Source of the DNA: Eukaryota sp. TZLM1-RC
Taxonomy: Eukaryota; Protista; Metamonada: BaSk clade
Direction: 5' to 3'
Assembly (NCBI GenBank): GCA_040285825.1
Contig: JAUPSS010000003.1
Span: 1,860,001-1,924,000, forward strand
DNA: 64,000 bases
Shown here: piece by piece, positions 1 to 64,000 of the stretch
Layout of the letters: the number at the start of each line of letters is the position of its first letter
Numbering within the stretch: position 1 is the first letter of the stretch
Program-made: the position numbers and the translations under genes
The notes under the pieces: model-generated
The model's database searches: none
Seen by the model: only the letters and a program-made list of their open reading frames with translations
What the model was told of the DNA's origin: nothing

Positions 1-202
1 ATTCAAACATCACTTTCTGAAAAGTGTATTGAATGTAAAGAACTTATGGCACTGAGTGCTTGGAACTATCATGGCATCATAGGTTACTCCAAGGAGTAAT
101 CGAAAGTCACTTGCATCTGAAAAGGGAAAAAGCACCAATGTTGACTGGGTTTTCATATCAAGAAAAATAGAAACTTACAATCACTTCCATTTTTACGACA
201 AC

Positions 203-732
203 ATGTCGGAGTCGATAACACGAAACGAGACACCCCAGTTGGAGGCACAGAGTGACATCCAAGATGCTTTTATACCAGGGGAACCACAAAAAGTCTGTGG
301 ACATCCCAAGTGTACCAATGCCGTTCCTCCTACCGCAACGTACAAAAATGGCGCTTGTAGTTCTCTTTGTAGGTTTGTTCCAATGATCTTTTTCACCATA
401 GCAAACGGTTGTCTGATCTCACATATCGGAGGAAGACCCGCGAGGCACCACAACAGGGCGCCAGATCTTCTCCACGTATGAAGATTTCTGCTAAGCCCAC
501 CATACCAATTCATAAACCTATACCCGTTCGGCCTAGATCTATGTATCATTCATTTTTGGGCTTTCAGAGAGCTCCTACATATCAACCACATGTGGCTATG
601 CGTCCAAACCTTGATGCTTTTCTTATGCAACAACAAGTACCTTCGCACATGTCACAAATGTTTCATTGCCCGAATCTTCCCTTTCCAACACCACATGCGT
701 TTGGTTCTGTGGGTTATGTTGCACCTTATTGA
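203..732 (+). CDS. Small Cys4 zinc-finger protein with basic segment and Pro-rich tail (166 aa; intron 373-401)
   Basis: Removing the 29-nt intron GTTTGT...CATAG (373-401) joins ORFs 203..481 and 409..732: CGHPKC...CSSLCSKRLSDLTYRRK, then a Pro/Gln/Met-rich tail. Confidence 0.65.
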
Positions 733-1223
733 CTCAATATTGTTATGACATTTATTAGTTTTTAGTATTTAATTTATTTAAGCTATTTGCTTACTGCATC
801 TTTAAATTCCGCACTTTTTTTCTTTTTTCCAACTTCAACATTTTACTTGCTCTACTCTTCTTGAGATGTTGTTTTACAGACAGCTGTGGCTCATATTTGT
901 TTAGAAAAAAGTTTTAAAACATTACTTTACAACAATTATTAATCTTTTCATAAACTAATCAATCAATTTGATGGCAGCGCGTTTGGACAACTGCAACAAT
1001 TTTTCACCCAAGTGTAAAGTCATGTTTCCGACCTTTTAACATTGAATCAAGACAAAAACAATCGTCAGAGAAGCATTGTGTTGGAGGTAATTAAACAACT
1101 ACTGGTAGATGTAAGTAACTTAAAGCTTCAATGCAATGGAAAATATTCAACAACAAACATCTCAATAAGAAAAACAGCTTGATAAAAAGTTATAAAATAT
1201 CCAACATACCAAAAGAATTTTAT

Positions 1224-1952
1224 TTACTGCCTTCGTCTACGTCCAAGTCGATAATCACCAATAGTGATAAACGCCACAGAGAACAGTCCATAAACAATGC
1301 TAGACACTGTTCGAATGAACAACTGATTGCTGATGAGTGGAGCAAATAGTGTAACTGAATTAGAAATAAAATGTGCAATAACCCCAGGAAGATAAGTCCC
1401 GGAATGCAGAGCAAATGCGGCTTGAGACCAGCTAAATGTTAGAATAGCAAATACTGCAGTAACTTTAGAATGATCCAATGCTATTGTATCTGAATGTGCC
1501 ATTAACTGAAGAGTGATCAACATGCCATAAACAGTTCTGTTAGACCAATACTTCTTGAGATAAAACACCACGACTCCTGTAAAGAAGAATTCTTCGCTGA
1601 TAGCAGGAAGTATAGCATTCTGGAATAGTTGAACAGGATCAATGTTTGATAGAGACACACATTTTGGACAAATGTGGTGGACAGCAGCGAGGGAGAGCAT
1701 AGGATAAAGTGAAAGAATTGTCCACATAAACGTAGGAATAAATCGAACTCGCAATCGTGGTATACTCAGGAATTTACGTAGAGCAAGACAGGCTGAAGGA
1801 ATTATTCCCAACATTAAAAGAGATTTAATTAGTAGTGAGAGATGTGGACCAAAGCTATCTGCATATAATGAGCCGAAAGCGTTGAGAAATGCATATGCTG
1901 TAAATATAGCATAAGTGATGATCAACGAATGAAGTGTCGTTAATATGTTCAT
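1224..1952 (-). CDS. CPBP (Abi/CAAX type II, Rce1-like) intramembrane protease
   Basis: Multi-TM protein with PAISEEFFF (EE motif), xxAH and C-terminal AHFISN (HxxxN). Confidence 0.8.
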   Translation of the reverse strand: MNILTTLHSLIITYAIFTAYAFLNAFGSLYADSFGPHLSLLIKSLLMLGIIPSACLALRKFLSIPRLRVRFIPTFMWTILSLYPMLSLAAVHHICPKCVSLSNIDPVQLFQNAILPAISEEFFFTGVVVFYLKKYWSNRTVYGMLITLQLMAHSDTIALDHSKVTAVFAILTFSWSQAAFALHSGTYLPGVIAHFISNSVTLFAPLISNQLFIRTVSSIVYGLFSVAFITIGDYRLGRRRRQ

Positions 1953-2769
1953 TGTGATAGATGTTGTCTATAATATGAATATGAATAGAGTGTGTTTTTC
2001 AAGAATGTGGAGGGGGAGCTGTGATGAATTGAACTTGTTTGTGTTCCGCTTAAGCTGCAATCCCAAACATTCCCCCAATAAATGTAATTTGATTTACTTT
2101 TATCCAAGGATGAGTAGAGTTTAAGCCATGTTTGAAAGCCATGAAATATACGTTGTTGATACTGTTTTATTGTTTCAAGTTACTCAGATGTCTTTTTATG
2201 AATTTGGGTGACGTCAATGAAATTGAAGAACAATTTATGCAATTTATGCTCAAGAAGCATAAAGATAATGAGGACACAGTAGAGAGCTTTGATGCACCAC
2301 TCAGAATAAAGAGAGATGTTGAATTTGGAAATTTCATTTGGTCTCTGTTGGAAACCACCCCGAGACCTCCAAGACTGAATGCTCTAACTGAAGCGCAATT
2401 TGATGCTGCAAAAAATGTAGAAAACTCTGATATTTAATCTAAGATTTTGATTTGAAATAAAAAAGATAAAATGAATAAGTAAAATCGTTAGATAAACAAA
2501 AAATCAATATATATAATCAAAAAAATCAATATATCTTTGTAAGAATAAAAAGAAAAAACTATATAGAGGTAATTTAGTCATGTATTTTCAGAGTTCACAA
2601 TTAGTAAACAGAAATTTTGATGAGGAATTTGATCTTGTGTGTCTCAAAACAGTGTAGATTCAACGACAACAGTTGTTGATGAGTTTTGATAGAAGAAAGA
2701 ATACGATAACTTGAAGGTACAAGTTTGGGGGAGGCTTGGGAAAAAATTTGGCATTATAAAATAAAACCA

Positions 2770-5700
2770 CAGTATATGATTTCGCACCTAATACAGCCAA
2801 TCTGAAAACATGAATAATGACACAAGCCATTGACACTAATTTGCCCAACAAGATCAATGTACAGTTCAGTTTTAGTACTTCGTCAAATAAACCATTCTTT
2901 AGCAATATTGACGAATATCTCTTGATCTGAACTCGCTGCTATTTCCACTTTTGAATTTTTCAATTTTCAACACCTAGTTCAAATCATTGGCATTTGAGAA
3001 CAACTACTATTTTGGGCATTTTGCATGAACTTTGTCCTTCTTCCAATCATATAGGGTCCAAATATTAAATCTCCTTGATTAAATCAATCCTGATGTTATT
3101 CTAAGGCATGTTTTTCATTCGTCCATTGGTGAGGGGTATCACTTTCACTCGATCTTCATTTCTTCTTTAAGCTAGTACAACACCACCTTCTTATTCACTG
3201 CTGGGCTAAAACTTTTATCATTTCTCGAAAATATTGCATCTGATGTCATGCGAAGAAATCCTGTGTGCCCATCCCCCAGTTTTTCTCCTGGTTTTATCTC
3301 TTTTAGTCAAAAACTGGAAAAGCTTTTTATCTCTTTTAATGCCAACCACTGTCTGCTGAAATACCCGCTTGCTTATTTCAGAAAAAAGAAGTATCTGACT
3401 TACACCTCAATAATAAGTTCAGATGCTGTTTCAATCCGCTTCACATTTTCCTTTGCCCCCCCCCCCCAATGGCCACGCAGTTAGAGAATTCGCAACCGCC
3501 ACAGCCAGTGGAGAACACGATATGCGTGCCAAGAGTCGAAAGTGAAACTCGAGACTTCAACAACAGGTTCGTCCTAAACAACATCGAAGAACATATGACG
3601 CCTACGAGCATCCTCTCGTTGATCCATTTGAATACTCATTTTGTGCAATTGATCCCAACCACAATAATTGGGGTGGTTATTCAATTGGTTCAAGAATTGA
3701 TAAAAACAATGTTGACCATCAATTTGGGCCTTATTCTAAATCCAAAGGCAAAGGAGATCACCCACCGGTCTTGACCCATGCATCACCAAATTGCTATTTT
3801 GCTAAGAAATTTTTTTTGTTATTTTTATTTATTCCAACAAAAACAAACTATACGACAAGGTTAAAATTCTATGTCTTCATAACCCAAATCAGCCAAGAAG
3901 AATTGACTGGAAGTTTTTCTTTCATAAAAGCGTCCAAGAGATAACAAAGCTGAAGATAATAAGGGAACAACATCCTTGAAAATTGAAAATACAATTCCGT
4001 TTTGCCAAAAACTCTTGTCAAAAACTCATCCAGTACGTTGTTTTACAATTTCAACACAATGATCTAGAAAAGACAAATGGAGAGGTCCAAGTGTTTCGTA
4101 AAGGGAAACTGCAAAAAGACAGAGGACATAATGAGTATGCGATTCTGCATTCAAGGATAACAAATTTGCTTTGTATTTGTCAATTTTGGCTTTTTCGGAA
4201 ACAGTTAAGGGGTCTTTACATTTTGATTGAGCCATTGAAATAAAGGAATCATTACAAACATCGGTGGATCTCACATCTGTAATAATGGTAGTACCTTCAA
4301 GACCTTCAAGCATTAAATCACCTCTATTTCGATCAAATGAATACAAACTATCTTCATCAACCAAACGGGAAAGTAATGGTTCTAAATAGGAAACAATTCT
4401 ATGTGATATTGACATACAATAGAGTTGATCTCTTACTGCATCATGAACTTTTGATGGAAAAGTAATAAAATGTTTACAATTGAGTAAATGATTTGGAGAA
4501 ATTTTTGATCCACATTTACAAATCAAATTATGGGGCACGTTATCAGGCCAAATAAAACATCAAAGGTGCATTGTACAAGAAAATTCTGTATCATTTAAAA
4601 GAAGACCATAAATTTGAGAAATCTGACTAATTAAACACGAAGATGAACTGTTTTGGGCATCTAACAAAAAATTTGCGAAATCGGGATTATCTCTTTTGGC
4701 CGCGCCAAGACGAACATTAAAATCCAAGCCTTCAAAAATTATTGTTAACTTTTGTTGCAATTTTTTAACACAATACCTCAAATTAACTAGTATTCTAGAT
4801 GGTATTTCCTGCACATTGTCGGGAAAACATTTACTCCAGATTTCAGAGGACAAATAATCAAGAGCATTTTGAAGCTCTCCAAGAAAATTACTGCTTGTAA
4901 AATTCAATAAATTAGTATCATTGGGAAAACGGTTGCAAAATTCAAAAAAAATTCCCTCCACCAAGAAAAGCAGCCTAACAGAGAATAGACGATTTAGTGA
5001 AATAAATTCCACCAAAATTAGATGATGAAAATGCATGACTTCGAATTAGTTCAGGATTGACATCAATCAAAGATGCAAATAATTTTGTTCTCAAATAGTT
5101 AAATGAGCGGCAAACCTCACGTGAAATATCAGGAGATGTTGTTCTTAAAATGTGAGTAATTTTATCAGAGTAACAAATTAAGATAATAAACTTAATATGT
5201 TTCTCAATTTCAAATGACGAAATTGTGTCAAGTGCAGAACCCAATTACATCAAAAGATTATTCAATTTTTCAGTAATTTTTGGAACATTTCCAAGCCAGC
5301 ATCCTAGGAAACGAAAAGCATCTGAGGAATAGTTAAGAAAAGGAATTTCAACACCATCAATGGTTAGTCTATCTTTTACTTTTCCTATGAGAAGACATTT
5401 CTCGGCATTAAGCAAAAGACCAATATCTCTGTAAAACAGTGAGGCTTCAGAAGCAATTTCATTTAAAACATTTAATGGACCAATAATTGAAATATCATCC
5501 ATGTATCCTACTATCTTTAACATCGGATAGCGATGACTGAAATGAATCATAGACTTGTGAATTGCTAAACAAAAGAGTAATGGCCCAAGGGGATCACCTT
5601 GCTTAACTCCAGAAGACGAAAACAAAGTATAAGATTCATAAATTGGTTCACCGGCTTTACCACAAAGTAAATAAATAAAAAAAGAATTTACTATTTGCTA

Positions 5701-6149
5701 AGAATTTACACAAATAGCTTAATGAAATAGCAATACCTTTGAGGTGGGTACCGACACAGGAAGCAATCAGCAATCCGAAACTATACTAGACCAACTGCTG
5801 ATAAATGGAGATCGCCGAGTACACCATAATTTGCTTTGACAGTGGAGGTGGTGGGTCCTCAAGACAAGCTGTGAAAACCCCAAGGAAGCACTTGTTGAAG
5901 GAGATTCAGAAGCATTTTATGTGAAACCTAATGGAGATAAATTCTACTGCCAAAACCAACTGCTGTAAGGTATTCAATCCAAGGGTGTATCACGATGATG
6001 GGAGGGTGAGAAATGATAGGTTTATTTACCCTCAATGTCAGACACTGTGGTCGAGAGACATCTCAGCCTCCAGAAACCGACTGGAGATTGCCATAAGTGA
6101 GCACTACTATATTGAAAGACCTGAGGCGTTTCGAAGACCCCGTAAATAA
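2770..6149 (+). pseudogene. Degenerate Fanzor1-like (TnpB-derived) nuclease gene split by a non-LTR insertion at 3809-5690; 5' limit approximate
   Basis: Plus-strand pieces in canonical order: FENNYYFGHF, CPSPSFSPGFIS, IISSDAVSIRFTF, RuvC-I-like FCAIDPNHNN (D codon 3651); after the insertion RW-YRHRKQSAI, TIICFDSG..TPRKHLLKEI, broken RuvC-II region with KTNCC, CQTLWSRDISASRN (RuvC-III D codon 6057) and RPEAFRR. Many stops and frameshifts. Confidence 0.75.
3809..5690 (-). mobile_element. 5'-truncated RLE-type (CRE-like) non-LTR retrotransposon, family B, with TSD
   Basis: RT GVKQGDPLGP/YMDD, CxC..H..C knuckle, HDAVRD-EP-RGDL-TDV RLE, A-rich tail at ~3810; flanking TTTGCTAAGAA repeats at 3798-3808 and 5694-5704. 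Confidence 0.9.
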
Positions 6150-6381
6150 GTATCTTTCCATGTATTGCGTACCTGTACGCCTATTGTGATGTTGCTGCTT
6201 CAACTATCATTTGATCGTGATATCATATAGTGATAGATCTAAAGTATGCTTAACGTCTAGCAAGATTGCATGAATTGGTAAAATGCTGGAAGAGTGTTTT
6301 GATAGAAATTCACAGTCCTCAGCATCTTCTACCATTGCTTCAATTTACAATACCATTGCTTAAACTCCCTCTTCTTTTGCT

Positions 6382-7088
6382 ATGACTGACGAACCTAATG
6401 AATGCTTGTACAAAATCCTTGTAGGTAGGTTACTCTTTCGATTACTAATCAAAAGTTGGGGATCCTGCTGTTGGTAAAGTTTGTCTATCCTCTCTTATCT
6501 AGCCTCAGACCTCTATCATCAAACGTTACGTACACAAAATGTTCTCCCCACATTACAAATCCACAGTATGTTGTATATCATAGCTAACTGTTGATTGGTC
6601 TAGATTTCGCTCTCAAGATTCTGAACGTCGACGAAAACAACGTGTTCAAACTCCAGTTTTGGGATATTGGTGGACAAGAACGCTTCGGACAAATGACATC
6701 TCTATATTACAGAGAAGCTGTAGCCGCCCTAGTGGTTTTTGATATCACCCGCCAAGCCACCTTCTCTGCCGTGCAGAAATGGAAGGCCGACATTGACTCA
6801 AAGGTATGTCTGCCTAATGATGAACCCATTCCCGTCATACTCCTTGCTAACAAGTCTGATTTAGTGAAGCAGAACCTCGACAAATCTCGCATGGACGCCT
6901 TCTGTAAGGAACACAATTTCCAGGGTTGGTTTGCAACCTCTGCGCGTGACGATGTGGGTATTAATGAGGCTTGCTCATTTTTGGTGGAAAAGATCCGAGA
7001 AAACGACAAACAGTCAGATACAATTGATGACGCCACCGTTGTTGTTCCCAATTTGAATGACACTGCTGGGGGAGGATGCGCTTGTTAG
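6382..7088 (+). CDS. RAB32: Rab32/38-family small GTPase (205 aa; introns 6425-6455, 6479-6508, 6566-6593)
   Basis: Spliced sequence LYKILVVGDPAVGKTSIIKRYVH..HYKSTIGLDFALK, WDIGGQERFGQMT, NKSD, TSA, C-terminal CAC prenylation motif. Confidence 0.88.
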
Positions 7089-7162
7089 TTTTAATTTATT
7101 TGCCGTTTATATATTGTATCAAATGTTAATAAACTCGTTTTTATAATACAAAATGCTGTTAC

Positions 7163-7517
7163 TTAACTATAATTGGGGGGTGGGGCTCTCACTGATGCAT
7201 TCCGTTCAAGAAGCTTGCATAGTCTCTTGCTGGTCTGCAGGTTGTTGTTGAACGTCTCCATTGTGGCCAGGATTTCCTCCATTTTTTGTTTCTTGTCTTG
7301 TTTAAGCTCGCGAAGATATCGTAGAGGACTTGAGAAGTACTCCCCATACTTCAACACACAACGCTCTGTCCATTCAATGTCTTTGTTCTAAGGTTAAAGG
7401 ATGGGATAGTGGTAGACGCACTATTTCTTTAAGTTCTTCATTCAGTAAGTCAAAGTGGCCTTCAAGGGTGTTTAATACACTAAGAAGCTCAGATTTGGAA
7501 GCGTCTGGGCTAGTCAT
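7163..7517 (-). CDS. Small helical/coiled-coil hypothetical protein (intron 7388-7421)
   Basis: ATG at 7517; a 34-nt GTGCGT...TTAACCTTAG intron joins MTSPDASK..LKEI to NKDIEW..; convergent with the Rab gene. Confidence 0.6.
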
Positions 7518-7979
7518 AAGGAAAGGATAGGTCAAGTGAGTGGCGGATTCCAATGAATGATTTCACATCCCCAAAATGATATCAATTATTCACGATTAAT
7601 AACAATCAATCATTATTTAGTTGGATAAATATCTTCACAGACAATACTTCCAACTTCCTTGGTGAATCAAATTTCAATAATTATGAACGGATATTTACTT
7701 TGTGTTTTAGTTTGAGTATTGTGGAATTGTGGGATGTTCATTTCATATTTCAAAAACTCATTTATGTGTGATTTAAACCAATACAGTGAGAACCTCTACA
7801 TTTGAAATATTAAACAAGGTTGGTTGCGTTTGAGTAGGCATTTACAATACAACATCAAATAATATATTTGGTCAATATCCTTGATTAAAGAAAATGTGTT
7901 GTGTGCAGACATTCGTTTATCCTGCTTGTTTTACAGAACCTAAATTTAAGATTCAAAATCAAACCACCCACTTGAACTT

Positions 7980-8600
7980 AAACTAGAACTCAATATCCTC
8001 AATACACGCATCAACATCATCAAATCTCTTCAGTGCGAGATTTTCATACTCTAATCCTAAGTGTAACAGTGCTTTGGTTATCATTGAAATTGCTTTAATA
8101 ATACTAAAAACAATTCTATGGTGCCAGAAATTGAAGGTCAATTGTTTTCGTGCTGAGTTTTTTATTAAACTTCTGAAATCTTCCAGAAATTTAATGCCAG
8201 ATATTCCAATGTTACCAAAAAGAGAAATAGCAAATGGAACCAGCTTGTAAAGGTTCGTTGTACTATTTTATTTTGTTCCTTGGAGCAAAACCTTCAATAC
8301 CTTTGTCATATTTTCTATGTTTTTCTTTAGCTTTAATTTCAAGAGCCCTTACAGTATTAAGTTTTCTTCTGTGAGCCAAAGTATCATTTGCAACTTTAAA
8401 TGAGACAAAGTCAACAATGGCTTCAGAATTATCAATCGAATCACAGAATACATCATCTCTATCATCAGAACCAAAATTATTCAGAGGAAGTGTTTCCTTC
8501 AGCAGAGGTTCTTTGATACACGAAATTCTTGCAGTTTGTGCTATTTTAAAAACAGTGCCTCTAACAGCATCATGTAATGAAGAACGATAAGTTATCAATA
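7980..8600 (-). mobile_element. Chimeric RLE non-LTR remnant (family A part fused to family C 3' end)
   Basis: ~8290-8600 matches the 18525..19325 RLE; 7980-~8290 matches the 60945-61290 tail. Confidence 0.75.
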
Positions 8601-8776
8601 ATCTTTTCAATAATACTATAGAAGAATAAAAATAGATCTATAAGATCAATAATCATAAAGGACATCACAGAAATCTAGGTTGCTTCGGTTTGGGAGATAG
8701 TCGCCCAAACGTAGAAATACTTGGTTAATTTGTAGAAATTTGAAAATTAAACCATTACAAAATTCTCGATTTGTCA

Positions 8777-9450
8777 TGACTCAACTCACTTTGCGCCATG
8801 CTCTAAATTGCTCTAAATTGATAACTTATCGTTCTTCATTACATGATGCTGTTAGAGACACTGTTTTCAATATGGCACAAACTGCAAGGATATCGTGTAT
8901 CAAAGAGCCCCTGCTGAAAGAAACACTTTCTCTGAATAATTTTAGTTCTGATGATAGAGGTGATGTATACTGTGATTGGATTGATAATTCTGAAGCTATT
9001 GTTGACTTTGTCTCATGTAATGTTGCAAACGATACTTTGGTTCACAGAAGAAAACTTAATCCTGTGGCTGCTCTGGATTTTAAAGCAAAAGAAAAACATA
9101 GAAAATATGATAAAGAAATTGAAGATGCAAATATCGATAGAAATACACAGCTGGTTTTTATTGCTTTTCCATTTTCGATAAATGGAAGATTATCAGTTGA
9201 AGCAGAAACTTTTTGGATGACTTCCAAAAATTGGTGAAAGAAAAAACAATGAAAAGATTTGATATTTTTTTATGGCGTTCACGGATTCAATTTGCCATTA
9301 TTAATAGATTACCGCGGTTTTTCAATCGAATTAGAGAAGCTTTAGCTAGACAGCAAGCAAATCAAGATTTTGTAGAGGAAATCTTGGTTTAATGATAGTC
9401 GTCCCATTAGTTATGATTTAATTTAATCAAGTGTGCAAATTCAATAAATT
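8777..9450 (+). mobile_element. 5'-truncated RLE non-LTR retrotransposon, family A
   Basis: HALNC, HDAVRD, KEP, RGDV, VDF RLE motifs; near-identical to 18710-19380; 3' end GTGTGCAAATTCAATAAA. Confidence 0.9.
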
Positions 9451-10200
9451 AAATCATTTGTCATGACGTCAAAACGTATTCTTAAGCTATGTTTGTATTA
9501 CATTATAGTTTATTGTACAATGGCACTCTAGCGCTGAAGTTGAAGGAAACCCATTGCCTTCGTAATAAATTACTCTACATTCAAAATACATATGTCTTCC
9601 AACCGTCCAATGCCATCAGGAAAGCACTTGGACCAAAATTCAAGAGAGAAGTATCCAATGTCACTCTGCAGCATTTTGTAATAGCTAATGACCTAGTCAG
9701 CCAAGCTAGAAATGTGAGGTCGACTTGAAGAAAGCTTTTGCTCATCCTTAGTGGAAATGATAAATGTCCGAGGTTAAACAAAATTGCTAATCTTTACTAA
9801 TAGAATATTTGGAAAATTTCAGAACTGATGTCTTCAACCATCAACCAGCAACAAGCGTGAAATTGTGAATATGAAATGGTATTATAGAGCAATTTATTAG
9901 CCGAGTTATTATAGAAAAGGGTATGTGTAATTTTTTGGAAATAATGTACTAAAACTTGTTCTAATTTTAATGTTAACTTGATAATAATAACATTTGCTAA
10001 TACTTTTTCTTTTTCGTTTCACTTCATCATTCTCATGCACCTACTTAATGCACCTATTTAATAATTCACTTATATATAATTCACTAATAAAATTTTGAAA
10101 GATCATCACTTAAAAAAACTTAAAAAGTAGTTTTGCAAAAAAATCATCTAGAAATGAAAATTTGCAGAATCAACAAAAAAACATTCTTTTTCGAAAAAAG

Positions 10201-13200
10201 TTACTTTTTGAAAAACATTCCAAACAACTGCTTCTTTTCTTCAGCATGACTAATGGCTGATGACAAAGGATGCGATTCCTTTCTCTTCCTCCTAGTTCTT
10301 CTCCCCTTTTCGTCCTTGCTCTGTCGTCGAAACACATTAGAAATCTTCCCACTAATGTAACCAGAAGCAGTTTGTGCTAATACTCTCAAAACAACCTCTC
10401 CTTTGATCAACTCTGCAAGCTCCCCCCATGTTAAAGTTTTATTGGCAAAAGATAGTTGTGGAACGTGGATTCGAAGGTTATCAAAATCTTGAATATTCTT
10501 CGACTTGAGTCCCTTGTATGAAACTCTTAATTGCAGGGGAGATACTCGAACATGGTGAAAAGTAATGTAGCGTCGCACAGAACTTGATGAATCTTCAGTG
10601 AGGTGAGAGGAGGTGAGAAATGGTGAATCAGACTCCTTAATTGATCGTCGATGTGTTGCTAGAGTTTGGTTGTCATCATGGTCTTCCAAGTCTTCAAAAT
10701 CTAGATTAGAGTCACTATCTTCCGAAACCTCAGTCGATATTGATCCAGAACCGAAATAGGAAGGTAAATCATCATCAGTCGCGTCATCTGATTGGAAAAA
10801 ATGATTGAATGTGCTAACCAAGAGCGAAGTAAGACGTACATCGAGTGGAGCTACCAACACGTCAAAATTCTCGGAAACCAAAACTCCACCTACAGAAGGA
10901 AGGCGAGTTGATCGAATTCTACAAAAATCAACACCAGGGGAAGAAAGAACACTGTCTTGCAGACGGAGAATGGTTCTAAACGGAGAGCATTCTGGTACGA
11001 GAAAGCTAGTGGCAAGAGCCTTGGAAAGAGCTACTACAACATTGGATTTGTAACAACTTTCATCAACAACATCAATGGTCTCAGTGTAGTTGATCTCCTC
11101 GAGAATAACCTTTGTGAACATCTCTCCATCAGCTAGGAAAGAAGCATCCATGTAATCGACAGTGATGCTGAGGGGTAAAGGTTTGGATTCTGAATCTGAA
11201 TTGTTAGGCAGAGCGGAAGTTAATGCATTGATACCGTCCACCACTAGCAAGTAGCTGCTGCGATCGAGAGAAACTATTAGGGCAGGTACATGAAGGCGTA
11301 GTCCATGTGAGGACTTGGTGAAACTAACAGAGAATGGTAGAGCGATCGAGTGAAACAGAGATACTTCAGCAACACCATTTCTAATCGAGCTCTCAGGCTC
11401 AGCCCAAAGGAATTCGTCGCACCCAATCTCGGGTGCGACTAGCGCTTGGATTTTATCTGAAGAAACGTTCACGGTAGAATTGGCTATACAAATTATAATT
11501 TTAGAACAAGTAATCAAAAACGAATCGCTGAGTGCAAGTTGTGGAACATCAATGAAAACTTCCAGTTGTTGGGGTTGATTGACCTTGAGTTCATTGACAA
11601 GCTTTTCTGACAAAAGAGTAGAATGTGATTTTGAATAGCGAGAAAAAGCATCGAGAGTTTTTGATACTCCATCAAGCCATGCTGTGAGATCATTGAGATG
11701 CTTGCACAGTGAAGACAAGCATATTTTTGGAGACTTTATCGCTATTGACGTTGATTCCGGTAGCACAACAGGTTTGCTTTCATTTATGTCACGCCGCCAA
11801 TCAGTATAGCATGCAATGGGAGACGAGATATAATGATCAGTAACATCACAAGAAGTTGGTAGATTGACATTATCAAGAAGGGGAATGTCTACAATAAACT
11901 TTTCAATTAATCCCAGTGAAGTAAAACTTGGGTTTCCAATATCAATATTAGTAACAAATGCTTTAACTGACAAGAGAGAATAAAAAGAAACGAATCGCAT
12001 ATATGGTTGAAACTCTGAATATTTGAATATTTGGTTAAAGAGCAAAACATGAGCTCTACTCGTACCAATTGACACGTGGAGATGTTTGGAAGCTCTTACA
12101 CAAGTATTATTCATATCAAGAATGAGGGACATTTTTCTAATAAGATCGGGAACTTCCAATAAATCTCTAGAATTATTGGATTTGTTTGAAAATGGAAATA
12201 CAGAGATCGTCCGTTGAAATGATTTCGAAACCCTCAATAAACAAGACAAAGATGTGACTGAAATATTTGCTTGCATATTGACAGATGACAAGCTCACCAA
12301 TGGGTCAATTCTGCCATATTCATGATGTTTCAAAATTTCCAACTGCTCATCTTTTAACTTCAACGGACTCATCATTTGATTATCAGAATCCAACTCAAAA
12401 TCGTAGCAGACAGCCATCATTGTGGAGGGTTTGTGGGGTTTAACAATGGGAAATAAAGAGTCGTAGGTGGGACTCGAACACGTGCAAAATGCTTCATGAT
12501 CGACGACCACTCCCCCTACACCAAGTTTGCGATTAATTTCTGCCATTTTACATCTTTTTGAATGAGTTTTGAGCAGAATCTGAATAGATAGCTCCTCAAA
12601 TGACAAGATAGACTTATCATTAATCGGCTGCTTAAACAATGATACCGACAGAGGACTACTCTTCACATGTGGAGAGAGAGCTAAAGGTGACCTTCCAAAG
12701 GGGTCACTGTAAGGAGGACGATCTGGTGTTTGTAACGATGTAAGTGGTGTAACGGAGAGGCAACTATCATTAGCAACAACAGCGGAGGCATCAAGCCCTT
12801 TAATACTTAGGGAGATAAGTGCCAGTTGATCACTATTTTTCTTATTTAAAACAAGCAAAAGTTCTTGAATTCGCATAAGCAAATAGTTACGCCATGAATG
12901 AGGAGAGAGTGAGCTACCGATAAACAACGAAGTTCTAACCAGAGACACAGAAGGCCTTCCAACAAGCATCAAACGCAGCTTATCCCATGGCTGAAGAGTA
13001 GGCATGGAGACGACCGACGGTGGTGAATGTGTATCCAAAACATGAGATAAAAGATTGAGAGAAGGCTGCCAAGATTTGGAAAAACGAACAATCCCATCGA
13101 ATAGCGAAATGTACAAATTATTGTACATTTTAGTAAACGTAGGTGATGCGTTTGTCAACAAATGCCAAATTTTAGACGGATTTTGTGGAGAAGGGATCAT

Positions 13201-15504
13201 TGTAAAGTTTACTGGGACGAGCTGTTCAAGGAACGTACGTGAATCACCTACAATCAAAGGACCATTGATGTTGAAAAGCTCGCAAGAGATCAATGGTTCA
13301 AAATTACGAATTCTTGCACAAATATTGGGTATTGAGATGTCCAAAAACAAGGGTAACAAATCTTGCTTTTCAACATCATTTTGACCTGTAGACACGTCAT
13401 CAAGCACTTCATCAATCAAAAATGATTGTATTGTAGCACGTTCTTTAAACCATTCCTGTTCTAATAAATTAATAGTGCAATCGGACCCCGATAAAGAAAA
13501 CAAAGTTGATGGTATTTCTTTTTTGTTTTCCAAGATAGTATTAATAGAATCAATCCAAAGTTTTGATTCTTTTTCATTTAATTTTCGTTTTAATTCTTCA
13601 GCGGCCATGCTAGTAATGCCTCTGTCTTTTATTTTTTGTTCTAAATAAGCTTCCCGTCGTAGTAAATCTGATATTCTGCGGCGTTGTGCGACAAAAATCA
13701 CACCCAAACGTGATTCAAAACAATCATCCATAATGGAAACTTCAAAATTTGACATTGAAAATTTGATTGATCTTGGGGGACGCCCTGACTGGATGGGATC
13801 AATGGCGTACAGTATTATAGGCAAAATTTTAAAAAATTCAAAAAAGTGAACTCCCAAAGGATTATTGGCAAATGGAAGTTTGACTTTGAACGACTGTGAC
13901 GTGATGATGATTGGTTGCTGAAGTTGGGGGTTGAAATCTTCTTGAAAACCAATTGAATTTATGGACATTGATAATATTTGAGTATTTTTAATGGAAAAAT
14001 TGAGTAATCCAATGGAAATCATTTGAGAAACACTATCAGTAACAGAAAAAGAACGTGTCATAATCGAAATTTTGGTCTTGTCAGTCAAGAAGAGATCAAT
14101 ATCAAAATTTTGAATATTGACACCTACTTTGGACCCACTGCTTACAACAAAAGGACCATCAGATGGCGTTATTTCTGACCTGAGACTGGGTAATGATAGT
14201 AAAATCGGAGTGGATAATGAGCACGTGATTGATTTGATTGAAAGGTCAATATTATCACATTTACAAACCACAACGTCATGAATAGTCAAAAAATTGTGAG
14301 AAATTTCCTCATTATTGACTCTTAATAAAGAGCTAACTGTTGTCAATGGAACTTCCACAGCTAGTGAATCTTTAAAACAGATTCCAATATCATTTAATCC
14401 AATTGAGAGAACGACTGTTCCAAATTTACTTGATATAGGACAAGAATTATGAATAGAAATAGAAATAACTGGTGCTGTACAATTAAATGTTAATTCAAAT
14501 TTTTGAGTTTTTGGTGAGACAGATGTCTGGGCTCTGTTGTGACTAGAAGAGCTCATTTCTGAATCACTACCACCGAAACAATCCAGGAGTCTTTTAAATT
14601 TTGGAGATAATGCTAAATCGAGTGAGGATTTTATTGGTGAAATATGAGAATTAATCAGCAATTCTTGATTTTGTGTTAAAATGGTATTAAATTCACTTAA
14701 GGGGGTCGAAATTATTGGTGATTGATTGAAATCGACAGCAAATTTCGACAGACTTCCATTTACTTCGAGATTCTGACTGTCATGACGTGATTTGATTAAA
14801 ACTGCAGTTGATAACGAAATAACTTGGTCATCCCCACTGATAGATGCTTGTAGATCATCAAGAGAAAAAGAAAAAGAAAAGAAGTACAAAATAGGTAAGA
14901 TTGATTCTAATGGCGAACTATCAGAAGCACAAGATGATTGGTTGTGATTGATTGGTTGTGATTGATTGGTTGCCGACATGGCAGTCAACAATTCTGCATC
15001 GCCACTTACTTTGCAAGAAGAAAATTCAAAAGCTACCCGATAATGGGCAGAATTGGATTTACTCTGAACAAGGGAAATCAAAGAAGATGATAGGGTGATA
15101 ATTGCAAGAGTATCATGTTCATGGAGCATTGAGAGTGTGAGAGACTTAATGAAAAGTATAATAGACTTTGGTAGTTTTACCAGAATTTTTTCAATCTTCT
15201 CAATAGGTGGTGATTTAGGTTTCGGGTTAAGGTTAGGATGAGAGGAGGGCTGAGAAGCTAAGGAGGGAGACATTGTGCAAGTGATGTCACCAAAAGAAAA
15301 ACGGAAAGGTAGGGAAAACTTGACATGTGAGACCTTTAGATGTAGAGACGATGATTTGTAAGTGACATTGATCAAGGACAGAAAGCCGAAGCGCTGGATA
15401 GTTACTCTGGAGCGAAGAATTAAAGAGAGAACAATTGAACACACGAAACCTAATATCCATGGAGAGAATGATATCAACCCCAACAAGATAGTGGTTTTAA
15501 GCAT
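10201..15504 (-). CDS. Bridge-like lipid transfer protein BLTP2 / FMP27 / Hobbit / KIAA0100 family
   Basis: 1767 aa; N-terminal TM anchor, beta-rich body, DDCFE and PWDKLRL motifs, C-terminal FHHVRVSPLQLRVSYKG..NKTLTW (Apt1-like). Confidence 0.85.
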   Translation of the reverse strand: MLKTTILLGLISFSPWILGFVCSIVLSLILRSRVTIQRFGFLSLINVTYKSSSLHLKVSHVKFSLPFRFSFGDITCTMSPSLASQPSSHPNLNPKPKSPPIEKIEKILVKLPKSIILFIKSLTLSMLHEHDTLAIITLSSSLISLVQSKSNSAHYRVAFEFSSCKVSGDAELLTAMSATNQSQPINHNQSSCASDSSPLESILPILYFFSFSFSLDDLQASISGDDQVISLSTAVLIKSRHDSQNLEVNGSLSKFAVDFNQSPIISTPLSEFNTILTQNQELLINSHISPIKSSLDLALSPKFKRLLDCFGGSDSEMSSSSHNRAQTSVSPKTQKFELTFNCTAPVISISIHNSCPISSKFGTVVLSIGLNDIGICFKDSLAVEVPLTTVSSLLRVNNEEISHNFLTIHDVVVCKCDNIDLSIKSITCSLSTPILLSLPSLRSEITPSDGPFVVSSGSKVGVNIQNFDIDLFLTDKTKISIMTRSFSVTDSVSQMISIGLLNFSIKNTQILSMSINSIGFQEDFNPQLQQPIIITSQSFKVKLPFANNPLGVHFFEFFKILPIILYAIDPIQSGRPPRSIKFSMSNFEVSIMDDCFESRLGVIFVAQRRRISDLLRREAYLEQKIKDRGITSMAAEELKRKLNEKESKLWIDSINTILENKKEIPSTLFSLSGSDCTINLLEQEWFKERATIQSFLIDEVLDDVSTGQNDVEKQDLLPLFLDISIPNICARIRNFEPLISCELFNINGPLIVGDSRTFLEQLVPVNFTMIPSPQNPSKIWHLLTNASPTFTKMYNNLYISLFDGIVRFSKSWQPSLNLLSHVLDTHSPPSVVSMPTLQPWDKLRLMLVGRPSVSLVRTSLFIGSSLSPHSWRNYLLMRIQELLLVLNKKNSDQLALISLSIKGLDASAVVANDSCLSVTPLTSLQTPDRPPYSDPFGRSPLALSPHVKSSPLSVSLFKQPINDKSILSFEELSIQILLKTHSKRCKMAEINRKLGVGGVVVDHEAFCTCSSPTYDSLFPIVKPHKPSTMMAVCYDFELDSDNQMMSPLKLKDEQLEILKHHEYGRIDPLVSLSSVNMQANISVTSLSCLLRVSKSFQRTISVFPFSNKSNNSRDLLEVPDLIRKMSLILDMNNTCVRASKHLHVSIGTSRAHVLLFNQIFKYSEFQPYMRFVSFYSLLSVKAFVTNIDIGNPSFTSLGLIEKFIVDIPLLDNVNLPTSCDVTDHYISSPIACYTDWRRDINESKPVVLPESTSIAIKSPKICLSSLCKHLNDLTAWLDGVSKTLDAFSRYSKSHSTLLSEKLVNELKVNQPQQLEVFIDVPQLALSDSFLITCSKIIICIANSTVNVSSDKIQALVAPEIGCDEFLWAEPESSIRNGVAEVSLFHSIALPFSVSFTKSSHGLRLHVPALIVSLDRSSYLLVVDGINALTSALPNNSDSESKPLPLSITVDYMDASFLADGEMFTKVILEEINYTETIDVVDESCYKSNVVVALSKALATSFLVPECSPFRTILRLQDSVLSSPGVDFCRIRSTRLPSVGGVLVSENFDVLVAPLDVRLTSLLVSTFNHFFQSDDATDDDLPSYFGSGSISTEVSEDSDSNLDFEDLEDHDDNQTLATHRRSIKESDSPFLTSSHLTEDSSSSVRRYITFHHVRVSPLQLRVSYKGLKSKNIQDFDNLRIHVPQLSFANKTLTWGELAELIKGEVVLRVLAQTASGYISGKISNVFRRQSKDEKGRRTRRKRKESHPLSSAISHAEEKKQLFGMFFKK

Positions 15505-15589
15505 GAACCTTCAAAGAGAATGTAGACGATTAAATCTTTTCCCATTTAAAATTGATCTTGATGAACATTTAAACATTTGAACATCAACT

Positions 15590-16640
15590 TAAAGCAGAGG
15601 AATCCCAACCTACATTATGAAACACTCTTGGAGCGAGAGCAAGTTCCACAGCCTCAACCATTTTACCAAGATCTTTGTACAAACTGGAGACACTTCTGTT
15701 ACTCGAGAAATTTAACCTACATGAAGGGTGTTTTTTAATGATGAAATCTTTAAACTCAACCAATAACAAGGTTATTCTAACCACAATCAAAATTTTCGTA
15801 AAGGTTGAGTAATAAAAGCAGCACCGGCAGAAACACAACAAGAACTGGAAACTTCTAGTAAAAAACTATATAACTCTTTGTTTCCTGAATATTTAGAAAG
15901 TAAACCATTAAAAAATGCTTCTTCTTCGCTATCATTAATCCTTTTCTGTGTGTTAACTACAGCTTTGGTTAACACATTCAATGAAGGAGCTTTCACTGTT
16001 TCTGGTGACGTTTTCTGATGAAAAAGTCGTATCCAAAAATCTGGAGGAAAATCATTAATCAGATTTTGAAGGCCATAGAAATCTTTAAGATTTAATTTTC
16101 ACGCAAATGATAACCACAAGGCAGGAAGATGTTTGGAAAAAGTGAAAAGAAAATACTTCAGTCCACCAATAAAAGCTGCTTTAACAATTATGCTTGCTTT
16201 TTGATAACCTGCTCCACCATGTTTTGCACTTAAATATGCATATTTCTTGTTCGATGGATGAATTTCATTAAGTGAACATCTACAATTGACACGGATTAAA
16301 TTGCAATTTTGAACAATGGGGAGAGCAATTTCAGGACTTAAGCAGTGATAGAAATGATTTAAATTAGAATTAAAACAAATGTTTTCAGTAAAAAATTTGA
16401 GATGTAGAAGATTCTGATCTAAAGCAAGAATTCCTTCTAGAACATGTTTTAATTTCCTTAGATCATTTTCTATTTTCAAGGCCATTTTTCTTCATTTCCA
16501 AGTTATGCACCCCAACAGCGAACAGCATCAGAATTTCATTTCGTGAATGGAATTCGGAACAAAGCACTTTTAAGTATCTTTCATCATCCAAATTGGGATA
16601 TTTAAATCCCCACAAGCCGCACTTGCTATTATTTATTTTC
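15590..16640 (-). mobile_element. Degenerate RLE non-LTR fragment (family E)
   Basis: VGLKINNSKC, KHGGAGYQKA..AAFIGG post-RT motifs, many stops; a family-A scrap follows at ~16670-16830 (+). Confidence 0.65.
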
Positions 16641-18493
16641 AATCCTACTAATTTTGAATCTATAGATACAATGTTGCTTAGAGAAATTCTAGCATTAAAC
16701 AAATTTGGTTCTGATGATAGAAATTATATTTACTGTGATTGGATTAAGAACGCTGAAGTTTTTGTTGACTTTGTGTTTTGCAATTTTGCAATTGACACTT
16801 TGGTTCAAAGAAGGAAACTTAATCATGTTTAGATAATTGAAAAGTAATGCTGGTGGTCAGCTAGAAATTCTTTTTGTCAGCAACCAGCATAAAAAACTTT
16901 CTAGTAAGGAATGTTTATTTCTCAGTGTTTCTGGCTGTATTCGCTGAGTCTTACATTATGTTTGAGTACATTACAAAAACTGGATTATTATCAGCAAGAA
17001 ATTGAAGGACGACCACAAGTGACTTGATAAAATTTAAATCAAAATCATTTCATAACATTGAAACACACAGCAAATTTCCTTATTTTCCCAGCTGGGATCT
17101 GTTTGTTTGGCTTGATTTGAAAGGGCTGTGAATCGTTTTATTGTTTGTTTATTGATAGATTCAATATTGATATTTTAATACTCATTGTTCTTGATTTCTC
17201 GTGGTTTACTTCTTCTCACCTCTCAATTTGGACTTCAACTTACTGGGTCCATGTTTAAACTCACCTTTTACTCTTTCCCAATTACTTTCTGTGGTGAGAC
17301 TAATGGATCATACGTAGCTTTTCCTGGCTTTGATCTTTACCTCCTCTTGTTTTGTCCTTCGTATCTGGTGTTGACATATGACAAACTTAGAGTTCACAAC
17401 AATTCACTAACTTCTTAAGAGAAATCTTTGAAGCCCTAAATTTTGCCAAATCCTTTCTGTCCAGTGGAGATAATCACTCTGTTTTCTCAGTGGGTGTTTA
17501 ATTCTTGATTTCTGAAATTTGGTAGTTTATTCAATCGTGGCATTAAACCAAAATATTAATTAAGAATTCATGATCTATATATATAATTTATTTACTACGG
17601 TTATTTTTTTGCACTAGTTCAGTATTCATTCGCGTATGCAATTTGTGAGTCTGTAACGTCCAACAATTTCCAAACATTTCTCCCCAGTGTTTTGAAATTT
17701 GTACCGCATTTTCGATTGTTGGATGTGTGTCTCGCATCAATTTTGCTTTGAAATGTGGCTATTTTGATCAGTTTACGCCAACTGTAATCGAATATTCAGA
17801 ATGAGGGACAATTTATGTATTCGTCAAAGACATATTGTTATTATTGTAATCACCAAATTAATTGGTTTTCCTGATCTTACTATGCATCCTCTTCATCGTC
17901 AATTCCTTCCTGTTCTTCTTCATATTCATCCTCATCGTGAAACTTTTGCTTTGCTTTCTCTGGGCCTTGTCTGATTTCCTTTTCTATTCTTTCAAGATTT
18001 TTCTCTCAGGTCAAATGTCTCAGTCAACATACTGAGTTTGTTTTCTGCATTATAGGGATGTGACATTGGAAGAAGGTCTAATGAACAAGATTTACAAAAT
18101 CACAAAACCGAGATCTTTCAAAAAGATGGTTGAAACTTTGGTTTTGTCTGGTTTATATTTTACTGTTCTTCTCAGTTCTTACAGCTTGGTGAAATCGCAT
18201 TTTCTAAGCCAAGTTACAAGGACATGATTAAAGACAGTGAAAAGACATCTCTTAAACAAGGGTGTTCAGATCAACTTCTATTTTCATATTGAATAAACAA
18301 TAGTTTATTCAAGACCATGCTTACCTTAGTCCACATTATGGCGGTTTAGGGTGGACGAAGGCTTCTATTCTAACCTCGTGTGCTTTTGTTGGTGGATGCA
18401 GAAATGCAATCTTTGAGTTTTCTTAATTAAGTGTGCAAATTCAATAAATATTAAAATTCAATAAATATAAGATCTTTATAATAATATATGCAG

Positions 18494-19380
18494 ATCGGCT
18501 GTTTTAAATCAAGATCTTCACTCATTGTTATTGGAAAAGGGTGTTTGTGAAAACAATTCATCAGATTCTTCACTTTTTGTAAACATTGTACCACGAAGAT
18601 TTGGATTGTGTGCCACTAATGAAGCATTTCTAACAAAAATGAGATTATATTTGAATATCCCCATTAATCAATTATTATCAAAAGAAAAATGTATTTGTTC
18701 GAATTCACCTAAACTCACTTTGCGCCATGCTCTGAATTGCTCTAAATTGATAACTTATCGTTCTTCATTACATGATGCTGTTAGAGACACTGTTTTCAAT
18801 ATGGCACAAACTGCAAGGATATCGTGTATCAAAGAGCCCCTGCTGAAGGAAACACTTTCTCTGAATAATTTTGGTTCTGATGATAGAGGTGATGTATACT
18901 GTGATTGGATTGATAATTCTGAAGCTATTGTTGACTCTGTCTCATGTAATGTTGCAAACGATACTTTGGTTCACAGAAGAAAACTTAATCCTGTGGCTGC
19001 TCTGGATTTTAAAGCAAAAGAAAAACATAGAAAATATGATAAAGATATTGAAGAGGCAAATGTCGATAGAAATACACAGCTGGTTTTTATTGCTTTCCCA
19101 TTTTCGATAAATGGAAGATTATCAGTTGAAGCAGAAACTTTTTTGGATGACTTCCAAAAAATGGTGCAAGAAAAAACAATGAAAAGATTTGATATTTTTT
19201 TATGGCGTTCACGGATTCAATTTGCCATTATTAATAGATTACCGCGGTTTTTCAATCGAATTAGAGAAGCTTTAGCTAGACAGCAAGCAGATCAAGATTT
19301 TGTAGAGGAAATCTTGGTTCAATGATAGTCGTCCCATTAGTTATGAATTAATTTAATTAAGTGTGCAAATTCAATAAATA
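18494..19380 (+). mobile_element. 5'-truncated RLE non-LTR retrotransposon, family A (open 266-aa C-terminal ORF)
   Basis: CIC..H..C knuckle plus RLE to EEILVQ*, AATAAA tail; extra scraps at 18330-18450. Confidence 0.9.
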
Positions 19381-19439
19381 CGATTAATTTATAAATATTA
19401 CCATTGTTTCAAAAAAAACAAAAATATCAAGTACAATGT

Positions 19440-21825
19440 TGAGAAATAGATTCATATATTCTACCGAATTATTAATCTTTTGCTCAATCCCGACAAATGT
19501 CTCCTTATAGGAAATGTAAAAGATGGTTTAACCATTGATGTTGTTGAATTTCCTTTCGTAAACCATTCCTCAAATGTTTTTTGTTTCTTAGGCTGCTGAC
19601 TTGGAAATGTTCCCCAAATTACCGATGAATTAAATAATCTTTTGCTGAAATTGGGTTCCGAACTTGATACGATTTCTTCATTTGAAATAGAGAAACATAT
19701 TAAGTTTTTTATTTTATAAATTTGTTACTCAGGTAAAATGACTCATATATTAAGAACTTCTTGTAATATTTCACGTGGATTATTCTGCTCGTTTAACCAC
19801 TGCAAAAAACAAATTTCATTGCATCTTTGATTGATGTCAATCCCGAACTAATTCGCAGCCATGGGCTCTTCCCATCTAATTTCAGTGGAATTAATTTCAC
19901 TAAACCAGACTATTTTCTCTCAAGCTGCTTTGCTTAAATGGAGGGAAAAATTTTGTTATTGAATTTTGCAACCGCTTTCCAAATGATGTTACTGAATTCT
20001 ACACGTAATTATGAATTTCGAAAAAATGCTCTTGATTGTCCAGAAATTGAAGTAAAGGATTCTTGATAATGTAGACGAAATATCACCTAAACACCCAGTT
20101 TTAGTAATTTGAGTTATTGTTTTAAAAATGCAACAAGAATTAGCAATAGTTGTTCAAGGCTCGGAGATAATGTTCGTCGTGGCTCGGCCAAAAAATAATA
20201 ATCTCACTTTCGCAAATTTTTTCCTTCTCTAATTCCTCAAAGTTATGGTCTTCTTTTGAGATGATACCACATTTTCTTGTACAATGCACCTTTGATGTTT
20301 TATTTGGCATGTTTACGTGCCTCAAAATTTGATTTAATGTGGATCAAACAATTCTCCAAAACATTCCTTTAATTGACGCACTTTTTTTTATTTTTTTATT
20401 CAACAACAAATAATGTATTTATGGAATTTGCACACTTAATTAAATTAACTCATAACTAATGGGACGACTATCATTGAACCAAGATTTCCTCTACAAAATC
20501 TTGAACTGTTTGCTGTCTAGCTAAAGCTTCTCCAATTCGATTGAAAAACCGAGGTAATCTATTAATAATGGCAAATTGAATCCGTGAACGCCATAAAAAA
20601 ATATCAAATCTTTTCATTGTTTTTTCTTGCACCATTTTTTGGAAGTCATCCAAAAAAGTTTCTGCTTCAACTGATAATCTTCCATTTATCGAAAATGGGA
20701 AAGCAATAAAAACCAGCTGTGTATTTCTATAGACATTAGCCTCTTCAATATCTTTATCATATTTTCTATGTTTCTCTTTTGCTTTAAAATCCAGAGCAGC
20801 CACAGGATTCAGTTTTCTTCTGTGAACGAAAGTATCATTTGCAACATTACATGAGACAAAGTCAACAATAGCTTCAGAATTATCAATCCAATCACAGTAT
20901 ACATCACCTCTATCATCAGAACCAAAACTATTCAGAGAAAGTGTTTCCTTCAGCAGGGGCTCTTTGATACACGATATCCTTGCAGTTTGTGCCATATTGA
21001 AAACAGTGTCTCTAACAGCATCATGTAATGAAGAACGATAAGTTATCAGTTTAGAGCAATTCAGAGCAAGGCGCAAAGTGAGTTGAGGTGAATTCGAACA
21101 AATACATTAATACAACAAATATGAAAACTGAAAACATAAAATACACAATTAAAACTCCACATCCTCACAAAAATTAACGCACTGTATTATTTTCCGATCA
21201 AAAGTTCATGATGCAGTTAGGATTCAACTGTTAGGTATGTCAAAATCAGACAGAATTGTTTCGTATTTAGAACCATTACTCTCCCGTTTGGTTGATGTAG
21301 ATACTCTGAATTCTTTTGGTCGAAATAGAGGTGATTTAATGCTTGAAAGTTTTGAAAGAACGACTATCATTAATGATGTGAGATCAACTGCTGTGCGTAA
21401 TAATTCTGTTATACCGTTAGCTCAGTGAAAATAATAATAATCCTCTGTCTGTTGCCGAAAATACTAAAATTGATAAATATAAAGCGAAGTTGTGATCCTT
21501 GAATGCTGAATCGCAACTCATTATGTCCTTTGTGCATTTGCTTTTTCCTTACATAGCACACTTGGACCTCTTGCTTTATCTTTCTTGGATGATTTTATTG
21601 CAATTGTAAAGCAACGTACAGGAAGAATTTTTGACAAAATGTTTGGCACAACAGAATTGTATTTTCAATTTTTAAAAGTGTTGTTGTCCATATTATCTTC
21701 TGCTTTATTATCACTTGTTTGGTTTTATGAAGGAAAAATTTCCAGTCAATTCTTTTTTGCTGATTTGCGATAAACAGATTTAGATTTTGAAGTTTGGTTT
21801 GTTTCTCGTTGGAATAAATAATAAT
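19440..21825 (+). mobile_element. Degenerate family B non-LTR copy interrupted at 20382-21171 by nested insertions
   Basis: Collinear with 3809-5690; break flanked by AATTGACGCAC / AATTAACGCAC. Confidence 0.8.
20416..21108 (-). mobile_element. 5'-truncated family A non-LTR copy with TSD
   Basis: ORF 20471..21076 nearly identical to 18525..19325; ACAACAAATA at 20403-20412 and 21112-21121. Confidence 0.9.
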
Positions 21826-22115
21826 TTAAATAAAAGAGAAAAACAATATAGTCAAATTTCAAAGTTCAATAAAACAAGAACTTCTGGTACAAAATCTTTT
21901 AAAAACCTCTGTTTGTGACCTGGTTCTAGTATCAATTGGTAGACAAAGGTAAAATTGAGGTTTGAAATAAAATGAAACAAACATTCAAGAAAATAAAATA
22001 AACAATTATTTATTTACTCGTGAAAAATTGATTATAATTCCAAGATACAAATCAATAAATAAATTCAATAAAAAGATAAAACTGAAAAAACTACATCAAG
22101 CTTAATTAAAACCAA

Positions 22116-22634
22116 CTATGAATTACTCTTCTTACTTTGCCTAGCATCCTCTTGTCGTTGTTTCCTCCTCAATCGTTTTCTTTCCTTTTTCTCTAGTTTT
22201 TTAGCCAACTCTGCAGTAGAAATATTATCTCGTTTGTACTTTCTCATGTTCTTTTTGTGCTGTTTTGACAATAGATGTGTATTGACTTGAATTTCGTTGA
22301 GCAGAACTTTATCCGGACAACAGACGCATTTCTTGGGGTATGTTTCCTCAGATTTGTCCTGATTTCCCTCATTATTTTCTTCCTTTTCTGCCTCCACAGA
22401 TGCCATTTGTCCGGCGAATTCATGAAGAAGGCCCTCCTTGTCAAGAAGTTCTAAGAGTTGGTCCTCCGATAGGTTGTCAAGATCAGGTAGCTCGTCATTG
22501 TCATTATTGAGTAAGGGAGAACTGAGTTCATCACAGGAAACATCTTCATCTTGAGACTCAAGTCCCGCTAAGTGGGAAGGGGAGTCTGGTTCATCATCAC
22601 TGGATATTGTACCTGAAAGAATCCTTTTGAACAT
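22116..22634 (-). CDS. Acidic/basic protein with one C2H2 (U1/JAZ-like) zinc finger
   Basis: CVCC..HLLSKQH pattern, acidic N-terminus, Lys/Arg-rich C-terminus. Confidence 0.6.
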   Translation of the reverse strand: MFKRILSGTISSDDEPDSPSHLAGLESQDEDVSCDELSSPLLNNDNDELPDLDNLSEDQLLELLDKEGLLHEFAGQMASVEAEKEENNEGNQDKSEETYPKKCVCCPDKVLLNEIQVNTHLLSKQHKKNMRKYKRDNISTAELAKKLEKKERKRLRRKQRQEDARQSKKSNS

Positions 22635-23216
22635 TCAATGTAATAATGCGGAAGAAATTAATTTGAAATTAATTCATTTTTATCTTGATTGTGCAAATTC
22701 AATAAATACGATTAGTTTTTGATAACCAAATTACTTTTTTTAACAATTTAATTTATTCCAACGAGAAACTAAACCACAAACTTAAAGGTCTAAATCTTCA
22801 TATCCCAAATCAGCAAAAAAGAATTGACTGAAAGTTTTTCAATATGGTTTGATACCAAATCGAATGGCAATTCACTGTCAACTGAAGCAAGAACCTCACA
22901 GAACAAGTACATGTAATCAATAGATGAGATGCACAGATGAAGTGTTAGCTGAGATATGAAACATAAATTAAAATAACTATGTACTACCATCTTGCAGTTT
23001 TCAAAGAGCTTCAGGTCGTTGATTGTAGAAGTCTTCGGTTATGGCGTTCTCCAGTTGGTTTCCCCAAGAAAAAACAATTTGAAACCAACATTTCTGATAT
23101 TCGGAACAATCTCAATCTATTGGACATTGAAGTACAACATAGGGTTGTAAGCTTAGGTGAATTAGTGTTGAAGACATTTTATTATAAATAAATTTACGAT
23201 TTGGACCTTTCTGTTA

Positions 23217-25295
23217 ATGGCGAGCTACAGCTTTGATGGCATGGAGTCTCCGCCAGATTCCCCACCTTCATCCTATGTATCTTCAAAACCTCCCCTTCAT
23301 CCTTCCATGATGTCCTCCAACGTTGAAGAGCCTGACACTTCTCTCATTCAGGAAGCCAAAATCGCCAATGATTACAACAAAAAGCTTGGGGCTAAGGTTC
23401 AACGACAGGCTCAAACAATTGCTGACCAAACTTCTCAACTAGAACGACTTCGTTCCGAGTCAAAGGAACTTACTCAAGAAATCACCAACCTACGAAGACA
23501 AGTTCGTGAAAATCAACGTCGCTCTACCGTCTCCACACCCACGTCATCAGCTCAAAATAGACAAATTTCTGAGCTTCAATCAGAAATCAGAAGACTGCGT
23601 GAAGCGTTACGGCGGGAAGAAACCTCTAACCAAGAGTCTAAAGCCTATATCGATGTCCTTAAAAATGCACTCGATACCAAATCAATTGAAGGTAAAATTG
23701 ACAGTTATGAATCCAAAATAGATTCATTAGAAACTAGGATATCCACTCTCGAAGAAGAAAAGGCTGCTCTATTGGATTATGCTAGGGAAAGCCAACAAGC
23801 GCAGGAAGATGCTCTCAATCAAGCAAGGAAAAGTGAAGAAGAAAAGAACTTTTTGACTGAAGAATTAGAACAAGTATCAATGGAAAAAGATGAAGAAATT
23901 AATTTGTTAAAGCAAAATAATTCACAATTGACTAATGAAATAGATGAATTACGATCAAATGTTGGAATTCTTGAAGATTCTAAACAAAAGCTAATTACTG
24001 AGCTGGAGCAAGTTAAAAGGGCCAAAGATGGAGAAATCAAACAGTTAAAAACTCTCAATCAATCCAATCAATCAAGAATTGATGAACTTTCCCAGTCAGA
24101 ATCGACGTTAGAAAACGAGAAATCTTCACTCGAAAAACAACTTGGTAGAGCTTTTTCATTAAATCAAGATCTCCAATCACATCTGGATCAATCAAAAGCA
24201 CGTGTAGAAGAGCTCACTGACAAGCTGGGTGACAAGGAAGAGCTCATAATAGAGTTGACTTCTGAGCGTGATGATAATGTTATTGTTATAAATGACCTGG
24301 AAAATAAGGTGGATTCGTTAAATTCAGAAGTATTGGCTTTATCTAAAGATTGCGATGAATACTCTTCTGAAATTAACTCTCTTGGTAAGCAACTTCGTGA
24401 GGCTGAATCAATCATTTCTGATTTAAGATCCACGTCATCAGTTACTGAAACCAATTTACAGGAAGCTCGGGATAAAATTAAAGAAATGAAAGAAGAACTA
24501 GAACAGGCAGTTGAAGCTGAAGCAAGTGCTGCCTTACAGTCAAGGATTTTGCTATCCCAATTAAGAACGCAAGAAAAAACGTTGACTATGCAAGAATCTA
24601 AAATTGGATCTGTAAATGAAATGGAAAATGAACTTTTAAAAGAAAAAGAAAGGAATGAAAGTTTGAAAAAAGAAATTTCTGAAATGGAAAAGTTGCTGGA
24701 AAACCAAAATACTAAATTAAAACAACAAAATGAACAAATTAATGAATTAGAAATGGATTTATCGAGATCTCAAGGTAGAATTTCTTCACTTGAAAAAACA
24801 ATTCAACGACATGAGAGTACATCTACAGAGGAAATGACAAACCTCTCTTCACATGTTCAAATGCTTAAAAAAGAACTTGCAGAAGCCAAGACTATGTCTG
24901 AAAAGCATAGTGATATGGCCTTCTCTGCCGAAGCAAAAGTACGTGATTTAGAAAGTAAAGTGGAATCCTTGGAATCAGAGAGAGATGCTCTTACGCAGGA
25001 GCTAAAGACTCTGAGAAAACGTCATTTGGAACTTGCTCACAGTGTTCCTGCCTCACCAAGGTCTCCTTTAAGTAAACCTTTTAGTTCAACCGTCCATGAA
25101 TTCAGAGAATCATCTCCCACAACAGCTGAAGATTCAAACAGTTTCACTAATAGATTGAGTACCATACACAGTAGCCTGCAAAAGGAGAGACCTTCATTGA
25201 ACTCAGAAGGTGCTAAACCTAGTTTTGAAGAGAACTTGAAGAAACTTCGTGAGCAATTTAGTACAATGCGACAACGTTATTCAATAGATTCTTGA
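23217..25295 (+). CDS. Long coiled-coil protein (692 aa), copy 1
   Basis: Heptad E/K/L/Q-rich body with Ser/Pro-rich ends; near-identical inverted paralogue at 38897-40972. Confidence 0.85.
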   Translation: MASYSFDGMESPPDSPPSSYVSSKPPLHPSMMSSNVEEPDTSLIQEAKIANDYNKKLGAKVQRQAQTIADQTSQLERLRSESKELTQEITNLRRQVRENQRRSTVSTPTSSAQNRQISELQSEIRRLREALRREETSNQESKAYIDVLKNALDTKSIEGKIDSYESKIDSLETRISTLEEEKAALLDYARESQQAQEDALNQARKSEEEKNFLTEELEQVSMEKDEEINLLKQNNSQLTNEIDELRSNVGILEDSKQKLITELEQVKRAKDGEIKQLKTLNQSNQSRIDELSQSESTLENEKSSLEKQLGRAFSLNQDLQSHLDQSKARVEELTDKLGDKEELIIELTSERDDNVIVINDLENKVDSLNSEVLALSKDCDEYSSEINSLGKQLREAESIISDLRSTSSVTETNLQEARDKIKEMKEELEQAVEAEASAALQSRILLSQLRTQEKTLTMQESKIGSVNEMENELLKEKERNESLKKEISEMEKLLENQNTKLKQQNEQINELEMDLSRSQGRISSLEKTIQRHESTSTEEMTNLSSHVQMLKKELAEAKTMSEKHSDMAFSAEAKVRDLESKVESLESERDALTQELKTLRKRHLELAHSVPASPRSPLSKPFSSTVHEFRESSPTTAEDSNSFTNRLSTIHSSLQKERPSLNSEGAKPSFEENLKKLREQFSTMRQRYSIDS

Positions 25296-25534
25296 TTGTA
25301 AAATATATTTATCTTAAGTAGCGTCCATGTTTAATCTAAACCTGCAGTTTAACATAGCAGAAGATACAATGGTATACACCTAACTCTACTAAATGACACA
25401 GACATACCAGCAAAAGGATCCACGAATGATCAGCATGAATAATTAGTGGAGTGGTCGAACGTGGGCGAGGAGAAAATTCCTTTTCTTCCTCTACTTTCAG
25501 TATGACTCAAATCACACTCTAGCTAACAATAGAC

Positions 25535-25840
25535 ATGGCCAAACACACTAAGAAGGTCGGTATTGTCGGTAAGTACGGTGTACGTTACGGTTCTTCCGTC
25601 CGTAAACAAATCAAGAAGGCCGAAATCACCCAGCACGCTAAGTACGTCTGCCCATTTTGTGGTAAGAACAGTGTTAAGCGTTCTTGTGTCGGTATTTGGT
25701 CATGTAATGGTTGCAAGAAGACCATGGCAGGAGGAGCTTATCAACTCAAGTATGTTTTTGATGTTACTTATCGAAGCACAACTGCTGCTGTTACTGCCCG
25801 ATCAACTGTCCGTCGTCTCCGCGAAACTGCTGCTCTCTAA
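25535..25840 (+). CDS. RPL37A: 60S ribosomal protein eL43 (L37a); in-frame 27-nt intron 25750-25776; 5'UTR intron 25500-25532
   Basis: [26 protein letters not shown]; splicing restores GGAYQLNTTAAVT; pyrimidine tract upstream. Confidence 0.97.
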
Positions 25841-26867
25841 ATAGTCTTTTGCACAATCAATGCTTTTCAGTTCTAATTTCGTCACATCCTTCTTTTGTGA
25901 ATTACATCTCCATAGTTTAGCAATAAATAATGGCTCGGAAGTCGATTTCTTTGAAACTTAATTTATTATTAACCTAGATTTTGGGTTCTGCATGTAATCC
26001 CATTAATAATTTGGTCATTTGTTCTTACATGATGATGTGCATGTATTGCTCCATTACAAATGTGTTTTGATGAATGCAGAGTCAAAGCTATTATTGCATT
26101 TCAATTCGATTTAATGTTTTCAGTTTTGTTCGAGATTTTCTCGTTCATGTCTTCTCAATTATACAATTGTTGAGTGACTGTCATTAACAACCTCTTTCTT
26201 CCGACTTCACAAAATCAAAGTAGTTTTTGGACAACAGTTTTTAAACCTAAAAACGAATAATCTAAAATCAAGCTCATCCACATTTTGAACATCAGTATTA
26301 TTATACAAATTAACACGATCAGAAAGTGTTCGAGTGACTTCAGTAAGAACAACATCAAAGTCCTCCAACAACCATATGTACAGCATTATCTCAAGTACAA
26401 TGCAAAGCACAAAAGGGCAACCATGATCTACATGGTGTTTTTGATAAACAGGAGAAAATTTGGAGAAATAGGTGTATCATTTTGTGGGAATTAAGTACAA
26501 GGCACTCTGACCCTCTTTATACAGAGTGCATAGTTAGAACATGAAAACAGTGTTTACTCTATTGAAAAAATACAGTAAGATAAAGTATTTGAAATCCCTG
26601 TTGGACTCCCAGTTTAGCACATTGATCAATCTCAACAATTTTGCTTATCACAAACACTTTAGAGATACTTTCTAATGAACTGGTTAATTGAAAACTTGAC
26701 CGGAATGCTATATCGTCCTCTTCAATGAGGGACTTTTGTACCCATTTAACGATGTACTGCTCCTGTACATAGAAGATTCGTATGTTGTGGGAATTAAGTG
26801 TACTTTAACAGTTTCCTTGCATTTATTTATAAATAAAAGATTTTACCTAATAAACAGAGTTAAATAC

Positions 26868-27737
26868 CTAAACTTCAACTTCAACTTCTTCAGGAACATC
26901 CTTAGGATCAGCCAACTCCAAGTCCTTCTTGATGGGTTGAATAGGGCCTAGAGAGTAATAATAGACTAAAGCGACCAAACAACAACCTCCAACAACATTG
27001 CCGATTGTGGTTAAGATGATTTGAACAAAGATTTCCCAAAAACTAAAATCAGCATCTACAATCCACCCTAAAGGAACGCTAAACATATTGGCGATGCTAT
27101 GCTCAAATCCAACAAAGACAAACGTCATTGCGGGAAGCCAAATGGCAAAAGCCTTGGAGATCATATCACCAGCACCTACAGCGAACCAACTACCAGCACA
27201 AATGAGAAAGTTTGATCCAATACCACGGAAGAAGATCTCAACTGGACTAAGACCAACCTTGAACTCAGCTAGATCAGCGATGAATGCGGCAGTAGATGAA
27301 CCATCTGAAACAATACCGGTAAAACGAGCAAAGACGAAAATGGCAAAGATGGAACCAATGAAGTTACCAACCCAAACGACACCCCAGTTGTACAACACTT
27401 GCTTGATAGAAATCTTCTTAGAGAGGAATGGAACAAGAAGATAAAGGTTGTTGCCGGTGAATAACTCGGCACCGCAGCAGAAAATCAAAATGAGACCAAT
27501 TGGGAACAGAGCTGCGTATGTGAAGTAATGAGAAAAGTGCGACACGACAACTACAGAGCCATCTACAGCAGTTTCATATTGTCTAGAAGCACCAATGGCA
27601 GAGATGAGGCCTCCGGTGGACAGGAAAATTCCAGCAAGAAACGACAACAAAACTAGCTTACGAAGTGATGCTGTACCTTTCGAGACACCAAGGTCTTCAA
27701 CAGACTGGAGTATTTCCTGGGGTGATTTCAGTGCCAT
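26868..27737 (-). CDS. Formate/nitrite transporter (FNT family)
   Basis: LAG, FPIGL, GAELFTGN, WVGNFIG, GIGSNFLIC, GFEHSIANM, GNVVGG motifs. Confidence 0.95.
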   Translation of the reverse strand: MALKSPQEILQSVEDLGVSKGTASLRKLVLLSFLAGIFLSTGGLISAIGASRQYETAVDGSVVVVSHFSHYFTYAALFPIGLILIFCCGAELFTGNNLYLLVPFLSKKISIKQVLYNWGVVWVGNFIGSIFAIFVFARFTGIVSDGSSTAAFIADLAEFKVGLSPVEIFFRGIGSNFLICAGSWFAVGAGDMISKAFAIWLPAMTFVFVGFEHSIANMFSVPLGWIVDADFSFWEIFVQIILTTIGNVVGGCCLVALVYYYSLGPIQPIKKDLELADPKDVPEEVEVEV

Positions 27738-28395
27738 TAATTGATGATGAGAGAATGAAAATGTATATAATTTTCTTTTACAATCTTCGTTTGGTTGCCT
27801 TAAGTAAACCTGGTGGTGGGGTTAGACCTATAGCTGTTGGTGAATCATTAATGAGATTGTTAGCAATTATTTGTTTTGATAGAATTAAGTCATCCACAAT
27901 TAATATCTTTCGTCCTTATCAGCTCGCAATTGGAATTCCTGATGGTACAACCTGTGCAGCTTTGTGTACAGATTTTCTTTTAATTAAAAAGGCGAAAATT
28001 ATTTATTGAATATTGATTTCAAAAATACTTTCAACTCGATTTTTCGCTCAAGCATTTTGCAAGAACTTGAACTTCATTTCCCCCCTCTCATGCCATATTT
28101 TAAATTGATGTATGGATCGCCTTCTAACATGATTTTCCATTCTGAGGACATTTCTTCATCAAGAGGTGTCAAGCAGGGAGATTCTTTGGGTCCATTTTTC
28201 TTTTGTTTAGCGCTTCAATCAGTTTTAGTAAAATTTAAGATGCATTTTCCTGACATTCATTTATGTGCTTATGCAGATGATTTGTCACTTATTGGTCATT
28301 TGTTCCTTTTACAGCAAGGATTTCAACATTTTGATATTCTGTCCCAACAAATTGGGTTAGATATTAATTTGCCCAAATGTTTCGTGATTGGTTAT

Positions 28396-28560
28396 TGATG
28401 ATCTGCGGGTGTTATGACGGGACATGACCTTATATGAAAAGTAGAGTAATTTATTACAAGGGAATGAGGATTTCCCTTAACTTAAGCGCATGGGCGCAAT
28501 AATACTATAACTATCAATAAACTATAAATAAACTATTATAAATATTATCCAAGGCTAACA
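28396..28560 (-). repeat. 3' LTR
   Basis: TGTTAG...ATCATCA on the minus strand; differs from the 5' LTR by one substitution and an 11-nt duplication; left edge ambiguous by 3 nt (28393). Confidence 0.93.
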
Positions 28561-30496
28561 CTGCCCTTTCTTCTTTTCGAGCGTCGAGGCCTGATAGGAG
28601 TTGGATTAACATTATTGTTAATATTATCAGAACGACGTTTACGGCGTGAAGGACAAGAGCGAGTATTAGAAATAGACTTGGAGAATTCTTTATAGGCAGA
28701 GGTGTTTTGAACAGTCGAAACCAGCTCAGTGGTAATATGGTTGCCAGGCCATTGGACTTGACAGTAATCACCATCCTGACTGAGGACTTTCTGGATCACG
28801 TGCTCTTCTGCATCGCCAGCAGCAACCCAGGAGTGAAATTCATCTACTGGTAAACTGGAATGCCAAGGTTGGAGGTGCTTCACACTGGCTTTAACAACCA
28901 TACCAGTACACAGGTTCTTGATGTCAGCTGTGGAGGTAGAGGGTGTGTCAATAACTAAGAATGGTCCTTTGTAATTACCATGTAACTTAGCAGTGGAAGA
29001 CGAAGCTCGTTTGACCAATTGGCCAGGAGAGAAAGGGTTGGCTTCGATTTGGGAATCACGAGGAGGAGCCTTGGAAGCTTGACGGAGCTCTGATTCCTCC
29101 TGTTTCTTCCTCAATCTGACAAATTTGGATTGAATGTCGTTGATGTAGGTTGACTCAGACGTTGAGCTTTCGAGGGTCTCTATGATTTTGCTGGGGTCAG
29201 CTCTTGGGCTAAAATCTGAACCAAACATGAGCTCGTATGGAGAGTAACCTGTAATCGAACTCTTGGATGAGTTGATTAACAATTGTACATAGGGTATGTA
29301 CTCTGACCATGCATCGTAGGCGTTGAAATCTACGAGCAGCTTCCTCAAATTCTGCAAAATGTCGCGGTGACGGCGTTCGACTAAACCGTTGGACTGAGAG
29401 AAGTGAGGGACGGACTTTGAGACCTCTATGCCCAAAAACTCACATAGAGCGTCGAAGACAGCTTTTGAGAACTCAGGACCGTTGTCACTATGGACTATGA
29501 ACGGAATCCCGAAAATCGCACATACCTTCCATATCAGAGCGTCGGCGGTAAGGTTGGCGTTGAGTTCTTTGAGAGGGACTATGATAGTGAACCTCGTGAA
29601 GCTATCCACAAATACAAGAATGTATCTGTGGCCGTCATGATCTTCTGGAAGAGGACCAATGACGTCGACATTAACTCTTGCGAATGGTCTGTCACCCACA
29701 AGGAACCAGTTGTAGGGACATGCAGTTTGGGGACTGCTGCTCTCTTCTGACAGGAGGGGCATTCTTGGACGTGCTTGGTCATGTCTGAAAGCATGTTAGG
29801 CCACCAGTAGTCGCTGTTCTTGAGTCTGAGGAGACTTTCTGCTTTACTGGGGTGGCCACCTTGCGGGAGTCCATGTAGAAGGTTAAGCATATCCTTAACC
29901 AGTGATTGAGGAATCACGATCTTGTGCTCTGGAGTCAGATAAAGATCTAGACGACTATCCAAAGTACAGTTGTTAAACGAGGTGTCCTGGTTAGCGAGGG
30001 CTCGCTTTTGTTCGGACCTGATATTGCAGAGCCATGGCTCGAAGAGTGGAAGGTCATTGGAGCATTTATCTTGAAGGATAAGCACCTTCTCGAATGTATG
30101 GAGATCTTCAACGAAGCATCTCTCTGACTCAGTTTCATCAATCCTGTGTGTGTAGTAGATAGGGTGAAACTCTTGGTCGTTGGAATGGACCAGATGGTTG
30201 ATGGTATGGTTGTCTTGGGGCGGTACTATCTTAGATAGCATGTCTGCCCAATGGTTCTCTTCCCCTTTTGTATGAACGATGTCGAATAGGAACTCAGAAT
30301 AGATGGGAAGCCACCTTCTGACTATTCTGTTTTTGTTCGGAGCGGTAAGCATGTAAGTAAGGTTTTGGTGATCTGTGAAAATAATCAGACGCCTTCCTTT
30401 GAGGTAGTTCTCGAAGCCACTTTCGGTAAGCATGAGAAGGATAGCATAAAGCTCTTTCTGCACCGTGGGCCAGTTCTGCTGGGAGTTAGTCAACAA

Positions 30497-32567
30497 CAGC
30501 AATGTGTATTATCGATATCTTTTATTTATCTTATCGTGGGACACTTCCGATAAATATATTGTTAACAAAATATCGTATCTTATTTATCGACATATCGAGC
30601 CTCAAGACGATAAATATATCGTCGATAATCAAGTGGATAAGTCACAATTTTGTGCTTAAAAACAGTAGCGTTTATTCTTTTAGCTTAAAATTCCATATTA
30701 TCATCGCCTAAACCTTCATCGTCTTCGCTATCAACTCCAACATCCTCCAATTCTTTCCCCGACATTAAGCGGCGAACTGTTTCATAATCCCAGAACTACC
30801 TGTTATATAATAGGAAAAGTTGCTTTTCAAGAGATGCAGGGGTCATGTTTGGTCGTGTCGTAACAGATGTCCTTTTAGCAGCACTAAAAAGCCTTTCGAC
30901 TTCACAACTTGTTGCAGAAATCCAGTCAAGATCGATATACTTGGATTCTTTGTTCTTTTTCGCTTGCTGGCACATTTCCATTCCTTTATCAATGTCTAGG
31001 TCACCGTTGCCGATATCAGCGATCTGCTCCTTTTCAAAACACTCTATTGCCTTTCCTTCTCTTTCATTGAGTGACTGTTCATCTTTGTTTTGTACCTTCA
31101 CTATGGCTGCCTCAAAGTCTGGGTGTGCTGCATTGTTTGTCGGGTATTTAGTCCAGACAGTCAAGTGAGGGAAATCGTTGTGAAATACCTCAAAAGCATC
31201 ATTAGCAAGAGCAAGAGTCAGTTTTGTGCCTTGAAGATAGTTAGTGATCCTTTTGTTTTTAGTCAAATGATCATAAAGTTGACGCAGGGCCCGTTCTTGT
31301 GATGCGTTTGGGAGAAGGTCATCAAAAGAACTGCCAAAAAGCTGAAAAATTCCTGCTTCTTTATACTGGAAGAATCTTTTCAACGTATCAGCTGCAGACA
31401 ACCATCTAGTTACATTTCTTTTGGTTGGTCTTCGGGTTGTTTTAGTCCTTAAAACCATTGACCTTTTTACCCGACGCAACATTGTAAACATTTTGTCAAT
31501 AGCTTTCAGTTCATTAACGAGGCTAGATTGAAGCGTCTTCAGCTCCAAGGCCAATCTGTGAGAGGCACATCCAATGGTAGGAACCCCTAAAAGTTCACCC
31601 AGTTTTGCATTTGTAGGACAGTTATCGCTTACAACAAAGAACAAATTTTGTCGGGTCTTGTTGTAAGCGGCAAGAATGCCGTCAATAATATCAAAATACT
31701 GTTCAGCACCCAGAAGGGTCGTGGCATCGTCAAAAGGTTGTTGGTCAGTCACTTCAAGTTCAGTTTCAAAGGGAGTAAGTGCAAGAAGGATAGGTTTTCG
31801 AGACCTAGACCAACAGCAAAGATTCCTACATATTCATAACTCTGAGAACGTTCAAACCAACCATCTACGATGATACCAATTTTCGGCGGTAAAGTCCGGG
31901 ACACTTCTTCTACTACCTTAGTGTACAGTAGCTTGAAGTACTTCATAAGAGTTGAACGGCACACTGGTTTAAAGTTGAGATAAGTCAACAAGATTTTGTC
32001 TTCAACAAAGGTAAAAGGTCTTTGTCCAGAGATGAGTAAGTCTAAAGTTGCGAAGACCCTATTAATGTACGGGACTGGAGGAGAGTGTTCAACAAAAGCT
32101 TCAATGGGGCCAGTCTTTTCTTCAATCGTCAAAAGACATCCGTCTACGGGAAAGTGGCGTGTTTTGATGTGAGAGCAGAGGTTTGTCCATCCAGCAGTTT
32201 TGGACACCCAGATATAAGTGGCTTCTGGACACTTCTCACACTTCCAAGCAACATGAGTTCGCAAGTAACTCTCTTTTGGTGGTACGGGGACAGGATCAGC
32301 CTGCTGAAAATAGTGTCGTGCCACCTTTTGATAGCCGATGGACTTCATTAAAGCCTTTTTTAGACAAGTCATTTGGATTAAACAATTGTGGGTGATGCAA
32401 AACAATTTCAAGTTAATGAGGAAATTATTTATTGTTATTTATCGCAATATATCGGATATCGTTGTACGCCGTCGATAAATATATCGTTCACTTTGAGGGC
32501 ATCGATAAGATAACGATAACTAAATATATCTTTATCGCACGTTAAGATGTATCGATACACATTGCTG
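30497..32567 (-). mobile_element. hAT DNA transposon (2071 bp), 13-bp TIRs, 8-bp TSD
   Basis: TIR CAGCAATGTGTAT/ATACACATTGCTG; TSD GTCAACAA at 30489-30496 and 32568-32575; TATCG/CGATA-rich subtermini. Confidence 0.96.
30796..32411 (-). CDS. hAT transposase, split by one frameshift near 31797
   Basis: BED finger CEKC..NLCSHIKTRH, VDGW, SDNCPTN, CASH, TRW, ATSCEVERLFS. Confidence 0.9.
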
Positions 32568-34524
32568 GTCAACAATCTGCTGAAGAAGCTGATTGGTCTA
32601 CATCTCCTATTGAGTAAGAAAGTACCAGGGTCCTTAGTGGGTTCTATTTGTTCCCAAATCACGCCGCCAACTGCTATATCAGAGGCATCGCAACTAATCA
32701 GTACTTGGTTATCCACCGGAGGTAAGTTTAGAGGCATATGCTCCGCGATCAGGCATTTGATTTCGGCTAAATGGTAGTCGTGAGTGTCTTTCCACTGCAG
32801 GCGACGTGGTTTGCCGTGTGTTAATTTGATGATCGGGGCAACATGCTTGGTTACCTGGGGAAGCCATTCCCTAATGAAGTTGACTGAGCCGATAAGGCTA
32901 CGGGCGTCTTTCACAGTCTTAGGTCTGGGAAGATTCAGTAAAGACTCTGTGCGTGTAGGATCAATGGTCCTGGTTTTGTGTTGGAATCTGCTACCAAGGA
33001 TCTTTATTGGGTGTCTAGAGGACACAAAATGGCACTTGGGCAGTCCAAGGCTAACTCTAAGGGTTCGAGCTTTCTCGAGGACACGTCTTAGACGTCCGAG
33101 GAACTCGTTGAAGGTTCTACCTACTATAATGATGTCATCTATATAGATGAATACACCGTCTCCGGAGAAGATGTTTGCCATAACGTTCTGGAAAACTACA
33201 GGAACGTTCTTGAGGCCGAAAGCAGTACGTTTAAACATGATACTTTTGCCAGGGATGCTTAAGGCAGTCTTCTCCCAGTCCTTTTCTGCAATCTTTAGTT
33301 GCCAAAAGGCTTTGGGGAGGTCAAGGGTACCGATGAAATTGGCTTCCGAAAGGAAGAGTAGCACATCGGATATTCTGGGGAGATTAGGTTCAATGGGAAT
33401 AGTGTTGGCGTTGACTCCGTCCTTGCCGCTGTAATCACCAGTAAGGCGAGGCTTACGATGATCAGGGTATACCACAAGACATACTGGAGAGCTGAACTCA
33501 TTGTTCGATGGTACAGCGAATCCAGACTCGACGAGTTCATCGAAGATCTGTTCGGCGACTTTCTGCTTCGCGGGGTTTAACCTACGAGGGGGTCGTCTGA
33601 CTCGAATACTTTCATCATGAAAGTTGATCTCCATTGGAGGACAGTCAATCCCATCAGCATGCGGCTTAAGGGTGAATGTCTCTTCGAACTCTTTCAAGGT
33701 TAGAAGTAAGGTCTTCTTGTCGTTATCACAGTCGAGGTTAATAGTACAACCAGAAGACTGTATGTGCTCCAACCAACGTCTGGGGACGTTGACGGCATCT
33801 GAGACTTGGGAGATTCGATGGTCGAATTCAGCCTCAGGCAGAAGTAATGTACGATGTTCCTCATCCATCTTGATGAAGAGGCCTTCATCGTTCAATAAGC
33901 CTAGGTGATGCAAGAGGTCTCTTCCAATTAGTAACATATTGTTGCCAGGAATGATGGCCAAGCTATGTTTCACATGAACTAATTGGGTTACACTACCGAG
34001 TCTCAAGCTCAGTGTGCCTCTGCTGATCCTAATGACTTCGACATGATGTTGTTTGCAGACTTGAAGTTTATGCAATGGTTAGTCTTTACCATGTTGCATC
34101 TCTCTGCTAAATCAACAGTGATGACTGATATCGAAGCTCCAGAGTCGATGATCCCTTCTATTTCGCAGTTATTTATTGAAAATTTCAATTTTAAATTTTT
34201 GCGTGCGACATCTGAGGTGCGAACCATGAAGATATCGCTGTGGGACTCTGAGTCTGGGTTCGAGTCGAACTCATGATTGAAACAGGGTTTATTTGGTGTT
34301 TCTATCGTTGTAGCTGTTTTAAAATTCCGGGTAGTCAAAGGATTAGTTAAACACTTAATCCACTGGTTGGAGACTGAGGTTTGTTTTATGTTTGGTGTTT
34401 TATGTGCTGGAGAGCTGTCTTGCTCTATAGTAAACAAGGAACATTTGTTTGAACGTTGCTTTGGTGTATTACCTGTTGGAGAGCTATCTTGCTCTATAGT
34501 AAACACTGAATATTTATGGGAACG

Positions 34525-37500
34525 TTAATTACTACTAGAAGGGCCCTTGCCTCTTCCTCTACGTCTACCTCTGCCTCTACTACTACTACTACTACCCCTA
34601 GCCAAATATGCTCGAACAGCATCTGGGTTGGCATCTCGCCATTGCTTGGATCGCTGGCAATCAGGGTCGGGACATTCGTTATTAGAGTGGCCTGGAATAC
34701 CACAGAATCTACAGAGACCAGCTTTATCTCTTTCTTTCTTAATTTGCGACTTGCTCCTTTTGGTAAGTTGAGCAGGGGCGACGCTGGAACCCGCAGACTT
34801 AAATTTGCCTATTCTTTTCTTGTCCTTTGAGTTTGCTCTAACATAGTGACCCATATGTTGTTGATAGCTGTCACTGATGTTGGCCCTTTGCTCGTCATAG
34901 GATCTTGCTGAACACCAACTCATGTATTCAGCAGCAAGGATGTCGACAAATTGTTGTAAAGTATGGTGTTGCCAAACATTGGGTGTGGACCATACTGTTC
35001 TCAGGTTGTCACTGATGGCCTGAATACCAACAGAATCGATCATATGGGTTGCAATTTCCCAGTTTTGAATGCGCTGTAGAAAATGTTGACCATACAAGGC
35101 ACGGTCGCTTGCCCTGACGTCAGAAATGGCAGTACTTCGTGAAACTGTTCTCATTAGCCTCACTGTGAAGTCGCCCCAGCGATTCCTAAAGTCCTGAATA
35201 TTCCAATTCATCTGGACTCTATATAACTGATTCCTCGCCGTTTCTAATGTACTATACTGGCTGAGGTGTAAAATTGATTCCCATATTTGCTCCTTATTAA
35301 TGTTGTCGATAGCTGAGATACTATCAGACATAGACGAAAACCTGCCTTGAGCTCTAAGAGCGGCCAAGCACTCTGGAGTAACACAGGAGGCAATTCTACG
35401 AGGGTCGACTTGAGCAGCAGCTCTGAATCGGTCCCACTCGTGGAGTGGGTTACCATATCTCTGATCGAGAGGGAGGTTCCGGTTTTCTCTGCTAATGGAT
35501 TGAGGAGTGGCAGGAGGACGAGAACGTTCCTCAAGTTGCCTTCTTAGTTCAGACACTTCTCTTGCTAGTCTGACTTGAATAGGATCAGATTCATTGATAT
35601 CTCTCTCTTCAATGGTCCTCTCAGTCCTAGCATACAGAATAAATCTGTCGATGAATTTCAAGATCCTTACTGGGTCAGAGATATCGTTGGCTTCCAGGGT
35701 GGGTTTTCTAGGACGACCACCTCTTTGTCTATCTCTATCTCTATCTTGTGAACTCGCCATAGCTTCCATCAGTAGAGTGTTGGAATACTGGGAAGCTATG
35801 GGAGTGTTAGAAGGAGTTGCTCCTAGGAGCCTAGGGTCCTGAGGAACCTGGGACGGAGTTGATGGATCCTGAGATTGGGCAATTACAGGTTGTTGCACTG
35901 ACTCAACAGTGTCAGTAGTTGCCATTGGCTCATCTTGTTGTTGGTCATCTTGAGGCTCAATGCTCAAAGATGAGAAAACTGTGTCTGTCTCAACTGGGTC
36001 AGGCTCAGAAGTTCTCAATTCTACTGGGTCATAATCGCTCGGATAGTAACTTTGCGCATTACCATCGATATTGACCCACAGAAGAGAACTAGAATTGGTG
36101 ACACCAATGTTCTCCTGTACATTCATCAAGGCGTCCCTTAGTGGCCTATTCCTTCTATGCTCCGGACCAAAATATGACGCGCAATGGTCTGTTCTGCGGT
36201 CTTGAAGGTACAATCTTTGGTAGTTTGTAGTGTAAGTGTACCACCATCCAGTCCTGAAGTCTCTATTGATGTAAATATCAAGAGAGGCATTGTATCCAGG
36301 GCTAAACCTGGGGAAAGGACATGGGTTAAATCGGTTGAGGAAGAGATTCAGCTCATCACCAGCGAAGATCCTCTGTACACCTTCACGAGGAGTTCTGAAC
36401 CCTCCAACAGTCTCCCGTTGAGGATAGTTTGGAGGAGGGTCACAACGAACCGTGAGATTGTCTACTTCCTCTGTTGGGAAGTAGGGACCTATTCTTCTGC
36501 GGATCCTAAAGCCGTGATCATTAACCACTTCTGGACCCCAAAATGGGGGTAAAGCAGCAATGAGTTCATTGGGAGGAATCGATGCAGGATCTCCTAGCAT
36601 TAACTCAATACCAGCATTGAGAACTAAAGTTTGAGCTTCAGTCCTCTGCTGAGTAGAGATGAAAGGAGAATCTGATTCCTGGGGCTGGCTTGGGGCTTGA
36701 TAGGTGTTAGGCTGTGCAGCGCTAAGCACCTGCCAAGCAGCAGGAACAGAAGAAACAACGTGACCTTGCTGAGGAGTCTGGCCAGAGGTTGGGGGAATAT
36801 GAATTATCCCTCTAGTAGGAACTCCCGAAGGAGGAACAGATGGAGTTGAATGGACTTCTGTAGGAGCTACCGTAGTAGGAGCAGAAGTATTAGGAGGACC
36901 TGCTACAGGAACTTCTCGAAAAGAAGTAGTAGGATTAGAGTTACCAGCAGGGACTGCAGGAGGAGCTGGTTGTTGCGGAGGACTGCTTTCCATAGGAACT
37001 TCCATAGAAGGAATGGAAGGAGCTTGTTGTCCTTCCCCAGGAGCTTCCCTAGAAGAAGTGGAAGGAGCAACAGGAGCGCAAACAATAGGTGGAAAGGGAG
37101 GCTCTACCCTCTTGAGCTTTAACAGCTCAGATATCTTGTTGCTAGCCGAGTCAGGGTCAGTCTGGTTGATGATATACTTCAGATATTCATCTAAAGTACA
37201 GAACTGTTCAGGACCTAAAAGGGAATCTTCAACCTCTCCTTCAGAACCAGGGGGAGGAGAAAGAGGTACAAAGTTTTCCACATTAGCGGGAGGAACAGGA
37301 AGACTGATAGGAACCACAGGAACGTCATCCGTAGATGGAGTGGAACCTTGACCCGAGGGTTGAGAGGAAGTATCACTTCTCTCGCCACCAGTGGGTTGTT
37401 CTGTTCCCAACAGAGGAGTTTGGGAGGAAGAACTTGAAACATTGGGTTGTGTAACAGAATCTCCGGAAGGAGGAATTAACACAGGAGGAGGAGAAGCATT

Positions 37501-37677
37501 GCTTCCCTCGGACCCAGTTGTCAAGGGTTGTTCTGGTCCCGACTGAGGAGTTCGGGAGGAAGAACTCGAAGAGTGAGACGTAGGAGGATCAGTCCTAACA
37601 GTCTCGGAGTTGTCATTGGAACCACCCAAAGGTGATCCAATACGTATTGATGATCTGCGGGTGTTATGACGGGACAT
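34525..37677 (-). CDS. gag: Gag, 1050 aa, Pro/Ser-rich N-terminus
   Basis: C-terminal CRFCGIPGHSNNEC knuckle and RG-rich tail; first ORF after the 5' LTR. Confidence 0.9.
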   Translation of the reverse strand: MSRHNTRRSSIRIGSPLGGSNDNSETVRTDPPTSHSSSSSSRTPQSGPEQPLTTGSEGSNASPPPVLIPPSGDSVTQPNVSSSSSQTPLLGTEQPTGGERSDTSSQPSGQGSTPSTDDVPVVPISLPVPPANVENFVPLSPPPGSEGEVEDSLLGPEQFCTLDEYLKYIINQTDPDSASNKISELLKLKRVEPPFPPIVCAPVAPSTSSREAPGEGQQAPSIPSMEVPMESSPPQQPAPPAVPAGNSNPTTSFREVPVAGPPNTSAPTTVAPTEVHSTPSVPPSGVPTRGIIHIPPTSGQTPQQGHVVSSVPAAWQVLSAAQPNTYQAPSQPQESDSPFISTQQRTEAQTLVLNAGIELMLGDPASIPPNELIAALPPFWGPEVVNDHGFRIRRRIGPYFPTEEVDNLTVRCDPPPNYPQRETVGGFRTPREGVQRIFAGDELNLFLNRFNPCPFPRFSPGYNASLDIYINRDFRTGWWYTYTTNYQRLYLQDRRTDHCASYFGPEHRRNRPLRDALMNVQENIGVTNSSSLLWVNIDGNAQSYYPSDYDPVELRTSEPDPVETDTVFSSLSIEPQDDQQQDEPMATTDTVESVQQPVIAQSQDPSTPSQVPQDPRLLGATPSNTPIASQYSNTLLMEAMASSQDRDRDRQRGGRPRKPTLEANDISDPVRILKFIDRFILYARTERTIEERDINESDPIQVRLAREVSELRRQLEERSRPPATPQSISRENRNLPLDQRYGNPLHEWDRFRAAAQVDPRRIASCVTPECLAALRAQGRFSSMSDSISAIDNINKEQIWESILHLSQYSTLETARNQLYRVQMNWNIQDFRNRWGDFTVRLMRTVSRSTAISDVRASDRALYGQHFLQRIQNWEIATHMIDSVGIQAISDNLRTVWSTPNVWQHHTLQQFVDILAAEYMSWCSARSYDEQRANISDSYQQHMGHYVRANSKDKKRIGKFKSAGSSVAPAQLTKRSKSQIKKERDKAGLCRFCGIPGHSNNECPDPDCQRSKQWRDANPDAVRAYLARGSSSSSRGRGRRRGRGKGPSSSN

Positions 37678-37801
37678 GACCTTATATGAAAAGTAGAGTA
37701 ATTTATTACCAGGGAATGAGGATTTCCCTTAACTTAAGCGCATGGGCGCAATAATACTATAACTATCAATAAACTATTATAAATATTATCCAAGGCTAAC
37801 A
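37648..37801 (-). repeat. 5' LTR
   Basis: Direct repeat of 28396-28560; contains the gag ATG at 37677. Confidence 0.93.
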
Positions 37802-38564
37802 TAATCAGAATGATGAGGTAGCATTTGATGAGACTTTCATCAATCTTGTTGATTATAAAGAGATGCAATTCGTTTGCTTGGCTCCTATTTTGGAAACAAT
37901 GAAAAAATTAAATCGATTTTGACAGGCATATTAAGTGTTACAAATTTAGTTGCATAGTAGAACGGTTGTTGAAGCATTATTCTGATAATAATTTAATTGA
38001 TTCACGTCGAGGCGATTTAATTGCTCCTTTTGTGGATTCCTCTCAAGTTGTTGTTGATTTTACTACAGTTGATCCCTTTGCTTGTTTTATCGTGATGATG
38101 TTTTAGTTAGTTCTAATGGTCACTTGAACAATGCTGAGGTTCGTAAACGAGACCAATATGCTGAGTTATTCAATGATCTAAATAAGAACCTTTACTCGAA
38201 GTTTTTCGTTTGTTCCTTTTGCCTTCTCGATTTTTGGCAACATTGGTTAGTCTGCCTTCAATTTAGCAGATTCAAAACCTAAATCTTTAAACCAAGATGC
38301 TTTGTTTTAAAGGCTAAGCGACTACCAAAATTCGAAATGTCATTCAAAATACAAGAACAAGAACAATAACCAAACTAACTAACAACTAACTGTTTTTACT
38401 AAAAACATGCTTTATTAAACAAGATTCCCTCAATTTCTTTATTAAAAATTATAAAAAACCTAATTAAAAGTAAATAGAGAGCCCTACACAGTCTAATCCT
38501 TTAAAATAAAGCTTAAGCTAGTTTAAAAAAAGACTCTACTTAAGATAAATATATTTTACGAAGA

Positions 38565-38659
38565 GTGATTTCGGCCTTCTTGATTTGTTTACGGACGGAA
38601 GAACCGTAACGTACACCGTACTTACCGACAATACCGACCTTCTTAGTGTGTTTGTCCAT
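38565..38659 (-). pseudogene. Truncated eL43 duplicate (first ~32 codons)
   Basis: Matches 25535-25629 except A2D; keeps the upstream intron and promoter region. Confidence 0.9.
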
Positions 38660-38896
38660 GTCTATTGTTAGCTAGAGTGTGATTTGAGTCATACTGAAAG
38701 TAGAGGAAGAAGAGGGATTTTGTCCTCGCCCGCCTTGCCACTCCGCTGATTATTCATGCTGATCATTCGTGGATCCTTTTGCTGGTATTTCTGTGTCATT
38801 TAGTAGAGTTAGGTGTATACCATTGTATCTTCTTCTATGTTAAACTGCAGGTTTAGATTAAACATGGACGCTACTTAAGATAAATATATTTTACAA

Positions 38897-40972
38897 TCAA
38901 GAATCTATTGAATAACGTTGTCGCATTGTACTAAATTGCTCACGAAGTTTCTTCAAGTTCTCTTCAAAACTAGGTTTAGCACCTTCTGAGTTCAATGAAG
39001 GTCTCTCCTTTTGCAGGCTACTGTGTATGGTACTCAATCTATTAGTGAAACTGTTTGAATCTTCAGCTGTTGTGGGAGATGATTCTCTGAATTCATGGAC
39101 GGTTGAACTAAAAGGTTTACTTAAAGGAGACCTTGGTGAGGCAGGAACACTGTGAGCAAGTTCCAAATGACGTTTTCTCAGCGTCTTTAGCTCCTGCGTA
39201 AGAGCATCTCTTTCTGATTCCAAGGATTCCACTTTACTTTCTAAATCACGTACTTTTGCTTCGGCAGAGAAGGCCATATCACTATGCTTTTCAGACATAG
39301 TCTTGGCTTCTGCAAGTTCTTTTTTAAGCATTTGAACATGTGAAGAGAGGTTTGTCATTTCCTCTGTAGATGTACTCTCATGTCGTTGAATTGTTTTTTC
39401 AAGTGAAGAAATTCTACCTTGAGATCTCGATAAATCCATTTCTAATTCATTAATTTGTTCATTTTGTTGTTTTAATTTAGAATTTTGGTTTTCCAGCAAC
39501 TTTTCCATTTCAGAAATTTCTTTTTTCAAACTTTCATTCCTTTCTTTTTCTTTTAAAAGTTCATTTTCCATTTCATTTACAGATCCAATTTTAGATTCTT
39601 GCATAGTCAACGTTTTTTCTTGCGTTCTTAATTGGGATAGCAAAATCCTTGACTGTAAGGCAGCACTTGCTTCAGCTTCAACTGCCTGTTCTAGTTCTTC
39701 TTTCATTACTTTAATTTTATCCCGAGCTTCCTGTAAATTGGTTTCAGTAACTGATGACGTGGATCTTAAATCAGAAATGATTGATTCAGCCTCACGAAGT
39801 TGCTTACCAAGAGAGTTAATTTCAGAAGAATATTCATCGCAATCTTTAGATAAAGCCAAAACTTCTGAATTTAACGAATCCACCTTATTTTCCAGGTCAT
39901 TTATAACAATAACATTATCATCACGCTCAGAAGTCAACTCTATTATGAGCTCTTCCTTATCACCCAGCTTGTCAGTGAGCTCTTCTACACGTGCTTTTGA
40001 TTGATCTAGATGTGATTGGAGATCTTGATTTAATGAAAAAGCTCTACCAAGTTGTTTTTCGAGTGAAGATTTCTCGTTTTCTAACGTCGATTCTGACTGG
40101 GAAAGTTCATCAATTCTTGATTGATTGGATTGATTGAGAGTTTTTAACTGTTTGATTTCTCCATCTTTGGCCCTTTTAACTTGCTCCAGCTCAGTAATTA
40201 GCTTTTGTTTAGAATCTTCAAGAATTCCAACATTTGATCGTAATTCATCTATTTCATTAGTCAATTGTGAATTATTTTGCTTTAACAAATTAATTTCTTC
40301 ATCTTTTTCCATTGATACTTGTTCTAATTCTTCAGTCAAAAAGTTCTTTTCTTCTTCACTTTTCCTTGCTTGATTGAGAGCATCTTCCTGGGCTTGTTGG
40401 CTTTCCCTAGCATAATCCAATAGAGCAGCCTTTTCTTCTTCGAGAGTGGATATCCTAGTTTCTAATGAATCCATTTTGGATTCATAACTGTCAATTTTAC
40501 CTTCAATTGATTTGGTATCGAGTGCATTTTTAAGGACATCGATATAGGCTTTAGACTCTTGGTTAGAGGTTTCTTCCCGCCGTAACGCTTCACGCAGTCT
40601 TCTGATTTCTGATTGAAGCTCAGAAATTTGTCTATTTTGAGCTGATGACGTGGGTGTGGAGACGGTAGAGCGACGTTGATTTTCACGAACTTGTCTTCGT
40701 AGGTTGGTGATTTCTTGAGTAAGTTCCTTTGACTCGGAACGAAGTCGTTCTAGTTGAGAAGTTTGGTCAGCAATTGTTTGAGCCTGTCGTTGAACCTTAG
40801 CCCCAAGTTTTTTGTTGTAATCATTGGCGATTTTGGCTTCCTGAATGAGAGAAGTATCAGGCTCTTCTACGTTGGAGGACATCATGGAAGGATGAAGGGG
40901 AGGTTTTGAAGATACATAGGATGAAGGTGGGGAATCTGGTGGGCATTCATATCCATCAAAGGTGAAACTCAT
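38897..40972 (-). CDS. Long coiled-coil protein, copy 2 (691 aa from ATG 40972)
   Basis: Only a few substitutions versus 23217..25295 after the first ~11 residues. Confidence 0.85.
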   Translation of the reverse strand: MSFTFDGYECPPDSPPSSYVSSKPPLHPSMMSSNVEEPDTSLIQEAKIANDYNKKLGAKVQRQAQTIADQTSQLERLRSESKELTQEITNLRRQVRENQRRSTVSTPTSSAQNRQISELQSEIRRLREALRREETSNQESKAYIDVLKNALDTKSIEGKIDSYESKMDSLETRISTLEEEKAALLDYARESQQAQEDALNQARKSEEEKNFLTEELEQVSMEKDEEINLLKQNNSQLTNEIDELRSNVGILEDSKQKLITELEQVKRAKDGEIKQLKTLNQSNQSRIDELSQSESTLENEKSSLEKQLGRAFSLNQDLQSHLDQSKARVEELTDKLGDKEELIIELTSERDDNVIVINDLENKVDSLNSEVLALSKDCDEYSSEINSLGKQLREAESIISDLRSTSSVTETNLQEARDKIKVMKEELEQAVEAEASAALQSRILLSQLRTQEKTLTMQESKIGSVNEMENELLKEKERNESLKKEISEMEKLLENQNSKLKQQNEQINELEMDLSRSQGRISSLEKTIQRHESTSTEEMTNLSSHVQMLKKELAEAKTMSEKHSDMAFSAEAKVRDLESKVESLESERDALTQELKTLRKRHLELAHSVPASPRSPLSKPFSSTVHEFRESSPTTAEDSNSFTNRLSTIHSSLQKERPSLNSEGAKPSFEENLKKLREQFSTMRQRYSIDS

Positions 40973-41819
40973 CAAAGACAGGTGTAGGGATAGATGGACT
41001 TGCTCTTGAATTTTCACAATTTATCAACGTCTTTTGTTTCACGAATATTTTTATTTATTTCAATGAAATAAATCAACATCTCAATAATTTATCCCTGTCA
41101 AAAAAACACTAGAGTACAACAAAAACTGCTTTTCTTTTGGCATAATTGAAAACATTTTTGAATTATCGTGTTGGTTTCAAAAATATATTGGACTTTTAGA
41201 CTATGGTTTGGAAAATAAATTAAAATATTACAAAAAATAGATTCGATTTTTCCTTGATGAGGTGCGAATTTTGGCATATGGTGACTAACATTGAAGTGCA
41301 AAAGTTCTTTCAATGACACTGTGTAACGTTGTCTGCATTTAAGCAGAAGAAAATATCGAGAAGAAATCATCGGCTTTGAGATTCTAATAGGAGCAATTGG
41401 GGAAAACATACAAGAATCTAACAAATGTTATACAATATTTTCAAATAATTTGAGAGCATGAGCACATTTAGTTCAAACGTTCTCAACAATTGTATCTAGG
41501 AAATTGATGTTGTTGTTCAAATACAATCAATTATTACAATTACATTGGTCTAAAAAATGATGAAGGCAGTGAGGTTTAATCGTCCGTGTCCATTGCGTTA
41601 TGCATTGTTATTAAAACTGTTTTTCTCTAGGTATTGCCATGTAAAACTTAGTTTTGTGTTGTGTTCTTCTGGGTTATCATTTACTTTCACAATATTTTTC
41701 ACCGATTGTAATCATGAATTACAATTGTATAATATTGCTATTCACGCGTGTCGTCTTTTTAGAACTATATATCATAACAAAAATTAGTAATTTAGGTTGC
41801 TCAGAAAACTACGAGTACA

Positions 41820-42140
41820 TATTTATTGAATTTCCACACTTAACAAAATAAATTCATAACTAATGAGCGAAATTCTTTTAACCAAGACTTTCTCTGCAGA
41901 AGCTTGATCTACTTGCTGCCTCGCTACCGCTTCTCTAATTCGCTTGAAAAACCGAGGTAATCTATTAATAATGGCAAATTGAATTCGAGAGCGCCATACA
42001 AAAATATCAAATCTTTTCATTGTTTTTTCTCGAATGACTTTTTGACAATCATTCAACAAAATTCCTGCTTCTACTGATAGTCCTTCGTTTATTGAAAATG
42101 GGAAAGCAATAAAAACCAGTGGTGTATCTCTATCAGCAGG
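41820..42140 (-). mobile_element. Diverged family A non-LTR 3' fragment
   Basis: LVFIAFPFSIN..WRSRIQFAIINRLPRF plus the family tail. Confidence 0.8.
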
Positions 42141-42680
42141 AACTCCTCTTTTCCCCATAATGTACAGGAGCGCCAGTTTTAAGGTATTGTGTTCAAAAAT
42201 TTCAATAAAAATCAACAATAATTTTTGAAGGCTGGGATTTTGATGTTCGTCTTGACTCGGCCAGAAATGATATCCCCGCTTTAACTGGGTTACGACAAAG
42301 AGGACGTAAGTGAAACTAATGGTTTGTCAGTCTTGGTTAGTGAATGGGAAGTAGTTTCGCTCAATGTTCCTAAAGAACGACGTATTTTAGAATGGCCAAG
42401 GGTTCACCAGCTAGTTCAAGGCAGTGTTGTTAAAGGAAAGGATTATGGTTGTTTTGAGCAAAAATTTTGTGATGGTTGGTAGATTTGATTATTAAAAATG
42501 TATTATTGAAGCTGCTTCAACAATGATCATTTTTTATGGATTTTTACATTTTTTTGAAAAGTTATTTTGCTGATTTGTTGGGAATTGTTCATTGAATTGT
42601 GCGGTTGTGATTTGATTTTGTTTATTTGTAAATAAATTTCGAATAAAAGATAGTCTTTTTATTATATAATTATTAGAAAA

Positions 42681-43223
42681 TCATGAAAGAAAATCCTTAT
42701 AGCATGACTTACAAATATTTTCAATTACAGGAAATAAATTATCACCTACAGTCTGGTTAATGTTACCCTTGTCAAGACTGCAACTGAAATAATCTACTAA
42801 GGGTCGAAAATAAGAATGGTCACCAATAGTACAAAATAGATAACGTGGATTAAACTCTGCTGATCGTTCCAAAACCGTTTCCCACCTGTCCTCCCACTGA
42901 GACTCTTGGGAAGAGGAGAAGGGTAGATCATCCACCCCACAGTTGAATTTTGTACCATGAGGGGGTGATAACCCAAGAATAGAAATTAAATTAAAACTAG
43001 TGGCTTTAGGTTGAGATAAAAGCTCCAAAGCAGCTCCAACAGCAGAGCAGATATCGACTGGATTATTTGCATAATCATGCCTAGTGACTAATGGTATTAT
43101 TCCCTCAATTCTAGAATGTGTATCAGAATCAGGACTTAGATTTAATGAGTTGCATGGAATGGAGCGAAAGAGAGAACAATCTAGAGTAGTGAGTAAGTCA
43201 AGAAATCTACTAATATGGGTGTG
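42681..43223 (-). CDS. Open 180-codon frame resembling a VWA domain; probable last exon of the 43246..46629 gene
   Basis: No in-frame ATG; PVDICSAVGAALELL..ISILGLSPPHG..YLFCTIG; in-frame 37-43 nt GT-AG introns can bypass the upstream TAG. Confidence 0.5.
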   Translation of the reverse strand, partial: HTHISRFLDLLTTLDCSLFRSIPCNSLNLSPDSDTHSRIEGIIPLVTRHDYANNPVDICSAVGAALELLSQPKATSFNLISILGLSPPHGTKFNCGVDDLPFSSSQESQWEDRWETVLERSAEFNPRYLFCTIGDHSYFRPLVDYFSCSLDKGNINQTVGDNLFPVIENICKSCYKDFLS

Positions 43224-43245
43224 CTAATACACGTCATAAACAAAG

Positions 43246-46200
43246 CTACTTGGTAACTACAAACCAATTACGTTCTCCTAAACCATCATATACACACTTA
43301 TACAAACAGGTTGTTGTATATATTAAAAAAGGATTATTAGATGACCATTCCATAGATGCAGTCCAGACAACCAACCTTTCGTTACTAAGGACAACTCCAA
43401 GTGAAGGCTCAATCACACACCGCTGCAATGATATTGGTTGGACTGTCGTTGTGTTCCATGTAATGAACAAACGCAAATTTTCCAACCATTCGGGAAGACA
43501 TATGTGTCTACAGTATTGAACAAAAGCAAGAAAAGACTTGACAGTATCTCTAGAATCAATATCAAGACCAATTGAGGCTAGAATTTTACAACCACACAGC
43601 ACCGCATAGTCCAATTCAGTTAATCTACAGTGTTGGTTCACTGTTGGAACATCCACTGCAAAGAACACTTTCCTTCTTGTACAATGTTCTGAACTTACCA
43701 AATAAGACATTAATTCGGAAAACAAACTGGTTTGAATAGCATCAATGAGTAACACAGCTTCAACAAGGAACGCAAGTGAGTGGATTGTATTCGGTTCCGC
43801 AAGATCTTCATCAAAATCAAAAAATCCACAGGAAGCTAATCGGGATAAATAAGGACGACCGTTGTTGCTATCCACGTCCAATTGGATCAACGACGAAATG
43901 CTTACTTGATCTACTAGGCGTGCAACATCTGAACGACAATCATTCATTATTTCACTCTTGGTCTGATGATTAGGATTGTCTCGAAAATGTTCAAATAGAG
44001 AAATAATGATTTTGAAAATACCAGATAGAATGAAACTGTTATTAAAATCATCTTTCTTTTGCTCAGAGAAGTTTTCACTGCCATACATAAAACTATCCAA
44101 ACCTTCAAGATATAACTGAAAACTGAAAACTAAGCGGTCAACCTTGCTGCTTCCGCTCACCAATCCAGAGTAGCGGTACAAATCTGCTAACGAAACAACA
44201 AACTTTGCATCACTGCCACTGCAGTTCCTGTAGCCAGAATGAACAATCTCAACCATATTGAAAACTTCCTCACAATTTCTGTGATTGATTCTTACTCTTT
44301 TTAAAAGCCTCGTCATGGAATGAAAGACACCAATTCTTTGTCTCACAAATTGTTCCCCTTTTGCAATATCTTCAATCAACTGCCAATGGCTCAAAAGCTT
44401 AGTGGCACCATCACTGTCACCTAGGGTGTCTAGTGTCTGAGATGGTGAACATTCTCTATTGAAAACATTCAATTCTTCAACGATGTGACCTTCTAAACTT
44501 AAAATTGGTACAAATAATTTGGTAACAATTAGGTGATGACATTTGTGCTCAGATAGCATATCGCTAATGGCACTAAAAAAGCAAATAGTTCCCTTTAGAT
44601 AATAAGAAATAATGAACTTAGCAACAGAAAGGTTGATGTGGTACTTCGATTCTGAGCGGCTAACAAAACGATCTGATATGGTTGTTTCAAACATTAAAAA
44701 TTGACTTAAGTTAGCATCAACACTACTATTGGAAATTGATTCATAAACCCGTTGTAGTGCCAAAACAAACAAATAATTCTTTTCATTAGGCAAACACTTC
44801 TTCAAAACAGGCATTAACACAGACTTCGCTTTGGAAAATCCACCCGCAAACAACGAAAGACCGAGATACAAGAAATCAGGTGACTCAAAACAGCTCTCGG
44901 TTAAATTTTTGTACCTTAATTCTGGAATACCCAGTATTGTGAGTAGATCTTTGAGTTTTGTGTAGAAATTGGTGTCAGAAAAAACATTAGCACTGTGAGG
45001 AGATACATACTGCAATCCATTTCTTCCACCAGCAATTTTCGTTTGCTGCGTGACAAGATAAATCATAGCCAGTTTCACACCTGAATTTTCCTTAGAAAAA
45101 TTTTTGACAATGAAGTTTAATCGATGTTTCAACCGTGATTGAGTACAGTAGACCACTAGATTGTTGGTCCTATATAATTGCACAACAGATGGTAAATAGC
45201 TGAGAAGTTCATCTGCACTGCTACCCTCATAGACCAGACACTTAGACTGGGTGATACGAGCAATATCACAAAGTGCCAAGAGGATAGATGTATGTCCTCC
45301 ACAACAGTAATCTTGTTTCACGATTTCAATCACTGAACAACTGGTCATAGAGTTGATTTTTTCAAGCAGCTTAGATTGTAGAGAAGAAACACTTTGGTGA
45401 CTTGGAATCAATGTGTCTTTTGTGAACAGTTGTAAGGAAGGCTTGGATCCTTTCAAGAACGATCTTAAACTGGCATTTCGTTCATCTTCTGTAAAAGCTT
45501 CATCAGCTACAGGAAAAACAGTCAAGTTGACTGGTAAGCGCATGTGCAGAAACCTGTGACTATATCGCAGACCGCACTCAGGGACCTGAGTGACATACGG
45601 TAGAAGAACAGCGGATGGAGACAAAAAATGTTTAAGGTTGTCCAACAACTCCGACTCATCATTCGGAAGAACAAAGTCGTCAAGAATTGGTAATAAATGT
45701 TCCGCTCTATTGCGATCATCTGCTTCAATAAGACAGTGAGCTAACAATTTGGGTAATTGAGTTGAGGGAAATTCAAAGATGTAACTATTCCTAACACTTA
45801 GCAAGGAATCGTAATTCAGAGAAGAGTAAGAAATTGTCTTCAGAGTACTAGATCTGAGAACATCAGGGGATAAGGGATCGTCAGCATAGTCAATGAAGGC
45901 TCGGAAGGGGAGACCTAATAGATTGTGCAATAATGTAGGTTTCCATGAAGGAACGTCACCAAAAATAGTACTAGAATTAAAAAGCAATATCATAGTGCTG
46001 AATGATTCCCCCCAGCACTTATTGAATCTAGCAGAATAAGTTTGAAACCAAGAAGATGAAGGGGGAACCATGGACAATTTACGGACAGATGGACCACATC
46101 TCAGGTGAATACCTCGATATTTAGAGTGTACAGCATTAGCTGTGATTTCCAGAGGTGATTGATTGAGACGTATCTCCATCAGAGCAACGGTATTTTCCCC

Positions 46201-46629
46201 TTCAACTGGGTTAAGACAAAGAGGATGTAAGTGAAACTGCACAGGGACATTAAAACAATTGAAGAAATCATTCGTGGCTTCAGTATAGTCCTTGTCGAAT
46301 TCTAGATCACTGACAAGGTCTTGATCCAGTTGATAAGCGAGATGATCTGAAAGACAACGGTTTGGACTGAACTCATCACGAGAAGGTTCTTTCCAATTCA
46401 AAATCATGTAAACTGAATGAAAGCGAGGATTTTTGAGCGAACCATACATAGTGCCAGAGTTGTGTAAACCACACACTGCGTGAAGAAAGCGGTCATAGTG
46501 ATCGCCCGTGAGTCTTGGATCCCACGGAAAGTAGTTCTTGAACTCTAGATCGTGACTCTCAAAGACAGAACCCTTAAAATGAGTGAGATAGAATCGAATT
46601 GCCTTCTCTACTTCTCTCTTGGGGGCCAT
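43246..46629 (-). CDS. SAMD9-like protein (AlbA_2, SIR2-like, degenerate P-loop NTPase, helical), copy 1
   Basis: ESHDLEFK..AVCGLHNSG (AlbA_2), ILLFN..FRAFIDY, FLKGSKPSLQLF, IEIVKQDYCCGGHTSIL, EKNYLFVLAL in SAMD9 order; no SAM domain. Confidence 0.7.
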   Translation of the reverse strand: MAPKREVEKAIRFYLTHFKGSVFESHDLEFKNYFPWDPRLTGDHYDRFLHAVCGLHNSGTMYGSLKNPRFHSVYMILNWKEPSRDEFSPNRCLSDHLAYQLDQDLVSDLEFDKDYTEATNDFFNCFNVPVQFHLHPLCLNPVEGENTVALMEIRLNQSPLEITANAVHSKYRGIHLRCGPSVRKLSMVPPSSSWFQTYSARFNKCWGESFSTMILLFNSSTIFGDVPSWKPTLLHNLLGLPFRAFIDYADDPLSPDVLRSSTLKTISYSSLNYDSLLSVRNSYIFEFPSTQLPKLLAHCLIEADDRNRAEHLLPILDDFVLPNDESELLDNLKHFLSPSAVLLPYVTQVPECGLRYSHRFLHMRLPVNLTVFPVADEAFTEDERNASLRSFLKGSKPSLQLFTKDTLIPSHQSVSSLQSKLLEKINSMTSCSVIEIVKQDYCCGGHTSILLALCDIARITQSKCLVYEGSSADELLSYLPSVVQLYRTNNLVVYCTQSRLKHRLNFIVKNFSKENSGVKLAMIYLVTQQTKIAGGRNGLQYVSPHSANVFSDTNFYTKLKDLLTILGIPELRYKNLTESCFESPDFLYLGLSLFAGGFSKAKSVLMPVLKKCLPNEKNYLFVLALQRVYESISNSSVDANLSQFLMFETTISDRFVSRSESKYHINLSVAKFIISYYLKGTICFFSAISDMLSEHKCHHLIVTKLFVPILSLEGHIVEELNVFNRECSPSQTLDTLGDSDGATKLLSHWQLIEDIAKGEQFVRQRIGVFHSMTRLLKRVRINHRNCEEVFNMVEIVHSGYRNCSGSDAKFVVSLADLYRYSGLVSGSSKVDRLVFSFQLYLEGLDSFMYGSENFSEQKKDDFNNSFILSGIFKIIISLFEHFRDNPNHQTKSEIMNDCRSDVARLVDQVSISSLIQLDVDSNNGRPYLSRLASCGFFDFDEDLAEPNTIHSLAFLVEAVLLIDAIQTSLFSELMSYLVSSEHCTRRKVFFAVDVPTVNQHCRLTELDYAVLCGCKILASIGLDIDSRDTVKSFLAFVQYCRHICLPEWLENLRLFITWNTTTVQPISLQRCVIEPSLGVVLSNERLVVWTASMEWSSNNPFLIYTTTCLYKCVYDGLGERNWFVVTK

Positions 46630-48109
46630 TACGGTGAATAAATGGTCGCTTCAGATTAGGATTTTCGAAGGGGTTCTTGAATCAGTGTTCAGAACTTTTC
46701 CAAACGTTTTTCTTTTGATGAAATTGTTTCTTCAATTCAACAATGGTGATATAATACAATACTGCTTTTAAGGAGACTTTTGGATGAAGCATAGAAGAAT
46801 AGAGCGATGTCTGAAGATATCAAAAGCATTGATTGCCAGCTATTGCATGGTTCACGGTTTATTCACACCGACAAAGAAACCAGTTGCTATACCGTACAAA
46901 AGGTCAAATCAAACCAATACCACTGCGGCATTTTCTATACATTCACAAGATCAGATAATTGATGTATAGTGACTTGTAAAAGTCGTCCTGATCTGCTATT
47001 TTCCCCTGTTGAAAGTCGTATCACGATTTTCGAAGTATCCTCTTACATATACTTGCATTCAGTTGAGAACATGTCATTAACACAGCGACAATTCTCCTAG
47101 GTCAATTGTTTCCTGTTCGAGAACCTCATTCACAAACAAGCTACAGCTTCACTTTGTGACATTACACTGAAAGTTTAGTTTCAACCATACTTTTGAATTC
47201 CATTATTCCTGGAATTATTGCAGTGGAATTCTTTGAGTATTTGGAATTCTGGGATTTTACGGTCTGGAATACCAAAAAGAAGTTTGAAATTAAAAATATG
47301 GTTGCAACTGTTTTCCCCTTGATTATCCTCCTTGGAGCCTGAAACTTCTCAACGACCCGTTGGATCACTTTTTTCTAAATCAGGAACTTTGCAAAACAAT
47401 ATGTCAATAGTCGTGAAAGCTTGTACTTTCATATAAAGTACGTTTTATAAATTAAAAAAAACACTTTTCTCATTGACAATCAACCTGAAATACTGAGTTT
47501 GCAAAACCTTTAAGACCCCATTTATGGTCTGTTTCTATCATTCTATTTCATCAGATAACCACACAGGAGATTCTCCAGCAGAACAAATGCGGTATGAGCA
47601 TTGTTTGTTTATAACCAAAATTCATGGTTTTGGTATTTTGCATTTTCACAACATATGTGTGATCTGTAAACATCTGCGGTAAATTATCAATGTCATCAAT
47701 GATATAGATTCCAATTGGGAGGTGAATGTGTTATCAAAAAAGATTGAGATTAGTTCTGTGATATTTCGTCTTCCTCAAGTTTGTTTTTATTAGAATTCAC
47801 TGGAAATTTCTATAATAAAGATGAAGCTGTTTCACCAATTGATTGTAAATTTGAACAAATGCAGGTTTCTATTAACTTAAATTGAATAGGATTATTTGAA
47901 TATAATTGAATTTTAATAGAAGTAGTTCACCTGGAATTTTCGTACATATTCTTATTTCACCAACAAACCCTTCATTATAAGACGCACATAGTTTTGAGGG
48001 ACTCTTGTGACATACAGTCAAAATTCTGATGACTGATTCTCTCACACCATTTTCCAATAACAAATATCATAATAAGATGCTCAAAACAGTTCCTCCTCGT
48101 GTATATTTA

Positions 48110-48900
48110 ACTTCCTCAAATTTATGGTCTTCTTTTAGATGAACCCACATTTTCTTGTACAATGCCATGTTTCATTGGGCCGATAACGTGCCTCAAAATT
48201 GTAGTTGTAAATGTGGATCAAAGATCTCCCCAAATCAGTTATTCAATTGTAAACATTTTATTTCTTTCCAATCAAAAGTCCCTGATGAAGTTAGGGATCA
48301 TCTCTATTGTGAGTCAAAGTCACTCAAAATTGTTTCCTATTTGAAAGCTTTACTCTCTTGTTTGGTTGATGAAAATACTTTGAATTCTTGTGGTCGAAAT
48401 AGAGGTGATTTATTGCTTGGAGGCCTTCAAGGAACGACTATGATTACTAATGTGAGACCAACTGATTTGTGGAATATATCTTTTATACCGTTGACTCAGT
48501 CAAAACACAAGAATCCGCTTTCTGTAGCCAAAAACATTAAAATTGATAAATAAATATAAAGCAAAGTTGGTTTCCTTGCGTGCTGAATTCCACACTCATT
48601 ATGTCCTTTATTCATTTGCTTTTTCTTTGTATGGCACGCTTGGACCACTTGCTTCATCTTTCTAGAATGATTTTGTTGAATTTCTAAAACAACATACAGG
48701 ATGAATTTTTGACAAAATGTTTTGGTATAACGGAATTGTTCTTTTAATTTTTAAAAATTATGTCCCATTATTATCTTCTGCTTTATTATTTCTTGGTTGA
48801 ATTTATGATGGTAAAATTTCCAGTCAATTGTTTTGGCTGATTTAAGATGAATGAAGATTTAGAGTTTTAAGATTGTTGTTAAGTTTCTCGTTGAAATAAA
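48110..48900 (+). mobile_element. Degenerate family B non-LTR 3' fragment
   Basis: CKCGSKISPN, RNRGDL; matches 3830-4620. Confidence 0.85.
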
Positions 48901-48944
48901 TTACATCGAATTACAAATTAACTGGTTCACGACAAAGAAGAAAA

Positions 48945-49115
48945 TGTATGTGAAATTGAACACGCACATTAAAAAAATTGAAGAAGTCACTTACAAGGTC
49001 TTGATCTAGTCGGTAAATGAGATTATCTGAAAGGCAACGGTTTGGACTGGCCTCATCACAAGAAGGTTGCTTCCACTTCAAAACCATGTATACTGAATGA
49101 AGCTGAGGATTTTGG
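48945..49115 (-). pseudogene. Third, diverged fragment of the SAMD9-like gene (AlbA_2 region)
   Basis: NPQLHSVYMVLKWKQPS..SPNRCLSD..LDQDLVSD..FFNVRVQFH aligns to ~aa 66-135 of the full copies. Confidence 0.85.
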
Positions 49116-49289
49116 CATCGCAATATTGATGTCAGTGATGGAAGCATAAGTAAATAATGGAGATTGACCAGAATACATGCAGAGAGTCGATGTTAATGGT
49201 CGAAAGAAAAAGGTTTTTAGGAGAAAATATTCTCAACAACTCAGGTCCCTCTACATTGCTGTAAATAGGACATTTATTTCATTGAAGTG

Positions 49290-49743
49290 GTGCCTTGATC
49301 CTGAAGGTGAGAGGAAATATCACATCTCTCGCCAACAGAAGGTAGTTCTGTTCCCAACTGAGGAGTTTGGTAGAAAGAACCTGTTCAACTGGAAAGCGTG
49401 ACGGTATCACCAGAAGCAGGCGTCAACGTAGGAGGAGGAGAAGCATTGCTTCCCCCGGACCCAGTTGTTACGGGTTGTTCTGGTCCCGACTGAGGAGTTC
49501 AGGAGGAAGAACTCGAATTTTGAGACGGAGGAGGATCAGTCCTACCAGTCTCAAAAATATTGTCTGATCCACCCGAAGAGATCCTATACGTATTGATGAT
49601 CTGTGGGGGGTTAAGACTGGAATGTACCTATAAGATATGTAATGAGATTTATTACGAGGAGAAAAGGATTTCCCTCAACTTGAGCGCATTTGTACAATAA
49701 ACTATAAATAAACTATTAATACAAATATTATCCAAGGGTAACA
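49290..49743 (-). mobile_element. Diverged 5' LTR plus gag start of the same gypsy family
   Basis: Aligns to ~37345-37801, including ATACGTATTGATGATCTG and the terminal CCAAGG-TAACA. Confidence 0.85.
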
Positions 49744-50035
49744 CTAACTTTCTTCGCAAAAGAAGTGTCTAGTGCTACTCACCCATCAGCAACATTTGGT
49801 AACATTCGGACATTCCCTCTGTGGTCTTGACTGTTGATTTGACAAAATACACAACTTACTTCACGCTTAGGCTTACACTTCTATATACACAATTCATCCC
49901 ACAATCATTTTGTTTGGTCATTTCAAAAATCTTTATCTTTAAAAAACCTGCTCAGCTGTCAGATGCTTCAAGACCCACTCCTAGTTCCACGGGAATCTAC
50001 TAATATGGGTGTGCTAATACAAGTCATGAACAAAG

Positions 50036-53000
50036 CTACTTGGTAACTACAAACCAATTACGTTCTCCTACACCATCATATACACACTTATACAAACAGG
50101 TTGTTGTATATATTAAAAAAGGATTATTAGATGACCATTCCATAGATGGAGTCCAGACAACCAACCTTTCGTTACTAAGAACAACTCCAAGTGAAGGCTC
50201 AACCACACACCGCTGCAATGATTTTGGTTGGAATGTCGTTGTGTTCCACGTAATGAACAAACGCAAATTTTCCAACCATTCGGGAAGACATATGTGTCTA
50301 CAGTATTGAACATAAGCAAGAAAAGACTTGACAGTATCTCTAGAATCAATATCAAGACCAATTGAGGCTAGAATTTTACAACCACACAGCACCGCATAGT
50401 CCAATTCAGTTAATCTACAGTGTTGGTTCACCGTTGGAACATCTACTGCAAAGAACACTTTCCTTCTTGTACAATGTTCTGAACTTACTAAATAAGACAT
50501 TAATTCGGAAAACAAACTGGTTTGAATAGCATCAATAAGTAACACAGCTTCAACAAGGAACGCAAGTGAGTGGATTGTATTCGGTTCCACAAGATCTTCA
50601 TCAAAATCAAAAAATCCACAAGAAGCTAATCGGGGTAAATAAGGACGACCGTTGTTGCTATCCACGTCCAATTGGATCAACGACGAAATGCTTACTTGAT
50701 CTACTAGGCGTGCAACATCTGAACGACAAACATTCATTATTTCGCTCTTGGTCTGATAATTAGGATTGTCTCGAAAATGTTCAAATAGAGAAATAATGAT
50801 TTTGAAAATACCAGATAGAATGAAACTGTTATCAAAATCATCTTTCTTTTGCTCAGAGAAGTTTTCACTGTCATACATGGAACTATCCAAACCTTCAAGA
50901 TATAACTGAAAACTGAAAAGTAAGCGGTCAACCTTGTTGCTTCCGCTCACCAATCCAGAGTAGCGGTACAAATCTGCTAACGAAACAACAAACTTTGCAT
51001 CATTGCCACTGCAGTTCCTGTAGCCAGAATGAACAATCTCAACCATATTGAAAACTTCCTCACAATTTCTATGATTGATTCTTACTCTTTTTAAAAGCCT
51101 CGTCATGGAATGAAAGACACCAATTCTTTGTCTCACAAATTGTTCCCCTTTTGCAATATCTTCAATCAACTGCCAATGGCTCAAAAGCTTAGTGGCACCA
51201 TCACTGTCACCTAGGCTGTCTAGTGTCTGAGGTGGTGAACATTCTCTATTGAAAACATTCAATTCTTCAACGATGTGACCTTCTAAACTTAAAATTGGTA
51301 CAAATAATTTGGTAACAATTAGGTGATGACATTTGTGCTCAGATAGCATATCGCTAATGGCACTAAAAAAGCAAATAGTTCCCTTTAGATAATAAGAAAT
51401 AATGAACTTAGCAACAGAAAGGTTGATGTGGTACTTCGATTCTGAGCGGCTAACAAAACGATCTGATATCGTTGTTTCAAACATTAAAAATTTACTTAAT
51501 TCAGCATCAACACTACTATTGGAAATTGATTCATAAACCCGTTGTAGTGCCAAGACAAACAAATAATTCTTTTCATTAGGCAAACACTTCTTCAACACAG
51601 GCATTAACACAGACTTCGCTTTGGAAAATCCACCCGCAAACAACGAAAGACCGAGATACAAAAAATCAGGTGATTCAAAACAGTTCTCGGTTAAATTTTT
51701 GTACCTTAATTCTGGAATACCCAGTATTGTGAGTAGATCTTTGAGTTTTTTGTAGAAATTGGTGTCAGAAAAAACATTAGCACTGTGAGGAGATACATAC
51801 TGCAATCCATTTTTTCCACCAGCAATTTTCGTTTGCTGCGTTACAAGATAAATCATAGCCAGTTTCACACCTGAATTTTCCTTAGAAAAATTTTTGACAA
51901 TGAAGTTTAATCGATGTTTCAACCGTGATTGAGTACAGTAGACCACTAGATTGTTGGTCTTATATAATTGCACAACAGATGGTAAATAGCTGAGAAGTTC
52001 ATCTTCACTGCTACCCTCATAGACCAGACACTTAGACTGGGTGATACGAGCAATATCACGAAGTGCCAAGAGGATAGATGTATGTCCTCCACAACAGTAA
52101 TCTTGTTTCACGATTTCAATCACTGAACAACTGGTCATAGAGTTGATTTTTTCAAGCAGCTTAGATTGTAGAGAAGAAACACTTTGGTGACTTGGAATCA
52201 ATGTGTCTTTTGTGAACAGTTGTAAGGAAGGCTTGGATCCTTTCAAGAACGATCTTAAACTGACATTTCGTTCATCTTCTGTAAAAGCTTCATCAGCTAC
52301 AGGAAAAACAGTCAAGTTGGCTGGTAAGCGCAAGCGCAGAAACCTGTGACTATATCGCAGACCGCACTCAGGGACCTGAGTGACATACGGTAGAAGAACA
52401 GCGGATGGAGACAAAAAATGTTTAAGGTTGTCCAACAACTCCGACTCATCATTCGGAAGAACAAAGTCGTCAAGAATTGGTAATAAATGTTCCGCTCTAT
52501 TGCGATCATCTGCTTCAATAAGACAGTGAGCTAACAATTTGGGTAATTGAGTTGAGGGAAATTCAAAGATGTAACTATTCCTAACACTTAGCAAGGAATC
52601 GTAATTCAGAGAAGAGTAAGAAATTGTCTTCAGAGTACTAGATCTGAGAACATCAGGGGATAAGGGATCGTCAGCATAGTCAATGAAGGGGAGACCTAAT
52701 AGATTGTGCAATAATGTAGGTTTCCATGAAGGAACGTCACCAAAAATTGTACTAGAATTAAAAAGCAATATCATAGTGCTGAATGATTCCCCCCAGCACT
52801 TATTGAATCTAGCAGAATAAGTTTGAAACCAAGAAGAATTAGGGGGAACCATGGACAATTTACGGACAGATGGACCACATCTCAGGTGAATACCTCGATA
52901 TTTAGAGTGTACAGCATTAGCTGTGATTTCCAGAGGTGATTGATTGAGACGTATCTCCATCAGAGCAACGGTATTTTCCCCTTCAACTGGGTTAAGACAA

Positions 53001-53410
53001 AGAGGATGTAAGTGAAACTGCACAGGGACATTAAAACAATTGAAGAAATCATTCGTGGCTTCAGTATAGTCCTTGTCGAATTCTAGATCACTGACAAGGT
53101 CTTGATCCAGTTGATAAGTGAGATGGTCTGAAAGGCAACGGTTTGGACTAAACTCATCACGAGAAGGTTCTTTCCAATTCAAAACCATGTAAACTGAATG
53201 AAACTGAGGATTTTTGAGCGAACCATACATAGTGCCAGAGTTGTGTAAACCACACACTGCGTGAAGAAAGCGGTCATAGTGATCGCCCGTGAGTCTTGGA
53301 TCCCATGGAAAGTAGTTCTTGAACTCTAGATCGTGATTCTCAAAGACAGAACCCTTAAAATGAGTGAGATAGAATCGAATTGCCTTCTCTACTTCTCTCT
53401 TGGGGGCCAT
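50036..53410 (-). CDS. SAMD9-like protein, copy 2 (1124 aa)
   Basis: About 35 aa substitutions and a 3-aa deletion versus copy 1; duplicated block ~49994-53524 vs ~43204-46744. Confidence 0.7.
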   Translation of the reverse strand: MAPKREVEKAIRFYLTHFKGSVFENHDLEFKNYFPWDPRLTGDHYDRFLHAVCGLHNSGTMYGSLKNPQFHSVYMVLNWKEPSRDEFSPNRCLSDHLTYQLDQDLVSDLEFDKDYTEATNDFFNCFNVPVQFHLHPLCLNPVEGENTVALMEIRLNQSPLEITANAVHSKYRGIHLRCGPSVRKLSMVPPNSSWFQTYSARFNKCWGESFSTMILLFNSSTIFGDVPSWKPTLLHNLLGLPFIDYADDPLSPDVLRSSTLKTISYSSLNYDSLLSVRNSYIFEFPSTQLPKLLAHCLIEADDRNRAEHLLPILDDFVLPNDESELLDNLKHFLSPSAVLLPYVTQVPECGLRYSHRFLRLRLPANLTVFPVADEAFTEDERNVSLRSFLKGSKPSLQLFTKDTLIPSHQSVSSLQSKLLEKINSMTSCSVIEIVKQDYCCGGHTSILLALRDIARITQSKCLVYEGSSEDELLSYLPSVVQLYKTNNLVVYCTQSRLKHRLNFIVKNFSKENSGVKLAMIYLVTQQTKIAGGKNGLQYVSPHSANVFSDTNFYKKLKDLLTILGIPELRYKNLTENCFESPDFLYLGLSLFAGGFSKAKSVLMPVLKKCLPNEKNYLFVLALQRVYESISNSSVDAELSKFLMFETTISDRFVSRSESKYHINLSVAKFIISYYLKGTICFFSAISDMLSEHKCHHLIVTKLFVPILSLEGHIVEELNVFNRECSPPQTLDSLGDSDGATKLLSHWQLIEDIAKGEQFVRQRIGVFHSMTRLLKRVRINHRNCEEVFNMVEIVHSGYRNCSGNDAKFVVSLADLYRYSGLVSGSNKVDRLLFSFQLYLEGLDSSMYDSENFSEQKKDDFDNSFILSGIFKIIISLFEHFRDNPNYQTKSEIMNVCRSDVARLVDQVSISSLIQLDVDSNNGRPYLPRLASCGFFDFDEDLVEPNTIHSLAFLVEAVLLIDAIQTSLFSELMSYLVSSEHCTRRKVFFAVDVPTVNQHCRLTELDYAVLCGCKILASIGLDIDSRDTVKSFLAYVQYCRHICLPEWLENLRLFITWNTTTFQPKSLQRCVVEPSLGVVLSNERLVVWTPSMEWSSNNPFLIYTTTCLYKCVYDGVGERNWFVVTK

Positions 53411-53529
53411 TACGGTGAATAAATGGTCGCTTCAGATTGGGATTTTTGAAGGGATTCCCGAATCAGTGTTCAGAATTTTTCCAAATGTTTTTCTTTTGAT
53501 GAAATTGTTTCTTCAATTCAACAAAATTC

Positions 53530-54010
53530 TGTGATTGGATTGATAATTCTGAAGCTATTGTTGACTTTGTCTCATGTAATGTTGCAAAAGATACTTTGGT
53601 TCACAGAAGAAAACTAAATCCTGTGAGTGCTCTTGATTTTAAAGCAAAAGAAAAACATAGAAAATATGATAAAAATGTTGAAGAGGCTAATGCTGATAGA
53701 AATACACAGCTGGTTTTTATTGCTTTCCCATTTTTGATAAATGGAAGATTATCAGATGAAGCAGAAACCTTTTTGAATGACTTCCAAAAAAATGGTTCAA
53801 GAAAAAACAATGAAAAGTTTTGATATCTTTTTGAAAACGCTCTCGAATTCAATTTGCCATAATTAAAAGATTACCTCGGTTTTTCAATCGAACTAGAGAA
53901 GCTTTAGCTAGACAGCAAGCAGATCAAAATTTTGTAGAGGAAATCTTGGTTCAATGAATTTCGTCTCATTGGTTGTGAGTTTATTTTGTTAAGTGTGTAA
54001 GTTCAATAAA
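53530..54010 (+). mobile_element. Family A non-LTR 3' fragment
   Basis: CDWIDNSEAIVDF..EEILVQ with frameshifts. Confidence 0.85.
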
Positions 54011-54350
54011 AGTAATGTACTTACCACACAATTCTTTGGTAATTTCACCATTATTTCTAAAAAACGAACCCAAATGATGAATAACATCAGTTAAATGTAA
54101 CTTGGCTTGAATTTCAATACTATCAGCTGATGTTGAAACTGGAAAATTTGAAAGTAAAACACATTTAAGAAAGTGAAGTTGAAGGCCAAATTTGTTGAAT
54201 AATTCTTTAAAACATACAGCTGCTTCTCTGACAATCGTTAAGTCACCTATAAGAACAACATCATCCATATAAGCAATCATTTTTAAAGAAGGAAACATTG
54301 CTTCAATTTGGAATAAAATTGGATGAAGGCCAGACAGAACAAAAGAGGTT
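54011..54350 (-). mobile_element. Non-LTR RT fragment
   Basis: LKMIAYMDDVVLIG..GLQLHFLKC..HLGS. Confidence 0.75.
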
Positions 54351-54809
54351 CTGAGGGATCTCCTTACGAGTATTACGAGCATTGCGGATGCAGAAATCAA
54401 GTGCATTTGATTTTAAATTTTACACAGATATTAATGCAATGTTGATTAGAATTTATATCGACAAAGACATTTCTCATTATAGTTTAAGTCTTAGGCGGGT
54501 TCCAGACAGCGCTCCTCTCCCTAATTGATAAAAGCAAACATTTTCCAAACAAATGTCTAATCGTAGATAAAAACTTCACCTAAATTTCGTTATTTAACTC
54601 ACAAATATTTTGTGTCCAAAACATCTATGTTCAAGGTGACATGAAATAGATAATATTATAAAGAGTTAGAGTGGCCAAAAAGCCTGATACAAAAATTTTA
54701 TTGCTATACTGTAAAAATCAGGTAAGATAAGTGTAAGCAAAACGCTAGTCAATGAAGTTGAAAGGGAAACTAATGGGTAAAAGAAACTGCACAAGACACT
54801 AAAACGACT

Positions 54810-55294
54810 CTAAAAACGTAGACGGTGGGGATGATCTCCGTTGTTGAGGGTGAAAGCGCAGCGTAAATAATCCTTAAGGAAGGGAACTTCCTTGACAGCT
54901 CCAAGAACTTGGGCATCGACTTGCTTTTGATCTTCAATGCGACCAGCATCAAGATCTCCCTTCTTGAAATAATCATCGGTGTACTTGTCCAAGTTAATGG
55001 CTGGGAGTTCAACCTTGGTGGAGGTGGGCATGACAAAAGCTTGGTTAATTCTACGGAGAGGAACACCGTTAACCTTGTAGGGACCTACGATCAGAATAAC
55101 AAAATTGACAAACCAGTGACCAACAAGAGGCCAGATTCCATTTGCTTAAGGAAAACGACTCTCTTTCCACGGAAGCGGCCTGCCAATAGGATCAAAACAG
55201 ATCCGGGAACAATGGGGTGGCGCAACTTAGGAGCACGCTGCCAAACTTTGTTCCTGTTAAGAGGCTTAGGGATATCGTCTACTGGGATGATCAT
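54810..55294 (-). CDS. RPL6: 60S ribosomal protein eL6 (intron 55085-55113)
   Basis: [27 protein letters not shown]|[18 protein letters not shown] after removing a 29-nt GT-AG intron; pyrimidine tract upstream. Confidence 0.95.
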
Positions 55295-55497
55295 GAAAAG
55301 TACCAGAAAAGAGGAAAGCTTTTCGCAATTGAATTCCATGTTACTTTGGTGGCATTGTGTCACTTCTACATTACTCTGTGTTTGCCTGTGTGTGACTCAA
55401 ACTGCTGAGTTGTTATTTTCTATGGAAATCTGTATCAATACAATATTATTCTATTCTTGTTCAACCATATACAAAATATTTATTAATTCATTCACAA

Positions 55498-55986
55498 TCA
55501 GAAGAACTCCATATAGACATCAGATTCAGTGTTGTGCATTTCCTCAAAGCAAGGAATAACGGTTTGCAAGAACCCATTCTCAGTTTCAACATATTTGTAA
55601 ATTGCACCCTGTTGAAACTTACTACCCAATGAAACCATTATATCATCTACATCATGTGTAAATGCAACACAAAAACCCTCTTCCTTCCAACCTCCTCTAG
55701 GATCTTCGGAATAAGCAAAATTTATAGATGCTGGAGGAGGATTAGTCAAAGATGCTATGTGATCGCGTAAACGAATATTGCGCTCAATATTCTGATCCTT
55801 AGGAGCCTCCTGACCCATTGGATTCCAAGCAGTTATACCATACCAAACACGTGCATTGTTTTTCTTTAAACAATTGGGTGGGAGTGATATTTGAGAAGTA
55901 TTTGATGGGCGTAATTTGACTTCTTCAGAATTGACAAAGATGTGAGTTACTGCAGCTGCCCAAAGGTCACGAAGATCTTCAGACAT
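55498..55986 (-). CDS. DUF3293-like protein
   Basis: ITAWNPMG..N..RN..L, WKEEGF, LGSKFQQGAIY motifs. Confidence 0.75.
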   Translation of the reverse strand: MSEDLRDLWAAAVTHIFVNSEEVKLRPSNTSQISLPPNCLKKNNARVWYGITAWNPMGQEAPKDQNIERNIRLRDHIASLTNPPPASINFAYSEDPRGGWKEEGFCVAFTHDVDDIMVSLGSKFQQGAIYKYVETENGFLQTVIPCFEEMHNTESDVYMEFF

Positions 55987-56022
55987 TGAATTTAGTGAAT
56001 TGATTAAAAATCATTTCATTAA

Positions 56023-56613
56023 ATGTCTGAACAACAGAGTGAAGCTCCTCCTATGGAGTTTCACGAAATTGATAACCTTCTAAAAGCATCAGGGGTTACA
56101 GAACGTGATGACTCAGCTGTTATGGCTTTACTTGAATATTCTTACAGATACCTAAACGAGATTTATACTGATGCTGCCAACTGGGCACATCACGCAGGAA
56201 GACAACAGGTCACTGTTGAAGATATACAGCTTTCAACGAGGCTGAAGTCTACTTTTGAAACGAGACAACCCCCTAAACTTAAACAACTACTATCAATTGC
56301 ATCACGGGTTAATTCTGAATCAATACCTGCTATTTCAAATAAACCCGGAATGCCAAAACCTCCAGATAAGTTTTGTACAACAGCCCCCAATTACACTGTC
56401 TCAGTGAAAAAGGAGGAAAATCCTATATCTCATGCTGCTCCGATGCCTGAACGAATGGTGTCAGAAGCTGCCGAAGATGAAGCACTTCCTATGGAACTTC
56501 CACATGAATTGGAGACTGGAAGTGTACAGCAACAGGAAGCTATGGAACCTTCTACAACAGAATATCCAGACGATTCATTTCTTCCGATGTCTATGGACTT
56601 TGACTTTGAATAA
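56023..56613 (+). CDS. TAF9: TFIID subunit TAF9
   Basis: Histone fold LLEYSYRY..DA..AHHAG..VEDIQL, then PP..L..IA..VN..IP and PPDKFCTTAPNY. Confidence 0.9.
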   Translation: MSEQQSEAPPMEFHEIDNLLKASGVTERDDSAVMALLEYSYRYLNEIYTDAANWAHHAGRQQVTVEDIQLSTRLKSTFETRQPPKLKQLLSIASRVNSESIPAISNKPGMPKPPDKFCTTAPNYTVSVKKEENPISHAAPMPERMVSEAAEDEALPMELPHELETGSVQQQEAMEPSTTEYPDDSFLPMSMDFDFE

Positions 56614-57989
56614 TTGTTTTTTTGCTAAGAATTCTTGAGTTTAATTTTTGTTTATCTTCAGGTATTTGGAGATTAATATTGTTACGTTTCAATTAGAAAC
56701 ACGTGTTGTTTTTGAATTGATTGATAAATTGATTGATAAATTGTTTCTGAATGTTTGAATGTTGAAATTCACCTATAGCAAGGTATTATTCAATTTATTT
56801 TTCATTCTCATTGCTTGGTACCCATCTTTTCATCAATTTCATAAAATGGTTCTGTTTCAGCATAATCTTAATGATTTTAGCGAGAAGGAAGTTGTTGTTT
56901 AAGTACTGTATATGGGATTCTTTGATGCTTTACGTTATCTTTACAAAACAATTAGATGCGAATCCTCTTTTGCAAAAATTAGTTTTGAATCCCAGTTCCT
57001 CTCTTTCTTTTTTCTTTTAATTTCAAAATGGTGAATTTTAATTAGAATAAATAACAAATAATAATGGTTTACTAAATAAACGTGAACACTCATCTCAAAA
57101 CAGTATTCAGTAACTGGACATTGTTTCAAAGGTTGGGAGTAAGAAAAATATGTGAGTGTACATGAAAAATCAATGTTTTTTAATTATACTTATTTAATAG
57201 AAAACTTAAAGTTGAAATGCAATTCAGGAATTTGGTTTCGCTCAATGATGGACTCTGACTTCACTCATTAACCTAGCATGCAGCATCAGTAGGGTACACA
57301 ACAACATACAACGAACATACAGAAGGTTGACGAGGAAACTGACCCGGATCCCACCTCCCCCATCAAGATAGAAACAGTTAAAAGAGAGGAAGAGGTCCCT
57401 CTTATGCAAAAGTGGTTACAAAAGGAGCAGGCGCGGACCCAAAACTCTCCTTTCAGAGTAAATCAAGAGGTCACCAGAACGAACCGGCTCCCTCTCCTCT
57501 CAAGGAAATAGTTTCTTCATCAGATGCCGCGAAAATGTTAGGGTCCCAGTTCCCTCTCCCCTTATCTAATGTATCATCTAGTAAAGAAAACGATGGAAAT
57601 CCCACTTTACAGAATCAACTCCTCTAGGATAGTGTATAACACGGAAAGGGGAAGAAGACTTCAGTGATGGATTCTACAAACTCCTAACAAGGACGCGGAG
57701 GCTTGCCTCCAATCAATGGATTTTATCCATTCGAGCAGCTCCGTCTTTTATGGTGCCAAACACAAAAAAGTCGACTACATACGAGGATACGAGTAGAGAT
57801 TCCACCTCCACTGTTATTGTACTACAATGCAAAGATACGGTATTTGTTCCTTTGAAATTTTTAGTCGTAAAGCCAGTACTTCAACAAAAAAAGCCGCCGC
57901 TTTCAGGTTTCTGAAATTTTTTACTTTGCTTACTGTTGTTTTTGATCCAACATAAACCCTGCAAACAAAATGTTCCACGCCAACTCTTG

Positions 57990-59430
57990 ATCAGTTTTTT
58001 TCAACTTGGACATCATAAAATATAAGTACTTGGGAACACTTCTGTACAAAGCAAACATGATACGATTTTACCATAAATTCTTTGCAAAATTCTTACCACT
58101 TGAACGACATAAATTATCAAAATCATTAAGAAAATTGAAGGCAGGCTGTCCAATGTTGCCATCAATCGAGAAGGCAAAAAGAACAAACAAAAATTTCGAG
58201 TAAAGGTTCTTATTTTAAACCTTCAATATCTCAGTATATTTGTCTATTGTGCGAACCTCAGCCCTGTTTAAATGACCATTAAAACTAAGTAAAACATCAT
58301 CACGATAAATAAAAGCACATGGATCGACTGTAGTAAAATCAACAACAAATTGAGAGGAATTTACAAAAGGATCGATTAAATCACTTCGACGTGAATTAAA
58401 TAAATTATTATCGCTATAATGCTTCAACAACGGTTCTACTTTGCACCTAAAATTGTAACACTTAATCATCTCATATGTCACATCACGAACGGCATTATGA
58501 AGAACTGACCGATATTGAAAAATTTCTTACAACTTACAATATGACGGATATTGACAGTCAATTTTTCGTTACAAATACAAACAGAATTTTCCCAAATGCC
58601 ACTTGGATACAGCCCTAATCTCAAACGCATGTTTTGTTTCCAAGTTTCATCTGTTAAATGAAAACCAAATGGCAGATATTAAACTAGTGCAATTCTGAAT
58701 GTCTGATAAAAAGGCAAGCAAAACTGGATTATTAATCTTAGTCACACTAAGTCGTTTAGAGAAATCCAGGTCCTCAAAAACAATTAAAACAAACTTCAGT
58801 AATTTCACAACAGCAAGATCAAGATAAGTCAAAGATCTCAAAGGTACAGAAGGCAAAATGGAAGGAAAACACTTATTCCACACATCAATAGGTAGTTCCT
58901 GCACCATGTTTTCTAGTGAAATCAATAATGGATGTGAAAAATTCGAAGGGCTTTCATCAAATTAGAGTTTCCAATCAAAAATTTTTTCATTCCACCAATG
59001 AAAGCACTTTTGCATTAGTACACGGCTTTTGAAAAACCAACTTCTGCAAATTAAGGACTAAAAAATGCGTGCCAAGGAATTTTTGTTGGACAAACTTCCA
59101 CTAAATCTCCTGAAAAATTGATTCTCAGAACCTTAAATTGACGTGCAAAATCATGTGAAATTGTAGGAGATAAAGAACGAAGAAGGTGATTAATTTTCGA
59201 TCCAAAACACACATTCAGAATTGAAAACGCTGAATGCTTGTCATTTTTAGTTCTTGAATAGCTAAAAGTTGCTCTTCAATTTTTCCCAAAATACATGTCA
59301 AAATCGATTTAATATTCTCACTACTTCCAAACTAAGACCCAAGAAAACGAATCGCGTCTGCTTTATAATCAACATATTTGATGAAAGTTTCATTAAATGC
59401 TACCTCAACATTCTGATTACCTACGATACT
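57990..59430 (-). mobile_element. Degenerate family D non-LTR 3' half
   Basis: VEPLL..RRSDL..VVDFTTVDP RLE; matches 37802-38260. Confidence 0.85.
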
Positions 59431-60359
59431 TTAGTGATTTATAGTTATTAGTTTACATTAGAATTTAGTATTTTGTTCTAGTATATTTAGTTATTTGTAT
59501 ATGGTTTGAGTTTCATATTCATATAAAATGATTTATTTTGAAGGAGGGAAGAAGCAGTATTGGCGCCATAAGGCTTATATAATATGATGAGAAAATAAAT
59601 CAACTTTTCCTCATTGACTTTTCCTTACTACAATAGACTTTTGGCAACATAAGGGAATATTCCTTTTTCATCTACTTATGCTAAAATATTTTGAGCTATA
59701 TAATCATGAGTCTCAACCGGATTTTATCTACATTTTTCCACACGATTTGCTGTTGGTGTCTAATAATTATCTTGAGTCCCATCGTATTGAGTCAATATTT
59801 ATGATGTCTTATGATATCATGTTCAACTTTAATGATGATGAATACAACCAGAATTTTCCAAAAGTTGTTCACTCATCATAATAGGAGGAATTGCGTTATT
59901 TAGTTGATGAGGATAATAATATGTGTAATTGATAATAATAGTTAAATCAATTGAGGAACTGTGAACGTTTTACCCCAAAAAAGAGTACAGAATCAGTTTC
60001 ACTGAGACTGATTTTTTGATTGGCGTAAATCTAAAATAGAATTTGCGGCAATAAAGGGCATTAAGCAAGAATTTCATCCACCCACTACTGAATGGTAAAA
60101 GGACAAGAGGTAAAAAAAGAGAAGGAAACTGGAAAAAAACATAGAGTTTAGACGGAGTAACTACGATCAGAACAGCTAGATGCTCAATGGAGCTGATGTT
60201 GATGACCACTAATAGAGATACAGTTGATAGGTATTTGATACCATTGTGGAAATTGGCAATCAATTTGAAATTGCAATCAGTATGTCAGACATCGTGTCAG
60301 ACAGTAAGATTATCATGACTCCTTTTTCATTCTTCTAACATCATGCAGTGAAAAGAGAA

Positions 60360-60460
60360 GAAAGAAAACAAGGTTACGGACCCGGTTCCCACCTCCTCCT
60401 TTTACCTGTTCTTCCCGACAGCAGAGTACTTCCTCCCGGACTCCTCAGTCAAGAACAGTC
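60360..60460 (+). mobile_element. Possible remnant of a related gag 5' end
   Basis: TTCCTCCCGGACTCCTCAGTC is a 20/21 match to the gag SSRTPQS codons near 37540-37560; similar GACCCGG-TCCCACCTCC motif at ~57341. Confidence 0.4.
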
Positions 60461-60662
60461 ATTCTGCTTTACAGAAATAAACGGAAGGTCAGAGCCTCGA
60501 TTTTTAATCGGAATCGTCGTTCTGATCCTTCCGTGGGGGTAAAGTATTGCACTTTTTTCAGTCATTATGTGATCATGACATTGGTGCTGAATTAGTCATG
60601 GTGATAATCACCTTGGGTATGGGAAATTCTTCTTTATGGTTTGTTTCACATTGTTGAAACTT

Positions 60663-60888
60663 TGATGTTTTTGATATTGTTGATTTGTTTGGTTTAGGTA
60701 CTTGCACTTTGGATATGGCATGTTTTGTTTGGTTTTGTTTGGTCTTGCATTGTTGTCTTGATGTTTTTCAGTTTGTTGTTTTTTGTGGTTTACGTACTTG
60801 TACTGCAGACATCGGATGTTTGTTTTGTTTATGTTTTGTTTTACATAGTTGTTTTGATGTTGATGAGTTTGCTCATTCTTGTGGTTTA
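60663..60888. repeat. Degenerate 96-bp tandem repeat (~2.3 units)
   Basis: TGATGTT unit starts at 60663, 60759 and 60855 with shared GGTTTA-GTACTTG. Confidence 0.7.
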
Positions 60889-60889
60889 G

Positions 60890-63830
60890 ATTTTTTTTCC
60901 AATAAAATCCTTTATTTCCAACGCTAACATAACATTAAACAAAAAACTAGAACTCAATTTCCTCAATACATGCATCAACATCATCAAATCTTTTAAGCGC
61001 GCGATTTTCATACTCTATTCCCATTTGTAACAGTGCAATGGTCAACATTTGTGGAATTGCTTTAAGAATACTAAAAAACAATTCTATTGTGCCAGAAATT
61101 GAACTTCAATTCTTTTCCTGCTCTTTCTTTTATTAAACTTCTGAAACCTTCAAGAAATTTAATGCCAGATATTCCAATGTTACCAAAAAGAGAAACAGCA
61201 AATGGAACCAGCTGATACTTTACATGCTCAACTCGTTCTAGCTGAGATAAGGGTTCATTGTACTTTTTGATTTTGCTCTTTTCAGCAAAGCAAAATGGAG
61301 TTTCATCTTTTTTAGCAAAATCAATTGCTGAGTCTTTACAAACATCAACAGTGACAACATCAACAACTTTAAGAACACCATCAGACCCAGGGGTAATTAA
61401 ATCAGCACGGCGTTTCCCAAAAGTATTTTCATCTTCATTTTCAGATGACAACCTTCGCACAACTGGTTCAACAAAAGCTTCAATGTGATGACTTTTGCAC
61501 ATTGCGTATAGTTGGTCTCTAACAGCATCGTGAACAATTGAGCGACATGTAATATTAAATTTGCAATTAAATAAATGATTCAGATTAATAAGCTGACCAC
61601 AACGACAAATCAAATCATTTGGCACACTACATGGCCACAGAAAACACCTCATCCTGAGGGCTGTTGTCCATTGATGATCATTTAATAATAAACCATATAC
61701 ATTTGGAATCTGGGAAATAAGACAACTTGAGCTACTTTCCTTAAGGTCAATTAAAAAGTTTGCAAAAACGGGATTCTTTTCTTTAGCCAAGCTAAGACGA
61801 ACAGTGAAATCCAAGTTTTCAAAAACTTTTAATATCTTTTTCTGCAATTTAGCATATGCAAATTTCAAAGAAATCAAACTCCTGGGTGGAATTTCTTGAA
61901 TATCAGCAGGAAAGCATTTGGACCATATGTGAGGAGAGATGCATTCAATTTCACTCTGCAAGGACACTAAATAGTCACTGACACAACATTCTATAAAATG
62001 TTGTTTTTCAGGAAAACGTTTCAAAAATTCAAAAACGAAATTTTTGCCGCCACCGATGAATGCGGCTTTACACAAATATTTTGATTTGTGAAAATCCAGG
62101 CCTTTCAATTCGGTGCTACAAAAAATATGACTACGTAAAAAAGAAGAATCAATATCAAGCAAATTAGCCAAAAATTTTGTTCTTAATTCATTCAAAATTC
62201 TGCAAAATTCGAAAGAAATAGATGGTGATGTTGAACGTAAAATATGAGTTAATTTCCCTGAATAACAAATTCTGAGGAAGAAAAATTTAAGATGTTATTC
62301 AATATTTAAATCTGAAAGAACCATCAATTCTTCTTCAAAATTATCCAAAAGAGAGGAAAGTTGATTTCGAATTTCATCAAAATTGCCTAAATAACAACCT
62401 AAAAAACGAAATCCTGATTCAAAATAATTGATAAAAGGAACAGTTTGATCATCAATAATGAGATCAGCAGGCTCTCTACCAATTAATAAACATTTGGAAA
62501 TATTTAGAGAAAGACCAATTTGATAATAGCGATGTTGAACAATCTCAGCAATGGTTCGCAATGAATCAATTGGACCAATTATTGATATGTCATCCATATA
62601 AGCAGTTATATGAACATCTGGAAATTCTTGTTTTAATTTACACATTAAAGGATGGATAGCAAGGCAGAAAAAGAAAGGACCTAATGGATCGCCTTGTTTG
62701 ACACCAGATGATGATATTAGATTGATTTCCTCATAAACAAGAGTCGACTGTGAGCCATAAAAAATGTAAAAGAACGACTCAGCTTCTGGAAAATGAGTTT
62801 GAAGCAAGGGCAAGATGGATGACCTCTTCACTGCATTAAAAGCGTTTTTAAAATCTAAATTAACAATATAATTCGAAGTATTTGAATTAAAAAAGACATC
62901 AGAAGAGAGTGCTGCAGAAGATGCACCATCAACTGTTTTAATTCTAAATTGGAAAGGATTAAAAAATTCTTTAGCTTTTTTACCAATCTTGCAAAACACA
63001 GCTGCAGCAAGAATACGAGACAAAGATTCACCAATTGCAATAAGCCGTATTTTTGATTCATTCTTTTTTAAAGCAATTAAGCGTGAACTTGTCATTTCAT
63101 ATGGAAGCTTGATTTTTGTTAAAATTTTGATGAAAAAGAAATCCAAATCATCAATGCATTCAGGACATTAGTTTATCGTGGATTTTAACATGTCAAAAGT
63201 GATCATTGATGGACCAGGCGCTTTTCCAGATGGTAAGTGGTTAATCAATTTAATTAGTTCATCATTAGTTACGGGATTTTGTTCCCAATAACTTACATTA
63301 TTAGGTTTAGGGCATTGAAAATTTTCAACAGGATGGAGACTCTTTAGTTGAGCAATAGTATTTTCATTACATTCAGCAAGTTCAGATGAAAACAGGCATT
63401 GCTTAGCGGAACCATAGCGTCCCTTTAAAGCTAATTTTCGAACAATTTTTTCTTTCTTCATTACTGAAGGACGAAATTTTGATTTCGATGACAATAATTT
63501 TTTATTTTTAAGCAAAAAAAATTTCCATAACGGTGTTACATCCCAAATGCCTTTTTTAAAATTGTTAGTAAATTTTCGAAAACTAATTGAAAAGGGGATG
63601 CAAGAAAGAGGACTTATCTGTGATGGAACATGTATTGGAGGCCTCAAGGAATCAACAGCTTTACATGATTCGCAAAAACGTAATGGTCGGCCAGAAGAAT
63701 TAATGCCCAAATTTTTGGCACAAAATATACACTTATTATTCAGAGAGAGATTTGCTTTAGATTTTTACTCTTTAGATACGGGATGTTGTGTCTTAAATTG
63801 TTTTTTTTTTGCTAATTTTGAGGTTGATTA
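60890..63830 (-). mobile_element. Longest RLE non-LTR copy (family C), with stops and frameshifts
   Basis: N-terminal CIFC..CESC finger, KAPGPS, RLIAIGE, LDFKNAFN, GVKQGDPLGP, YMDD, CRC..H..C, HDAVRD-EP-RADL-VDV, short A tail. Confidence 0.93.
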
Positions 63831-63915
63831 TTATGTTTATAATTTATCTTTTCTATCCGGTAGCTGCAAACATCTTCTGTCAACAAACCCATTTACTATT
63901 GATTTCACAATGGTT

Positions 63916-63942
63916 GGAGATGTTGAAGCACATCCTGGTCCC
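63916..63942 (+). other. 2A-like (StopGo) motif GDVEAHPGP
   Basis: Matches G-D-V/I-E-x-N-P-G-P with N replaced by H. Confidence 0.6.
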
Positions 63943-64000
63943 AGAAAGAGAAGATCTAATTTTAAATCAACTTCTTCATAAAAAATTGATAGAAAAATTG

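Follow-up and report, generated by a model that had tools for sequence, protein, structure and literature searches.

Two large, nearly identical genes on a protist chromosome raise the question of whether sensor-nucleases of the SAMD9/Avs type occur outside animals and prokaryotes. Human SAMD9 is an antiviral sensor known to date from animals only, with look-alikes in bacteria. A tree-of-life structural survey published in 2025 found analogues of SAMD9/9L in metazoa, bacteria and archaea but, as it states, not in plants, fungi, algae or protozoa, and took the architecture shared by animals and bacteria to be convergent (PMC12680541). In this work we analysed a window of 64,000 nucleotides, by which we mean the whole stretch of DNA under study; it belongs to a part of the chromosome of Skoliomonas litria TZLM1-RC (Metamonada) that is rich in repeats. 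This free-living anaerobic flagellate is the host of both genes, and a sequence-only reading of the DNA had correctly placed them in a unicellular eukaryote. The predicted structure points to a family of STAND proteins in this protist that resemble SAMD9 and Avs proteins and may be homologous to SAMD9.

Table 1. Coordinates of the duplicated genes and their parts in the window, with the paralogues of the family
Feature	Position in window	Strand	Description
Copy A	43246..46629	(-)	intact ORF, 1127 aa; span includes stop
Copy B	50036..53410	(-)	intact ORF, 1124 aa
Relic of third copy	48920..49114	(-)	78 aa, matches aa 66-142, 60% identity
Duplicated DNA unit A	43204..46743	.	gene + 114 bp upstream + 42 bp downstream
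Duplicated DNA unit B	49994..53524	.	97.8% identical to unit A
Copy A aa 24-190	46060..46560	(-)	candidate AlbA_2/Schlafen-like effector domain, sub-threshold only
Copy A aa 191-340	45610..46059	(-)	same place as SIR2-like domain of SAMD9; no assignment
Copy A aa 341-408	45406..45609	(-)	most conserved segment, 41% identity to P0002
Copy A aa 409-529	45043..45405	(-)	predicted P-loop-type alpha/beta NTPase domain, pLDDT 71-81
Deviant Walker A (KQDYCCGGHT), aa 438-447	45289-45318	(-)	
Copy A aa 530-1068	43426..45042	(-)	helical region; most diverged part, 22% identity to P0002
Copy A aa 1069-1127	43249..43425	(-)	small all-beta domain, six predicted strands, pLDDT 64-74
Paralogue P0002			1105 aa; 32% identical, E 4e-73
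Paralogue P0007			868 aa; without N-terminal 340 aa
Fragment paralogues			P0003, P0004, P0005, P0008

Both intact ORFs and the third fragment described from the letters are present on the minus strand (Table 1), the fragment being a decayed relic with an internal deletion and a stop, located in the transposon-littered spacer between copies A and B. The two copies are continuous, intron-free ORFs for which no exon joining is required, and their proteins are 97% identical. The supposed duplication was confirmed as a unit of 3540 bp repeated in the DNA. With 2.2% divergence, one indel and unique sequence between them, the copies were not taken for an assembly artefact. The indel is a single in-frame deletion of three residues in copy B, relative both to copy A and to P0002, and the residues RAF of the copy A motif LPFRAFIDY are missing from copy B. 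Between the copies we counted 22 synonymous and 38 non-synonymous differences (dN/dS = 0.46). All motifs quoted in the sequence-only reading were found in copy A, namely E24-x4-E29-F-K, A51...N57-S-G, ILLFN at 214, LPFRAFIDY at 240, FLKGSKPSLQLF at 391, KQDYCCGGHT at 438 and EKNYLFVLAL at 616, but the gap from A51 to N57 is five residues and not four. Since the ORF and its 32%-identical paralogue begin at the same methionine, the protein is SAM-less, as had been proposed. The neighbours in the window (Hobbit, TAF9, FNT and retroelements) indicate a eukaryotic chromosome context, tRNA and Rfam scans over the window gave nothing relevant, and no part of it appeared human.

By sequence, the family is an orphan. 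An exhaustive HMMER/phmmer pass over 1.84 billion representative proteins found relatives only in Skoliomonas, where identity among paralogues has fallen to 23-32% without loss of full length; the closest, P0002, shares length, start and motifs with copy A. Whole proteins, four pieces and all family members gave no significant match in Pfam, PADLOC, PHROGs or NCBIfam, and sequence and profile searches of the PDB gave none either. SAMD9 was not matched by phmmer, whether among the 1.84e9 representatives or in the PDB with its SAMD9 chains, nor by the profiles A1, A2 and A4. HMM and profile comparisons gave no link to SAMD9, Avs or SIR2, and none to AlbA_2 above threshold. Word-indexed protein searches with copy A, the family profile and P0002 as queries returned nothing useful. 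A pattern scan of 185,579 prokaryotic genomes and another of metagenome collections revealed no relative, nor did a tblastn search of plasmids with aa 1-200, and matches to PADLOC and other defence HMMs were no better than noise.

The evidence for a SAMD9-like architecture comes from a template-free AF2 model of aa 340-1127 (mean pLDDT 55.7, pTM 0.40), which was compared with 350,542 PDB chains. The first six ranks were human SAMD9 cryo-EM structures (9zjs, 9zjr, 9zjv, 9zjw, 9zjz; E 1.5e-7 to 4e-5, probability 1.00, 790-935 aligned columns, 12-13% identity); as they represent one protein, they count as one observation. The SIR2-STAND protein EfAvs5 (9jap) followed at rank 7 (E 1.3e-3), and Apaf-1 (E 0.024), AVAST5 (E 0.027) and Avs4 (E 0.045) came lower, so that the E-value of SAMD9 was better by about four orders of magnitude than that of any other STAND-TPR protein in the PDB. 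TM-scores to SAMD9 were low (0.17-0.18), the match being a 3Di/sequence alignment and not a rigid superposition. Searched against viral structures, the same model yielded only noise (best E 7.7e-4, probability 0.41), and a poor model of aa 1-345 built from four sequences (pLDDT 33) yielded nothing; low model quality as such therefore does not account for the SAMD9 match. Within the modest quality of the model, the predicted fold is thus closest to human SAMD9, and the STAND-type module postulated earlier, with its P-loop fold, was recovered.

The P-loop domain is the confident part of the model and is also matched by AAA+ ATPases. A strand, a loop and a helix are predicted, followed by alternating strands and helices. 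An atypical Walker A motif resembling that of SAMD9 had been proposed here; a P-loop alpha/beta domain is indeed modelled exactly at this place and the canonical lysine is absent, as in SAMD9, but the deviation is a different one. All four lineages of the family have G444-x-[H/R]446-T447, in which G444 and T447 are invariant and His or Arg occupies the place of the lysine, whereas in SAMD9 GGT/S replaces GKT/S and is accompanied by a conserved upstream His (PMC5445408, PMC13600222). The residue five positions upstream is D, E, E and H in the four lineages, and the SAMD9-type signature of GGT/S plus upstream His is not matched. No Walker B acid was found at the expected site of copies A and B (LVVYCT, aa 491-496), a further difference from SAMD9. 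Without the Walker A lysine and the Walker B acid, nucleotide hydrolysis by these two copies is doubtful.

On either side of this domain the predicted order of parts resembles that of SAMD9. In that protein the Delta domain directly precedes the NTPase (PMC13600222); here the conserved segment aa 341-408, in which an F-L-x-G-x-K-P block is invariant across all four lineages, stands in that place. Downstream, the first ~190 residues of the helical region, where helical and winged-helix parts are expected, are poorly modelled, and its later part is predicted as a TPR-like array of paired helices (pLDDT 50-80). The modelled succession of P-loop, helical repeats and terminal beta domain corresponds to the NOD-TPR-OB order of SAMD9 (PMC5445408, PMC13600222), the six-strand domain taking the position of its C-terminal OB domain (PMC13600222).

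The N-terminal region is the candidate effector. The claim of an AlbA_2/Schlafen N-terminus stood in part: the motif pair is conserved and P0002 shows a sub-threshold match over the whole domain, but the gathering threshold of Pfam is not reached. Residues E24, E29, K31 and N57-S-G of copy A lie in a segment with 37% identity to P0002, among the best-conserved parts, and the motif pair is collinear and conserved in P0002. The composite motif occurred in none of 20,000 shuffles of the protein, and in a six-frame translation of the window it was limited to copies A and B. SLFN_AlbA_2 (PF04326) was the sole Pfam family reported for P0002 (E 0.13, 13.2 bits against a cut-off of 25.3), its aa 24-176 aligning to positions 1-114 of the 118-position profile; it had no match in copies A and B. 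As in Schlafen/AlbA_2 proteins, two acids five residues apart precede an aromatic residue and a lysine, with an N-S-G turn about 28 residues further on. The AlbA_2 active site is a cluster of three to four acidic residues, and that of the AlbA_2 effector of Avs9 has a spacing like that of E24/E29 (PMC12680541). Further acids lie past the next predicted strand (E81, D85 and E86, with D there in P0002) and are candidate equivalents of the active site. The N-terminal effector is probably an AlbA_2/Schlafen-type RNase. The following region, aa 191-340, is missing from P0007 and had no match in Pfam or the PDB; SAMD9 has a variant of the SIR2-like fold at this place, and the SIR2-like domain proposed in the sequence-only reading is putative.

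Taken together, we consider it reasonably probable that a recent tandem duplication gave the two genes, as members of a STAND (NLR-like) NTPase family specific to Skoliomonas with an architecture parallel to SAMD9/9L and Avs9/Avs5 and a sensor-nuclease mechanism. Human SAMD9 is the best structural match for aa 340-1127, and with SAMD9/SAMD9L the family shares the lysine-less Walker A, a candidate AlbA_2-type effector on the N-terminal side and tandem paralogy. It differs in the lack of a SAM domain, of a long disordered N-terminus and of HMM-level similarity, in length (1127 aa against 1589 in SAMD9) and in its host, a metamonad protist and not an animal. Bacterial Avs9 (compared by its literature description) and Avs5/Avs6 are likewise SAM-less, with an effector, STAND and repeat layout; unlike them, the Skoliomonas genes have no PADLOC match, show the codon use of a eukaryotic host and are not in a prokaryotic defence island. 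Effector-end identity to P0002 is 37-41% and repeat-end identity 22%, a pattern as in NLR/Avs sensors.

A rather unlikely alternative, though the strongest of those weighed, is a generic STAND/NLR-like NTPase with helical repeats and a new N-terminal domain, serving in signalling or scaffolding and not in immunity, whose likeness to SAMD9 would reflect superfamily features. STAND-plus-TPR architectures are common, and in Apaf-1 and the NLRs, too, helical domains and a repeat sensor come after a P-loop NBD. The low TM-scores, the absence of defence-family HMM matches, the departure from the SAMD9 Walker A signature and an AlbA_2 match below threshold in a single paralogue fit such a protein. 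The lead of SAMD9 in E-value, with Avs5 next, argues against it, as do N-terminal motifs collinear with the whole AlbA_2 profile and a beta domain after the repeats that fits the unusual OB end of SAMD9. The Apaf-1 match is far weaker than that to SAMD9, and the protein has no CARD, PYD or TIR effector, no WD40 or LRR repeats and no Pfam match to NB-ARC or NACHT.

It is quite improbable that the family is a transposon passenger or selfish gene whose copy number reflects transposition by mobile elements and not host selection. The duplicated unit is nearly gene-sized with sharp junctions at both ends, a dispersed repeat (53526-54010) adjoins the upstream end of unit B, retroelement debris lies around, and 55% of the genome consists of repeats (PMC11316075). 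However, neither terminal repeats, inverted or direct, nor a target-site duplication or poly(A) tract marked the ends of the units, and for this reason we rejected a retrocopy or transposon cargo. The protein contains no transposase or RT domain in Pfam, the full length of the diverged paralogues is preserved, and codon use is host-like (r 0.84), unlike that of the neighbouring LTR element. A recent foreign origin was also rejected on the host-like codon use. Least probable of all are non-functional remnants left open by the youth of the duplication: the dN/dS value is based on just 60 differences, the relic and several fragments exist and the Walker motifs are degenerate, but two 3.4-kb ORFs are still open, their sole indel is in frame, and P0002 retains length, start and motifs.

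Under the SAMD9/Avs-parallel reading, the family would probably act as an immune sensor-nuclease, its nuclease and antiviral roles being inferred by analogy. The layout would run from a conserved N-terminal effector through a middle region and conserved linker to a P-loop oligomerisation module, helical repeats and a beta domain. In a mechanism proposed after what is known of SAMD9 and Avs proteins, SAMD9/9L being virus-activated anticodon nucleases that stop translation, the C-terminal repeats would keep the protein closed, nucleotide-bound and inactive until it sensed a foreign molecule of viral or perhaps retroelement origin. Once this block was lifted, assembly of the NTPase modules would place the N-terminal nucleases side by side, and an infected cell would cease translating as its tRNA or other RNA was cut. 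The two intact copies, the relic and the diverged or truncated paralogues elsewhere may have arisen by the gain and loss of genes (birth-and-death turnover) that is common in immune families. We know of no virus of Skoliomonas, and to our knowledge the viruses and defences of metamonads are almost unexplored.

More tentatively, and with slightly less confidence than doubt, this may be the first sensor-nuclease of the SAMD9/Avs9 type that is neither animal nor prokaryotic, and may serve a free-living metamonad as an innate-immunity family that is active and still duplicating. If so, the architecture could go back much further in eukaryotes than its record, limited to animals, implies, could have been acquired by a bacterivorous protist from its bacterial prey, or could have arisen a third time by independent assembly. 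On this question of inheritance, transfer or convergence, a SAMD9-like family in a deep-branching, free-living metamonad would provide a third and very distant point of comparison. It would join the handful of candidate sensors of cell-autonomous immunity described from metamonads, and would allow the new SAMD9 structures to be compared with a eukaryotic version that is compact, SAM-less and intron-free and has its P-loop repaired in another way.

Two intact ORFs and a third fragment, as the sequence-only reading had described, were found on the minus strand (Table); all window motifs quoted in that reading were recovered, one of them three residues shorter in copy B. The copies A and B, which are read without exon joining, encode proteins with 97% identity. 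Each lies in a duplicated DNA unit of 3540 bp with sharp edges (97.8% identity), in which 114 bp of upstream and 42 bp of downstream DNA accompany the gene. The 3.25-kb spacer between the copies contains transposon fragments and the relic of the third copy.

Features of the SAMD9-like cluster, its paralogues and the surrounding DNA (nucleotide positions refer to the window, residues to copy A)
Feature	Position	Strand	Description
Copy A ORF	43246..46629	minus	1127 aa
Copy B ORF	50036..53410	minus	1124 aa
Duplicated unit	43204-46743; 49994-53524
Third-copy relic	48920-49114		78 residues matching aa 66-142, 60% identity; internal deletion and stop
Predicted alpha/beta domain	aa 409-529		pLDDT 71-81
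Predicted array of paired helices			long; pLDDT 50-80
Predicted six-strand beta domain	last 59 residues		pLDDT 64-74
Paralogue P0002			1105 aa; 32% identical over aa 1-823, E 4e-73
Paralogue P0003			121-aa fragment
Paralogue P0004			153 aa; strain TZLM3-RCL
Paralogue cluster P0005/P0007/P0008			P0007: 868 aa, without the N-terminal ~340 residues
Ty3/gypsy-type LTR retroelement	28393-37801	minus	LTRs ~168 bp, 93% alike
LTR-like piece	49283-49743		related to the Ty3/gypsy element
Inverted 2.4-kb duplication	23222-25629; 38565-40970		98.5% identity; coiled-coil protein gene (692, 706 aa)
Dispersed ~700-bp repeat, full copies	8780-9461; 18688-19389; 20408-21108		90-98% identity
Dispersed ~700-bp repeat, partial copies	41820-42138; 53526-54010
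ORF adjoining the ~700-bp repeat	53981-54406		weak reverse-transcriptase match
Second repeat family	3821-5436; 19459-21825; 48075-48901		75-80% identity
DUF3293 protein	55498-55986	minus
TAF9-like histone-fold protein	56023-56613	plus
ORF with RVT_1 domain	62295-63146	minus	E 4e-21

By sequence search this family is an orphan. Whole proteins, four pieces of them and the paralogues gave no significant match in Pfam, PADLOC, PHROGs, NCBIfam or the PDB sequences, family profiles searched against the PDB were blank, and no member was retrieved from metagenomes, prokaryotic genomes or plasmids. An exhaustive HMMER search of 1.84 billion representative proteins found five, exclusively from Skoliomonas and including copy B. 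Their annotations read solely 'Eukaryota sp. TZLM1-RC' or 'TZLM3-RCL', names that correspond to Skoliomonas litria and Skoliomonas sp., respectively; both are soda-lake metamonads with a free-living, anaerobic and bacterivorous habit (PMC11603281). The fragment P0003 lies elsewhere on the same 3.72-Mb contig and is 81% identical to copy B across aa 61-144; its final ~38 residues correspond to this gene region read on the other strand, pointing to an inverted rearrangement or to an annotation running across one.

The structure of aa 340-1127 was predicted template-free from an alignment of Skoliomonas sequences only (mean pLDDT 55.7). In the model the alpha/beta domain shows a strand, the loop K-Q-D-Y-C-C-G-G-H-T and a helix in the arrangement of a P-loop NTPase, followed by a poorly modelled helical stretch, the array of paired helices and the terminal beta domain. 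When this model was searched against 350,542 PDB chains, ranks 1-6 were taken by cryo-EM structures of human SAMD9, all with a release date of February 2026 (9zjs, 9zjr, 9zjv, 9zjw, 9zjz; E 1.5e-7 to 4e-5, probability 1.00), with 790-935 aligned columns at 12-13% identity. We count these six matches as one observation. Their TM-scores were low (0.17-0.18), as expected for a multi-domain model of moderate quality, so the evidence for SAMD9 is at the level of the alignment. Against viral structures the same model gave only noise (best E 7.7e-4, probability 0.41), and a low-quality model of the N-terminus did not retrieve SAMD9. The resemblance to SAMD9 proposed from sequence is supported by the top of the fold search, as far as the predicted structure can be trusted. 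Rank 7 was the SIR2-STAND protein EfAvs5 (E 1.3e-3), and Apaf-1, AVAST5, Avs4 and AAA+ ATPases appeared lower, amid generic TPR/HAT repeat proteins. A generic STAND protein carrying a new N-terminal domain is a less likely alternative.

SAMD9 is composed, in order, of SAM, tRNase (AlbA_2), SIR2-like, Delta, NOD, TPR1, TPR2 and OB domains (PMC13600222, PMC5445408), and its cryo-EM chains start at SIR2. According to the model, the Skoliomonas protein would match the stretch that begins with the NTPase and ends with the terminal beta domain. The position of Delta is occupied by its most conserved segment, aa 341-408, in which an F-L-x-G-x-K-P block is invariant in 4/4 lineages of the family alignment. 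Unlike SAMD9 the protein has no SAM domain, as had been claimed: a stop lies eight codons 5' of the ATG, and P0002 begins at the same Met. The atypical Walker A of the sequence-only reading held in part. The loop G444-x-[His/Arg]446-T447 lacks the lysine in 4/4 lineages, but this residue is substituted in place by His or Arg, whereas the hallmark of SAMD9 is GGT/S with an upstream His replacing the lysine (PMC5445408, PMC13600222). In the expected Walker B strand the acidic residue is absent from copies A and B and present in P0007. Since neither the Walker A signature, one of those that define SAMD9, nor any sequence homology to SAMD9 was found, the family is not classed as a SAMD9 member; on the predicted structure it is SAMD9-like in architecture and fold, without family membership.

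For the N-terminal half an AlbA_2 domain had been proposed, and here the evidence was mixed. P0002 keeps the motif pair E24-x4-E29-F-K and N57-S-G in its N-terminus (36% identical); the pair arose in 0/20,000 shuffles and occurs nowhere else in the six-frame window. SLFN_AlbA_2, the sole Pfam family reported for P0002, aligned through positions 1-114 of its 118-position profile to aa 24-176 of P0002, but below threshold (E 0.13, 13.2 bits against a cut-off of 25.3), and did not match copies A and B. This test is not independent of the motifs named in the sequence-only reading, although the alignment spans the domain in full. The model of aa 1-345 failed because the alignment was so shallow (pLDDT 32.7), and its fold search matched nothing (best E 0.36). 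Judged from its sequence, the N-terminal domain is likely to be AlbA_2. The candidate SIR2-like stretch that follows it, aa 191-340, matched neither Pfam nor PDB entries.

If the protein works as SAMD9 and Avs proteins do, its C-terminal repeats together with the beta domain may keep it closed and detect a foreign ligand; assembly would then be driven by the NTPase module, and the clustered N-terminal nucleases would cut RNA and halt translation. Identity falls from 37-41% at the effector end to 22% in the repeats, a gradient that fits a sensor family under turnover, as does the make-up of the cluster: two copies of recent origin, one relic, and paralogues that are truncated or fragmentary. 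In a published structural survey, analogues of SAMD9/9L came from metazoa, bacteria and archaea; protozoa, algae, fungi and plants yielded none (PMC12680541). If the assignment is true, the family would be a strongly divergent new SAMD9-like variant in a eukaryotic lineage new for such analogues.

The S. litria assembly comprises 31.9 Mb in 16 contigs with 35.8% GC and 55.4% repeats (PMC11316075). Copies A and B lie on a 3,724,615-bp contig among ordinary eukaryotic genes (Hobbit/FMP27, a formate/nitrite transporter, TAF9, a Rce1-like protease and coiled-coil proteins), with retroelement debris interspersed. That the family is associated with mobile elements is an unlikely alternative; the codon use of both copies resembles that of neighbouring host genes (r 0.84-0.85) and differs from that of the adjacent LTR element (r 0.40-0.53). 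That the copies are young pseudogenes is a further unlikely alternative, and their differences (~22 synonymous, ~38 non-synonymous, a single in-frame indel) give a dN/dS of 0.46, compatible with purifying selection, the numbers being small.

The Ty3/gypsy element has Pfam matches to zinc knuckle, aspartyl protease, reverse transcriptase, RNase H and integrase domains, with RNase H-like matches in two separate ORFs, and has a GC content of 44% against ~36% in its surroundings. Its gag-pol extends over seven ORFs and is interrupted six times, by one in-frame stop and five frame changes, one or two of which could represent the natural gag/pol boundary. The spacer contains a related LTR-like piece, and the second repeat family also occurs there beside the relic. 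The inverted coiled-coil arms flank the transporter gene and the LTR element. Copy B is directly adjoined at its upstream end by one partial copy of the ~700-bp repeat, and a second partial copy, in inverted orientation, is found ~1 kb past the downstream end of copy A; ORFs of both repeat families had no Pfam match. The RVT_1 ORF, flanked by unassigned ORFs, is probably part of another retroelement at the window edge. Immediately upstream of the SAMD9-like cluster, the DUF3293 and TAF9-like genes form a divergent pair of ordinary host genes.
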